From: an uncultured Desulfobacteraceae bacterium
Lineage (GTDB): Bacteria > Desulfobacterota > Desulfobacteria > Desulfobacterales > UBA11574
DNA length: 36,460 nt
Assembly: GCA_964551515.1 (NCBI GenBank)
Contig: CAZKDT010000001.1
Coordinates: 1-36,460, forward strand
Direction of reading: 5' to 3'
Shown here: one piece after another, positions 1 through 36,460 of the stretch
How positions within the stretch are numbered: position 1 is the first letter of the stretch
How the letters are laid out: each line of letters opens with the position of its first letter
Program-made: the position numbers and the translations under genes
The notes under the pieces: generated by a model
The model's database searches: none
Told to the model about the DNA's origin: nothing
Seen by the model: only the letters and a program-made list of their open reading frames with translations

Positions 1-151
1 GAAAAAACAGAAAGTTATTGTTTTTTATTGCATTTCTTCGTGGCCTTCGTGATCTTCGTGGTAAGACAGTCATAATGCGATGTTTGCACGCAGTCCTGAA
101 ACACAGATCATCTCCGGACTTTTTGAGAAGTTACGATACTTTCTTGAATAC

Positions 152-277
152 TTAACCGCCAATTATTTCGTTCAGGCCTTCTATGATAAGAGAAATCTCT
201 TCTTCAGATGCCTTTGTAATTTTCTTGTGGATACGTTTTACTGAAAGCGTGCGAATTTGACTGATCTTAACCTTGGG
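152..277 (-). pseudogene. C-terminal fragment (41 codons) of a MazF/PemK-type toxin; the 5' part is missing
   Basis: The minus-strand frame reads PKVKISQIRTLSVKRIHKKITKASEEEISLIIEGLNEIIGG*. The QIRT(L/I)xxxR...lsxEe...i..al pattern is the conserved C-terminus of MazF/PemK. The frame is closed by TAA TAA immediately upstream (278-283), and no N-terminal half is present. Confidence 0.45.
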
Positions 278-426
278 TTATTATGTAGACATACATCGAG
301 TATTTCGAGGATTAACCCGCCAGAATACGGTGGCGGGTTAAAATTTGAGACTGTTGATAAATCCCGCTCATCGGGGACGTACAAATTGGGCGAAAGGGGA
401 TGTTTTGCAAAGGTCTCAGGTGTTGA

Positions 427-843
427 TTAACTGTTTACCAGTTTTTTGATTTGATCCAGCAGCGGCGGCTTTAATGTTCGCCATCTTGGCTGTATAGCCT
501 TGTCTTCATGCCATGTGAATTCAACAGCATCAAATTTTTCCGGAAGCACATGTTTGCCGTCAACACCATATTTATTCTCCGGATAATATTCTATCCAGAG
601 CATGCGGTGTGGATTCAGGTTAAACTCTTTTACAACAAGCGTGACAATATGGCTGATAGCGGCCCTTACCGACATTTTGCTGCCCGGGACATCTGAAACC
701 ACAACGATAATCGGCCTCAAGTGCATCAGACTTTTTTTATCATCTTTTGTAAGATCATAGATCCGGAGCCGGCACTTTCCGCTTCCCAGCATGAGTTTGC
801 CGCCCCATCCGCTCCATGAAAATATATCATTGTATATCAGCAT
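427..843 (-). CDS. hypothetical protein (138 aa), no recognisable motif
   Basis: Intact ORF lying 20 bp downstream of, and co-oriented with, the FmdB-type zinc-ribbon gene. It is not a shadow of another ORF. Confidence 0.6.
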   Translation of the reverse strand: MLIYNDIFSWSGWGGKLMLGSGKCRLRIYDLTKDDKKSLMHLRPIIVVVSDVPGSKMSVRAAISHIVTLVVKEFNLNPHRMLWIEYYPENKYGVDGKHVLPEKFDAVEFTWHEDKAIQPRWRTLKPPLLDQIKKLVNS

Positions 844-863
844 GGTTCTTTTAGAAAAAGCGC

Positions 864-1106
864 TTACCGGGTATGCCCGGGTATGTCATAGGTGGTGCAG
901 CTGCCGCTTGAGCAGGTCCTGCTTTGAGTTTTCACCTTGGTGCCTGCGGAACCATAGCCCATGGTATAGCTGGTGGTGCTTAGAACCCGTTCCAGGTCTT
1001 CACCGCCGCACTTTGGACACGTTAGTTCAATTTCATCATCTTGATTCATAACAAGCATCTCAATGAATTCCTCGCATTTTAAACATTTGAATTCAAATAT
1101 CGGCAT
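864..1106 (-). CDS. FmdB-family zinc-ribbon protein (CxxC...CxxC, Ser/Thr/Gly-rich tail)
   Basis: MPIFEFKCLKCEE...LTCPKCGG followed by an S/T/G-rich C-terminus is the classic FmdB/CxxC_CxxC_SSSS layout. AAAAAGGAG lies about 7 nt upstream of the ATG. Confidence 0.8.
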   Translation of the reverse strand: MPIFEFKCLKCEEFIEMLVMNQDDEIELTCPKCGGEDLERVLSTTSYTMGYGSAGTKVKTQSRTCSSGSCTTYDIPGHTR

Positions 1107-1160
1107 GATTGTACTCCTTTTTATTGAATATCTTTTATCATCTTTTCAAAATTGTCAAGA

Positions 1161-1316
1161 TTGACGTTTTCGCAAAAAGTCATATTTTGATAGCAAAGCA
1201 AAAAGCTCCAAATTCAAGGTTCGCAAATTCCGAGGAATAAGAAGTGCTTATATTACGTCGCAGTGACGAGGAATGCAGCGCAACGCAGAAGTTGGACTTT
1301 TTACGGAGCCATCAAG
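1161..1316. repeat. MITE-like palindromic element, family F1 (arms ttgaYg..tcgYaaaaagtc / gactttttacgRag..atcaa), copy a
   Basis: The inverted arms are 1161-1181 and 1295-1316. The interior (aaattcaaggttcgcaaatt ... gaatgcagcgcaacgcagaagttggac) matches the reverse complement of the copy at 8623-8776. The histidine-kinase stop codon (1312-1314) lies inside the right arm. Confidence 0.8.
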
Positions 1317-3504
1317 ATTTACCATCTATGGGCAACGTTACCTCAAATATCGCACCGGGTCCATCACTGTCTCTGAGTTTTAACGTACCGCCGTGTTTCC
1401 GGACAATTTCGTGACAAATATATAATCCAAGGCCGGTTCCCTTGCCCATTTCTTTGGTTGTGAAAAAAGGCTTGAAAATATCCTGCCGGACAGATTCGGG
1501 AACGCCGGGCCCGGTATCTTTACAGGAAAAAACCACCTGGCGTTTATCAGAGTCAAACCATGTATCAAGGGTTATGACTCCATTGTTATGGATAACAGAC
1601 TGAATGGCATTTTGAATAATATTTAGTGTCACTTGTCCTAAATTGGCAAAATTCCCATGAATATCCGGAAGGTCCGGGTCATAATTTTCCACGATTTCCA
1701 GACCGTGATGTTTGTACTGGTTGTGCATAATCCGTAACGCATCTTTTACCACCGAATTCATGCTCACCGCTTCCGAATAGGTCTGGGTCTGTCGGGAAAG
1801 CCCTAAAAGACTTGCCACAATCGACTTGGCCCGACCAAGCTCCCTATCGGCAAACTTGAGGTCGTCTATCAAGTCCGGTTCAAAAGGATGCTGTTCATCC
1901 CATTTTTCAATATCTTCAAAGGTAGCCTGTACCAGGCTGGTCACCGTTGTCAAGGGATTGTTCAATTCATGGGCAACACCGGCAACCAATTGTCCGATTG
2001 CGGCAAGGCTTTCCGATCGGATTAACATTTCCTGGGTTCGCTCCTTTTCAGACAGAGCGTGTTTAAGATCAATGGTCCTTTCTTCAACCTTTTTTTCAAG
2101 AGTTTCCTTAAGATCATTAAGCGACTTATAAGAACGCGCATTTTCAACAGCAAGTGAACTCTGTCCGGCAAGTGTCTCGAGAAGATCCATATCTTCACGG
2201 GTGAAAAGATCCCCGGAGAGTTTCTCCCCCAGAACAATAAATCCGTTCAAGTTTCCCTCAAAGATCATGGGCAAAACAATTTCTGCGCCCAGTCTCTTCA
2301 TATCTTTGAGCACATCCGGCATCTCGATCTCTGAAATCTTTTTCTTTAGATTTTTTCGTACAACGGGGCTGTGCTGATTTTTCATAAATTTGATCACACT
2401 CGTGTGGTTGTTTATCAAAATGGAGCGCCCCTGGTCAATGGGTTCCCCTCGGGTGGAGAAATCTATAAAACTCGATCCGGATGTATCCCTCAAAAAAAGC
2501 GCACAATGACGAACCTTCATAGTATCAACAACCGTATCCATCAAAAGTTTGCCGATTTCTTCATAATCGAGCACGGATACGATCAACTGGCTGACCCGTT
2601 TGATGGTTTTCTGATAATCATACTTGCCTTTATAAAAGATGCCGTCGATAACGACCTGTATTTTTGATTTTAACGGCCCGAAAACAAAAGCAATCAAAAG
2701 AAAAAAACATATCGGAAAGTAAATGGAATCTGAAAAATTAAAATTCTTAAAGACCTTATCCGCTATAATGATAATCAAAGCATATAAGCAGGTCAGAAAT
2801 GCGGTCAACAACGAATAGACAAGACTCTTTTTGATAAATATTCCCATGTCAAGAAGATCGTGCTTAAAAAGTCCCACCGCAAAAACAATAAGGGGAACAA
2901 AACTCAAATTTCCGAGGGGATATACCGAATATCCGAAAATCGTTAAGACATTAAACCCATTCAATAGACCCATAGTGCCGAATCCGGCAAACAAGTATTT
3001 AAGCCGGTTTTTATGGGAACTGTTGGTTTCTTTGCGGATAGCATTCACCAGTAGTATCAGGACATACAGGGTAGCTAAAAACACGGCCAGTCCTGACAAG
3101 ATATAAAGGCCTCCGGCGGTTGGGAAATAACCGAAATAATGTTTCTGCATGGATTCAAGAAAATAAGAAGTCGGCGTAAGGCACATCAAAAAAAATGCAT
3201 AGGCATATGCACTCCGGATAAACCATTTTCGGCCTGGAATATTGAGATAAATGTGAAAAAAATGAATGTATGCGGGGAATGCATACACAACAAAAAAATG
3301 GGCGGTACGACTGACCCAAAGAGCGGTTTCGGCAGAAGTTGCATTGAATGCAAAAAGTATGTCGATATAAAGAAAGGATCCCAGGATGCAGATCGTAAAA
3401 AAAAGCACGTTGGTCTTGGTTCTGGGGCCATAGAAAATAGCCAGACCGGAAAGCCCGAGAAAGCAGCACAATGTCAATAATGGCGGAATGCTATAAAACG
3501 TCAT
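1312..3504 (-). CDS. membrane sensor histidine kinase (polytopic N-terminal domain, GAF-like domain, coiled coil, HisKA, HATPase_c)
   Basis: 730 aa with about 8 hydrophobic helices in the first 270 aa. It has the H-box VAHELNNPL, the N-box IIQNAIQS, and the G-boxes DTGPGV and GTGLGL. No response-regulator gene is adjacent. Confidence 0.9.
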   Translation of the reverse strand: MTFYSIPPLLTLCCFLGLSGLAIFYGPRTKTNVLFFTICILGSFLYIDILFAFNATSAETALWVSRTAHFFVVYAFPAYIHFFHIYLNIPGRKWFIRSAYAYAFFLMCLTPTSYFLESMQKHYFGYFPTAGGLYILSGLAVFLATLYVLILLVNAIRKETNSSHKNRLKYLFAGFGTMGLLNGFNVLTIFGYSVYPLGNLSFVPLIVFAVGLFKHDLLDMGIFIKKSLVYSLLTAFLTCLYALIIIIADKVFKNFNFSDSIYFPICFFLLIAFVFGPLKSKIQVVIDGIFYKGKYDYQKTIKRVSQLIVSVLDYEEIGKLLMDTVVDTMKVRHCALFLRDTSGSSFIDFSTRGEPIDQGRSILINNHTSVIKFMKNQHSPVVRKNLKKKISEIEMPDVLKDMKRLGAEIVLPMIFEGNLNGFIVLGEKLSGDLFTREDMDLLETLAGQSSLAVENARSYKSLNDLKETLEKKVEERTIDLKHALSEKERTQEMLIRSESLAAIGQLVAGVAHELNNPLTTVTSLVQATFEDIEKWDEQHPFEPDLIDDLKFADRELGRAKSIVASLLGLSRQTQTYSEAVSMNSVVKDALRIMHNQYKHHGLEIVENYDPDLPDIHGNFANLGQVTLNIIQNAIQSVIHNNGVITLDTWFDSDKRQVVFSCKDTGPGVPESVRQDIFKPFFTTKEMGKGTGLGLYICHEIVRKHGGTLKLRDSDGPGAIFEVTLPIDGKS

Positions 3505-3566
3505 ATTATTTCAAGTAAACCTTAAACCCCCTTTTATTTTCAATAGATTGCAGAATTTCCGAAATG

Positions 3567-5270
3567 TTAGACTATTTTGTTCAGCATCTCATGTGCGTGA
3601 TCAATAGTAGCTCGGGTGATCTTTTCCCCTCCAAGCATCCTGGCGATTTCTTTGACGCGTTCCGCTTGGGTTAAACGGGTAATGGTTGTTCTGGTTCTCC
3701 CGTGGGCAACCTGCTTTGAGATATTGAAATGGTGGTGGCCGAACTTTGCGATTTGAGGCAGATGAGTAATACAGATGATCTGATGGTGACGGGCAAGGGA
3801 TGACAGCTTTTTCCCCACCATCTCCGCCACACTTCCTCCGATTCCCGCGTCGACCTCATCAAAAACAATGGTTTCCACTGCTTCGATCTTGGCGAGCATG
3901 GCCTTTAACGCAAGGACAATCCGTGAAAGTTCCCCGCCCGAGACAATACTGGTGAGGGGTTTGAGCGGCTCTCCCACATTCGGAGCAATCAGGAAGGTAA
4001 TGCGATCGATTCCGGCTTCAGTGATGATGTTCTCTTCTGTTGTAAGATAGGGTTCTGTATGTTCATCCACAGGTAGTGTTCGAAAGGAAACCTCTAACTT
4101 TGTTTGGGACATCTTAAGGGTGCCCAGTTCTTTTTCCACTTTTTTGGCAAGTATCTTGGCTGTGCTTTTCCTTTTCTTTGAAAGGGTTATGGCCAATTTC
4201 ACCAGCTTGCCGTGCAAATCGGAAAGCTTTTTTTCAGTATCCGCGATATCCTCGGATAGATTTTCGATTCCTGAAAGCTCACGGTCTATGGATTCGAGCT
4301 TCAAAAATACATCTTCAAGAGAGGGCCCATATTTGCGCTTGAGCTTGGCCAGGGTGTCAAGGCGCGCTTCAATCGGTTCAAGACGGTTTTCGTCCATTTG
4401 TATATTGTTGAGGTAAGTTCTAAGGGCTTCGGCAATATCTTCGATACAAATGGTCGTTTCGGCAATACGCTCTGTTTTCGGGACCAGAGCGGGATCTATG
4501 CGGGAAGCTTTTTCAAGTTCTTTTTTCACCGCCACAAGGCGTTCAACAACCGCACCCTGTGCACTGTAAAGCGCTTCAACACTCTCGTGAACGGCCTGAA
4601 AAAGTTCTTCTGCGTTTTTCAGACGCATTCGTTCCTGTTCGAGGGCCGCGTCTTCTCCCGGAGTTATGGAAGCCTGCCGGATCTCTTTCCGCTGGAATTC
4701 AAGCAGCTGAACGTGTTCGGCGTGACGGGCCTTTTTGGCCTTCAGGTTGTTGAGGTTCCGCATCAATGGAAGTATGTCATGAAAACACCCGGAAACTTCA
4801 TTTCGCAGGGAAATCAAATCTCCAAACTGATCAATGATCTCCAGTTGGTTCTCTTCCTTTAAGAGTCTCTGATGAGCGTGCTGCCCGGATATGCTTGCAA
4901 GATTCTCGGTGATCAAATTCAGCAGTTGAGTGGTGGCAAGATGTTCGTTGATATAAATCCGGTGGCGGTCTTTACGAGAAACAATTCTTCTGATCAAAAG
5001 TCCTTCTTCGGGATTAAGATCGTTTTTTTCCATAATATCGACGACCGCGCTTTGCTTTGCAATTTGAAACAATGCTTCAAGTTCCGCGGTTTGGCTACCG
5101 GTACGAATGAGCCCGGCATTTGCCCGGCTTCCCAACAAAAGATTGACCGCATTGATGATGATAGACTTGCCAGCGCCGGTTTCGCCGCTTAAAATGTTCA
5201 GTCCGTCTGAAAAGGATATCTGAAGATCGTCGATAATCGCAAAGTTCTTAATGGAGAGTTCTTGAAGCAT
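3567..5270 (-). CDS. recN: DNA repair protein RecN
   Basis: 567 aa with the Walker A motif GETGAGKS at the N-terminus, a long central coiled coil, the SGGELSR signature and the Walker B motif VFDEVDAGIGG. Confidence 0.97.
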   Translation of the reverse strand: MLQELSIKNFAIIDDLQISFSDGLNILSGETGAGKSIIINAVNLLLGSRANAGLIRTGSQTAELEALFQIAKQSAVVDIMEKNDLNPEEGLLIRRIVSRKDRHRIYINEHLATTQLLNLITENLASISGQHAHQRLLKEENQLEIIDQFGDLISLRNEVSGCFHDILPLMRNLNNLKAKKARHAEHVQLLEFQRKEIRQASITPGEDAALEQERMRLKNAEELFQAVHESVEALYSAQGAVVERLVAVKKELEKASRIDPALVPKTERIAETTICIEDIAEALRTYLNNIQMDENRLEPIEARLDTLAKLKRKYGPSLEDVFLKLESIDRELSGIENLSEDIADTEKKLSDLHGKLVKLAITLSKKRKSTAKILAKKVEKELGTLKMSQTKLEVSFRTLPVDEHTEPYLTTEENIITEAGIDRITFLIAPNVGEPLKPLTSIVSGGELSRIVLALKAMLAKIEAVETIVFDEVDAGIGGSVAEMVGKKLSSLARHHQIICITHLPQIAKFGHHHFNISKQVAHGRTRTTITRLTQAERVKEIARMLGGEKITRATIDHAHEMLNKIV

Positions 5271-5364
5271 ACAGGCAACTGTAAAAATCCTGGCTCAGAG
5301 AACCAAGTCTGTCCCGTCTTGCGGGGGTTAGAGATAGATGGCTATGCCTTGAATTTTTGTGTCT

Positions 5365-5421
5365 AAAATCATAAATTCCAAGCACCAAATTACAAATAAA
5401 TCTCAAATTTCAATAATTCAA
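5365..5421. repeat. AT-rich intergenic repeat, family F3 (caagcaccaaattacaaataaatc core), copy a
   Basis: Near-identical to 6462-6520: aaaatcaYaaattMcaagcaccaaattacaaataaatcYcaaatYtcaaKaatYaa. Confidence 0.8.
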
Positions 5422-5489
5422 TGAACTTCCAAAAAAGCAAACCCCCTTTGTGGATAATCAAAGCCTGGTCCTTGTGCCCAGAATTTCTA

Positions 5490-6086
5490 TTATCCGAGTT
5501 CTTGAGCGGCGGAGAATCCGAGATCGAAGGCCTTTAAGTTGGAGTCGACAAACGCTTTTCGGGTTCTTTTAATTATTGCTTCTTTGACATTTTCGGCGGA
5601 CAGGGGAACGGTATGGGTTTGAATCAAGGCACCCAGCAAGACCATATTTACGGACAGAACGTTTCCGGCTTTAATTGCAATGGCCGCTGCATCAAAGGCA
5701 ATAAGCTTTGCCGTTTTCTTCCGAATCAACTCTTGGAGCACATCCAGATCCGGATAAACACTTTTCCCCGTTGTCACTGTAAAAGACGGAAGCTTGGCCA
5801 GATTTGTAATAACAACCGTATTTAAATTGCATTTATTTAAGGCCCGCAACGTTTCTGACGGTTCAAACCCTATCAGTACATCCGCCTCGCCGTCCGAAAT
5901 TACGGTGCTTTGGGCACCCCCAAACACAATTGAGGATTCAACAACACCGCCCCGTTGAGCCATGCCGTGTATTTCACTCATACGCACAGGAATATCTGAA
6001 AAGAGTGCGGCTTCTCCAAGAACCCTGGAAGCCAAAAGATTCCCCTGTCCGCCCACCGCCACTATTATTAATCTTGTTGTATTCAT
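5490..6086 (-). CDS. iorB: indolepyruvate:ferredoxin oxidoreductase subunit beta
   Basis: 198 aa. The N-terminus IIVAVGGQGNLLASRVLGEAA plus EIHGMAQRGG is typical of the gamma-type domain of IorB. It lies downstream of iorA on the same strand. Confidence 0.88.
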   Translation of the reverse strand: MNTTRLIIVAVGGQGNLLASRVLGEAALFSDIPVRMSEIHGMAQRGGVVESSIVFGGAQSTVISDGEADVLIGFEPSETLRALNKCNLNTVVITNLAKLPSFTVTTGKSVYPDLDVLQELIRKKTAKLIAFDAAAIAIKAGNVLSVNMVLLGALIQTHTVPLSAENVKEAIIKRTRKAFVDSNLKAFDLGFSAAQELG

Positions 6087-6175
6087 TTAGCAATCCAATC
6101 TTTGAGTTGTCGTGATAGTGTAGTTCCTTAGTGCTCTGATTCGTAAGTTCGATGACATATTTTTTTTATATTGTT

Positions 6176-6404
6176 TCACCGCCCGCTTTGCTTGAGACGC
6201 AAAGGCCGCAGAGTTAAATAATATTTCTTTTGCCGTTGAGGGGACGGCAAAAGAAAACAACTCAACCTTTATAAAAGTAATGTTGTATTAAAATACAAAT
6301 GGTTATTTCTTTATCCCACAGGGATGCATGTTTTTGCTTTCCGGCCTCTCAGCGGAAAGCAAAAAAGAAACAAATTCTCTGGGACCTCTGCGACTCAGCG
6401 GTGA
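6176..6404. repeat. approx 230-bp composite palindrome, family F4 (ctctgcggcctttgcg-type arms with internal hairpins)
   Basis: The arms 6176-6213 and 6377-6404 are reverse-complementary with indels. Each half carries its own hairpin (ttttgccgt..acggcaaaa at about 6227-6253; tttgctttccg..cggaaagcaaa at about 6333-6363). Similar cttcgtggccttcgtg-type motifs occur at 36-62 and 10048-10074. Confidence 0.7.
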
Positions 6405-6461
6405 TTTTAAGTTATCCAATTATAATACGATAACGTATTTGTAACTGTTCACGGATTTTTT

Positions 6462-6520
6462 AAAATCACAAATTACAAGCACCAAATTACAAATAAATCC
6501 CAAATCTCAAGAATCAAATT
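6462..6520. repeat. AT-rich intergenic repeat, family F3, copy b
   Basis: Matches 5365-5421. A degenerate inverted copy lies at about 6640-6700 (tttgaatttcggttattgtg...ttatttggaatttcc). Confidence 0.8.
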
Positions 6521-6738
6521 CAAAACATCATGCCAAAGTCAGGCATGAATCAAAAATTCCAATGATCTTAACTATTCCGATCTTTCCAGTATTGATAAAA
6601 ATATATTTTTCAATTCGTCTGTCTTGCTTCAATGTGCTACGGTTTCGAATTTTGAATTTCGGTTATTGTGTTTTTTTTGTTATTTGGAATTTCCATTAAT
6701 TCAAAGACGCTGTGAACGGATATACAATTTCTAAACCC

Positions 6739-8607
6739 CTAACCCGTGAACGCTTGTGTATCTTTAATGGGCAAAATTGCGTGTTCCGGACAGATCTGGG
6801 CGCAGACCGAACATCCCGAACACATGACAGGGTCAATGTTAACCCGGTTATCCTCTATGAAAAAGGCCGGGCATGCGAGCTCATTAATACAATCTTTGTG
6901 GCCTTTACATTTGTCACTAACAAAAAAAGGCTTTCCATGGGCTTTTTTCAGACCTTTCGCATACAGCGTACACATTTCCCTGGATATCACCACGGAAACT
7001 CCTTTAAAGTTCAGGGCCTCTTTGACGGCGTCGATACTCTTTTTTACCCGGTACGGTCGGATAACCGCAACGTGGGATACCCCCACAGCCCGGACGATCT
7101 CCTCGATAGACACCCTCCCGTAACCGTCAATGTTCAGTTTTTTCATATCAACACCGGGATTCGGCTGATGCCCGGTCATGGCGGTGGTGCCATTATCAAG
7201 AATGACCAGGGTAAAATTATGGTTATTATAGACGGCATTAATTAAACCGGGTATTCCGGAATGAAAAAAAGTGGAATCTCCGATAAAGGAAATGACTTTT
7301 TTGCCGCTCTTTATTGAAAAACCGCAGGATACTCCCAAAGACGCTCCCATGCATATCAGAAAATCTCCCATGGCAAGGGGCGGCAGGAATCCCAGGGTAT
7401 AGCAGCCGATATCCGTGGGACAAATGGTATCCATACCCTCCGAGGCCTTTTTTACCGCATAAAAGGTAGCCCGGTGAGAGCATCCGGCACAAAGGTTGGG
7501 CGGACGATCCGGAATCTCAGGAACATCGGAAAGAGCCGGAACCTTGGCTGGTGCATACGCCACATCAAAACAAGTTGCCATGGATTGTCTTACCAGGGCG
7601 GGATCGAATTCATACAGTCGTGAGAAATATTTTTTATTTTTCCCCAGAATCGGAAGACTTAATTTTTCCTCCTGTGCCAGCATCTTGACCGTTTCTTCCA
7701 TAAACGGCTCCCCTTCCTCTACAACCAGCACTTTTTCACAGTCTTTTAAAAACCCTTTGATCATGGCTCGGGGCATGGGATACGAAAATCCCATACGAAA
7801 TATCTTAACCCGATGTTCTATGTTCAGATCTTTGGCTGCATCCGACACATAATTATAACTGACCCCATTACATATAATTCCCCAGACGCCGTTGCCCTTG
7901 ACGAAATTGTACTCTGAATTTTCGGACATGGTTTCAGCGGTCTCAAGTTTGCTTAAAAGTCCTGCATGAAGACTTCTGGCAACCGCAGGAACGGGCACCT
8001 GATGAAACGGATCCTTGGAAATATCACCGCTGGTTTGGGACGACTTGATTGTGCCAAACACCACGGGAGCCGTGGAATGATTTACCCGGGTTGTGGTTCT
8101 GAAAATAACCGGTTGCTGGAGTTTTTCTGAAATATCAAAAGCATAAGCAACCATGTCTTTGGCCTCCTGCACCGAAGACGGTTCCACAACAGGCAGACCT
8201 GAAAACTTACCGTAATACCGGTTGTCCTGTTCGTTCTGACTAGAAAACATGTACGGATCATCGGCAGTAACGATAACAAGCCCGCCCTTAACGCCAATGT
8301 ACGCAAGGGTCATAAAAACGTCCGCAGCCACATTCATTCCCACATGCTTCATGATGCACATGCTGCGGACGCCACAATTTGCCGTAGCGGCCGCCACTTC
8401 AAGGGCCACTTTTTCATTGGTACTGAATTCAAAATAGAGGTTGGTTTCCCGGGATATCTGGAAAAAATTGGTTGATATTTCTGAAGAGGGAGTTCCGGGA
8501 TATGTTGTTGCAACAGCGACTCCGGCCTCAATCGCCCCCCGGGCAATGGCTTCGTTGCCCAAAAGCAGCATTTTCAGACCGGGATCTTCCGTGAGTAATT
8601 TGTGCAT
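6739..8607 (-). CDS. iorA: indolepyruvate:ferredoxin oxidoreductase subunit alpha (TPP-binding, 2x[4Fe-4S])
   Basis: It carries the TPP motif GDSTFFHSG...NN...DNG and the C-terminal motifs CPAF...CSGCSVCAQICP. The start is moved from 8673 to the ATG at 8607, which is preceded by AAGGAAGG with a 5-nt spacer. The extra 22 codons of the track ORF read through a repeat arm (TFYETVKF). Confidence 0.93.
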   Translation of the reverse strand: MHKLLTEDPGLKMLLLGNEAIARGAIEAGVAVATTYPGTPSSEISTNFFQISRETNLYFEFSTNEKVALEVAAATANCGVRSMCIMKHVGMNVAADVFMTLAYIGVKGGLVIVTADDPYMFSSQNEQDNRYYGKFSGLPVVEPSSVQEAKDMVAYAFDISEKLQQPVIFRTTTRVNHSTAPVVFGTIKSSQTSGDISKDPFHQVPVPAVARSLHAGLLSKLETAETMSENSEYNFVKGNGVWGIICNGVSYNYVSDAAKDLNIEHRVKIFRMGFSYPMPRAMIKGFLKDCEKVLVVEEGEPFMEETVKMLAQEEKLSLPILGKNKKYFSRLYEFDPALVRQSMATCFDVAYAPAKVPALSDVPEIPDRPPNLCAGCSHRATFYAVKKASEGMDTICPTDIGCYTLGFLPPLAMGDFLICMGASLGVSCGFSIKSGKKVISFIGDSTFFHSGIPGLINAVYNNHNFTLVILDNGTTAMTGHQPNPGVDMKKLNIDGYGRVSIEEIVRAVGVSHVAVIRPYRVKKSIDAVKEALNFKGVSVVISREMCTLYAKGLKKAHGKPFFVSDKCKGHKDCINELACPAFFIEDNRVNIDPVMCSGCSVCAQICPEHAILPIKDTQAFTG

Positions 8608-8622
8608 AGTACCTTCCTTAAA

Positions 8623-8776
8623 TTTGACGGTCTCGTAAAAAGTCCAACTTCTGTGTTGTGCTGCATTTCGCAATCATTCAACGTACGAAAAGTACGCTCC
8701 CTACGGGACCGGCGGATAGCCGATGATTACAAAATTTGCACGCCTTGAATTTGAACTTTTTACGAAACCGTCTAAA
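8623..8776. repeat. MITE-like palindromic element, family F1, copy b (inverted relative to copy a)
   Basis: The arms are tttgacggtctcgtaaaaagtc (8623-8644) and gaactttttacgaaaccgtctaaa (8753-8776). The interior is collinear with the reverse complement of 1161-1316. Confidence 0.8.
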
Positions 8777-8779
8777 TCA

Positions 8780-8802
8780 GACTTTTTACGAGTTCATCAA
8801 TC
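8780..8802. repeat. solo arm of family F1
   Basis: gactttttacgagttcatcaatc lies directly after copy b. Confidence 0.6.
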
Positions 8803-9176
8803 TTGATATTACAGTTTTTATTTTTACGAACCTGCTTCAAAACGTTTTAGTTTGGTCAAGATCAAGGCAGGCGAAAATTTTAACCACAGGAATACATTAA
8901 GTATTTTGATGATTAAAATTTGAGCCCAACACAGAGATTGGTCAAAATGGGACGTTTTGAAATTGACTCTTCCGTATGATATTATAAAGGATTCATATAT
9001 CAGCACCCCTTGACGTGTAAAGAATTTTCTTCAGTCCAACAAGCAATTGAAAAAACTTTACAAAGATCTAACTATGATTTATAATATTAATTTTTTTAAC
9101 ACTTATATTCCGATCACAAAATTCAAAATTTAATTTTTCGGTCTTTAAATCATTTTTGCCATGAAATGAGGTTTGA

Positions 9177-9818
9177 ATGGAAAAATCGATGACGCTTGTT
9201 ATTGCTACCAGCAACAAAGGCAAAACAGCAGAAATCAAGGATCTTTTGAAGGGATTTCCGGTTGACATCAAAAATTTGAATGATTTTGGTCCCATCCCCC
9301 CATTGGAAGAGAACGGAAACACCTTTGATGAGAATGCTTATCAAAAAGCGAGTTTCGCAGCAAGAATCCTCGGGTTGCCAGCCCTGGCCGATGATTCAGG
9401 GCTTTTGGTCGAGGCACTGGGGAATGCTCCGGGCATTCATTCCGCACGCTATGCAGGGGAAAATGCAACCGATGAACAGAAGTATTTGAAACTTCTTGAC
9501 GAAATGCAAGGAAAGTCCAACCGAAATGCCGCTTTTGAATGCGTCATCTCCATAGCAGTTCCCACAGGTCCTGCCCTGACATATGAAGCCCGTTGCCAAG
9601 GCATGATCACGGAACGTCCTATCGGTTCAAATGGATTCGGATACGATCCGATTTTCTTTTATCCGCCGTTAAATAAAACCTTTGCGGAGTTAACCAGAGA
9701 GGAAAAGAGCAGGGTAAGTCATAGAGGGAAAGCCTTTGCCGAACTCAAAGATGAGTTTGACAAGATCTTGATCTGGATCCGTCAACACATGCCGGTTCAG
9801 GAAATAAAACACGGATAA
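9177..9818 (+). CDS. rdgB: dITP/XTP pyrophosphatase (RdgB/Ham1 family)
   Basis: ATSNKGKTAEI, FGYDPIF and SHRGKA motifs are present. GAGG lies 5 nt upstream of the ATG at 9177. Confidence 0.93.
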   Translation: MEKSMTLVIATSNKGKTAEIKDLLKGFPVDIKNLNDFGPIPPLEENGNTFDENAYQKASFAARILGLPALADDSGLLVEALGNAPGIHSARYAGENATDEQKYLKLLDEMQGKSNRNAAFECVISIAVPTGPALTYEARCQGMITERPIGSNGFGYDPIFFYPPLNKTFAELTREEKSRVSHRGKAFAELKDEFDKILIWIRQHMPVQEIKHG

Positions 9819-9847
9819 GTATTTTTTTATAACTGCCCAACCCAGAC

Positions 9848-9994
9848 AAGCCGGCCTCCGGCTCCGCTTCTCTCCGAGGCGTAGGATCGTGCCTTTACGA
9901 GCCGGAGGCCAGCCCGTAGGGCTTACAGGCCGGCTTCCGGCTCGTAGAGTCTACAGCTCGGAGAGAGGGTAAAGCCTACAGCTCGGAGAGAACC
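9848..9994. repeat. GC-rich block of interlocking inverted and direct repeats, family F8
   Basis: gccggcctccggctc pairs with gagccggaggccagc, and tacgagccggaggccagcc pairs with ggccggcttccggctcgta. ctacagctcggagaga occurs twice in direct orientation, and its complement cttctctccgaggcgtagg lies upstream. Confidence 0.75.
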
Positions 9995-10005
9995 AAGAAA
10001 TATTT

Positions 10006-10074
10006 GCCACCAGGCACCAGACACAAAGGATTTTATTTTGTTATTCGTCCTTAGTGTCTTGGCGCCTTTGTGGC
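10006..10074. repeat. imperfect 25-bp-stem hairpin (gccaccaggcaccagacacaaagga / tccttagtgtcttggcgcctttgtggc)
   Basis: The inverted repeat was read directly. The right arm resembles the F4-type cttcgtggccttcgtg motif. It overlaps the GTG start proposed by the ORF track at 10054. Confidence 0.65.
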
Positions 10075-10095
10075 GATAAGAAAAATGAAGCACCC

Positions 10096-10680
10096 ATGCC
10101 TATGATTGCAGATCTGATAAGAAAAAACAGAAGTTGTCGCAGATTTTATCAGGACCATATCGTAACTCTGGAAACCTTGAAACAGCTGGTGGATCTGGCA
10201 AGGCTTTCCTCTTCAGCGGCAAATTTACAGCCCTTAAAATACATCCTTTGCACGACCCTTAAGAAAAACGCCCAGGTACTTTCATGCCTTGGATGGGCGG
10301 CATACCTAAAGGACTGGCCCGGCCCCAAACAAGGGGAACGGCCCGCAGGATATATTATTATCCTCGGTGATACCGAAAAAGCCAATCCGTATATTGGATA
10401 CGATTGTGGTATTGCCGGCCAGAGCATTCTATTAGGTGCCATAGAAAAGGGGCTTGCCGGATGTATGTTTGGAGCCATAAACCGTCAACAGCTCAGAAAG
10501 ATACTGAATTTAGACAAACAGTTAAAAATACTTCTTGTTATTGCCATCGGGAAACCCAAAGAACAAGTTGTGATAGAACCTGTCGGCCCCGACAATAATA
10601 TCCGGTACTGGCGGGATAATCAGGGGGTCCATCATGTGCCCAAAAGGAATCTGAGCGATATTATTGTGGATTCAATTTAA
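10096..10680 (+). CDS. nitroreductase-family protein
   Basis: IRKNRSCRRF...LVDLARLSSSAANLQPLKY is the typical nitroreductase N-terminal FMN-binding region. The start is set at the first ATG (10096) past the hairpin. ATG 10102 is equally possible, and no clear SD is present. Confidence 0.8.
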   Translation: MPMIADLIRKNRSCRRFYQDHIVTLETLKQLVDLARLSSSAANLQPLKYILCTTLKKNAQVLSCLGWAAYLKDWPGPKQGERPAGYIIILGDTEKANPYIGYDCGIAGQSILLGAIEKGLAGCMFGAINRQQLRKILNLDKQLKILLVIAIGKPKEQVVIEPVGPDNNIRYWRDNQGVHHVPKRNLSDIIVDSI

Positions 10681-10695
10681 TAAAGGAGAAACAGC

Positions 10696-12657
10696 ATGTT
10701 AGAGAAGAAAAAAGGCGTGGACATCGTAATTGAAATCGGAGGTATCACAAGTTTTGAAGCGGCACGCAAGCTTTTTGAAAATAAATTGGACCCAACCAGT
10801 CTGTCTCGGATACAAACAATAACACATTCCGAAGTCGTTATTAAAATCGCCAATGCCATCGCCATGTGTGAGCCGGACGCGGTTTTTATCAATACCGGAT
10901 CTAAAGAAGATAAACAAAAGATCAGGGAAATGGCTATAAATAAGGGAGAAGAAGCCGCCCTTCCCATGGAAAACCATACCATCCATTATGATCTCAAATA
11001 TGAACAGGGCCGCATCATAGACCGTACGTATTATATCACCAATCCCGGAGAACATGTCAGTTCTCTGGCCAACAAAATGGACAGGGCCGAAGCGCTCATG
11101 GATATCCGGGATAAAATGACGGGGATTATGCAGGGGAAAACCATGATCATAGGGTTTTATATGCGGGGTCCGGTGGGTGCACCTGTATCCAATCCCGCTC
11201 TGGAGATTACCAGCTCATTATATGTGTCACACAGCGCGGAAATTCTTTACAGAAATACGTTTTCCGATTTCGGCAAAGAAGTTGACCGTCTGAAACATTT
11301 TTACACCAATATCCACAGTGAAGGCCTGAACCGGCTTGAAGATCTGCCCAACGCACGGGTATTTATGGATCGAAGTTATCAAACCACCTACAGTTTTAAC
11401 TGCACGTATGCCGGCAATACGTTGCTGTTGAAAAAAGGAAACCACCGGTTTTCCGTGGACAAGGCCGTGTATGAAAACAGGGGCAATGAGCTATCGGAAC
11501 ATATGTTTATTACCGGTATAGACGGACCCGGGGATCGGATAACCTGGTGTGCCGGCGCTGCCCCCAGCGGATGTGGGAAAACCACCACTGCCATGGCAGG
11601 CAACCATTTTATCGGTGACGATCTGGCACAAATGTGGATTGATGAAACCGGCGCCATCTGCTCAATAAACCCGGAATGCGGTATTTTCGGTATTGTGGAA
11701 GATGTAAACTGGGAAGGGGATCCGAATCTTATGGAGCTTCTTCGAAAGCCCGGAACAGAAGTGATCTGGTCTAATGTTCTCATTGATGACAACGGAATTC
11801 CCCGCTGGACCGGGGACGGTGAAGATCCCCCGCTTAAGGGAATAAATTTTCAAGGGCCATGGGAACCGGGGATGACCGATGAAAACGGAAAAGAAATCCC
11901 CATATCCCATCCCAATGCAAGATGTACCTTGAACTCGTCAGGCCTGGCCAATTATTCCGAAAGGTCGGAAGATCCCAACGGTGTGGAAACCCGAGTGATT
12001 ACCTACAGCGGTAGAGACAGCGATACCATGCCGCCGGTCTGGGCAGCTAAAAATTCGGACCACGGTGTGGTGATCGGCGCGTGTATTGTGTCTGCCGCCA
12101 CCGCCACAGAAGTGGGCGCAACCGGCGTTAAAAGGGCGCCTTGGGCCAACGCCCCCTTTATCCCGGGCGCATTGGCCGATTATATGGCTGCTCAATTTCA
12201 GTTTTTTGGGAATGAAAAAATTGCAAAAGATAAAAAACCGGTACTGGCGGGATTGAATTATTTTCTGACCCATGAATCCAGGGGCGGCACTTCCAAAAAA
12301 CTGCTCGGAGAAAAAAGAGATGTAAAAGTCTGGCTGGCCTGGCTGGAAAGACATGCACACAATGACGTCGATGTTATTAAAACCCCCATCGGCAATCTTC
12401 CGAAATTTAATGATCTGAAAAACCTTTTTCACTCTATCATCAACAAAGAATATACTAAAGATCTATATATTAAACAGTTTTCTTTGTATATTGACAATAT
12501 TGTTGCCAGAATAGACATGCAAGCAGAAGCATATGGAAAAGAACCTGATCTCCCGGAAAGGCTGTTCGAAGTTCTTAACAAACAAAAGAAAGGTCTCATG
12601 GCGTTAAGAGACAAATATGGTCCGATTGTGACGCCGTCCCAGCTTGAGGAATTATAA
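10696..12657 (+). CDS. pckG: phosphoenolpyruvate carboxykinase (GTP type)
   Basis: 653 aa. The P-loop-like APSGCGKTTTAM, the downstream GDDLAQMW, and the overall length and order are as in GTP-PEPCK. A strong RBS (AAAGGAGAAACAGC) precedes the ATG. Confidence 0.88.
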   Translation: MLEKKKGVDIVIEIGGITSFEAARKLFENKLDPTSLSRIQTITHSEVVIKIANAIAMCEPDAVFINTGSKEDKQKIREMAINKGEEAALPMENHTIHYDLKYEQGRIIDRTYYITNPGEHVSSLANKMDRAEALMDIRDKMTGIMQGKTMIIGFYMRGPVGAPVSNPALEITSSLYVSHSAEILYRNTFSDFGKEVDRLKHFYTNIHSEGLNRLEDLPNARVFMDRSYQTTYSFNCTYAGNTLLLKKGNHRFSVDKAVYENRGNELSEHMFITGIDGPGDRITWCAGAAPSGCGKTTTAMAGNHFIGDDLAQMWIDETGAICSINPECGIFGIVEDVNWEGDPNLMELLRKPGTEVIWSNVLIDDNGIPRWTGDGEDPPLKGINFQGPWEPGMTDENGKEIPISHPNARCTLNSSGLANYSERSEDPNGVETRVITYSGRDSDTMPPVWAAKNSDHGVVIGACIVSAATATEVGATGVKRAPWANAPFIPGALADYMAAQFQFFGNEKIAKDKKPVLAGLNYFLTHESRGGTSKKLLGEKRDVKVWLAWLERHAHNDVDVIKTPIGNLPKFNDLKNLFHSIINKEYTKDLYIKQFSLYIDNIVARIDMQAEAYGKEPDLPERLFEVLNKQKKGLMALRDKYGPIVTPSQLEEL

Positions 12658-12694
12658 TATTAACCCGGTTTTTAACGTAATTTGCAGCGGCCGC

Positions 12695-13906
12695 ATGCTG
12701 GTCGCTCTTGTGATGGGTTTTGCCTGCGGTTTGCCGCTTCTTCTGACCATAACCGTATTACAGGCATGGATGAAAGAGCAAGGGGTGGATCTGACCGTGA
12801 TCGGAATGATCTCCCTCGTGGGTCTGCCCTATACGTTGAAGTTTCTCTGGGCGCCGGTTCTGGATCGTTTTACGCTCCCTTTTCTGGGCCGCAGAAGAGG
12901 CTGGCTTTTGGTGGCTCAGGCGGCCTTGATGGTGTCGATATCCGGTCTGGGCTTCACTGATCCCGGGAAGAATCCATGGATGATGGCCGTTGCGGCATTT
13001 CTGGTAACCTTTTTCAGCGCCTCGCAGGATATTGTCGTTGATGCCTATCGAAGAGAAGATCTCCCGGATCAAGAGCTGGGGATGGGCTCTTCTCTGTATG
13101 TCAACGGATACCGGGTTGGAATGCTGCTCGCTTCCGGCGGCGGCCTGATTATGGCAGATCACATGCCGTTTTTCATGGTCTATCAGATCATGGCGGCCTG
13201 TATGCTGCCTGGTGTTGTCACCACGCTTCTGGCACCGGAACCCAAAATTGACGTGGGGACTCCGGAAAGCATGAAGCAAGCGGTTGTTGATCCGCTGATC
13301 GAATACTTCAGCCGGCGGGGTGCGTTATGGATACTGGCCTTTATTCTTTTTTATAAAATCGGCGACACAATGGCCAGCGCCATGACCATACCGTTTTATT
13401 TGGATATAGGGTTTTCAAAAACCCAGATTGGCGCCGTAGTAAAACTGTTCGGCTTCTGGGCAACCATGGCAGGAACTCTGATCGGCGGGATGATCATGCT
13501 CCGCCTTGAGATCAACCGAAGCTTATGGATTTTTGGGTTTCTCCAGGCCGTATCCACCGCCGGTTTTGCAGTTCTGGCGCAGGTGGGTAACAGTCTTCCC
13601 CTATTGTCGACAGTTATCGCTTTTGAGAATCTCAGCAGCGGATTGGGGACCGCCGCTTTTATCGCATTCATGGCAAGCATTACCCACAAAAAGTTTACCG
13701 CCACACAATATGCGCTGCTCAGCAGCCTCATGGGAATTCCCAGGGTGATGGCTTCGGCGCCGACCGGTTTTTTTGCCAAGAACATGGGATGGGCAAGTTT
13801 TTTTATTGCCTGTACACTTATCGCTGCTCCCGGCATGCTCCTTCTTTTTAAATGTGCGCCCTGGAATCCTAACCCGGACAATCCGGAATTAATTATTGAA
13901 TATTGA
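12695..13906 (+). CDS. ampG: AmpG-family muropeptide MFS permease
   Basis: It is polytopic and carries GFACGLPLLLT..LQAWM and LGRRRGW motifs as in AmpG. The start is uncertain: ATG 12695 is chosen here, but the track's TTG 12644, which overlaps the pckG end by 14 nt, is possible. Confidence 0.85.
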   Translation: MLVALVMGFACGLPLLLTITVLQAWMKEQGVDLTVIGMISLVGLPYTLKFLWAPVLDRFTLPFLGRRRGWLLVAQAALMVSISGLGFTDPGKNPWMMAVAAFLVTFFSASQDIVVDAYRREDLPDQELGMGSSLYVNGYRVGMLLASGGGLIMADHMPFFMVYQIMAACMLPGVVTTLLAPEPKIDVGTPESMKQAVVDPLIEYFSRRGALWILAFILFYKIGDTMASAMTIPFYLDIGFSKTQIGAVVKLFGFWATMAGTLIGGMIMLRLEINRSLWIFGFLQAVSTAGFAVLAQVGNSLPLLSTVIAFENLSSGLGTAAFIAFMASITHKKFTATQYALLSSLMGIPRVMASAPTGFFAKNMGWASFFIACTLIAAPGMLLLFKCAPWNPNPDNPELIIEY

Positions 13907-13961
13907 ATATTTGTAGAAGTCGCTTCGCTCCGTCATTTTTTTGATAGGTCTTTTTAAAATT

Positions 13962-14052
13962 GAAAGAATGTAAGTTCTCAATAAATTATGGATTTGGCTC
14001 AATATCACCATTTGATACACCAGAACTTATTGAGATGTTACGAAAGAATTCC
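13962..14052. mobile_element. approx 89-bp hairpin MITE, family F2, copy 1
   Basis: cgtaagttctcaataaattatgg ... ccagaacttattgagatgttacg. There are 3 mismatches to copy 2 over the 77-nt core, and the arms are mutually reverse-complementary. Confidence 0.85.
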
Positions 14053-14177
14053 TTAAATTTTCAATATTCAATCGAAAATATTCAATCATTTGAAGATAGG
14101 AAAAATAGCCCAATTAAATTTTTTGCCACAAAATACAATAATTTCACAATTAAGAAACAAAAGAGCGAGATGAAACT

Positions 14178-15929
14178 ATGGAAAATAAAAAAGTCATCGC
14201 GAGAATCGAAAATCTTCAGCAGATGAGGAAAAAAATTGTTTCCATGTCCCCTGAAAACGCCTTGAATACTATTTTAGATTTGCCCCAACCCTCTGCCCTG
14301 ATCCATTCCTTCTCTGAAGAGGATTTTTATTTTTTAATCCATGATATCGGGCTCGAAGATTCTCATCCCCTGTTATCCCTTGCATCCGCCAGACAGTGGG
14401 AATACATCGTAGATCTTGAAGTTTGGCAAAAAGATAGAATCGAATTGAAATCGGTTACCCGATGGTTTGACCTGTTATTTAAAGTAGACCCGAATCGTTT
14501 TATCAAGTGGTTCCTTGACCAAAAAACCGAATTCATGGAATTTTATCTGTTCAAAAATATCGAAGTTAAAATTAGAAAGCATGATCAGGATCCATCGGAA
14601 TTTGGAAATGAGTTTTTCACATACGACGATATGTTTTATGTAAGGTTTCTTGACGATACCTTCGAACTTGAAACCGAAGAAACAGAGTCGGACGAAACCA
14701 TAAAAAAAGATCGCGACGCGTTTCTTTCACAATTTTTCAAAACCCTTGCAGCCTTCGACCATATCACATATCAAAAAGTTCTGCTGGAGGCTTGCAGCGT
14801 AATTCCCGCAGAAGCCGAAGAAGAAGCTTATCGACTCCGCAATGTAAGACTGGCGGAAAAAGGGTTTCTGCCATATGAAGAAGCCATTGGCATATATCGG
14901 CCGTTGAAACCGGAAAATTTTGAAAAGCAGGATACAAAATTTATCACAGCAGATCCTGACCGAAAACTGTTTTTTCCTGTTCCTTTCTATCATTCCGGAA
15001 TGCTGGACCAAGAAAATCTTTTTACCGCTGCCTTGAAAAAAATAAAAACAGATGATGTTATTGAACAAATTCAGACTGAATTTGCGGGACTGTGCAATCT
15101 TATCATCTCTGCGGATCGGAAAAATATCAGAGAAAAACAAGAACTGAAAACTATTGTCAAAAAGGTCTCCGGATACCTGAATATCGGACTTGAACGGTTA
15201 TCTCCCGACAACAGGGCTCCGGATGCCGGACATTGCGCACTATTGATACGCAACCACCCACTTTCCAATATTTTCAAGGTCGGATACGGCATCGCCCTTG
15301 AACTAAAATGGAGAGCCGAAAAATGGCAAGAAAAAAGCTGGTTTGAAAAACAAGGTCTGCTGCTGAGCTTCTGGGGCGAACAATGGCTGGGGGTGCTGGG
15401 AGGACTGTTGATTAAAAAACCGCTGTTTTTTGACAACTATACAACAGGGGTACTCTACAGGGAATTTATATCCATGAAAGACATACGGGCAACGGAGAAC
15501 GTATTGAGTGAAATTATCCTTTTTGACGATCTCTTTTCTTTAATGGCAATAAACCCCGAACCGGTTATAGACCGGTTTCTGACCTATAAAAATTTTATCC
15601 TGACTCTCTGGGCAAGAGATTACCTGGGCCTGTCAGGGAAAATTGAACCGTTACATCTTGATGAGTTCAAACGCCTTTTTGATGATTTCTGGGCAGGCAA
15701 AAAAAAGCCTTATAAAATAAAACTGCCCATGAAAGAATCGTTTTTAAGCTGGCTTTCAGAGCTGACCGGTTTCACCAATTACGACATTTCCCGAAAACTG
15801 GGGCATGTTCTGGAAAATCTTTTCGGCGAGATTGAAAACGAATACGGTGAAGTGTCAAGCAAAGATTTTGACCCCAGATATATTAACCTGTTTCTGGTAA
15901 AAAGAAAAATAACTAAATTAAAAAATTAG
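14178..15929 (+). CDS. conserved hypothetical protein, 583 aa; from memory possibly the DUF6178 family, with an MgtE-N-like helical N-terminus
   Basis: A long intact ORF with no catalytic or nucleotide-binding motif visible. It is helical, acidic and Trp/Phe-rich. The family assignment is unverified. Confidence 0.75.
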   Translation: MENKKVIARIENLQQMRKKIVSMSPENALNTILDLPQPSALIHSFSEEDFYFLIHDIGLEDSHPLLSLASARQWEYIVDLEVWQKDRIELKSVTRWFDLLFKVDPNRFIKWFLDQKTEFMEFYLFKNIEVKIRKHDQDPSEFGNEFFTYDDMFYVRFLDDTFELETEETESDETIKKDRDAFLSQFFKTLAAFDHITYQKVLLEACSVIPAEAEEEAYRLRNVRLAEKGFLPYEEAIGIYRPLKPENFEKQDTKFITADPDRKLFFPVPFYHSGMLDQENLFTAALKKIKTDDVIEQIQTEFAGLCNLIISADRKNIREKQELKTIVKKVSGYLNIGLERLSPDNRAPDAGHCALLIRNHPLSNIFKVGYGIALELKWRAEKWQEKSWFEKQGLLLSFWGEQWLGVLGGLLIKKPLFFDNYTTGVLYREFISMKDIRATENVLSEIILFDDLFSLMAINPEPVIDRFLTYKNFILTLWARDYLGLSGKIEPLHLDEFKRLFDDFWAGKKKPYKIKLPMKESFLSWLSELTGFTNYDISRKLGHVLENLFGEIENEYGEVSSKDFDPRYINLFLVKRKITKLKN

Positions 15930-16061
15930 CACGAATCCTGAAAAGATCAGCGATTTAGACCTGAATGCTAATCTGGGATTGCCAATTCAATAATTTTTCC
16001 CCCAAGATACTTTTTTGGGCGTCTGCATCTGGTTTGAAAAGCACGGTAAAGGCAGGATCAA

Positions 16062-16150
16062 GGAAATTCGTAAGTTCTCAATAAATTATGGATTCGGCTC
16101 AATATCACCATTTGATACACCATAACTTATTGAGAAGTTACGAAAATTCC
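16062..16150. mobile_element. approx 89-bp hairpin MITE, family F2, copy 2
   Basis: ggaaattcgtaagttctcaataaattatgg / ccataacttattgagaagttacgaaaattcc form roughly 30-bp inverted arms around a 29-nt loop. The core starts exactly 2100 bp from the core of copy 1, in the same orientation. Confidence 0.85.
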
Positions 16151-16384
16151 TCCTAAAGTAGTAGATAAAGGCTGCAAACATTTTAAATCCAAAAAATAAC
16201 AGTTTCATTTCGGCAGTTATATTTGGCGCACAATTTTCCATATCTCGGAGTTAATTCAGCCTCGCTAATACCCATATTTACCACATCGCCTCAACATCAT
16301 CCAACAGATTGTTAAAATCCAATCCGCCGTTCAACCTCATCAACAGAAACAATAAACCCCGGCAACTCCGCCTTTGAAATTGTC

Positions 16385-16540
16385 CTATGTTGGTCCTACC
16401 TGTTTTTTCTTTCTCTTGGACTTCGGATTCTTTTTAAGACACTTCTTATCTTTCCTGACGATGGCACAGAGTTTTGGGTTATTAAGATCTTTACAGTTAT
16501 CGTGATTATATAATAGGCATTCCGGATACATTTTTGACAT
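16385..16540 (-). CDS. small Cys4 protein with basic tail (51 aa), below the track's length cut-off
   Basis: Hand translation gives MSKMYPECLLYNHDNCKDLNNPKLCAIVRKDKKCLKKNPKSKRKKKQVGPT*. The ATG is at 16540 with AAAGGAA about 12 nt upstream. It begins 33 bp downstream of the GIY-YIG gene stop on the same strand. Confidence 0.5.
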   Translation of the reverse strand: MSKMYPECLLYNHDNCKDLNNPKLCAIVRKDKKCLKKNPKSKRKKKQVGPT

Positions 16541-16573
16541 AAACTTTATTATTCCTTTTATTTCGTGCTCGGT

Positions 16574-17206
16574 TTATGCCTTCATATAAATACCAATTCC
16601 CGCATTTTTAATTTTGCCCCGTTTCTTCAGAATCTTAGCATTGTCGTATATTTTTCTTCTATTGAAACCGGTTTTTTCCATCAGTGTAGAGACATCTACG
16701 CCCTTTCTGTGTCTTTTGATGAAATCAAAAACAGTATCAACTGCTGTTAATTTGGCGGGTTTTTTAGCAGCTACCTTTTTAGCAGGAGCTTTTTGTGTGG
16801 CTACCTTTTTAACTAGTTTTGCTTTGGCCACAGTTTTTTGTTTTTCAAGTTTTCCGACCGTAATAATCATTTTGTCAACTTGCTTTGAGAGTACCTTTAT
16901 TTCTCTGTTAATCACTTGCAGGTTCTTTTTTAGATTTTTTGTCATTTCATTCTCCTCCTTTGTAAGTTCAAAAATTTTCCTACTGGAAGGTACTTGTTTA
17001 ACCCGATATTCCAGTTTAAGAGTATCGCTTTTCGTCATTTCAGAACTGACAATAACTAATTTAACAGGCCTCCGGGATCTTGTATATTTGGCACCCCTGC
17101 CTGAATTATGTGCTGCCAGCCTGTTTTTCAGGTTGTTGGTTATCCCACAATACAAAGATTCATCAGAACACCGAATCAGATAAACAACCCATTCCCTTTT
17201 TTTCAT
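16574..17206 (-). CDS. GIY-YIG nuclease-superfamily domain (UPF0213/YhbQ-like) fused to a coiled-coil, a Lys/Ala-rich histone-H1-like tract and a C-terminal wHTH-like domain
   Basis: The N-terminal 80 aa read WVVYLIRCSDESLYCGITNNLKNRLAAHNSGRGAKYTRSRRP...LEYRVKQ, which is GIY-YIG. Residues about 125-160 read AKAKLVKKVATQKAPAKKVAAKKPAK. The C-terminus reads FIKRHRKGVDVSTLMEKTGFNRRKIYDNAKILKKRGKI. Confidence 0.8.
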   Translation of the reverse strand: MKKREWVVYLIRCSDESLYCGITNNLKNRLAAHNSGRGAKYTRSRRPVKLVIVSSEMTKSDTLKLEYRVKQVPSSRKIFELTKEENEMTKNLKKNLQVINREIKVLSKQVDKMIITVGKLEKQKTVAKAKLVKKVATQKAPAKKVAAKKPAKLTAVDTVFDFIKRHRKGVDVSTLMEKTGFNRRKIYDNAKILKKRGKIKNAGIGIYMKA

Positions 17207-17317
17207 TTTTTCAGTTTTGATTATCCACCCGTTCTTTCAATTCCTTGCCAACTCTGTTAAATCAGTATAATAAAGAAACGATTGAATATTGTCAATAAAT
17301 TCTATATGGTTAGCATA

Positions 17318-18030
17318 ATTTCTGCAACTTCTCAATAAGTTATGGTAGTAGACAAAATATTACCATTACGTTTTGTAAGGTGCTTATGGAATTTTAAAGT
17401 ATTTCTATAGAGAAAAGAAGAGAAAAATATTATCAAGGGTTCAAGGCATGTTGTCTAATCAGATCTGACAGATCCGGGATAAGTTCGGTATTTTCAATTC
17501 GATCTTTGAGATATTGCCAAAACGATACTCCCAATTTCCGACAAGTTTTTTTCAAGCTTGTAAATCTATCACGGCACTGACGATCAGACTCACTTCTGGT
17601 GTTACCACTGATTTTGCGTCTTTTAACAACTTTCGGAGGAGCAAATTCATCTTCAGGTGCTGCTTGCACATTTTGAAAAATACTTCGATGTCCCAGCGTT
17701 TGCCGTACAGCCTTATTATTTCTTCATCAGCTATGGAAATATCTGTTGATAAAAGCGCGAGCAAACCCGTTTTTTGTCACAGGAAACAAAAATGATTCTT
17801 GCTTTGTATCCGTCAGACCAACCAAGAGTGAGCATTCTGAAGCCCTTTAAATATTTCTTGCCCGTATGATCGAATACGCGGGAAAGAAGCTCAACTTTTT
17901 TGGAATACCATATTTTTTTTACTTTATGTAAAAAAAGAACTTGAAAGCTATTTTGCATTATGGTAGGCAGTCTCTTTGGTTTTTTACGCCCACATTTTTT
18001 ACTTAAAGACATTGAAAGGATTTTAATGAA
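17318..18030 (-). mobile_element. degraded IS (DDE_Tnp_1 / IS4-like transposase in at least 3 frames) with one surviving terminal arm
   Basis: Frame-shifted pieces read VFDHTGKKYLKGFRMLTLGWSDG, then IIRLYGKRWDIEVFFKMCKQHLK (the YxxRWxIE..F..K signature), then KKTCRKLGVSFWQYLKDRI. The arm aatttctgcaacttctcaataagttatgg (17318-17346) matches the F2 MITE arm at 26 of 29 positions. No second arm is present. Confidence 0.75.
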
Positions 18031-18471
18031 ATGACTCCAAAAAAAGAACTGCAATTCGCTTATGGCCTCATTATTATTCTATTTTTAGTGGGTGTTATAA
18101 GCTATGCAGCCTTTCCTGCCAAGACCCCGGATAAACCCATAAGAATAATGTACAAGGGAGTTGCAGGAAAAGTTTTATTTGACCACAAAACACATGCTTC
18201 AGAAGAGGGTTATGCTCTTTCCTGTAGCGACTGTCATCATCATCCCGAGGATGAGGACTCATCACTTCGAGCTTGCGGTGACTGCCATCAAGTCCCGGCG
18301 GAAGGCCAGGCATTGCCTGAATCTTGTACGGAATGTCATGATACTGATGAGGTCGAAGACACAGAAATCATAAAAAAGACTGATGCGTTTCATTCCCAAT
18401 GTGAGGAGTGCCATCAGGAAAGCGGAGCTGGTCCGGAAGAAAACAGATGCAGTTGGTGTCATGTCTCATAA
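18031..18471 (+). CDS. membrane-anchored multihaem cytochrome c (class III/c3-like, five CxxCH)
   Basis: It has an N-terminal hydrophobic helix (LIIILFLVGVISYAAF), the c3-type VLFDHKTH, and then CSDCH, CGDCH, CTECH, CEECH and CSWCH. The RBS GAAAGGA lies 10 nt upstream. Confidence 0.88.
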   Translation: MTPKKELQFAYGLIIILFLVGVISYAAFPAKTPDKPIRIMYKGVAGKVLFDHKTHASEEGYALSCSDCHHHPEDEDSSLRACGDCHQVPAEGQALPESCTECHDTDEVEDTEIIKKTDAFHSQCEECHQESGAGPEENRCSWCHVS

Positions 18472-18508
18472 GCCGTTTGCCGTATCGTTACCTGGAACGG
18501 CTTTTTTT
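18471..18508 (+). terminator. possible weak intrinsic terminator or attenuator between the cytochrome gene and rnfC
   Basis: A 7-bp stem (agccgtt / aacggct) encloses an 18-nt loop and is followed by TTTTTTT. The stem is short, so this may only be a partial terminator. Confidence 0.35.
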
Positions 18509-18551
18509 GTGTCCGATCACCTTAATACAGAAAAACAATATAGGTTAAACG

Positions 18552-19850
18552 ATGATAAAAAGATCCTTTATCGGTTTGGCAAAACCCAGGATAGAATATG
18601 AGGCTCTGGACGTTACCGTGCCGGAGCCCAAAATCATTCCAACTTCAAAAAAGGTTACGCTTTTATTAAACGAAATCTATGACCCGTTTGGCCAAAAAAA
18701 GGCTGTGTTATTAAAAAAGGATGATTCGGTTAAAACCGGTCAGAAGCTTTCTCTTTATGACGGCAGTGATGCCTATGTCATTTCCAGCGTTACCGGAACC
18801 ATATCTTCCATATCTTCTTTTTTGGGAGAATTTGGCCGTTCTTATACCGCCATTTCCATAGATGTTGCTGAAGATGAAGAGCTGGATGAACAATTCAAAG
18901 CCCTGTCCGTGGAACCTACCATGGATATTGCCAAAGATTATTTGTCGTTTATTCCCGGTGATCCACCGGCAAGTCTTTTTTCCAATGCCAGCACATCACC
19001 ATCCATAGATACCATCGTTATTTGCGGAGTTGATAGTGATTTATTAATTACCGCCAATCAGCATGCCCTGATGTCCGATGAAAAAGCAATCCAAAAAGGA
19101 GTTCGTATTTTAAAACAACTCACCGGAATTGAAAACATTATCATGGCCGCCCCTGAGCATCTGATGCAGAACGCTGGTGTAAGTGGCGCCCAGGTAAGCA
19201 TTGTGGATACAGAATATCCTGCGACACTTCCGCGCATGATCATGCAAAACGTCCTGGGAAAAGTGGTGCCTGCCGGAAAAAGCTGTGAAGATATGGGCGT
19301 ATGCTTTGTCAGTGCCGAGGCGATAGCCTCCATCGGCACAGCATTTGACCAGGGTCACATACCGCTTTTCAAAAAGTTCAACCTGATCAAAAAAGACGGA
19401 AACTCGGTAATGATATCGGCCCGAATTGGAACACCGGTCCATGAAATTTTTTCCGCCTGCGATGTTACCGTAAATGAAAAAGATCGTATTATCTTAGGCG
19501 GGCCCATGACCGGTTCTTCTATTTATTCGGAGCATCACCCCATTCAACCCGACACCGATGCCGTTATGATTCAGGACGGTAAAAACCTGGCGCTGGTTTC
19601 AGACTATCCGTGCATTAACTGCGGAGAATGTATTCGCATCTGTCCGGCAAAAATCCCGGTGAACATGCTGGTCCGATTTTTAGAAGCCGGACAATATGAA
19701 CAAGCCGCAGAAGATTACGATCTTTATTCCTGCGTTGAATGTGGTCTTTGCAGCTTTGTCTGCGTATCGAGAATGCCGATCTTGCATTATATAAAGTTGG
19801 CGAAGTATGAACTTGGCCGGATCAGTACAGCGGAGGCAACAAATGCTTAA
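18552..19850 (+). CDS. rnfC: RnfC-like subunit (2x[4Fe-4S]) with divergent flavin/NADH region
   Basis: It is collinear with RnfC/RsxC. GGPMTGSS, CINCGECIRICP and CVECGLCSFVC are retained, but the GxGGAGFP and ECEPY positions read GDPPASLF and VDSDLL. Confidence 0.85.
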   Translation: MIKRSFIGLAKPRIEYEALDVTVPEPKIIPTSKKVTLLLNEIYDPFGQKKAVLLKKDDSVKTGQKLSLYDGSDAYVISSVTGTISSISSFLGEFGRSYTAISIDVAEDEELDEQFKALSVEPTMDIAKDYLSFIPGDPPASLFSNASTSPSIDTIVICGVDSDLLITANQHALMSDEKAIQKGVRILKQLTGIENIIMAAPEHLMQNAGVSGAQVSIVDTEYPATLPRMIMQNVLGKVVPAGKSCEDMGVCFVSAEAIASIGTAFDQGHIPLFKKFNLIKKDGNSVMISARIGTPVHEIFSACDVTVNEKDRIILGGPMTGSSIYSEHHPIQPDTDAVMIQDGKNLALVSDYPCINCGECIRICPAKIPVNMLVRFLEAGQYEQAAEDYDLYSCVECGLCSFVCVSRMPILHYIKLAKYELGRISTAEATNA

Positions 19851-20802
19851 TCAGAAAAAATTCATCGTTTCACACGCCCCCTTCTGGCATGACGGGAGCA
19901 CAGTAACCGCCCGGAGTTATAATATGATAATTGCTGCGCTGCCTGCGGTGCTGTTTGGTTTTATGAGCTACGGCATCCCTGCGGTGGGTGTGATTTCACT
20001 CTCTATTTCCTCTGCCATTGTCTGGGAACTGTTGTTTAATAAAATATCAAAGCAAACGATCAGCATCGGAGACGGCAATGCAGCCCTGATCGGCATTCTG
20101 TTTGGGATGCTGTTGCCGGCGACATCTCCATGGTGGCTGGTTATAACCGGCACCTTTGTTGCCGTGGTTATCGGCAAACAGATATTCGGCGGGATCGGTG
20201 GCAATCCTTTCAACCCGGTCCTTGTCGGCCTTGCTATACTGATGCTGTCCTGGAAAGATTTTTTTGATTTTAATGAAGCTTTGATAAACTATGATCTCGG
20301 TTTTGCAATGGTCTACCCTCTTTCCGCCCTCAAACATTTAGGCACATCCGGTATTGATGCCTTCAACACAGCCGGTCTTCTGATGGGGCAGCAGTCAGGA
20401 GGCATCGGAGCAACCTTTGGACTGGGCCTTATCCTGGGCGGAATCTATCTTATCATCAGAGGGTTTATCAGATGGGAAATATCGGTATCATTCCTGGCCG
20501 GTGTATTTATAACCGCTCTGTTTTTCAATATTTCCGATCCTGCCCGTTACGCAGGACCTATTTTTCACCTTTTAACCGGTTATACACTGATCGGAGCGTT
20601 TTTTCTGGCCACGGAAGACTCTTCTTCACCGGTCAACTTTATTCCCATGCTTATTTATGGCGCCGGCGCCGGGATAATGACGGTGCTTATAAGAAATATC
20701 GGCGCCTATATTGATGGCGTAGTATTTGCCATCCTGCTGATGAATCTTGTAAATCCACTTTTGGACAAAATCAGGCCCAAAGCGCTTGGAAAGGTGGTTT
20801 AA
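19843..20802 (+). CDS. rnfD: RnfD subunit
   Basis: Polytopic, with GKQIFGGIGGNPFNP and FFLATEDSSSP (NqrB/RnfD family). The start is set at the ATG at 19843, with GGAGG 6 nt upstream and an 8-nt overlap with the rnfC stop. Confidence 0.9.
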   Translation: MLNQKKFIVSHAPFWHDGSTVTARSYNMIIAALPAVLFGFMSYGIPAVGVISLSISSAIVWELLFNKISKQTISIGDGNAALIGILFGMLLPATSPWWLVITGTFVAVVIGKQIFGGIGGNPFNPVLVGLAILMLSWKDFFDFNEALINYDLGFAMVYPLSALKHLGTSGIDAFNTAGLLMGQQSGGIGATFGLGLILGGIYLIIRGFIRWEISVSFLAGVFITALFFNISDPARYAGPIFHLLTGYTLIGAFFLATEDSSSPVNFIPMLIYGAGAGIMTVLIRNIGAYIDGVVFAILLMNLVNPLLDKIRPKALGKVV

Positions 20803-20803
20803 C

Positions 20804-21397
20804 ATGCGTGAATTGATAAAAATGGTTGTCGTTCTCACTGTTTTGGCCGCATTCTCCGGCGGCTTGCTTGCCGGTCTTCGGAATGGAACGGCTGCTCAGA
20901 TTGAAAAACAGCAACTTGAATTTGTTAAAGGACCCGCCATCAAGAAAATTCTTGAAGGTGTGTCCAATGATCCCATTTCCGACCGGTTTAAAATATCGGA
21001 TGGAGACATGGAAAGAAGTTTCTTCGTGGGCAAATTTGACGGCAAGGCCAAAATGGTTGCATTTGAAAGTTTCGGAAAAGGGTTTGCCGGTGAAGTTGGC
21101 CTGATGGTGGGTATCAACTTAGAGACCGATAAGATTGTCGGCATAGGGGTTACCACTCACAGTGAAACCCCCGGGCTGGGAGCAATGGCAAAAGATGATC
21201 CCGGTTTTGTCGCTCAATTTAAAGGTTTTTCTATAACTGAACCCATTAAAGTCACTAACGACGGCGGGCAGGTGAATGCAATCAGCGGCGCCACAATTAC
21301 TTCCCGGGCGGTTTGCGCGGCCGCTACCGACGCCGGCAAAGTGTATCAAAAGCTGAAACCCCAGGTTTCTGAAAAAATAAAGGAATTTAACAAATAG
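20804..21397 (+). CDS. rnfG: RnfG subunit (FMN-binding)
   Basis: It has an N-terminal anchor helix and the flavinylation motif SGATITS. The ATG at 20804 is 1 nt after the rnfD stop. Confidence 0.9.
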   Translation: MRELIKMVVVLTVLAAFSGGLLAGLRNGTAAQIEKQQLEFVKGPAIKKILEGVSNDPISDRFKISDGDMERSFFVGKFDGKAKMVAFESFGKGFAGEVGLMVGINLETDKIVGIGVTTHSETPGLGAMAKDDPGFVAQFKGFSITEPIKVTNDGGQVNAISGATITSRAVCAAATDAGKVYQKLKPQVSEKIKEFNK

Positions 21398-21407
21398 GGA
21401 GATCAAG

Positions 21408-21998
21408 ATGGCTAAGACGATCACTCAGGAATTTACCAAAGGATTGTGGGCGGAAATACCGCCGTTTCGGCTCGTGCTGGGTCTGTGTCCGGTGTTGGGT
21501 GTCACCACAACCATGGAAAATGGAATCGGAATGGGTTTGGCCACAACATTTGTCCTGTTATGTTCAAATATTCTGGTTTCGGCATTGAGAAACATCATTC
21601 CTCCAAAGGTAAGAATCGCCTGTTTTATCATCATTATTGCAACGTTCGTTATCGTCGTGGAACTGGTGATGCAGGCCTATGCTTATCGGCTGTTTCTCAA
21701 ACTGGGTTTGTTTATCCCCCTGATCGTGGTGAACTGTATTGTTCTGGGACGTGCCGAAGCATTTGCATCCAAAAACAATCTTCTGCTTTCAATGGCCGAC
21801 GGCCTGGGCATCGGCATTGGATTTACCCTTTCCCTGGCTGCGCTGGGTGCGATACGGGAGATTTTCGGAACCGGTACTTTTTTCGGGGCATCGGTATTCG
21901 GGGCTTCATACCAGCCCTTCACATTCATGATTCAGGCGCCGGGTGCATTTGTTAGTCTCGGGTTGATGCTTTGCATTATGAACCTGTTTGAGAAATAA
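21408..21998 (+). CDS. rnfE: RnfE subunit
   Basis: LVLGLCPVLGVTT and LIVVNCIVLGRAEAFA are typical of the RnfE/NqrD family. Confidence 0.92.
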   Translation: MAKTITQEFTKGLWAEIPPFRLVLGLCPVLGVTTTMENGIGMGLATTFVLLCSNILVSALRNIIPPKVRIACFIIIIATFVIVVELVMQAYAYRLFLKLGLFIPLIVVNCIVLGRAEAFASKNNLLLSMADGLGIGIGFTLSLAALGAIREIFGTGTFFGASVFGASYQPFTFMIQAPGAFVSLGLMLCIMNLFEK

Positions 21999-22012
21999 AG
22001 AGGAGAAGATAA

Positions 22013-22594
22013 ATGAACGAGCTGGGCTATTTCTCAATAATTATCAGCACAATTTTTGTTAACAACATTCTGCTGGCCAAGTTTCTGGGCAACTGTCCGT
22101 TTCTTGGCACATCAAAGAAAATGGAAACTGCTGTGGGTATGGCCATGGCAGTAGTTTTTGTCCTGGTGATGGCAGGAGCCATTACATGGGTGATCTACCA
22201 TCTATTTTTGGTGCCGTTTGATCTGGTATATCTCAGAACCATCGCATTTATCCTGGTCATTGCATCTCTTGTTCAGTTTGTTGAGTTGTTCCTGAAAAAA
22301 AGCATTCCCGCCCTGTATGCCGGACTCGGCATCTTCTTGCCGCTGATTACGACGAACTGTGCGGTGTTGGGCGCTTGTGTCATAAACATCGATGAAGAAT
22401 TAGGCTTTATGAAGTCGCTTGTCGCATCGTTTGGGTTTGCCGTGGGTTTCGGTGTTGCGCTGATTCTTTTTGCAGGTGTCCGAGAACGAATTCTTTTGGC
22501 CAGGGTTCCAAAACCGTTCCAGGATACGTCCATCGGACTGATCACCGCCGGAATTCTTTCTCTTACATTTTTTGCTTTTAAAGGGATGGTGTAA
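22013..22594 (+). CDS. rnfA: RnfA subunit
   Basis: LGNCPFLGTSKK and LPLITTNCAVLG are typical of the RnfA/NqrE family. Confidence 0.92.
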   Translation: MNELGYFSIIISTIFVNNILLAKFLGNCPFLGTSKKMETAVGMAMAVVFVLVMAGAITWVIYHLFLVPFDLVYLRTIAFILVIASLVQFVELFLKKSIPALYAGLGIFLPLITTNCAVLGACVINIDEELGFMKSLVASFGFAVGFGVALILFAGVRERILLARVPKPFQDTSIGLITAGILSLTFFAFKGMV

Positions 22595-22596
22595 GG

Positions 22597-22659
22597 ATTG
22601 ATGGTTGTTGATTGAAGAATTGTCGGATCATCTATTAGAAAAAATAGAATTCCATCAAT
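22597..22659. other. nested AT-rich palindrome in the rnfA-rnfB spacer
   Basis: attgatgg (22597-22604) pairs with ccatcaat (22652-22659), and there is an inner tctat/ataga hairpin. Further tcaat/attga copies run up to the rnfB RBS. Confidence 0.4.
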
Positions 22660-22707
22660 TTTCAATATTAAAGAGTCAATCATCAATATGTAAATAAGGA
22701 GGTCAAT

Positions 22708-24801
22708 GTGTTAACAGCTCTTTTGTTTATGTTGGGCTTGGGTGCAGCATGCGGACTCATGCTGAGTGTTGCCTCAAAAGTTTTTTATGTCTATGAGGAT
22801 CCCCGAATTGCCGAGGTAGAAGCATTTATGGCCGGCGCAAACTGCGGAGGTTGCGGATATACCGGATGCTCCGCCGCAGCTGTTGCCGTGGTTGCCGGCG
22901 AAGCGCCCCCCAGTGTCTGTATCGTTGCCGACGCTGAGGCCGCAGCTAATATCGCCGCTATTATGGGCGTGGATCCGGGTACGGCGGAGCCCTTACTTTC
23001 CTACAACACCTGTACGGGCGGTGATCGCGCCCCCGATAAATATTATTATATGGGAATTAACAGCTGTCAGGCCCTTGCCACCTTGTATGGGGGCAAACGA
23101 GAATGTCCGGTAGGATGTCTGGGGTTGGGCGACTGTGTCAGGGCCTGTGCTTTTGATGCCCTTAAGATGGGACCTCATGGATATCCGGTTGTGGATGAAA
23201 TGAAATGCGTGGGATGCGGTGCATGTGAAAAAGTCTGCCCCAAGGATATTATGGAAATCAAAACCATGTCCCAAAAGCTGCTTCATCTCAATCAGTATGA
23301 TGATCGTATTGCCCCCTGCCAGCAGACTTGTCCGGCCGAAATTGATATTCCCAGATACATTTACCAAATCAAGAACGGGGATTACGAAGGAGCGGTAAAC
23401 ACAATCAGGGAACGAAATCCCTTACTGTTATCCTGCGGCCGGGTCTGCCCCCATCCCTGTGAAGATAAGTGCCGCAGGGGCATTGAAGACGAACCGGTTT
23501 CCATCAATCAGTTGAAACGGTTTGTTGCCGATTATGAAATGAATTCAGGACGTCGTTTTCCCGTATCCGTGGCCCCTTCCACCGGTAAAAAAGTGGCGGT
23601 CATCGGTGGAGGTCCGGCCGGACTAAGCTGTGCTTTTTTTCTCCGCCGTTTGGGCCATGATGTTACGATTTTTGACGCTATGCCTAAACTCGGAGGTATG
23701 ATTCGGTATGGAATTCCAGAATATCGACTCCCCAAAGAGGTGCTTGCATGGGAAACCGATGGGATTTTAAAGATAGGAATTGAACACAAGCCAAACATAA
23801 TGCTGGGCCGTGATTTTGACATCGGATCACTTATAGCTGCCGGATATGACGCCGTGTTCTTGGGTATCGGCGCATGGAAAGATTACACCCTGCGTGTTGA
23901 AGGTGAGGATCTTAAAGGCTGCTACACCGGAATTAATTTTCTGACCAATTTCGCTTTATGGCAGCAGGAAGACGGAAATGAAGACCGTCGGCCGTATGTG
24001 GGCAACAGATGCGTCGTGATCGGCGGCGGGAACACTGCCATAGACTGTGTGCGGACCCTGATTCGTCTGGGCGCTGAAGAAGTATCCATTGTCTACCGCC
24101 GGACCCGGAAAGAAATGCCTGCTAATGAGGTTGAAATCGTCGCCGCCGAACATGAAGGCGTAAAATTTACTTTTCTGGCTGCGCCCACCCGTGTGATCGG
24201 AGATGAGGACGGCAATGTTACCGGGCTTGAATACCTGAAGATGGAGCTTGGTGAACCCGATGCCAGCGGCAGACGCCGTCCGGTACCCATTGAAGGTTCG
24301 GAGACCGTCATGGATATCGATATGCTGATTACCGCCATCGGCCAGGGTCCGGATGTCTTTTTCAAGAATGAAAGCAAACGTCTTGACCAAGATTTAAATA
24401 TTACCCGCTGGAATACCATTGACTCCGAAGATCCGGTGGCGCTGCAGTCCAGCATACCTTATATTTTTACCGGGGGAGACTCCGCAACCGGTGCGGCCCT
24501 GGTGGTCTCTGCGATTGGCGCTGGCCGACGAGCAGCCCGCTCGATTCATTTATACATTACCGGCGAGAAAATAACGCCACCGGCGAAAACGTTGTTTACG
24601 AATAATATACCAGTGTCAATCTTTGAATCGGTTCCAGGAATAGAAAAATCTTCAAGAACAAAGATGCCGGAACTTCCGGTTGATGACCGTATAAAGTCAT
24701 TTATAGAGGCAGACCTTGTGATCAACGAAGAAGATGCCCTGTATGAATCAGGTCGCTGTTTGCAATGCTGTCTGACCTGCTATAACAAAGATGTTGCCTG
24801 A
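22708..24801 (+). CDS. rnfB: RnfB-like Fe-S subunit fused to a GltD/NfnB-like FAD- and NAD(P)H-binding oxidoreductase (697 aa)
   Basis: Residues 1-190 contain a TM helix, CGGCGYTGC, CPVGCLGLGDCVRAC and CVGCGACEKVCP, as in RnfB. Residues about 195-600 contain CQQTCP...GRVCPHPCEDKC, VAVIGGGPAGLSCAFFL, GGMIRYGIPEYRLPK, VVIGGGNTAIDC and GGDSATG, as in GltD/NfnB. It has a GTG start with AAGGAGG 5 nt upstream. Confidence 0.85.
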   Translation: MLTALLFMLGLGAACGLMLSVASKVFYVYEDPRIAEVEAFMAGANCGGCGYTGCSAAAVAVVAGEAPPSVCIVADAEAAANIAAIMGVDPGTAEPLLSYNTCTGGDRAPDKYYYMGINSCQALATLYGGKRECPVGCLGLGDCVRACAFDALKMGPHGYPVVDEMKCVGCGACEKVCPKDIMEIKTMSQKLLHLNQYDDRIAPCQQTCPAEIDIPRYIYQIKNGDYEGAVNTIRERNPLLLSCGRVCPHPCEDKCRRGIEDEPVSINQLKRFVADYEMNSGRRFPVSVAPSTGKKVAVIGGGPAGLSCAFFLRRLGHDVTIFDAMPKLGGMIRYGIPEYRLPKEVLAWETDGILKIGIEHKPNIMLGRDFDIGSLIAAGYDAVFLGIGAWKDYTLRVEGEDLKGCYTGINFLTNFALWQQEDGNEDRRPYVGNRCVVIGGGNTAIDCVRTLIRLGAEEVSIVYRRTRKEMPANEVEIVAAEHEGVKFTFLAAPTRVIGDEDGNVTGLEYLKMELGEPDASGRRRPVPIEGSETVMDIDMLITAIGQGPDVFFKNESKRLDQDLNITRWNTIDSEDPVALQSSIPYIFTGGDSATGAALVVSAIGAGRRAARSIHLYITGEKITPPAKTLFTNNIPVSIFESVPGIEKSSRTKMPELPVDDRIKSFIEADLVINEEDALYESGRCLQCCLTCYNKDVA

Positions 24802-24829
24802 AACGCATCTTCCAAAAAAAATCAACCAG

Positions 24830-24866
24830 AGCGCAAAACGTAATCTTTGTTTTGCGCTTTTTTGTT
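24830..24866 (+). terminator. rho-independent terminator of the rnf operon
   Basis: A 10-bp stem (agcgcaaaac / gttttgcgct) encloses a 9-nt loop and is followed by TTTTTGTTT. It begins 28 bp after the rnfB stop. Confidence 0.8.
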
Positions 24867-24879
24867 TAAATGATATAAT

Positions 24880-24979
24880 TTTGATGAATTCGTAAAAAGT
24901 CTAATTCACCTGTTTTAGGTTTTTGATACTTAAAATGTTCATAAAAAGTCGTCTTTTGACTTTTTACGAAGCCATCAAA
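24880..24979. repeat. MITE-like palindromic element, family F1, short copy c
   Basis: The arms are tttgatgaattcgtaaaaagtc (24880-24901) and gactttttacgaagccatcaaa (24958-24979), matching at 20 of 22 positions. The element ends 2 nt before the ATG at 24982. Confidence 0.8.
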
Positions 24980-24981
24980 CT

Positions 24982-25719
24982 ATGCCGCTACTCAGATTAT
25001 ACAAATTTATCTTACTATTGCTTCTTTTTTTAGTTGTTGCCGGCTTGATATTTCTATTATTACGGCAAGACAATTTAAATACTCACAATAACACACCCGA
25101 GGTTCCCTCTCAAAGATATTCAAAACATCGCCTTAATATTAAGGGGTTCGAATTTGATAGCCTCAATAATGGAGAAAAGATGCTTTCCATAAAAGCAGAT
25201 AACTTCACTATTGAAAAGAAAAAGCTGGGCTTTTTTAGATTGGGTTTGATCAATGTTGCGATATTTGAGAATGCGGTAATTGATATTTACCTCAAAAGAA
25301 AATTATCTGATAACAGATCGAATTTTATAAGGGATGCCTTGCCGTCCTTAAGGGATGCCTTGCCGTCCTTTTCCACAAAACGAATCTCTTCCATCACATT
25401 AAAACCTGTATGCTTAAAGCTCCGGAATAGGGATTCTTTATTTACCCAAATTACTTCTAAAGTTGCAATTATCAGGTTAAAAAAACACAATATTCTATTT
25501 AAAGGAAACGTTCAGGTTGTATCGGGCAATAAGAGGCTGTATACAAAATGCCTGACTCTTCTTCCTGAAGAATCTATCATGAAAACTGAACAACATTTTA
25601 TTTTAAAAACCGCTCAAAAAAAAATGGAGGGAGAAAAACTCACCGTGGACATATTCCTGAATTTAGAGCAAGAGAATGATAAGACAGGGATGGAAAGCAA
25701 TACCGTTGGTAAACGCTGA
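24982..25719 (+). CDS. membrane-anchored hypothetical protein, possibly an LptC/OstA-like beta-jellyroll
   Basis: It has an N-terminal TM helix (ILLLLLFLVVAGLIFLLL). The later pattern ILFKGNVQVVSGNKRLYTKCLTLLPEE...GEKLTVDI resembles LptC/LptA repeats. The functional call is weak. Confidence 0.6.
   Translation: MPLLRLYKFILLLLLFLVVAGLIFLLLRQDNLNTHNNTPEVPSQRYSKHRLNIKGFEFDSLNNGEKMLSIKADNFTIEKKKLGFFRLGLINVAIFENAVIDIYLKRKLSDNRSNFIRDALPSLRDALPSFSTKRISSITLKPVCLKLRNRDSLFTQITSKVAIIRLKKHNILFKGNVQVVSGNKRLYTKCLTLLPEESIMKTEQHFILKTAQKKMEGEKLTVDIFLNLEQENDKTGMESNTVGKR
25330..25371 (+). repeat. perfect in-frame 21-bp tandem duplication (RDALPSL RDALPSF)
   Basis: agggatgccttgccgtcctt is repeated twice head to tail inside the 24982-25719 CDS. 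Confidence 0.95.
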
Positions 25720-25761
25720 TGATTTTCTATTGACAAACCGTTGCTCCGAAACTTTTTCTAA

Positions 25762-25843
25762 GTGTCAGGTGTCAGGTGTCAGGTGTCAGGTGTCAGGTGT
25801 CAGGTGCCAGCGCTTTTGTTCATCATTCCTGAAACCTGAAACC
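25762..25843. repeat. family F5 element: (gtgtcag) x6 plus gtgccag, followed by cttttgttcatcattcctgaaacctgaaacc
   Basis: The heptamer array spans 25762-25810. The tail matches 33537-33564. The repeat and the tail are partly self-complementary (caggtgtcagg / cctgaaacctg). Confidence 0.9.
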
Positions 25844-26215
25844 AAATAGCCATAGCAATCTTAGCAAAAACAGTCTTGATTTACATCCATAAGACAATTG
25901 AAAAACCTGTTGATTGCAACCGATCCTTCTCTTGAGCCTTATCAATTGAGATTAAATTTGAAAAATTAATGAATAAAAAAAGATCATCATCCGATTTAAC
26001 ATTTGTAGCATTTGGGTAAAAACTAGGATGATGTGATTTTGTCTAAACCCGCTCCAATTAAGCCGTTAAAAAAATCTCATTAATTTTCATGCAAAATTCA
26101 GGTAATAATCTTGACTTTATGAGCTTATTTTATTTAATCTGATATCTCAAAATTATAGAGAATTAAATGTGCCCACCATGCTTCCTATATCAAAGATAAA
26201 AGAGGAAATTAAATC

Positions 26216-27622
26216 ATGAAAAAAATCAACATGTTGTTATCTTTTGTATTTCTTATGGTTATTTGCCCCATATCGGTTTCAAATGCCGCAACCGGGCGGG
26301 AGCTGCTTTTTAATCATGGCAATCCAACATATTCCGGTCTGGTTGCAGCAAACCAAAAGTTTAAAGATGCACTTTCTGCCGAGCCAAATAATCAGGAAGC
26401 CAACTTGTTTTATGCAGTGACACGTATCGGAACTTTTACATTGGAAGAGGGGAGCGGCAGCGGTCTTGAGACCCTGAGGGATGTATTTCAGGCATTTGGT
26501 ATGACCCGCAATAGCAATGAATTCTTTGAAGACGGCTCTCCCTATGACACACCTTCCAAACTTCCCGGTAATTCTCCAAGCGGTGAAGAAATTCGGCAAT
26601 TTTTAGTCGGGCCCTGTGTAACTTTGTTGAATGGTGCCTTGGCCAATCTCGAAAAAATCGGCAGTTCTTTCCAGACAACCCTTACAGCAGACGAAACCGG
26701 AGGTGAAGCCGTTGAAATAGACTACGGAGATATTTTAATGTATAAAGCGATGTTAAATGCCAGTAAGTGTTTATTATTAATCATGTCTTCTTATAATATT
26801 AACGTGGATATAAATGAGGTTGCAAATAAAATAAACAATGATCCATTTAGTATCAACGCGGACTTACTCAATACATATCCGAATTTATTAAAACTTGTTA
26901 ATGGAGGAGGAGAAACACTCCTGTCTGCCGAGGAAGCATTGCTGGCGGCAATCAATAGATATCTTGATGCCTCCACATTTATCAGAACAATAGAAACGGA
27001 CGATCAATTGAATGATTTGATTGCATTTGACCCCGATGACCTTCAGGATGAAGAACTCTTCCGTCAAAACCTGAATGAACTGAAGGCCTCATTAAACGAA
27101 AATAGAACCGCCGACCTGACAGATAATGTTGAACATCTTTTGTTAAATCTCAATTTCTTCTTTGGTTATGGAAGCGGCCCTTATGATTTGCGGGATTTTT
27201 TACCCCTGTTTAATCAATGCAGCAATCCAATAGCCGGCACCGTGGGGCACGGCCTTGGGGATGACGCCACTCTTGGAGGTATCCTGCCTGGTTATTTACA
27301 AGCAGATTGGGGGATTGAATCCGAACCGGGAGCAATCATGTATGTGAACAAGGATGATTGGATATGCGGAGGAAAGGAGCCTTGCAGACAGTCCATAACA
27401 CAAGCCATAGTGGATGCAGGCTGTGAGGTTTTAATAAAAGTGGCCTCTGGAATTTACAACGAAGACATTGTTCTGACTGACCTTAAATTCATCACTCTTC
27501 AGGGAGGATATGATTCCCCGTACGAATCTCAAACAGGGGCCACCACAGCAAATTCCATGATCATCAAAGAAGGAACGATGACGGTTTCAAATATCGTTTT
27601 GGGCCCTGCCGGTCCAAGATGA
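26216..27622 (+). CDS. secreted hypothetical protein (468 aa) ending in what looks like the start of a right-handed beta-helix domain
   Basis: It has a Sec signal peptide (MKKINMLLSFVFLMVICPISVSNA). The C-terminal 85 aa read PCRQSITQAIVDAGCEVLIKVASGIYNEDIVL...ITLQGGY, which resembles the N-terminal cap of pectate-lyase-fold domains. The ORF then stops. Confidence 0.7.
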   Translation: MKKINMLLSFVFLMVICPISVSNAATGRELLFNHGNPTYSGLVAANQKFKDALSAEPNNQEANLFYAVTRIGTFTLEEGSGSGLETLRDVFQAFGMTRNSNEFFEDGSPYDTPSKLPGNSPSGEEIRQFLVGPCVTLLNGALANLEKIGSSFQTTLTADETGGEAVEIDYGDILMYKAMLNASKCLLLIMSSYNINVDINEVANKINNDPFSINADLLNTYPNLLKLVNGGGETLLSAEEALLAAINRYLDASTFIRTIETDDQLNDLIAFDPDDLQDEELFRQNLNELKASLNENRTADLTDNVEHLLLNLNFFFGYGSGPYDLRDFLPLFNQCSNPIAGTVGHGLGDDATLGGILPGYLQADWGIESEPGAIMYVNKDDWICGGKEPCRQSITQAIVDAGCEVLIKVASGIYNEDIVLTDLKFITLQGGYDSPYESQTGATTANSMIIKEGTMTVSNIVLGPAGPR

Positions 27623-27639
27623 AGCCCTAATGAACAAAA

Positions 27640-28045
27640 TCATTGAAGCTGGCGGCCAATCAGAAGCCCGGATATGGATTGCCATGTCAGGTGGATGCCA
27701 CGACAATTTCAGAAAACGCCAGCTGTTTCGAATCTTCTTTGATGCTTAAAATACAGTGCATGGAACCGATTCCTTCATATGGGATATTCCCATCAAACCG
27801 GAAGGTGAATCAAAGACTCAGGGACATTGCGTACATTTGAAAACACCACCGGTCCCGCATCCTGATGGGCAATATGGATATCCCGAAGGGGGGACAGATC
27901 CATACAGTATACCATGAAGTTGTTTTCCCACCCACATAAAGAGAACTTCCAAAATCCACCGCCTAATTTCTAATCAAACCAATTTATGTGCCTCACTCGC
28001 AGTGGCCGTAACTTCTCTAGTCCATTAATGTGTTCCCGCTGCTTG
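27640..28045 (-). pseudogene. decayed class-I SAM-dependent methyltransferase
   Basis: The minus strand reads ...RHINWFD*KLGGGFWKFSLCGWENNFMVYCMDLSPLRDIHIAHQDAGPVVFSNVRNVPESLIHLP, then shifts frame to FDGNIPYEGIGSMHCILSIKEDSKQLAFSEI. The order of motif I (xLDxGxGxG), DxS and the acidic-loop pFD is preserved. There is an in-frame TAG at 27970-27972 and at least one frameshift. The boundaries are approximate. Confidence 0.4.
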
Positions 28046-28048
28046 GAT

Positions 28049-28234
28049 TCATTGACAAGCATCTTCAACTTCTTTGATGGCCATTAAAACCATTTGCCGA
28101 TATACTGATATCTTTTTGTCTACAACCGCCAGACTGCGGTCCACTTCGGCGGCCCGTGGTTTGAACGGAATGCAGGATACTACGAGCACAAGGATAACTG
28201 CCAATCTTATAAGTTGAGTTACATAATTTTTCAT
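28049..28234 (-). CDS. possible small lipoprotein (61 aa)
   Basis: It has a signal-like N-terminus ending in the lipobox-like VVSC. It begins 41 bp downstream of the MBL gene stop on the same strand. There is no other support. Confidence 0.35.
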   Translation of the reverse strand: MKNYVTQLIRLAVILVLVVSCIPFKPRAAEVDRSLAVVDKKISVYRQMVLMAIKEVEDACQ

Positions 28235-28275
28235 AACCCGCTACCGGCGCCATTTTGTCGGTTCTCGATTAGGGA

Positions 28276-29283
28276 TTAACTATGTATGTGATATGAATCC
28301 AGGGTTTCCGTTTCCAAAAGCTGCTGTAATCCCTTGTACCTGGGTGAGAAATGGAACGGCGTAACCTGTTTTACCCCGGCTTTACCTGCAATTCTTCCGG
28401 CTTGCCAAGCGGTGAGATGGCATTTTTTTTCGGCAATATCCCTGTCCCTTTCAAGAAACGCCGCTTCAATAAACAGGTGATCTGAGTTTTTAGCAAGTTC
28501 AATAATCTTTGCTTCATTTGATTTGCTATACGCAGCATCTACAATATATGAAACCTTCTGACCTGGAGTGATAAGAGCAATCCGCTTTGCGAGATCACCC
28601 AGGATGAACCTTTTCTTATATGAACCTTTCCTGCCGTATTTAACCTCAAATTCCGAATCAGGGTCTATATTATTATACAAAGCCTGTTTAAATTCATTTA
28701 GCCACGGACCGATATCAAGCCCGAGACCGGCAACACGCTCTTTTATTATATTTATGTGAAATCGTTCTTCAATGGTAAATCCGAGACAGGGAATACTATG
28801 ATCAAGAATTTCAGCAGAAACGGATAGGACCGGTTCCTTGTGTAAAAAACCGTTAAAAGACTGCTTGATATCCTCTGAATTCGGGATAAATTGCTTTTGG
28901 CATACGTAATTTCTCGTGATCATACGATCAGGATGCACCTCGGTAACGTTCAATGCGAATAGATTACTGTAATGTTTAACAAGGTTCCATGAGTATCCGG
29001 CAAGCTTCCCCTCAACATTTTTCAAAAAACCTTCAGGACCATACAAATAAAGTTGGTGTTCGCGGCCAAGGAAAAGACGCAGCAACCTGTCAAACCCAAT
29101 AAAATGATCCATATGCGTATGGCTGATAAAAACATGGCTGATTTTGAGAATATCTCTGGTCGAAAGTGAATAGATATCTCCCAGATCGAAAATTATAGCA
29201 CGTTTTTCAAGAAGGAACGGGATGAATAGTCCGGGGTCATCAAACGGTCCGTTCACTAACCTGGGAAGGAAAGAAGGGCGCAT
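28276..29283 (-). CDS. MBL-fold metallo-hydrolase, RNase Z/ElaC-like
   Basis: It carries the HxHxDH motif (ISHTHMDHF), and the downstream His/Asp positions (ILDHS, VDAAYS, TPFHFSPRY) are as in RNase Z-type beta-lactamase-fold enzymes. Confidence 0.8.
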   Translation of the reverse strand: MRPSFLPRLVNGPFDDPGLFIPFLLEKRAIIFDLGDIYSLSTRDILKISHVFISHTHMDHFIGFDRLLRLFLGREHQLYLYGPEGFLKNVEGKLAGYSWNLVKHYSNLFALNVTEVHPDRMITRNYVCQKQFIPNSEDIKQSFNGFLHKEPVLSVSAEILDHSIPCLGFTIEERFHINIIKERVAGLGLDIGPWLNEFKQALYNNIDPDSEFEVKYGRKGSYKKRFILGDLAKRIALITPGQKVSYIVDAAYSKSNEAKIIELAKNSDHLFIEAAFLERDRDIAEKKCHLTAWQAGRIAGKAGVKQVTPFHFSPRYKGLQQLLETETLDSYHIHS

Positions 29284-29285
29284 TT

Positions 29286-29705
29286 TTAGGACAAAAATTT
29301 TGTTACTTGGCGGTTAATGCAAAGATATATTTCTTCGTCGGAACCAAATATGTCAACTACAACTTTATGGTTAATAAGAGTCTCTATTACAAAAGCGGTG
29401 ACATAAAGGCTGGCAACATTGGGCTGTGTTGTAATATGTCTGAAAGGCGCATTTTGATAGTCGATCTCAAAGTCGTCGGCATGGCTTAGTTTTTCGAGAC
29501 ATTTTAAGATCTGTTCCTCGAGCACATTTTTATTTGTCGTTTCCACAAGCTTGTTTTCAATAAGCTTCATGGCAATGGCATTTGAAAGCGGTTCTATGCA
29601 CTCTTTTATGCCCCCTATTATTTTTCTGCGAGCATACTCTTTTGAGGATTCGATTTTTGACAGGATCTGTGCTTCACGACTGCTTGGCCGAAATATTTTA
29701 GCCAT
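29286..29705 (-). CDS. hypothetical protein (139 aa)
   Basis: Intact ORF ending 2 nt before the MBL gene start and beginning 89 bp after the recJ stop, all on the same strand. No motif was recognised. Confidence 0.6.
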   Translation of the reverse strand: MAKIFRPSSREAQILSKIESSKEYARRKIIGGIKECIEPLSNAIAMKLIENKLVETTNKNVLEEQILKCLEKLSHADDFEIDYQNAPFRHITTQPNVASLYVTAFVIETLINHKVVVDIFGSDEEIYLCINRQVTKFLS

Positions 29706-29794
29706 AAGATGTTACCTTTATTTGCTGTTAATATCAGTTTTTTTTGCGGCAATAATAATGCCAGAAACTGACTATTGCAAGTAAAATATTCAGG

Positions 29795-31510
29795 TTAAAC
29801 CTCTTCAATAACCATTTGACTGGTTTTCCCGCCGTTCCAGCGATTCCAGCGCAGCCGGAACGCGATACGATCAAAACCTTCCTTCATAGAACTACCGGTA
29901 TTACCATTGAAATGAATGGCCTGAAAAGTTTTACCGGTGTTTCCTCCGGACTGTTTTAACAGCATGCGCCGATGATGTTTACCCACGATTTTCGAAGATA
30001 CAACCATTATGTCCCTGGCCATAAAAATCGGCTCGGGGTTGCCGGTGCCAAACGGATTTAAAGATTCTATCTCGTCAATGAGACCCTTTGAAATATCATC
30101 AAAAGCGAGTTCATAATCAATGTAAATTTTTGGGATAAAATCATCCGGCTTTGTTATATCGCCTATAAAGTTTTCGAACTTTGATTCAAACCGCTCTATT
30201 TTTTCAGTCTTAATTTTCAAACCCGCGGCCATTGAATGACCGCCAAAACTTTCAAGATCATCGGCACAAGCACAAAGTCCATCATAAAGGTTTACTCCGG
30301 GAATACTTCTGGCCGATCCTTTTCCGATTCCATCTGCTGTAGAAATAAGCACCACAGGACAAAAATATTTTTTCATAACTCTGGAAGCAACAATCCCAAG
30401 AATCCCTAAATGCCAGTCCGGCCGGGATAAAACCAGGGTGTTTTTTTCGAGAAGTGAGGGATTTACCTTTAAATAATCTTCGATTTGAGACAGCATCTCA
30501 GTTTCTATGCTGCGCCGTTTCCGGTTCATACGGTCGAGTGAATTTCCAATCTGTTCGGCATCATCCATATTTTTGGTTATTAATAGTTCAACGGCCAGAG
30601 AAGCGTGATCTACCCTGCCTGCGGAATTTAATCTGGGTGCCAGACCGAAGACCACATCCTCACTATTCACGGCACGTTTATTAATTCCGCAGATCTCCAT
30701 CAATGCTTTCACGCCCGGACGTGGACTTGAACCGATAATATCGAGCCCTGTCTTTGCAAGTATTCGATTGTCATTAGTAAGGGGAACCATGTCTGCCAGG
30801 GTTCCAAGTGCCACAAGATTGCATATGCTTTTTAAATTAGGCTCCGGTCGATTCTTCCAGAAATTTTGGTCACGAAGTTTTTTTCTGAGACAAATCAGAA
30901 GATAAAAAGCTACTCCAACACCAGCGAGATCACCAAAACCTGACGGGCAATCGTAACGCATGGGATTTATAACTGCAACCGCCGGGGGAAGGGTATCAGG
31001 CATTATGTGATGGTCGGTGATGATTACATCAATTCCGACCGCATTTGCCGCTGTAACGGCATCATGACTCCCTGATCCGCAATCTACGGTAATAATTAGG
31101 TTTATCTTTTTTGCCCATGCACAATTTATAATATGGCTCCTTTGCAGGCCATAGCCTTCTTTTATCCTGTGGGGAATGTAATATGATACATCAGCACCCA
31201 CTGATCTGAAAAACTCCAAAAGGATTGTGGTTGCGGTAATTCCGTCAACATCATAATCGCCAAAGATTAAAATTTTTTCATTATGCGTAATAGCCCTTAG
31301 TATGCGGTGAATCGCGATATCCATATCTTTCAGGGTAAACGGAGGACTTAGATGATTCAATGAAGCGCTAAGAAAGTTTGAGGCGTCTTTCGGGGAGACA
31401 ATTTTTCGGTTGACCAAAATTGAAGCAATGGCGGGATGGCAGTTTAGAATACCGGTAAGTTTTTCCACAGAACGACGATCAGGACGTAAAATTTGCCACT
31501 CTTTTTTCAT
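29795..31510 (-). CDS. recJ: single-stranded-DNA-specific exonuclease RecJ
   Basis: 571 aa with the DHH-family motifs GDYDVDGITA, ITVDCGS and IITDHH, and the DHHA1 motif GGHSMAAG. Confidence 0.96.
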   Translation of the reverse strand: MKKEWQILRPDRRSVEKLTGILNCHPAIASILVNRKIVSPKDASNFLSASLNHLSPPFTLKDMDIAIHRILRAITHNEKILIFGDYDVDGITATTILLEFFRSVGADVSYYIPHRIKEGYGLQRSHIINCAWAKKINLIITVDCGSGSHDAVTAANAVGIDVIITDHHIMPDTLPPAVAVINPMRYDCPSGFGDLAGVGVAFYLLICLRKKLRDQNFWKNRPEPNLKSICNLVALGTLADMVPLTNDNRILAKTGLDIIGSSPRPGVKALMEICGINKRAVNSEDVVFGLAPRLNSAGRVDHASLAVELLITKNMDDAEQIGNSLDRMNRKRRSIETEMLSQIEDYLKVNPSLLEKNTLVLSRPDWHLGILGIVASRVMKKYFCPVVLISTADGIGKGSARSIPGVNLYDGLCACADDLESFGGHSMAAGLKIKTEKIERFESKFENFIGDITKPDDFIPKIYIDYELAFDDISKGLIDEIESLNPFGTGNPEPIFMARDIMVVSSKIVGKHHRRMLLKQSGGNTGKTFQAIHFNGNTGSSMKEGFDRIAFRLRWNRWNGGKTSQMVIEEV

Positions 31511-31555
31511 TAAAAGACTATTTATCCTAAATTTAAGATTTGAGCAACAACTTAT

Positions 31556-31712
31556 TTAGTTAGTGTCCATCCATAAATGGTAGATTTTGGTTTCCGGCAA
31601 GGCCCGAGCGAGTTTTCAACCGCAGGCATAGCGCGCTATTTCGAGGATTGAAAATGAGGGAGAACGGCGGCGGGGGCCGAAAGATGCCGTTTATGGATGG
31701 ACACTAGTTAAC
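31556..31712. repeat. approx 157-bp palindromic element, family F6 (arms tagtgtccatccataaaYgg)
   Basis: The left arm (31561-31580) and right arm (31687-31706) match at 19 of 20 positions as reverse complements. The interior is also loosely self-complementary. Confidence 0.85.
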
Positions 31713-31726
31713 TTTTCGTCCCTCAA

Positions 31727-31993
31727 GTAAACGCATTTGATTTCGGTGCAGCGTAGCGACGGCGTGTTTCTCTTGGAAACCGACTGACTGTTTGAAGGGC
31801 TTTAGCACGCGTTAGCCCGAGCCGAATGAAATTATGACTTAAAAAATCAATGGGATAATTTAGCAACGAATTGTTCTTAATAACTTTGGCGCGGCTCGGG
31901 CTTACGGGTGCTTAAGCACAAGTTTCAGTCGGTTGGAAAGAGATACACGCCGTGGCGGAGCGTTCTCTCTACACCAAAACCAAATGCGTTTAC
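31727..31993. repeat. approx 267-bp long imperfect palindrome, family F7 (arms gtaaacgcatttgRtttYggtg)
   Basis: The terminal arms (31727-31748 and 31972-31993) match at 19 of 22 positions. Internal arm pairs include acggcgtgtttctct..ccgactga and agcccgagccg. There is an AT-rich centre of about 45 nt. The right arm contains the holA stop codon. Confidence 0.85.
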
Positions 31994-33486
31994 CCTGAGC
32001 TCACGTTCTTTTGCTCTTGACAAATAAATAATATCAATTTTTCCAATAGTAATTTGGGATTCTGCCTCGTAGATTTCAGACTCAAATCGGTTTGACTCAA
32101 CAATTCAAGAATGGTAGCAAGTTCATCCGTTGTAAACATTTCAGACTTCAGAAGCATCTGGTAAACGGGATAAGGATTTTTAGGATTTTTAGCAATAACA
32201 AGATCTGTAACCGGTCGGCTTTTCTTTTTTGTATTTCTGCTTTTTGATCGTTGATTATCCTTTCCCGTCTGTTTTGAAAGCATTTGATCCCACGTTTCAA
32301 ACTGTCCTAAAAGATCAGCGTCATAAGCCTGGATAGCAGGCATAATCCTGCTTTTAAATTCATGGAACTTAAGGCCGCCATGCCATTCCCGGCCATGAGG
32401 ACTTTCAACAAAAGCCTTGACGAGGAATAGTCTTCTCATCTGATTTGTTATCGCGGCAAGAACCTGAAGCGGATGAAAATTATCGGCAAGAAGTGTATTC
32501 AGAAAAAAGAGCGATTTTTCAATGCTTCTTTCTGCAACGGCATTTGTTAAATCGTATATGGGGTCCTTTTTTGTACGGTTTAAAACAGACACAACATCAT
32601 CGACCGTTATATTTTTTCTATTTCCCACATAACTGATAAGTTTCTGAAGATTATTTGAAAATGTACGCAGGTCAAAACCGGTCATTTCATACAAGGCCAT
32701 GTATGCATCCTTATCCATTCTCTTTCCCACTTGATTAAGGATTGCGCTCATTCTTTCTGAAAGAACCGCTTCTTGAGCCATCTTGTCTGCCCGGCGATCT
32801 CCTTTGGGGACAGAACAGTCGATGATCATACCATGTTCAAGAATGGTTTTATAAAGTTTACGGCGTTTATCCGCCATGTCTGTGGTAATAATAAGATGGT
32901 TCCCTTTGGGAAATCCCTTTTCTACGGCGTGTTGCAAAAAAGCGGCATTATCTTCTTCAGAAGCGATGGCAAGACTGTTTTCCATGCAAAACGTCACGAT
33001 TTTATCAATCCATTCGTCGTCACCGAAACGGTCAATATCGAGTTTAATGCTTTTGCTTCTATTTGCCTTACTCATATCATCGTATGAAAGATTTAACAGA
33101 CCCATGAGGCTTAGCAAATATTTTGCAGCCTTTTTAATATCATCCGCATCATATGCTTCTTTTGCCTTTTCAAGAAGTTTGCCTTGATCCTGTTTTGAAT
33201 AAAATATTTTGGAATCACAAATTGCAACAACCTTTGTGCCTGACAGAAGCGAATATGTGTTTGACCGCTCGATTGCTCCTTTAATATTATCATTTGTACC
33301 GTCAACCGGTTCATAGTTCAGGCTTCTTTTCTTCGCAGGTATCAATGCGTCCAGAAGCGCCTCAAGTGAATCTTTATATAGCAATTCCTGGCCGTAGATG
33401 AGATACACAGGCTTGAAATCACCGGCTTTCCTGTCTTTCAAATAACTGCTAAGCTCTTTGTAGTTAATTTCAGGCATGGTTTTCAA
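31990..33486 (-). CDS. holA: DNA polymerase III subunit delta (long form, 498 aa)
   Basis: The N-terminus FKPVYLIYGQELLYKDSLEALLDALIP and the later helical domains (PYPVYQMLLKS...LSQTDLSLKS) follow the HolA pattern. It is about 150 aa longer than typical, with insertions including a basic KSRNTKKKSRP tract. Confidence 0.85.
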   Translation of the reverse strand: MKTMPEINYKELSSYLKDRKAGDFKPVYLIYGQELLYKDSLEALLDALIPAKKRSLNYEPVDGTNDNIKGAIERSNTYSLLSGTKVVAICDSKIFYSKQDQGKLLEKAKEAYDADDIKKAAKYLLSLMGLLNLSYDDMSKANRSKSIKLDIDRFGDDEWIDKIVTFCMENSLAIASEEDNAAFLQHAVEKGFPKGNHLIITTDMADKRRKLYKTILEHGMIIDCSVPKGDRRADKMAQEAVLSERMSAILNQVGKRMDKDAYMALYEMTGFDLRTFSNNLQKLISYVGNRKNITVDDVVSVLNRTKKDPIYDLTNAVAERSIEKSLFFLNTLLADNFHPLQVLAAITNQMRRLFLVKAFVESPHGREWHGGLKFHEFKSRIMPAIQAYDADLLGQFETWDQMLSKQTGKDNQRSKSRNTKKKSRPVTDLVIAKNPKNPYPVYQMLLKSEMFTTDELATILELLSQTDLSLKSTRQNPKLLLEKLILFICQEQKNVSSG

Positions 33487-33517
33487 TTGATAATTGAAGA
33501 TTTTATAATAAATTCAG

Positions 33518-33564
33518 ATGTCAGGTGTCAGTACCTTTGTTCATCATTCCTGACACCTGAAAAC
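33518..33564. repeat. family F5 element, short copy (2 heptamers plus tail)
   Basis: atgtcaggtgtcagtacctttgttcatcattcctgacacctgaaaac. It forms an 11-bp hairpin (tcaggtgtcag / ctgacacctga). Confidence 0.85.
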
Positions 33565-33620
33565 TTAAGATATGGAATATTTTTAAAAGCCGGATGTGCC
33601 CGGGAATAATAAAATGTAAG

Positions 33621-34142
33621 TCACCCCGGGATTTTTTTAAAAATAACAAGAATCACATAAATGCCAATTCCCACAGTTATTGCGCTGTCCGCCACATTAA
33701 AGGCAGGCCAGTGATAGCTCCCGATATAAAAGTCTAAAAAGTCAACTACTTTTCCAAAACGAATTCTGTCAATAAGGTTGCCAAAAGCACCCCCTAAAAT
33801 TAGAGCAAAGCATGCGGAAAGCAGGGAATATTTCTGAGGTGTTTTTTTATAGAAGTAGAATATCAGACAAATGGCTAATGATGAAATTAAAAGAAAAAGC
33901 AAGTTACGCAGACCAGAGCTTTTATTCGCCATGAATCCGAAGGCGCCGCCGGGATTATGAATATGAGTGATGCTGAAGAAACCGGGTATAACCGTAATTG
34001 AATGGTAAAGCAAAACCGTGTTCTGGATTACGGCCTTTGTTATCTGATCAAAAATAATTACTAAGCCGGCGATGGCGGCAAGCTTTAGATATTTATTATG
34101 CTTAAAACCTGATCCGTTTGAGGCAAAGAAACTCGGACACAC
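33621..34142 (-). CDS. lspA: lipoprotein signal peptidase II
   Basis: NPGGAFGF and FNVADSAI motifs and 4 TM segments are present. It has a GTG start 29 bp downstream of the ileS stop, the classic ileS-lspA arrangement. Confidence 0.92.
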   Translation of the reverse strand: MCPSFFASNGSGFKHNKYLKLAAIAGLVIIFDQITKAVIQNTVLLYHSITVIPGFFSITHIHNPGGAFGFMANKSSGLRNLLFLLISSLAICLIFYFYKKTPQKYSLLSACFALILGGAFGNLIDRIRFGKVVDFLDFYIGSYHWPAFNVADSAITVGIGIYVILVIFKKIPG

Positions 34143-34171
34143 TTTTATAATATTCCTTTAATTGCCAATCT

Positions 34172-36460
34172 TCAATCACCAAGCGCCAATTCCTTGAGCA
34201 CATTCTGACACCGGTTGCAAATCGTTGGATGTTCTGAACTTGTGCCAATAGAATGGTCATATATCCAGCACCGTTCGCACTTGTCACCGGTTGCAGGTTC
34301 AACCAGAATCGACAGGTTGTCTATATCCTGGCTCTCAAAAGCGCCGACAGGGTTCCCCCCATTAACCAGAGATGCTCCGGAAACAATAAATATGGTGCTT
34401 AATTCATTTTCATACGGGTAGAGCAAATCGTAGAGCTTGTTATCCGCATAAAGGGTAACAACGGCATCAAGGGAATGACCGATCAACTTTTTAACTCTGG
34501 CTTCCTCAAGGGCCTTTGTGACATCGCTGCGTACCTCAAGGATTCGTTCCCACTTTTTTGCCAGTTTTTCATCCTTCCATGCTTTATTTACTGCGGGAAG
34601 AGAAGTCAGGTGAATACTCGACGCATTTTCTTTACTTCCCGGCATAAAACCCCAGATTTCTTCTGCGGTAAAGACAAGTATCGGCGACATGAGCCTTGCC
34701 ATGGTGTCCAGCAGAATGTGAATGACGGTCTGTGCGCTTCTTCTTCCGGCTGATTCAGGTGGTGATGTGTATAACCTGTCCTTAAGGATATCAAGGTAAA
34801 ACGCCGAAAGATCGACAATGCAATAGTTGTAAAGCGCATGATAGATAATATGAAATTCATAGGTATCATAAGCTTTCAGTGTTCGTTCAATCAACTGTTG
34901 AAGCCTGTGTAGTGCAAACCTGTCAATTTCCGGCATAGAACCATAAGGAACGGCATTTTTTTCAGGATCAAAGTCATATAGATTTCCAAGCATGAATCTA
35001 CTCGTATTTCTGATTCTCCTGTAGGCATCGCTCAACTGTTTCAAGATGTTTTCAGAGATGCGAATGTCATCCCTGTAATCAGATGCCGAGACCCAGAGAC
35101 GGAGAATTTCTGCCCCGTGCTTTTTGATGACCTCATCCGGGGCAACCACATTCCCTAAAGACTTGGACATCTTTTTGCCTTGTGCATCAACAACAAACCC
35201 ATGGGTCAATACCGATTCAAAGGGAGCCGCCCCTCGTGTCCCCACAGCCGTTAGGAGTGAGCTGTGAAACCATCCCCTGTGTTGATCGCTTCCTTCAAGA
35301 TAAAGATCGGCGGGCCATTTCAGACGGGGGCGCCGTTCAAGTACCGCAGCGTGGCTGACACCGGAATCAAACCATACATCCAGGATATCGTCTTCTTTAA
35401 CAAATGTTGTATTACCGCACTGCTTACAGACGGCATCTTGGGGAAGAAATTCTTTTGCATCTTTTTCAAACCAGATGTCAGCACCGTGCTCTTTAAATTT
35501 TTCATATACTTGATCTATTATTTCCTGATTTATGTACAATGCTTCACACTTTTCACAATAAAAAATCGCTATGGGAACTCCCCAGGCACGCTGCCTGGAT
35601 ACGCACCAGTCCGGTCTGTTTTCAATCATTCCGTAGATTCTTTCTCTTCCCCAGTGAGGTATCCATGTGACCTTGTCGATCTCTTCAAGTGATTTTTTCC
35701 TCAAGCCGGTTTTGTCCATGGAAATAAACCACTGGGGGGTGGCCCTGAAAATCACAGGCTTTTTACATCGCCAGCAGTGGGGATAAGAATGTTCCATTGT
35801 CTCTTGAACAATAAGAAGGTCATTTTCCCGCAATCTGGCGATGATATCCGTATTGGCCTTGAAAACGAATTGACCGCTGAAGAAATCGTCTTCTTCTGTA
35901 AAACACCCTCTGTCATCTACAGGGGAATACGCATCCAAATTATACAAAAGGCCCACATCATAGTCTTCACGTCCATGGCCGGGAGCGGTGTGAACACAAC
36001 CGGTGCCGGCATCCAGAGTTACATGGGAGCCCAGGACAATTATGGACTTGCGATCATATAATGGATGGAGACACTCTTTTCGCTCAAGACGGTCCGCTCG
36101 AATTTCAGCAAGTATGGAGAAATCTGAAAAACCAAAGGTCTTCATACAGCTTTCCACAAGTTCCTTTGCCAAAATCAGCACATCGCCATTTTTCGTATCA
36201 ACTGCGGCATAAATAATATCCGGATGAAGCGCTACAGCAAGGTTTGCCGGAAGGGTCCACGGTGTTGTTGTCCATATGACTACAAAAACTTTTTTATCCA
36301 TTAGATCGGGAATCTCGGCGCTCAAATCATCTTTTAAGGGAAATTTTACAAAAATTGATGGTGATGATTCATCATGATATTCTATCTCGGCCTCAGCAAG
36401 GGCTGTTTTGCAGCTGCAGCACCAGTAAATCGGTTTTTTGCTTCTGAAAAGGCTACCTTG
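34172..36460 (-). CDS. ileS: isoleucine--tRNA ligase; the 5' end lies outside the window
   Basis: It has KMSKS (KKMSKSLGN) and the C-terminal zinc motif CERCW...CNRC. The frame stays open upstream of the track's TTG (36325) to the window edge and reads KPIYWCCSCKTALAEAEIEYHD, so the gene is truncated by the window. Confidence 0.96.
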   Translation of the reverse strand, partial: QGSLFRSKKPIYWCCSCKTALAEAEIEYHDESSPSIFVKFPLKDDLSAEIPDLMDKKVFVVIWTTTPWTLPANLAVALHPDIIYAAVDTKNGDVLILAKELVESCMKTFGFSDFSILAEIRADRLERKECLHPLYDRKSIIVLGSHVTLDAGTGCVHTAPGHGREDYDVGLLYNLDAYSPVDDRGCFTEEDDFFSGQFVFKANTDIIARLRENDLLIVQETMEHSYPHCWRCKKPVIFRATPQWFISMDKTGLRKKSLEEIDKVTWIPHWGRERIYGMIENRPDWCVSRQRAWGVPIAIFYCEKCEALYINQEIIDQVYEKFKEHGADIWFEKDAKEFLPQDAVCKQCGNTTFVKEDDILDVWFDSGVSHAAVLERRPRLKWPADLYLEGSDQHRGWFHSSLLTAVGTRGAAPFESVLTHGFVVDAQGKKMSKSLGNVVAPDEVIKKHGAEILRLWVSASDYRDDIRISENILKQLSDAYRRIRNTSRFMLGNLYDFDPEKNAVPYGSMPEIDRFALHRLQQLIERTLKAYDTYEFHIIYHALYNYCIVDLSAFYLDILKDRLYTSPPESAGRRSAQTVIHILLDTMARLMSPILVFTAEEIWGFMPGSKENASSIHLTSLPAVNKAWKDEKLAKKWERILEVRSDVTKALEEARVKKLIGHSLDAVVTLYADNKLYDLLYPYENELSTIFIVSGASLVNGGNPVGAFESQDIDNLSILVEPATGDKCERCWIYDHSIGTSSEHPTICNRCQNVLKELALGD

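Follow-up and report, generated by a model that had tools for sequence, protein, structure and literature searches.

The Rnf variant that the cluster described here matches has been known in marine sulfate-reducing bacteria since 2016. For this 'D. toluolica Tol2-type Rnf', Dörries 2016 (PMC5109826) refers to Wöhlbrand 2016. It was named Rnf2 in a Science Advances paper of 2025 (PMC11887813), according to which it is present in all Desulfobacteraceae genomes as part of the core genome, with its subunits produced constitutively and at high abundance by six strains. It is proposed in the supplement of that paper that Rnf2 reduces a co-encoded cytochrome c3, from which electrons pass to Qrc, menaquinone and Qmo, and electron transfer from NAD(P)H or ferredoxin to periplasmic cytochrome c3 is an already published hypothesis. 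The remaining Rnf2 subunits are termed 'very similar' there (PMC11887813). According to proteomic data in the literature, the cytochrome of this Rnf type was detected only in lactate-grown D. multivorans, a point that weighs against electron exit through the cytochrome.

Gene content and identity of the cluster

The window (the whole 36,460-nt stretch of DNA analysed) contains seven co-directional genes at 18031-24801, in the order five-haem cytochrome c, rnfC, D, G, E, A and B (Table 1). The distances between them in the 5' to 3' direction are an 80-nt gap, an 8-nt overlap and gaps of 1, 10, 14 and 113 nt, so the order and spacings given in an earlier note on this DNA are reproduced exactly by the ORF coordinates, and the strong terminator placed after rnfB in the same note was found as well. 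Homology between the window and related loci begins at about 17890, and the putative promoter-like block upstream of the cytochrome gene contains invariant columns in an alignment of 14 loci, 12 of which span it entirely.

Table 1 Features of the rnf cluster and its flanks
Feature	Position	Strand	Characteristics
5' leader block, conserved, promoter-like (putative)	17932..17991	+	5' of cytochrome gene: A-run, CTTGAAAGC, TTTT, ATT.TG.TA.G
Small c3-type multihaem cytochrome c, 146 aa	18031..18471	+	Five CxxCH, hydrophobic N-terminus
RnfC variant, 432 aa	18552..19850	+	RnfC fold, FMN/NADH motifs absent, two conserved [4Fe-4S] motifs
RnfD	19843..20802	+	Tyr158 replaces FMN-bearing Thr
RnfG, DVU2794-type subfamily	20804..21397	+	Flavinylation motif SGATITS intact
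RnfE membrane subunit	21408..21998	+	[2Fe-2S] ligands C27, C110
RnfA membrane subunit	22013..22594	+	[2Fe-2S] ligands C28, C116
RnfB fused to GltD/NfnB/StnC-type module, 697 aa	22708..24801	+	Profile and structure-chain matches
Intrinsic terminator	24828..24870	+	13-bp stem (24828-24860), then T run; closes conserved operon unit

The cluster is almost certainly an ordinary Desulfobacterales Rnf of the Rnf2 ('Tol2') type, encoded in a genome with relatives among the MAGs of that order, such as JASFHC010000037 and Eth-SRB2, since the RnfB of about 700 aa with Pyr_redox_2, the sub-threshold RnfC without SLBB and the cytochrome gene within the cluster fit the published description. The Rnf2 of Desulfobacteraceae has the same cytochrome-then-rnfCDGEAB order, a pyridine-nucleotide module on RnfB, an RnfC lacking the NADH/FMN domain and a small cytochrome c3 gene, and it occurs in the same taxon. 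There is no essential difference, the fifth haem of the window cytochrome (its second motif, C82) being located in an insertion found in 45 of its 66 relatives. The suggestion of the earlier note that this might be an undescribed Rnf variant therefore does not stand (PMC5109826, PMC11887813). What is added here is the co-variation of the RnfD and RnfC losses, a subclade with short RnfB, the frequent absence of the cytochrome outside Desulfobacterales, and the NADPH-binding solved relatives of the RnfB module.

The CxxCH motifs of the cytochrome, five as counted before, are located at residues 65, 82, 99, 124 and 140, and there are five other His residues. The protein matches the Cytochrom_CIII and TmcA-like models in the profile search, four of the haem motifs are invariant among the 66 relatives, and the hydrophobic N-terminus could either anchor the protein in the membrane or be a signal peptide cleaved at a possible SYA/AF site.

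All six Rnf subunits have homologues in the canonical Na+ ferredoxin:NAD+ Rnf (A. woodii 9eri, C. tetanomorphum 7zc6, A. vinelandii 8ahx), which likewise possesses the [2Fe-2S] cysteines of RnfA and RnfE, the covalent-FMN motif of RnfG and the N-terminal Fe-S part of RnfB. The window cluster differs from it in having an RnfC without the FMN/NADH site, an RnfD without the FMN-bearing Thr, an FAD/NAD(P)H module on RnfB in place of the distal polyferredoxin, and an additional cytochrome c gene. Apart from the RnfD Thr site, the membrane core is ordinary, in agreement with the earlier reading: the [2Fe-2S] cysteines are invariant in RnfE (n=75 sequences) and RnfA (n=70), and RnfG scores 256 bits against NF045876 (cut-off 205), with the SGAT motif conserved throughout its relatives.

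The RnfB fusion and the altered RnfC and RnfD

Residues 1-200 of RnfB comprise the membrane anchor and Fe-S domains and match RnfB 7zc6_B (E 1e-49), and residues ~185-690 match GltD/NfnB-type modules. The FAD and NAD(P)H module of about 500 aa proposed in the earlier note is thus present, being found by profile search as Fer4_20 (residues ~200-280) and Pyr_redox_2, with the FAD motif GGGPAG at 296, the NAD(P)H motif GGGNTAID...YRRT at 436 and a C-terminal tail RCxxC(C/G)xxC (C684, C687, C691). Across 42 sequences of fused RnfB, the motifs GGGPAG and GGGNTAID..YRR are conserved together with 6+3 Cys. There are 7955 homologues, the best 120 of which are 660-708 aa long, align over 95-100% of the query with 79-95% identity and come from many independent assemblies, which argues against an assembly or frameshift artefact, a possibility raised in the earlier note. 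That the RnfB join is an artefact and RnfC and RnfD are decaying pseudogenes can be dismissed with near certainty, given thousands of full-length homologues, invariant cofactor cysteines and motifs, and reported proteomic detection; nothing in support of such a reading was found.

The best solved relatives of the module are StnC of S. ovata (StnABC, 8oh5) and NfnA of C. saccharolyticus and T. sibiricus NfnABC (9bov, 9n5u), which match RnfB residues ~176-690 with E values from 1e-112 to 1e-124. These closest solved relatives are NADPH-binding and resemble the window RnfB in their Rossmann motifs for FAD and NAD(P)H, in the clusters of Fer4_20 and in an RCxxC extension at the C-terminus, but are joined to NuoG/FdhF-like domains in soluble bifurcating transhydrogenases, whereas the module in the window is joined to a membrane-anchored RnfB. 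The module also has homologues in the NfnB subunits from T. maritima and P. furiosus (4ylf_B, E 1e-102; 5jca_L, E 4e-99), whose FAD bifurcates, so that flavin-based bifurcation or confurcation at the FAD of the fusion could be imagined. It would couple the membrane path to NADPH and ferredoxin, the cytochrome serving as high-potential branch. Such bifurcation is very unlikely, as the closest solved relatives are of the StnC/NfnA type, and in StnC the GltD-like domain, to which FAD and NADPH bind, supplies a linear Fe-S chain with no bifurcation (PMC10482914).

The flavin-NADH motifs are indeed missing from RnfC, as the earlier note had claimed: in HMMER alignments 'GDPPASLF' stands where solved RnfC chains have 'GMGGATFP', and 'CGVDSDLLIT' where they have 'NAAECEPYLT', and GxGGAxFP and ECEP are absent from RnfC at 80/80 nearest Desulfobacterales loci. 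The profile scan gave scores below the curated cut-offs for both TIGR01945 (188 vs 246 bits) and Complex1_51K (31.0 vs 31.2 bits) and no match of RnfC to the SLBB profile. Both CxxCxxCxxxC motifs are retained (C354..C364 and C394..C404), their eight cysteines being invariant across relatives. The AF2 model (pLDDT 74) has RnfC chains as its top Foldseek matches (TM 0.64-0.66), followed by NqrA.

The replacement of the FMN-bearing Thr by Tyr in RnfD is borne out by alignment as well, with 'gfamvYpl' facing 'GVTTATPL' of 7zc6_D and 'TATPL' of 9eri_D and the Tyr standing in the FMN-Thr column. This position is Y at the 80 nearest related loci, except for one F, and no mention of it was found in the Rnf2 descriptions consulted. 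Among the riboflavin-ligand positions of RnfD, N124 is kept and E258 is a conservative change.

RnfC also matches NqrA models in the profile search (NF003761, 85 bits; NQRA_2nd), and superposition of its model on NqrA gives TM values of 0.49-0.55. These matches would fit convergence on a Na+-pumping NAD(P)H:menaquinone oxidoreductase, with the RnfB fusion corresponding to NqrF, the flavin-less RnfC to NqrA, and quinone bound at the RnfD/RnfC interface. The Na+-NQR of V. cholerae (NqrA-F) follows a parallel logic, with NADH entering via the flavin and Fe-S subunit NqrF on the RnfB side and the flavin lost from NqrA, the RnfC homologue. Convergence of this kind would account for clusters without a cytochrome gene, and the difference in potential between NAD(P)H and menaquinone suffices to drive pumping. 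Despite that, such a convergence is improbable. NQR requires the covalent FMN kept in NqrB, the equivalent site of which is absent here, and the Fe-S clusters lost in NqrA are retained in the window RnfC. NqrF is unrelated to GltD, and the NQR has a quinone as acceptor and no cytochrome, whereas the cytochrome gene is present at 66/66 of those Desulfobacterales loci (out of 80) whose contig extends upstream of rnfC.

Distribution and co-variation

All 80 nearest genomic loci belong to Desulfobacterales or 'Deltaproteobacteria' MAGs. Loss of the RnfD Thr and loss of the RnfC flavin site coincide at all 80 Desulfobacterales loci and at 7 more distant ones (RnfD identity 37-46%), and two canonical control clusters, with (S/T)xATPL in RnfD, have intact RnfC motifs. 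In one subclade RnfC and RnfD are degenerate in the same way, yet RnfB is short and lacks the fusion; the fused RnfB is ancestral and this subclade derived. The pairing of fused RnfB with degenerate RnfC, for which the earlier note had suggested a survey, thus extends down to 37% RnfD identity but breaks down in the short-RnfB subclade. The fused type is, as that note had allowed, common and already described, though not characterised as a standard NADH-dependent Rnf. Among the 7 clusters outside Desulfobacterales with the same RnfB/C/D triad, only 2 have the cytochrome gene upstream, an observation to be set against a cytochrome outlet.

Proposed electron path

From gene content, motif states, their conservation and co-variation, which are observed directly, we infer the substrates, electron-flow direction and ion coupling of the window complex. 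In the canonical complex, the return branch leads from RnfD FMN via riboflavin, the RnfC Fe-S clusters and RnfC FMN to NAD+; as both FMN sites are missing here, the complex would not act as an NAD+ reductase. Rnf2 identity combined with transfer from NAD(P)H or ferredoxin through RnfB, RnfA/E and RnfG to the cytochrome is, as a whole, the best explanation and a somewhat probable one, and the transfer path taken separately is proposed tentatively, with confidence a little short of even. NAD(P)H, more likely NADPH than NADH judging by the module's relatives, would reduce the FAD of the GltD-like module by hydride transfer, and ferredoxin may donate too, at the Fe-S chain. Single electrons would then move through the module's two [4Fe-4S] clusters and, via those of RnfB, to the membrane [2Fe-2S] of RnfA/RnfE and on to the covalently bound FMN of periplasmic RnfG, leaving via the co-encoded c3-type cytochrome for the periplasmic cytochrome pool, Qrc and menaquinone and so feeding sulfate reduction; the complex may also operate in reverse. 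The functional reading of the earlier note (entry of pyridine nucleotide at the RnfB fusion, an RnfC devoid of an NADH site, the cytochrome as an outlet to the periplasm) is therefore reasonable and agrees with published proposals. In the short-RnfB subclade, ferredoxin and the cytochrome remain as the evident partners.

The c3-type cytochromes have low midpoint potentials, so transfer from NAD(P)H to c3 may yield too little energy for pumping. The coupling site itself would be retained in the RnfB-to-RnfG half circuit, since the Na+ path of A. woodii runs via RnfA/E, with RnfD merely an electron wire, and coupling takes place on the RnfB-to-RnfG leg, at the membrane [2Fe-2S], with Na+ and electron moving co-directionally (PMC11889175). 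A similar outlet has been proposed for the M. acetivorans Rnf with MmcA, in which a cytochrome gene heads the rnf operon too, NAD(P) is not used at RnfC and the RnfG FMN passes electrons to the co-transcribed multihaem cytochrome (PMC4023990). Compared by description, that system differs in being archaeal, in its plain polyferredoxin RnfB without a pyridine-nucleotide module, in having methanophenazine downstream and in a cytochrome unrelated in size.

The electron-entry modules were viewed in the earlier note as swapped. The anatomy behind this is right, but a strict swap is weakened by the short-RnfB subclade and by the position of the coupling site (PMC11889175). As a full circuit with exchanged ends, it would be a ferredoxin:NADP+ oxidoreductase in which the RnfB fusion binds NAD(P)(H), the RnfC [4Fe-4S] clusters bind ferredoxin or some other carrier of low potential, and RnfD connects the two ends. 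Such a circuit is consistent with the invariance of both RnfC four-Cys motifs, with N124 and E258 at the riboflavin-ligand positions, and with the joint retention of fused RnfB, an RnfC without FMN site and an RnfD without the Thr in loci with RnfD identity as low as 37%, where a cytochrome gene is often missing from the neighbourhood. Nevertheless, we consider it unlikely: because of the co-directional coupling, ferredoxin entering at RnfC and NADPH leaving at RnfB would drive Na+ inward during an exergonic reaction, an RnfD without FMN attachment site would have to bridge RnfG FMN and riboflavin, and the short-RnfB subclade has no pyridine-nucleotide site whatever.

As a counterpoint to the half circuit ending at the cytochrome, the invariant RnfC cysteines and largely kept RnfD riboflavin-ligand positions suggest that the RnfD/RnfC branch may still carry electrons to or from some cytoplasmic partner. 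For Nqr/Rnf-like complexes, it was also proposed that the RnfG-type flavin samples the non-covalent site, so a Thr-less RnfD is not necessarily flavin-free (PMC10979944).

Membership of the cluster in the Rnf2 type

The seven-gene cluster, which consists of a five-haem cytochrome c gene followed by rnfC, rnfD, rnfG, rnfE, rnfA and rnfB, is a member of the published Rnf2 or Desulfobacula toluolica Tol2-type Rnf. An earlier note made from the sequence alone had read this feature correctly, with all seven ORFs, their coordinates and every spacing between them exact on checking and the terminator after rnfB confirmed, and had taken it for a candidate undescribed Rnf variant, while the type was already known (Dörries et al. 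2016; PMC11887813). Dörries et al. cite Wöhlbrand 2016 (Proteomics 16:973) for the Tol2-type Rnf (PMC5109826), and they report it in D. multivorans and D. autotrophicum as rnf2, accompanied by a 15-kDa cytochrome. D. multivorans possesses Rnf1 in addition. The name Rnf2 comes from a 2025 Science Advances paper, according to which the complex belongs to the Desulfobacteraceae core genome and is abundantly and constitutively expressed in six strains (PMC11887813). It was also proposed in the supplement of that paper that oxidation of ferredoxin, and perhaps of NADH, delivers electrons to cytochrome c3 and from there through Qrc and menaquinone to Qmo, the other Rnf2 subunits being termed "very similar". 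The outlet through the cytochrome suggested in the earlier note is essentially this proposal.

In the papers examined, no report on Rnf2 enzymology and no mention of the RnfD change or of its co-variation with RnfC was found; the Desulfobacterales type is not mentioned in the 2025 RNF/NQR review (PMC12174285) or discussed in two protein-flavinylation papers. The window shares about 90% DNA identity with several public MAGs and adds one more member to a described type. What the description gains is that the flavin sites of RnfD and RnfC disappear jointly, that RnfB differs between lineages and that the cytochrome is not always present.

The first protein of the cluster (146 aa), encoded directly upstream of rnfC, contains five CxxCH motifs, has five histidines besides these, and matches class III/TmcA-type models including Cytochrom_CIII, which corresponds to the small cytochrome c3-type gene expected of Rnf2. 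The membrane core is ordinary, as had been claimed: RnfG possesses the SGATITS motif with the S/TGAT threonine of canonical Rnf, and the canonical cysteine pairs of the membrane [2Fe-2S] cluster, C28/C116 in RnfA and C27/C110 in RnfE, are invariant.

RnfC, RnfD and the fused RnfB

The three deviations of the peripheral subunits described in the earlier note were all borne out. In an alignment with 7zc6_C, 9eri_C and 8ahx_C, the GxGGAGFP and ECEPY motifs of RnfC are both replaced by unrelated residues, and the window protein lacks the non-covalent FMN and NADH site of canonical RnfC while retaining both CxxCxxCxxxC motifs. In the profile search its scores stayed under both cut-offs, with 188 against 246 bits for TIGR01945 and 31.0 against 31.2 bits for Complex1_51K, of which only profile positions 26–148 were matched, and no SLBB domain was found, so that it has neither the Complex1_51K FMN/NADH site nor the SLBB domain, as is typical of Rnf2. 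NCBI gives the 2888 homologues of this variant no name other than "4Fe-4S dicluster domain-containing protein", in keeping with the fact that they do not pass the RnfC model. The AlphaFold model (pLDDT 74) superposes best on RnfC (TM 0.64–0.66) and then on NqrA; it supports no more than an RnfC-like fold, the Fe-S domain at residues 346–418 being of low confidence.

RnfD, aligned to its C. tetanomorphum and A. woodii counterparts, has tyrosine at the position of the FMN-bearing threonine, which is T156 in A. woodii (PMC11889175), and so lacks the residue carrying covalent FMN in canonical RnfD. In PDB chain 9ud3_B, V. cholerae NqrB, the flavinylation motif reads "SGAYALS"; this chain has apparently been engineered to carry Tyr in place of Thr, the same substitution being natural in the RnfD of Rnf2. 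Pseudogenisation of rnfC or rnfD is excluded by the conserved cofactor residues and by published proteomic detection.

RnfB is a protein of 697 aa in which the profile search detected FeS, Fer4, Fer4_20 and Pyr_redox_2 domains, the set corresponding to Rnf2. Residues 4–199 match 7zc6_B and residues 176–690 match GltD-type chains, the latter part (from about residue 176) being the GltD/NfnB-type FAD and NAD(P)H module with two Rossmann motifs. As in the NfnB/GltD family, the FAD motif (at 296) and the NAD(P)H motif (at 436) are preceded by a two-cluster Fe-S domain; the score on PRK12771 is 496 bits, short of the cut-off of 516. The closest solved relatives of the C-terminal part are NfnA from the NfnABC complexes of C. 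saccharolyticus and T. sibiricus, and StnC of S. ovata StnABC (E 1e-112 to 1e-124), followed by NfnB of T. maritima and P. furiosus. The GltD-like domain of StnC binds FAD and NADPH, contains two [4Fe-4S] clusters, is non-bifurcating and supplies electrons to an Fe-S chain that is linear (PMC10482914). Judged by homology, NADPH is the more likely nucleotide of the RnfB module.

The FAD motif, GGGNTAID...YRR, six Fer4_20 cysteines (204–255) and three cysteines of the C-terminal tail are conserved in 42 fused RnfB proteins. The tail, RCxxC(C/G)xxC, aligns with an equivalent extension in 9bov_A. Since the two clusters of Fer4_20 have no more than six invariant cysteines between them, the tail may bend back and make a cluster complete. 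A search with the fused RnfB returned 7955 homologues, the best 120 of which come from many assemblies, cover 95–100% of the query at 79–95% identity and are 660–708 aa long; these full-length homologues and the conserved motifs exclude an assembly or frameshift artefact joining two genes.

Related loci and the possible electron route

An RnfD genome scan yielded 80 loci with 67–94% RnfD identity, all 80 from Desulfobacterales-type MAGs, which agrees with the taxonomic range of Rnf2 (Desulfobacteraceae/Desulfobacterales). Throughout these loci the RnfD flavinylation position is occupied by tyrosine, save for phenylalanine in one, RnfC lacks both motifs and retains all eight cysteines, and the SGAT of RnfG is conserved. 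At the riboflavin-ligand positions of RnfD, asparagine is found in 73/80 and a conservative change to glutamate in 78/80. Among 50%-identity representatives, the (S/T)xATPL motif is missing from the nearest 37 or so RnfD clusters, which extend to about 37% identity, and is mostly present in those beyond. As regards the Desulfovibrio-type Rnf (dhcA-rnfCDGEABF), the genome scan gave Desulfobacterales loci only, and cluster look-ups of 20 representative RnfD proteins gave no Desulfovibrio names.

The co-occurrence of fused RnfB with degenerate RnfC, which the earlier note had suggested surveying, extends to distant clusters: seven Thr-less RnfD proteins examined in context, at 37–46% identity, all adjoin a motif-less RnfC, and a fused RnfB of about 700 aa is adjacent in every one of the six cases (of seven) where the contig allows it to be seen. 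Two controls whose RnfD carries the threonine motif have an RnfC with GLGGATFP and ECEP intact; the RnfB of one control is short. Because the 80 and the seven loci lack both motifs and the two controls keep both, the RnfD and RnfC flavin sites are, as judged from sequence, lost together and clade-wide, the RnfB fusion being equally deep.

Two components vary. In a subclade including Ca. Desulfaltia, Eth-SRB1 and relatives (L027, L028, L033, L039, L044, L049, L058, L059, L063, L067 and L072 among the compared rnf loci), the arrangement is cytochrome-rnfCDGEA with a degenerate RnfC, a Tyr-type RnfD and no rnfB after rnfA, and a conventional rnfB coding for about 271 aa is located nearby, separated by a few genes and in some cases on the opposite strand. 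In the RnfD tree this subclade is a single group nested among fused-RnfB lineages, and no pyridine-nucleotide site is evident anywhere in its complexes. Of the 80 Desulfobacterales loci, 66 lie on contigs that extend beyond rnfC on its upstream side, and every one of these 66 has the cytochrome gene; of the seven distant clusters, only two have it upstream. Four haem motifs are invariant in the 66 proteins and the fifth haem occurs in 45; the second CxxCH (C82) sits in an insertion absent from the other 21, which are tetrahaem, so haem number varies within the family. Genes found after rnfB in three distant Rnf2-like loci (L083, L086 and L089) are listed in the table.

Much of the carbon oxidation in marine sediments is due to Desulfobacteraceae. 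Rnf2, reported as core-genome and abundantly expressed in them, bears on how electrons of ferredoxin and NAD(P)H in the cytoplasm reach the sulfate-reduction machinery in the membrane and the periplasm. In A. woodii, Na+ takes a path through RnfA/E around the [2Fe-2S] cluster in the membrane, and RnfD only conducts electrons back to RnfC and NAD+ (PMC11889175). In Rnf2, electrons would move from the RnfB fusion through the RnfA/E cluster to the FMN of RnfG, a path that would hold the whole coupling device given where the A. woodii Na+ path lies, and would then leave from this FMN to the co-encoded periplasmic cytochrome, the simplest exit since both FMN sites of the canonical return branch (RnfG FMN to RnfD, RnfC and NAD+) are gone. 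For the Rnf of M. acetivorans, which is independent of NAD, an exit to a cytochrome has been proposed as well (PMC4023990).

We tentatively propose, at somewhat less than an even chance, that Rnf2 is a half-circuit which lost both return-branch flavin sites together and gained NADPH/FAD entry on RnfB, that is, a Na+-pumping NADPH(/ferredoxin):cytochrome c3 oxidoreductase arisen by an independent NQR-like re-wiring, with the RnfC clusters serving a third partner. What it chiefly leaves unexplained is that the RnfC clusters and the residues of the RnfD riboflavin site are strictly conserved, which suggests that the RnfD/RnfC branch is still linked to some cytoplasmic partner. A simple swap, in which RnfC would receive electrons from ferredoxin and RnfB would produce NADPH, is ranked below the half-circuit because, with the polarity known from A. 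woodii (PMC11889175), an exergonic reaction would drive Na+ inward. Should Rnf2 indeed pump sodium as an NAD(P)H/ferredoxin:cytochrome c oxidoreductase, it would be a main energy-conserving link in the chain to sulfate reduction and also, after NQR, a second independent re-plumbing of the Rnf scaffold.

Operon limits and flanking sequence

Nucleotide homology to the closest relatives ends at the limits of a stretch enclosing the cluster, which is hence regarded as the conserved operon unit. Within its upstream part, alignment of 14 loci (12 spanning it whole, two ending inside) revealed a block of invariant bases that is probably the operon promoter or leader, with a conserved GAAAGGA ribosome-binding site further downstream. 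A sigma-70 consensus scan gave promoter-like matches no more frequent than in shuffled sequence and did not flag this block, and an Rfam scan of the whole window found no riboswitches or sRNAs near the operon.

Coordinates of features in the window and in three distant Rnf2-like loci
Sequence	Positions	Strand	Feature
Window	14178-15929		583-aa protein, full-length DUF6178 match (E 7e-171)
Window	16574-17206	-	GIY-YIG nuclease domain (residues 6-73) fused to Lys/Ala-rich histone-H1-like stretch and basic C-terminus
Window	17433-18054	-	apparent DDE transposase remnant, frameshifted; three short ORFs in different frames
Window	17552-17764	-	fragment matching DDE_Tnp_1 (E 1.6e-4), contains YGKRWDIEVFF
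Window	about 17890-24869		conserved operon unit
Window	17932-17991		invariant-base block, about 40-100 nt upstream of cytochrome start codon: A-run, CTTGAAAGC, TTTT, ATT.TG.TA.G
Window	18031-24801	+	cytochrome c, rnfC, rnfD, rnfG, rnfE, rnfA, rnfB
Window	24757-24780	+	RnfB tail (residues 684-691), three invariant Cys
Window	24828-24860		terminator, 13-bp stem and T run
Window	24870-28290		about 3.4 kb following rnfB terminator
Window	24982-25719		LptC-like gene
Window	26216-27622		468-aa protein without Pfam match
L083	12647-14257		536-aa multihaem cytochrome after RseC gene, downstream of rnfB
L086	11896-12435		second small cytochrome after rnfB, then NiFe-hydrogenase small subunit
L089	12098-13117		ApbE flavin transferase after rnfB

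The apparent transposase remnant adjoins and slightly overlaps the cytochrome start; it has no copy in 91 loci, and related loci show no homology upstream of about 17890. Just upstream of it lies the gene for the GIY-YIG protein, the architecture of which is unusual. At the operon's opposite end, the sequence following the terminator has no counterpart in three related loci (L002, L008 and L013), where the sequence after rnfB matches the window from 28291 on, so that this segment is either an insertion in the window or a deletion in those three.

Follow-up and report, generated by a model that had tools for sequence, protein, structure and literature searches.

The gene at positions 18552 to 19850 of the window (the whole stretch of DNA that was analysed, 36,460 nucleotides from an uncultured Desulfobacteraceae bacterium) encodes the RnfC subunit of an Rnf2 complex, the already published Desulfobacula toluolica Tol2-type of Rnf, in a sulfate reducer of the order Desulfobacterales. 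Its sequence supports the loss of the FMN/NADH site from this RnfC with retention of the Fe-S relay, as an earlier note on this DNA had proposed: the four motifs of the site are replaced, the eight cluster-binding Cys residues are invariant and the fold is kept. All the features of Rnf2 are found at the locus, namely an RnfC in which the usual domain signatures are absent, a large RnfB, a cytochrome gene and orthology with named Desulfobacterales. To the published description this analysis adds that the four motifs are replaced, that an acidic pair is kept as Asp, that the domain is not absent but has kept its fold, and that RnfD has lost the Thr residue to which FMN is covalently bound.

Seven genes of one orientation make up the operon, in the order cytochrome c, rnfC, D, G, E, A and B. 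Second in this row, rnfC is also the first rnf gene, ahead of rnfD, as in canonical operons. The operon is laid out as follows.

18031..18471, forward strand: c3/c7-type cytochrome c with five haems, 146 aa long and with a single hydrophobic helix at the N terminus, the first gene of the operon, directly upstream of rnfC
18552..19850, forward strand: rnfC of the Rnf2 type, 432 aa, with the RnfC fold, two 4Fe-4S sites and replaced FMN/NADH motifs
19807..20802, forward strand: RnfD (Pfam NQR2_RnfD_RnfE, 1.3e-90; TIGR01946, 230 bits)
20786..21397, forward strand: RnfG (NF045876, 256 bits; Pfam FMN_bind)
21408..21998, forward strand: RnfE (TIGR01948, 245 bits)
22013..22594, forward strand: RnfA (TIGR01943, 245 bits)
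22708..24801, forward strand: large RnfB of 697 aa, fused to an NfnB/GltD-like NADPH-FAD module
24828..24860, forward strand: terminator-like hairpin (13-bp stem, then a T run) after rnfB, at the end of the operon

The ATG at 19843, which overlaps rnfC by 8 nt, is the likelier start of rnfD. The membrane-anchored cytochrome carries five CxxCH motifs and matches the Pfam families Cytochrom_CIII (9e-11) and Cytochrome_C7 (4e-6). The flanks of the operon vary between loci, and no conserved neighbour gene that could encode a partner of RnfC was found beside it in the loci examined.

RnfC is homologous to NuoF/Nqo1 (PMC9588780, PMC11889175), and four of its segments are assigned here to the FMN/NADH site by this homology and by their conservation in canonical RnfC. 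Nowhere is canonical RnfC better conserved than in these segments, whose majority fraction is 0.73-0.94 vs 0.59 overall. In the protein from the window all four NuoF-type motifs are replaced, which places it outside canonical RnfC, while GGPMTGSS (residues 316-323) and both Fe-S motifs are in place, in the very letters in which the earlier note had quoted them; its quotation of residues 134-170 is likewise correct.

18951..19061, forward strand: replaced segment, RnfC residues 134-170, IPGDPPASLFSNASTSPSIDTIVICGVDSDLLITANQ, with PGDPPASLF for GxGGAxFPT and C-G-V-D-S-D-L-L for N-G-A-E-C-E-P-Y
19212..19244, forward strand: RnfC residues 221-231, EYPATLPRMIM, in place of canonical KYPQG(A/S)EKQLI
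19302..19328, forward strand: RnfC residues 251-259, CFVSAEAIA, in place of canonical xVxNVGTxx (NVGT replaced by SAEA)
19611..19646, forward strand: first 4Fe-4S motif, RnfC residues 354-365, CINCGECIRICP, with C354, C357, C360 and C364 invariant
19731..19763, forward strand: second 4Fe-4S motif, RnfC residues 394-404, CVECGLCSFVC, with C394, C397, C400 and C404 invariant

The alignment to RnfC proteins of solved structure that had been suggested, that of A. woodii included, bears out the replacement. A phmmer search against all PDB chains retrieves 7zc6_C, 9eri_C and 8ahx_C with E-values of about 3e-30 to 6e-30, and in its register IVGMGGATFPTHVK and IVGLGGATFPTHVK stand opposite FIPGDPPASLFS, and VVNAAECEPYLTCD opposite VICGVDSDLLITAN; the IVG(M/L)GGATFPTHVK stretch of the solved proteins is aligned with FIPGDPPASLFS and their (N)(G/A)(A/S)ECEPYLTxD stretch with CGVDSDLLITAN. 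Comparison by hhalign of a profile of 27 orthologues (A1) with one of 12 canonical RnfCs from the same phylum (A2) gives the same register over 418 collinear columns (probability 100%, E 1.2e-52, 20% identity), in agreement with the collinearity over the whole length that had been noticed at first reading. The three structurally characterised, NADH-dependent RnfCs of ferredoxin:NAD+ Rnf, those of A. woodii (9ERI), C. tetanomorphum (7ZC6) and A. vinelandii (8AHX), share with the present protein the fold, the barrel-sandwich domain, GGPMxG and the two C-terminal 4Fe-4S motifs, but are 18-22% identical to it and carry the canonical motifs at the four positions where it does not.

The earlier claim that both the Gly-rich loop and the ECEPY motif are gone holds in part. 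Both are replaced, but Asp161 and Asp163 occupy the two Glu positions of E-C-E and are invariant in 27/27 orthologues, so that the acidic character of this segment is kept and what is lost is Cys, Pro and Tyr. In the replaced Gly-loop segment P135 and G136 are likewise invariant. The replacement is common to the relatives, being retained in orthologues down to 36-41% identity.

Conservation, expressed as the mean majority-residue fraction, was compared between the variant clade (34 sequences, down to 36% identity) and canonical RnfC.

Whole protein: 0.56 in the variant clade, 0.59 in canonical RnfC
Gly-loop region: 0.47 in the variant clade, 0.87 in canonical RnfC
Two Fe-S segments: 0.81-0.83 in the variant clade, 0.73-0.77 in canonical RnfC

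In the variant clade the former Gly-loop region falls below the average of the protein, which fits a relaxed constraint. Conservation of the variant RnfC peaks in the Fe-S segments, whose eight Cys residues are all invariant; the replacement of motif 4 is equally conserved (0.75), and the F-x-x-AEAV segment, D161, D163, P135 and G136 are strongly conserved. The protein is thus under selection, and it keeps the RnfC fold. An AlphaFold2 model built on the 27 orthologues (pLDDT 78.9, pTM 0.74) has as its best Foldseek matches RnfC (E 1e-25 to 1e-22, TM about 0.6), followed by NqrA (about 1e-15) and by NuoF-like subunits (1e-7).

A second flavin site of the complex is altered in RnfD, as this feature of the same operon indicates.

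20299..20334, forward strand: RnfD segment GFAMVYPLSALK, with Tyr170 at the position of the canonical covalent-FMN Thr

RnfD reads AMVYPL where the solved RnfDs read TTATPL, and its segment GFAMVYPLSALK is aligned to GVTTATPLAILK of 7zc6_D and to TVTTATPLALLK of 9eri_D. RnfG keeps its FMN-attachment motif SGAT (NAISGATITS). Among 71 aligned loci, Thr is found at the RnfD site in 17/17 of those where RnfC is canonical and RnfD full-length; in the variant clade this position is held in nearly all cases by Tyr, Ala, Phe, Asn or Glu, and SGAT of RnfG is retained. The loss of the RnfD Thr therefore co-varies with the state of RnfC, and in the return arm of RnfD and RnfC the two flavin sites have changed in step. 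RnfD could still bind FMN non-covalently.

The large RnfB is composed of an RnfB part (residues 1-199, a membrane helix and Fe-S domains, of which residues 4-199 match 7zc6_B at 1.3e-49) and of a flavoprotein part (residues ~184-689) that matches the subunits for NADPH in NfnABC (9bov_A, 2e-124; 9n5u_A), StnC (8oh5_C) and NfnB (4ylf_B, 5jca_L). Pyr_redox_2 and Fer4_20 domains are recognised in the 697-aa protein, and the fingerprints VIGGGPAG for FAD and VIGGGNTA...VYRRT, of the NADPH type, are intact. That the module would use NADPH rather than NADH is suggested by its YRR fingerprint and by the closest homologues of known structure. The complex has accordingly a pyridine-nucleotide site, yet on the RnfB side.

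With the four RnfC motifs and the FMN-carrying Thr of RnfD gone and an NADPH module present on RnfB, the residues indicate that an NAD+ branch like that of A. woodii cannot work, and NADPH and periplasmic cytochromes are the likelier pair for Rnf2 to link. The reading we favour, with a confidence that is fair and not high, is that of an ion-coupled, linear NADPH:cytochrome c oxidoreductase wired like Nqr, in which RnfC would be a cap bearing Fe-S clusters. The pyridine-nucleotide site would have shifted from RnfC to RnfB, and NADPH would be oxidised or formed at the flavoprotein fused to RnfB. From NADPH, electrons would reach the periplasmic cytochrome by way of FAD, the RnfB Fe-S chain, the cluster of RnfA/E and the RnfG-bound FMN, or travel in the reverse direction, and the step at RnfA/E and RnfG would be coupled to Na+ or H+ movement as in the A. 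woodii model. RnfC would mainly cap RnfD on the cytoplasmic side, and its pair of Fe-S clusters would act as a side store or as an exit to some acceptor. More tentatively, we propose that the return arm lost both its flavins, on RnfD the covalent FMN and on RnfC its FMN, and that an NADPH-FAD input was gained on RnfB, which would make the complex a linear ion-coupled NADPH:cytochrome c3 oxidoreductase whose Nqr-like wiring was reached independently within Rnf and whose RnfC clusters have an unrecognised role.

The topology of this favoured scheme would be that of Na+-NQR (8ACY, 4U9O), in which NqrA, the homologue of RnfC, has no FMN/NADH site and the NAD(P)H flavoprotein lies on the NqrF/RnfB side; NqrA is also the second-best structural match to the RnfC model (E about 1e-15). 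The two systems differ in that NqrA has no Fe-S clusters whereas the present RnfC has both, in that the operon is of the rnf and not of the nqr type, in the acceptor of Nqr, which is quinone and not cytochrome c, and in that NqrF is unrelated to the GltD-like module. The Rnf of Methanosarcina acetivorans, which is co-transcribed with the multihaem cytochrome c MmcA and makes no use of NAD(P) at RnfC, is an earlier example of an Rnf linked to a cytochrome and independent of NAD(P) (PMC4023990). However, the Methanosarcina RnfB is short, takes ferredoxin and lacks an NADPH module.

The linear scheme leaves the strict conservation of the RnfC clusters and of Asp161 and Asp163 unexplained, and the invariant Fe-S Cys residues, together with the conserved D161, D163, P135, G136 and F-x-x-AEAV, argue for a redox or binding role of RnfC beyond that scheme, possibly with a second cytoplasmic partner. 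One could hence imagine that RnfC keeps a cytoplasmic redox site of a new kind, its remodelled pocket (the PG loop, Asp161/Asp163 and AEAV) binding another ligand or partner such as ferredoxin or flavodoxin and its 4Fe-4S clusters forming a second exit or entry for electrons, so that NADPH, cytochrome c and a further partner would be linked. This would account for eight invariant Cys residues in the most conserved segments of the protein, for an acidic pair present as invariant Asp and for a motif 4 replacement that is equally conserved (0.75), and ferredoxin is still a substrate in the published hypothesis (PMC11887813 supplement). However, the RnfD that would feed the RnfC branch has no FMN-carrying Thr, the Gly-loop region is conserved below average and no conserved candidate gene for a partner adjoins the operon at the examined loci, and we consider such a site unlikely, though worth keeping in mind.

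We give still less credit to the view that the NfnB-like FAD on RnfB bifurcates or confurcates, NADPH electrons being split between ferredoxin at the Fe-S domains of RnfB and the path to the membrane and the cytochrome. The nearest solved relatives of the module do reside in electron-bifurcating complexes (NfnABC 9bov and 9n5u; StnABC 8oh5; NfnB 4ylf and 5jca), but GltD itself is non-bifurcating and the sequence does not separate a simple from a bifurcating mode. In StnABC and NfnABC, moreover, the GltD/NfnB-like module is read as the NADPH site and not necessarily as the bifurcating centre. As for a decayed, non-functional rnfC copy, or a misalignment that would hide a Gly-rich loop, the low family scores are all that speaks for it, and this explanation, to which we give next to no weight, is refuted by the data. 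The frame is intact, the gene is the sole rnfC of the genome, the replacement is kept down to 36% identity and in 11/13 sampled genomes of the same order, and subunits of Rnf2 were found in the proteomes of relatives (PMC5109826). A GxGxx[GA] pattern elsewhere in RnfC, which would have spoken against the loss of the site, is found by regular expression nowhere in the protein, neither is GxGxxG, and the sole GG belongs to the shared GGPMTG. Misaligned motifs are excluded by the agreement of phmmer against PDB chains, MAFFT and hhalign, the last collinear over 418 columns. Redundancy with a canonical Rnf or Nqr was also rejected, the 94.5%-complete assembly containing neither a second rnfC nor nqrA; one ApbE flavin transferase, a Nuo (NuoD) and three NuoF-like proteins are encoded in this genome.

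The distribution of these features was examined at 29 named loci and 60 loci from a sample of 400 genomes of the phylum, scored for RnfC motifs, cytochromes, RnfB length and fusion, and the RnfD site; the RnfC sample of the phylum comprised 75 sequences. The canonical RnfCs (n=21, two PDB sequences included) form a single clade with support 100/100, and neither a neighbouring cytochrome nor a fused RnfB occurs among these 21 loci. On the other side of the RnfC tree, a gene for a 4-8-haem cytochrome adjoins rnfC in 42/42 rows. The RnfC of the window lies inside a core Rnf2 clade of 34-35 rows (support 100/99), in which RnfB is mostly 658-707 aa long and fused and the RnfD site is mostly Tyr, Ala or Phe; core-clade loci devoid of a fused RnfB lie at the end of a contig or, in two genomes, have a short RnfB. 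Two close relatives (L038 and L039) combine such an RnfC and cytochrome with a short RnfB that lacks the NADPH module, so the fusion is not a fixed part of the type. Of the 13 sampled genomes of the same order, 11 contain a match to the variant RnfC (E <= 1e-40). The protein is 93% identical to that of Desulfobacteraceae bacterium Eth-SRB2 (a MAG) and 57% to that of Desulfonema magnum 4be13, and the operons are alike.

The type itself appears as "D. toluolica Tol2-type Rnf" in Dörries et al. (2016), who cited the Tol2 genome work and described an RnfC without NADH-ubiquinone oxidoreductase (Complex1_51K) and SLBB domains, a small cytochrome in the gene cluster and subunits detected in proteomes (PMC5109826). 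Published descriptions cover Desulfobacula toluolica, Desulfococcus multivorans and the Desulfobacteraceae at large (PMC5109826, PMC11887813), and a 2025 study uses the name Rnf2 and assigns the complex to the core genome of Desulfobacteraceae (PMC11887813). Published proteogenomics indicates that Rnf2 is made abundantly and constitutively. The supplement of PMC11887813 notes that RnfC lacks the FMN-binding domain, "challenging a function in NAD+ reduction", and proposes that Rnf2 reduces the associated cytochrome c3, which hands electrons to Qrc; it retains ferredoxin as substrate, leaves the loss of the RnfD Thr unmentioned and calls the other subunits very similar. The idea having thus been published as a hypothesis, the present locus adds one member and detail, and is no discovery. 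In its architecture the locus is indistinguishable from the Tol2-type, with a cytochrome c3-type gene, an RnfC without recognisable Complex1_51K or SLBB, RnfDGEA and an RnfB that, at about 700 aa, includes a pyridine-nucleotide oxidoreductase domain, and it shares with it the order Desulfobacterales. The Rnf2 type is absent from a 2025 review of Rnf and Nqr, and no biochemical study of it was found in the literature.

A large share of marine sulfate reduction is due to Desulfobacteraceae, whose Rnf2 is still drawn as a ferredoxin:NAD+ pump. If our proposal is true, the cytoplasmic NADPH pool would be linked to the periplasmic haem network and hence to interspecies electron uptake in syntrophs such as the relatives of Eth-SRB2. 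This would bear on how electrons cross the membrane in Desulfobacteraceae, the syntrophic partners of alkane-oxidising archaea included.

In RnfC, Pfam recognises the N-terminal barrel-sandwich domain RnfC_N (32.7 bits for a cut-off of 25.6) and 4Fe-4S dicluster domains, so that the barrel-sandwich domain and both 4Fe-4S motifs of RnfC are in place. Complex1_51K, the Nuo51 FMN-binding domain, scores 31.0 bits, below its cut-off of 31.2, over profile positions 26-148 of 150 only and with its N terminus truncated, and no match to the SLBB domain of Pfam was obtained. TIGR01945 (NCBIfam rnfC) gives 188.2 bits, under the 245.95-bit cut-off of canonical RnfC. The scores against TIGR01936 (NqrA; 42.5 bits, cut-off 321) and NF041837 (Methanosarcina RnfC; 113 bits, cut-off 650, over residues 219-423 only) likewise keep the protein out of these families. 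Homologues of RnfC number in the thousands, and the nearest 120 homologue clusters, 60-95% identical and 375-432 aa long, all stem from Desulfobacterales metagenomes. The nearest clusters are often labelled merely "4Fe-4S dicluster domain-containing protein".

In RnfD encoded by the Rnf2 operon, a Tyr residue (Tyr170) occupies the position of the canonical Thr to which FMN is covalently attached, and the surrounding segment reads AMVYPL versus TTATPL in canonical RnfD. Across the 71 rnf loci compared, the loss of this Thr residue goes together with the flavin-less RnfC, whose FMN/NADH motifs are replaced, while all 17 canonical operons of the comparison retain it. The 2025 study of Rnf2 describes the subunits other than RnfC as "very similar" and leaves the RnfD Thr change unmentioned (PMC11887813). 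The features of the window considered here are as follows:

17731-18054, minus strand, ORF of 107 aa containing LTLGWSDGY, directly upstream of the cytochrome gene
20299-20334, plus strand, RnfD residues 165-176, with Tyr170 at the position of the covalent-FMN Thr
24745-24798, C-terminus of the fused RnfB, with CLQCCLTC as its final residues

The flavin-less RnfC type does not require the fusion of RnfB with a GltD-like module. Indeed, two of the closest relatives sampled (L038 in genome G342 and L039 in genome G078; 60% RnfC identity) possess the cytochrome, the flavin-less RnfC, and the Tyr residue in RnfD, and their RnfB, encoded on the opposite strand, has only 266 to 270 aa and lacks this module. 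A fused RnfB-GltD of 687 to 753 aa occurs with a degenerate RnfC in L069, L073, L076, and L077 (families f44, f107, f27, and f80). In three of these four loci, no cytochrome gene is located nearby, so that either the fusion or the cytochrome can be present on its own. At the C-terminus of the fused RnfB, CLQCCLTC aligns to RCLEC-GCM of 9bov_A, which runs into additional Fe-S domains; CLQCCLTC may also provide some of the residues that coordinate a cluster in the GltD-like module.

A second RnfC group, in which VDFGIDAVP and VDLEPG replace the Gly loop and the ECEPY motif, is found in L060, L066, L067, L070, and L071 (phylum families f49, f90, and f29). In these five loci, RnfD carries Glu or Pro at the FMN-Thr position, RnfB is short (about 270 aa) and devoid of an NAD(P)H module, and a four-heme cytochrome gene is present in two cases. 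Their RnfCs exceed the cut-off of the rnfC model TIGR01945 despite the fact that no pyridine-nucleotide site is recognizable anywhere in the operons. These loci may correspond to the Desulfovibrio-type Rnf, which is usually depicted as a ferredoxin:NAD+ enzyme.

In the MAG MFD03804.bin.1.84, the rnfC homolog (L037:7001-8306) lies in two ORFs of 351 and 110 aa, a split that could stem from a frameshift or an assembly error. The 107-aa ORF preceding the cytochrome gene of the window looks like a transposase fragment.

Follow-up and report, generated by a model that had tools for sequence, protein, structure and literature searches.

The gene at positions 22,708–24,801 of the window (the whole stretch of 36,460 nucleotides analyzed here) encodes the large RnfB of an Rnf2-type ("Desulfobacula toluolica Tol2-type") complex in an uncultured Desulfobacterales bacterium. 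The product is approximately 700 aa long and bears a pyridine-nucleotide oxidoreductase domain, and the gene shares its operon with a degenerate rnfC and a cytochrome c gene, as in Rnf2 of other Desulfobacterales. The nearest genomes were MAGs of Desulfobacterales and Desulfosarcina. Taken as a whole, the explanation that this is the large RnfB of Rnf2 carrying a StnC-type NADPH module, with electrons following the route proposed below, is regarded as probable.

A large RnfB of ~700 aa, made up of an ordinary RnfB (the first 200 residues) with a pyridine-nucleotide (NAD-binding) domain behind it, has been described before (PMC5109826, PMC11887813), and its first report is attributed by PMC5109826 to the 2013 genome paper of Desulfobacula toluolica Tol2. 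The same two studies described an RnfC from which the NADH/FMN domains are missing, noted a cytochrome c3 in the gene cluster, assigned Rnf2 to the core genome of Desulfobacteraceae as a constitutively formed complex, and reported the detection of the large RnfB by proteomics in cultured relatives, while the other subunits were described as very similar to the canonical ones (PMC11887813). The sequence-only reading implied that the gene was novel, but the fusion, the degenerate RnfC and the operon cytochrome had all been published, and the permuted module turned out to be family-wide and present in solved structures. Thus, the fusion and the permuted cassette are already known, and the window adds no new kind of system. 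A literature search for RnfB fused to glutamate synthase yielded no report, and we found no biochemical data for any Rnf2 complex in the literature, as stated also in PMC5109826 and PMC11887813. What we add here is a module predicted to be of the NADPH type, non-bifurcating and Lys-ligated, the loss of the RnfD threonine in 18 operons, and a possible NQR-like logic of the complex. Rnf2 matters as an abundantly made, core-genome complex of Desulfobacteraceae, which are major agents of marine sulfate reduction.

The operon and its signals are as follows.

18031..18471, + strand: membrane-anchored multihaem cytochrome c, first gene of the operon (146 aa, 5 CxxCH, 10 His; Pfam Cytochrom_CIII and Cytochrome_C7)
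18552..19850, + strand: rnfC, degenerate (NADH/FMN motifs gone, two [4Fe-4S] motifs retained)
19843..20802, + strand: rnfD without the covalent-FMN attachment threonine (PF03116, 304 bits)
20804..21397, + strand: rnfG, periplasmic FMN subunit (NF045876 RnfG_DVU2794, 256 bits against a cut-off of 205)
21408..21998, + strand: rnfE (TIGR01948, 245 bits against a cut-off of 213; Cys pair C27/C110)
22013..22594, + strand: rnfA (TIGR01943, 245 bits against a cut-off of 229; Cys pair C28/C116)
22597..22688, + strand: AT-rich imperfect hairpin within the rnfA-rnfB spacer (RNA fold)
22696..22702, + strand: Shine-Dalgarno AAGGAGG, 5 nt ahead of the GTG of the large rnfB (sequence reading)
22708..24801, + strand: large rnfB (Rnf2 type), RnfB plus permuted NfnL/GltD-like module (697-aa ORF, GTG start)
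24828..24870, + strand: intrinsic terminator at the operon end (13-bp stem, 7-nt loop, T-run)

The operon order is cytochrome c-rnfC-D-G-E-A-B. The order rnfC-D-G-E-A-B, with the large rnfB as the last cistron, was shared by at least 16 related loci, and no second rnfB was present in these related rnf operons. Homologues of the cytochrome with 4–10 haems lay upstream of rnfC in related operons. Gene calls for the operon were identical on independent contigs. Syntenic full-length orthologues of the large RnfB occurred in Desulfobacterales, Desulfosarcina alkanivorans, Pseudodesulfovibrio/Salidesulfovibrio and Desulfocarbo; a search for the same fusion in other genomes had been suggested earlier, and the fusion was indeed found in Desulfobacterales and beyond, with a degenerate RnfC in all of the operons aligned.

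The single intact ORF of 697 aa (no internal stop in the translation), its GTG start, the AAGGAGG ribosome-binding site and the downstream terminator (stem and T-run at 24828–24860) were all confirmed by sequence reading. From the rnfA stop at 22594 to the GTG of the large rnfB, the spacer is 113 nt long, against -8, 1, 10 and 14 nt at the remaining rnf junctions (with the ATG starts at 19843 and 20804). The earlier proposal that this spacer is a sign of the replacement of an ancestral rnfB did not hold. RnfB has been extended, not replaced, because the N-terminal 190 residues are a genuine RnfB, and the spacer is uninformative on this point because its length is not conserved, ranging from ~10 to 400 bp across orthologous operons. 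The hairpin in the spacer had a folding energy of -25.6 kcal/mol (z = -2.4; equalled by 5 of 200 shuffles), and Rfam and tRNA scans of the window gave no matches.

Residues 1–190 had been read as RnfB-like, and this was borne out by PF04060, a Fer4 dicluster and NCBIfam RnfB models over residues 2–198; every motif quoted in the sequence-only reading was found in the protein. The features of this half are the following.

22711..22782, + strand: N-terminal membrane helix, residues 2–25 (hydrophobic LTALLFMLGLGAACGLMLSVASKVF; AF2 helix 2–25)
22834..22923, + strand: PF04060 [4Fe-4S] domain with C46, C49, C54 and C71 (Pfam)
23104..23250, + strand: ferredoxin-type 2x[4Fe-4S] domain with C133/137/143/147 and C167/170/173/177 (Fer4_7, Fer4_9)

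A motif scan placed the cysteines of this half at C46/C49/C54 (CGGCGYTGC), C133–C147 and C167–C177. PF04060 matched residues 43–72 with 39.6 bits (cut-off 23), and the Fer4 dicluster lay at 137–181, where Fer4_7 scored 31.6 bits (cut-off 27). Across the 13 fusions aligned, C46, C49, C54 and all eight Cys of the 2x[4Fe-4S] domain were invariant, and C71 was conserved in at least 90%. Residues 4–199 aligned to 7zc6_B with an E-value of 1e-49, and the N-terminus aligned to 9eri_B as well. Scores for the NCBIfam RnfB models stayed below the cut-offs (NF005503, 165 vs 252; TIGR01944, 60.8 vs 68.7). We thus read the large RnfB as a divergent, extended RnfB. The full-length AF2 model, built from 13 aligned sequences, reached a pLDDT of 62 and fell below 50 in the Fe-S regions and the tail, too low to be informative.

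The presence of a GltD/NfnB-like FAD/NAD(P)H module on the same polypeptide was likewise verified, by Fer4_20, Pyr_redox_2 and GltD-like NCBIfam models over residues 192–693.

23311..23547, + strand: Fe-S subdomain of the module, N-truncated, with C204, C208, C247, C251, C255 and K270 (Fer4_20)
23587..24525, + strand: FAD and NAD(P)H dinucleotide-binding domains (Pyr_redox_2 294–606; GGGPAGL at 300, GGGNTA at 439, YRRT at 463)
24640..24780, + strand: permuted C-terminal tail, residues 645–691 (R683-C684-x2-C687-x3-C691), homologous to GltD residues 12–50

Pyr_redox_2 matched residues 294–606 with 101.9 bits; further motifs of the module are C204-x3-C208-P, C247/C251/C255, EYRLPK at 338 and GGDSATG at 589. 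Scores were below the equivalog cut-offs for TIGR01316 (410.6 vs 471.75), TIGR01317 (238.9 vs 447.7) and TIGR01318 (351.9 vs 482.95), and NF009410 scored 496 against a cut-off of 516 (NCBIfam).

The Cys motif, noted earlier as possibly permuted, proved to be so at both the sequence and fold levels. Fer4_20 matched residues 202–280 with 87.9 bits but covered only profile positions 30–111 of 113. The canonical-order C-x2-C-x4-C-x3-CP is absent from the N-side, where only C204-x3-C208-P is found and Fer4_20 positions 1–29 are missing. The cysteines C684/C687/C688/C691 lie instead in the tail, and the protein ends 6 residues past C691. When the last ~47 residues were placed before residue 200, Fer4_20 positions 1–111 were matched with 113.4 bits, compared with 94.5 bits for the native order and 86.4 bits for a shuffled tail. 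In BLASTP against E. coli GltD, the de-permuted sequence aligned end-to-end (E = 4e-94, 37% identity) with no gaps at the junction, and the tail by itself gave an E-value of 1e-4. The extreme C-terminus and the opening segment of canonical GltD are homologous, which makes the module circularly permuted. The permuted topology was seen in 72 of the 80 parsed 50%-identity cluster representatives. An AF2 model of residues 185–697 (66 sequences) had a pLDDT of 91, with 92–97 in the tail and low confidence for the last 13 residues. Foldseek aligned this module model to 9bov_A, 8oh5_C and 9n5u_A over 495–536 columns (TMq 0.85), whereas canonical NfnL/GltD (5jca_L, 4ylf_B, 6s6s_E) aligned over only 423–436 columns (TMq 0.74–0.76).

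The module is thus the "insertion cassette" form, circularly permuted, that is known from StnC and the NfnA of Nfn-Bfu. Its sequence begins with the third Cys of the canonical C-x2-C-x4-C-x3-CP, and its last elements are the helix and R-C-x2-C that open free-standing GltD/NfnB. When the module was removed in silico from two StnC-type proteins, a PF10588 NuoG-type cluster domain reappeared across the junction, scoring 32.7 and 38.2 bits (cut-off 27), and no PF10588 match was obtained for the native order of one of the two. The Fe-S subdomain is probably permuted because of this history of the module as an insertion cassette.

Domain and motif reading gave two [4Fe-4S] sites in the module, beyond the one PF04060 cluster and the 2x[4Fe-4S] of the RnfB core. 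C204/C208/C247/C251/C255 were invariant in A1, A2 and A3, and K270 was conserved in at least 90%. In the fusions, nine Cys and one Lys were conserved (C200 or C688, C204, C208, C247, C251, C255, C684, C687, C691 and K270), against eight ligand positions. The distal cluster, for which C204, C255 and the tail cysteines C684 and C687 are the candidate ligands, may pass electrons to the RnfB clusters. C200 and C688 were anti-correlated (132 vs 8, both together never), which we take as a hint only, because approximately one evolutionary event lies behind it. K270 aligned with StnC K170 and R340 with StnC R239, and YRRT-x2-EMPA was common to the large RnfB, the NADPH-binding StnC and E. coli GltD. 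On the ground of this homology, the module is predicted to bind FAD and NADPH rather than NADH; the published Rnf2 papers assume NAD(H) (PMC5109826, PMC11887813).

RnfC had been suspected to be degenerate, and we found this to be the case. It scored below the curated cut-offs (TIGR01945, 188 vs 246; Complex1_51K, 31.0 vs 31.2) and matched NqrA profiles (Pfam/NCBIfam) as well. The canonical GIVGMGGATFP is replaced by IPGDPPASLFS and NAAECEPY by CGVDSDLL, and the NADH/FMN motifs were also lost in 14 other aligned Rnf2-type RnfC. The cluster motifs CINCGECIRICP and CVECGLCSFVC are retained here, and both [4Fe-4S] motifs were present in every operon aligned. In RnfD, T153 of Clostridium tetanomorphum (DGVTTATPL) corresponds to Tyr (GFAMVYPL) and Glu185 to Ala; the roles of T153 and E185 are described in PMC9588780. 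The threonine for covalent FMN was lost in all 18 Rnf2-type operons examined. The pattern Dxx[ST]xA[TS] was absent from the RnfD of the window and from 16 of 17 related Rnf2-type RnfD, and the sole match (L073) lies outside the T153 site. Because an insertion leaves the BLASTP alignment with E. coli RsxD ambiguous near the flavinylation site, we base the conclusion on RnfD on the comparison with C. tetanomorphum and on the missing motif at the attachment position. RnfG, on the other hand, keeps the flavinylation motif SGAT (residues 167–170), which is retained in 14 of 17 relatives.

The loss of the flavin sites in RnfD and RnfC suggests a route like that of NQR, with electrons leaving on the periplasmic side. 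We tentatively propose, with somewhat less than even confidence, that NADPH enters at the RnfB end and that electrons leave periplasmically via RnfG. With neither the classical NADH site of RnfC nor the covalent FMN site of RnfD left, the substrate from the cytoplasm would be NADPH, entering at RnfB in the way that NADH enters Na+-NQR at NqrF. Electrons would pass from FAD through five [4Fe-4S] clusters to the RnfA/E center and the periplasmic RnfG-FMN, from there most likely to the multihaem cytochrome c of the operon, and then to Qrc, menaquinone and Qmo, that is, to sulfate reduction. Retention of the RnfG SGAT and of the RnfA/E Cys pairs, together with the loss of the RnfC and RnfD sites, favors this route. 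Against it stand the RnfC [4Fe-4S] motifs kept throughout, which argue that electrons still pass via RnfD to RnfC, and the absence of the operon cytochrome from the published proteomes (PMC11887813). RnfD could hold a non-covalent flavin, and the two clusters that RnfC still has might offer another port on the cytoplasmic side, for instance to ferredoxin. The NADPH-type module and the loss of the RnfD threonine together would thus give the complex an NQR-like logic. A wider and more doubtful possibility is that Rnf2 represents a second and independent rewiring of Rnf along NQR-like lines, with NADPH entering at RnfB and vestigial flavin sites in RnfC and RnfD, working as an ion-coupled or membrane-potential-driven NADPH:cytochrome c oxidoreductase. 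If true, this could explain how cytochrome c3, Qrc and menaquinone are loaded in complete-oxidizing sulfate reducers without periplasmic hydrogenases.

The complex might instead be an ordinary ferredoxin:NAD(P)+ Rnf with a relocated nucleotide site, in which ferredoxin docked on the retained RnfC clusters sends electrons in reverse via RnfD, RnfG and RnfA/E to RnfB, and NADP+ is reduced at the module, so that the overall chemistry is classical. Both RnfC [4Fe-4S] motifs in all operons aligned and the published view, which still links the ferredoxin and NAD(P) pools (PMC11887813), are consistent with this. Nevertheless, the exergonic flow would be opposite to the outward ion-pumping direction of canonical Rnf/NQR (PMC9588780), RnfD has neither the FMN attachment site nor the Glu185 that this path requires, and the conserved operon cytochrome is left without a role. 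We consider this alternative unlikely.

The chance is slight that RnfB is bifurcating or confurcating, with an NfnB-like FAD splitting the electrons of NADPH between ferredoxin (via the RnfB clusters) and a high-potential membrane/cytochrome route. In favor of this, the module shares 43% identity with bifurcating NfnB/NfnL (4ylf_B, 5jca_L), and three redox partners (NADPH, ferredoxin and cytochrome c) are conceivable. However, the flavin is predicted to be non-bifurcating because the proximal cluster is probably ligated by Lys (K270), as in the non-bifurcating StnC and NfnA of Nfn-Bfu, and not by Glu as in NfnB. In addition, the second, NfnA-like path out of FAD is absent, and the nearest relatives of the module belong to the non-bifurcating cassette. 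No fdhA or NfnA-like gene was found among the scanned window ORFs of at least 100 aa, and NuoG, FdhF and HydBC domains are absent from the large RnfB and from the products of the neighbouring genes.

Many orthologues carry the JGI label "formate dehydrogenase (NADP+) beta subunit", and divergent paralogues of the same architecture (36–41% identity) adjoin a selenocysteine FdhA in L028, L029 and L032. It is nonetheless highly improbable that the gene encodes FdhB, the beta subunit of an NADP+-dependent formate dehydrogenase, and adjoins rnf by chance: fdhA was not among the ORFs scanned, the gene closes the rnf operon, followed by its own terminator, in at least 16 related loci, whose operons have no other rnfB, and RnfB profiles match residues 2–198. 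For annotation, large RnfB (Rnf2) is the appropriate name for these proteins, and not "formate dehydrogenase beta subunit" or "glutamate synthase small subunit". Finally, an artefactual fusion, whether by sequencing or assembly error or by a missed stop joining two genes, for which no evidence was found, is refuted, as the identical 697-aa ORF with no stop or frameshift between its halves occurs in independent assemblies (5 contigs, 3 of which derive from as many different ENA samples), the full-length orthologues number more than 130 with identities down to 35%, the cultured Desulfosarcina alkanivorans has the same fusion (68% identity), and the large subunit has been seen by proteomics (PMC5109826).

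Compared with the known Rnf2/Tol2-type complex, there are no essential differences, the present gene being an orthologue with the same operon order and lineage. The Rnf2 papers are silent on the permuted cluster motif, on the Lys ligand and NADPH signature, and on the loss of the RnfD flavinylation site (PMC5109826, PMC11887813). The closest relatives of the module are StnC of Sporomusa ovata (8OH5) and the NfnA of Nfn-Bfu from Caldicellulosiruptor saccharolyticus (9BOV) and Thermococcus sibiricus (9N5U), which are 42–50% identical over residues ~180–690 including the R-C-x2-C tail, and which share the permuted topology, the Lys ligand (K270/K170), the Arg (R340/R239), YRR(T/S) and a TMq of 0.85. 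In StnC and NfnA, the module is inserted within a NuoG/HydA-like subunit of a soluble enzyme and feeds a HydBC-type bifurcating core, whereas in the large RnfB it forms the C-terminal end of a membrane-anchored RnfB and would feed the Rnf membrane core. The large RnfB has also lost the His/Cys flank of the host motif (Q196, R200), and its tail has its own C-x3-C691.

Free-standing GltD and NfnB (NfnL) and the N-terminal module of DPD share with the present module its fold and its predicted cofactors (FAD, NADPH and two [4Fe-4S]), but the Fe-S ligand segments of the large RnfB are circularly permuted, and its proximal ligand is Lys, in contrast to Glu in NfnB. The proximal-cluster ligand of DPD is Gln. 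The Rnf operon of Methanosarcina acetivorans encodes a multihaem cytochrome, MmcA, which is believed to be the electron exit instead of NAD+ reduction; in contrast to Rnf2, this archaeal Rnf has a small RnfB, takes electrons from ferredoxin and is not known to carry an NADPH module.

Na+-NQR, with which Rnf shares the core RnfADEG/NqrEBDC (PMC9588780), resembles Rnf2 in having a pyridine-nucleotide flavoprotein at the RnfB/NqrF position and an RnfC/NqrA without the FMN/NADH site. The two differ in that the Rnf2 input module is unrelated to NqrF, RnfC of Rnf2 keeps two [4Fe-4S] while NqrA has none, NqrB keeps the covalent FMN that RnfD of Rnf2 lacks, and the likely acceptor of Rnf2 is cytochrome c, not ubiquinone.

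The large rnfB of the window is the final cistron of an operon with the gene order cytochrome c-rnfC-rnfD-rnfG-rnfE-rnfA, followed by a 113-nt spacer and rnfB itself.

Features of the operon and of the RnfB product (nucleotide positions in the window, unless residues are stated)
18031-18471, + strand, membrane-anchored multihaem cytochrome c, five CxxCH motifs
18552-19850, + strand, rnfC
19843-20802, + strand, rnfD
20804-21397, + strand, rnfG
21408-21998, + strand, rnfE
22013-22594, + strand, rnfA
22696-22702, + strand, Shine-Dalgarno sequence AAGGAGG, 5 nt 5' of the GTG
22708-24801, + strand, large rnfB, GTG start, 697 codons, internal stops absent
RnfB residues 43-72, + strand, PF04060 (Pfam)
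RnfB residues 137-181, + strand, 2x[4Fe-4S] domain (Pfam)
RnfB residues 202-280, + strand, Fer4_20 (Pfam)
RnfB residues 294-606, + strand, Pyr_redox_2 (Pfam)
23305-23307 and 24769-24771, + strand, RnfB residues 200 and 688, mutually exclusive Cys sites
24828-24860, + strand, intrinsic terminator, 13-bp stem, loop and T-run

The sequence-only reading described a single intact reading frame with a GTG start, AAGGAGG and a terminator, each of which was confirmed by reading the sequence, and every Cys and dinucleotide motif quoted there was found in the RnfB product. The scans with Pfam and NCBIfam assigned RnfB profiles to the N-terminal part and GltD-like profiles to the C-terminal part, the NCBIfam models covering residues 2-198 and 192-693, respectively. 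The identical 697-aa protein is encoded on five contigs of independent assembly, three of which come from three different ENA samples, and more than 130 full-length orthologues of the fused RnfB were found. Thus, an artefact of sequencing or assembly is excluded.

The circular permutation of the NfnL/GltD-like module, suspected earlier from the position of the Cys motif, is genuine and shared throughout the family. With the residues in their native order, Fer4_20 matched RnfB with profile positions 30-111 only, scoring 94.5 bits. When residues 641-687 were moved ahead of residue 200, a single match spanning profile positions 1-111 was restored with 113.4 bits, while the control with a shuffled tail scored 86.4 bits. 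The de-permuted construct aligned with residues 12-470 of Escherichia coli GltD collinearly and gap-free over the junction (37% identity, E = 4e-94), and the C-terminal tail by itself aligned with GltD residues 12-50 (E = 1e-4). The segment opening the free-standing E. coli GltD therefore corresponds to the tail of RnfB, the two proteins differing in order. In contrast, the permuted topology is shared with the closest solved proteins, namely NfnA of Caldicellulosiruptor saccharolyticus Nfn-Bfu (9BOV), Sporomusa ovata StnC (8OH5) and NfnA of Thermococcus sibiricus (9N5U), each of which matched RnfB residues ~180-690 including the R-C-x2-C tail. The alignment including the tail was also obtained in 72 of the 80 parsable representatives of the clusters at 50% identity. 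The AF2 model of residues 185-697 (66 sequences) had a pLDDT of 91, with the tail helix (residues 645-684) at 92-97. In Foldseek, this model was aligned with the three permuted structures over 495-536 columns with a TMq of 0.85, but with canonical NfnL/GltD over only 423-436 columns with a TMq of 0.74-0.76.

The origin of the permutation can be traced in two StnC-type representative proteins, P0127 and P0145. In silico deletion of the module from them brought back a complete NuoG-type [4Fe-4S] domain (PF10588) across the junction, scoring 32.7 and 38.2 bits (cut-off, 27). No PF10588 match was found in the native N-terminus of the one of the two that was scanned. As the deletion restores the domain, the module lies inside the PF10588 cluster motif of the Stn/Nfn-Bfu subunits, the layout being H-x2-D-C, the module and C-x5-C. 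Altogether, the module is an insertion cassette, of which both ends are adjacent within the Fe-S subdomain, and RnfB has been extended at its C-terminus by a StnC-type cassette.

In an alignment of 13 fusions, the most distant at 35% identity, C204, C208, C247, C251, C255, R683, C684, C687 and C691 were invariant and K270 was nearly so. K270 aligned with K170 of StnC, where this Lys ligates the proximal cluster, whereas R340 matched R239 of StnC. Bifurcating NfnB, on the other hand, bears Glu at the ligand position occupied by Lys270. Furthermore, the YRR(T/S)-x2-EMPA motif of RnfB is common to the NADPH-binding StnC and E. coli GltD. We infer from these residues that the flavin site of the fused module is probably NADPH-specific and non-bifurcating. 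The fusions supply nine conserved Cys plus a Lys for eight ligand positions. A Cys at residue 200 and one at residue 688 exclude each other (132 against 8 sequences, never together); the former is of StnC-type proteins and distant fusions, and the latter of the Desulfobacterales clade. This exclusivity suggests that the tail and the N-side motif have exchanged a ligand, with approximately one evolutionary event behind the pattern.

As for the distribution, a fused rnfB 3' of rnfA in a like arrangement was found in many MAGs of Desulfobacterales, Desulfosarcina alkanivorans PL12, Pseudodesulfovibrio/Salidesulfovibrio and Desulfocarbo indianensis. The closest genome at species level reached no more than 82% identity, which assigns the window to an uncultured member of Desulfobacterales. 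In one Desulfobacterales MAG (L013; 7058-9064 and 10907-15422), the fused rnfB is separated from, and upstream of, the cytochrome c-rnfCDGEA cluster. A second, divergent class of RnfB-GltD fusions (36-41% identical, with the same N-terminal hydrophobic helix) was detected outside any rnf operon in L028 (2714-6100), L029 (4019-9052) and L032, divergently adjoining a gene for a selenocysteine-containing (in-frame TGA) FdhA-like formate dehydrogenase. These paralogues may explain the JGI name "formate dehydrogenase (NADP+) beta subunit" for many orthologues. In L023 and L026, however, fused RnfBs of similar divergence (39-41% identical) are encoded after rnfA.

The rnfA-rnfB spacer contains an AT-rich imperfect hairpin (22597-22688; -25.6 kcal/mol, z = -2.4 by RNA folding), which may act between the cistrons in processing or stability, its length not being conserved among relatives. 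The spacer had been taken as a hint that an ancestral rnfB was replaced. We abandon this idea, since orthologous operons have spacers of about 10 to 400 bp here and the protein is a genuine RnfB over its N-terminal third.

In the RnfC of the window, the canonical GIVGMGGATFP and NAAECEPY are changed to IPGDPPASLFS and CGVDSDLL, respectively, while both C-x2-C-x2-C-x3-C motifs are retained. The same loss of the NADH/FMN motifs with retention of the clusters was seen in the 14 other Rnf2-type operons aligned. The RnfD of the window lacks the threonine for covalent FMN, as T153 of Clostridium tetanomorphum (DGVTTATPL) aligned with Tyr (GFAMVYPL), and Glu185 is replaced by Ala, with other residues in relatives (for the roles of T153 and Glu185, see PMC9588780). 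Among 18 Rnf2-type RnfD sequences (the window, 19843-20802, and L004-L013, L016-L018, L021, L022, L026 and L073), T153 aligned with Tyr, Ala, His or Asp, Glu185 was likewise missing throughout, and none had a flavinylation motif at this site. The motif was absent from the entire protein in 17 of the 18, L073 alone bearing a motif-like string at a different position. RnfG retains SGAT, and RnfA and RnfE retain their Cys pairs.

The rnfB of the window is an already known, widespread and published type of subunit, made from a structurally solved module. Rnf2 with the large RnfB was reported in the genome paper of Desulfococcus multivorans, which credits it to the 2013 genome paper of Desulfobacula toluolica Tol2, describes RnfC as devoid of the NADH-ubiquinone-oxidoreductase and SLBB domains, and states that D. 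multivorans formed Rnf2 under all tested conditions (PMC5109826). A comparative study in 2025 placed Rnf2 in the core genome of Desulfobacteraceae, found that six strains make it constitutively and in abundance, noted a cytochrome c3 encoded in the cluster, and proposed that Rnf2 reduces this cytochrome, which passes electrons to Qrc, menaquinone and Qmo (PMC11887813). The fusion and the proposed link to the cytochrome, as well as the degeneration of RnfC, were thus all published previously in these two papers. The subunits other than B and C were described as "very similar" to the canonical ones, and no mention of the loss of the FMN-threonine in RnfD was found in the published passages describing Rnf2.

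The surroundings of the operon comprise genes for a DUF6178 protein (14178-15929; 570 bits) and a GIY-YIG domain protein (16574-17206, strand opposite to that of the former), both 5' of the operon, and ~800 bp of non-coding DNA ahead of the cytochrome gene. An ORF of 468 aa (26216-27622) without a match in Pfam and NCBIfam lies 3' of an lptC-like gene, also on the independent contigs L001-L003. On the - strand, 5490-8673 encodes a two-subunit 2-oxoacid:ferredoxin oxidoreductase (a POR gamma-like and a POR_N/TPP_enzyme_C protein), which could supply reduced ferredoxin. An N-terminal membrane anchor, five CxxCH motifs and ten His were found in the operon cytochrome, and these counts would fit a pentahaem protein with bis-His ligation; in related operons, its counterparts bear 4 to 10 haem motifs.

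We hold the identity and the cofactor content to be nearly certain. The electron route from NADPH to the operon cytochrome c is offered tentatively, its chance of being correct falling somewhat short of even. In this route, the fused module of RnfB would oxidise NADPH, and the electrons would pass from FAD via the two clusters of the module and the three of RnfB to the RnfA/E centre, RnfG-FMN at the periplasmic face and, most likely, the operon cytochrome c. The clusters retained in RnfC argue for a remaining cytoplasmic port, possibly with ferredoxin as a substrate. The proposed route resembles that of NQR, in which NqrF feeds electrons of NADH at the position matching the fused RnfB and NqrA is a cofactor-poor relative of RnfC; the RnfC of the window also matches NqrA profiles.
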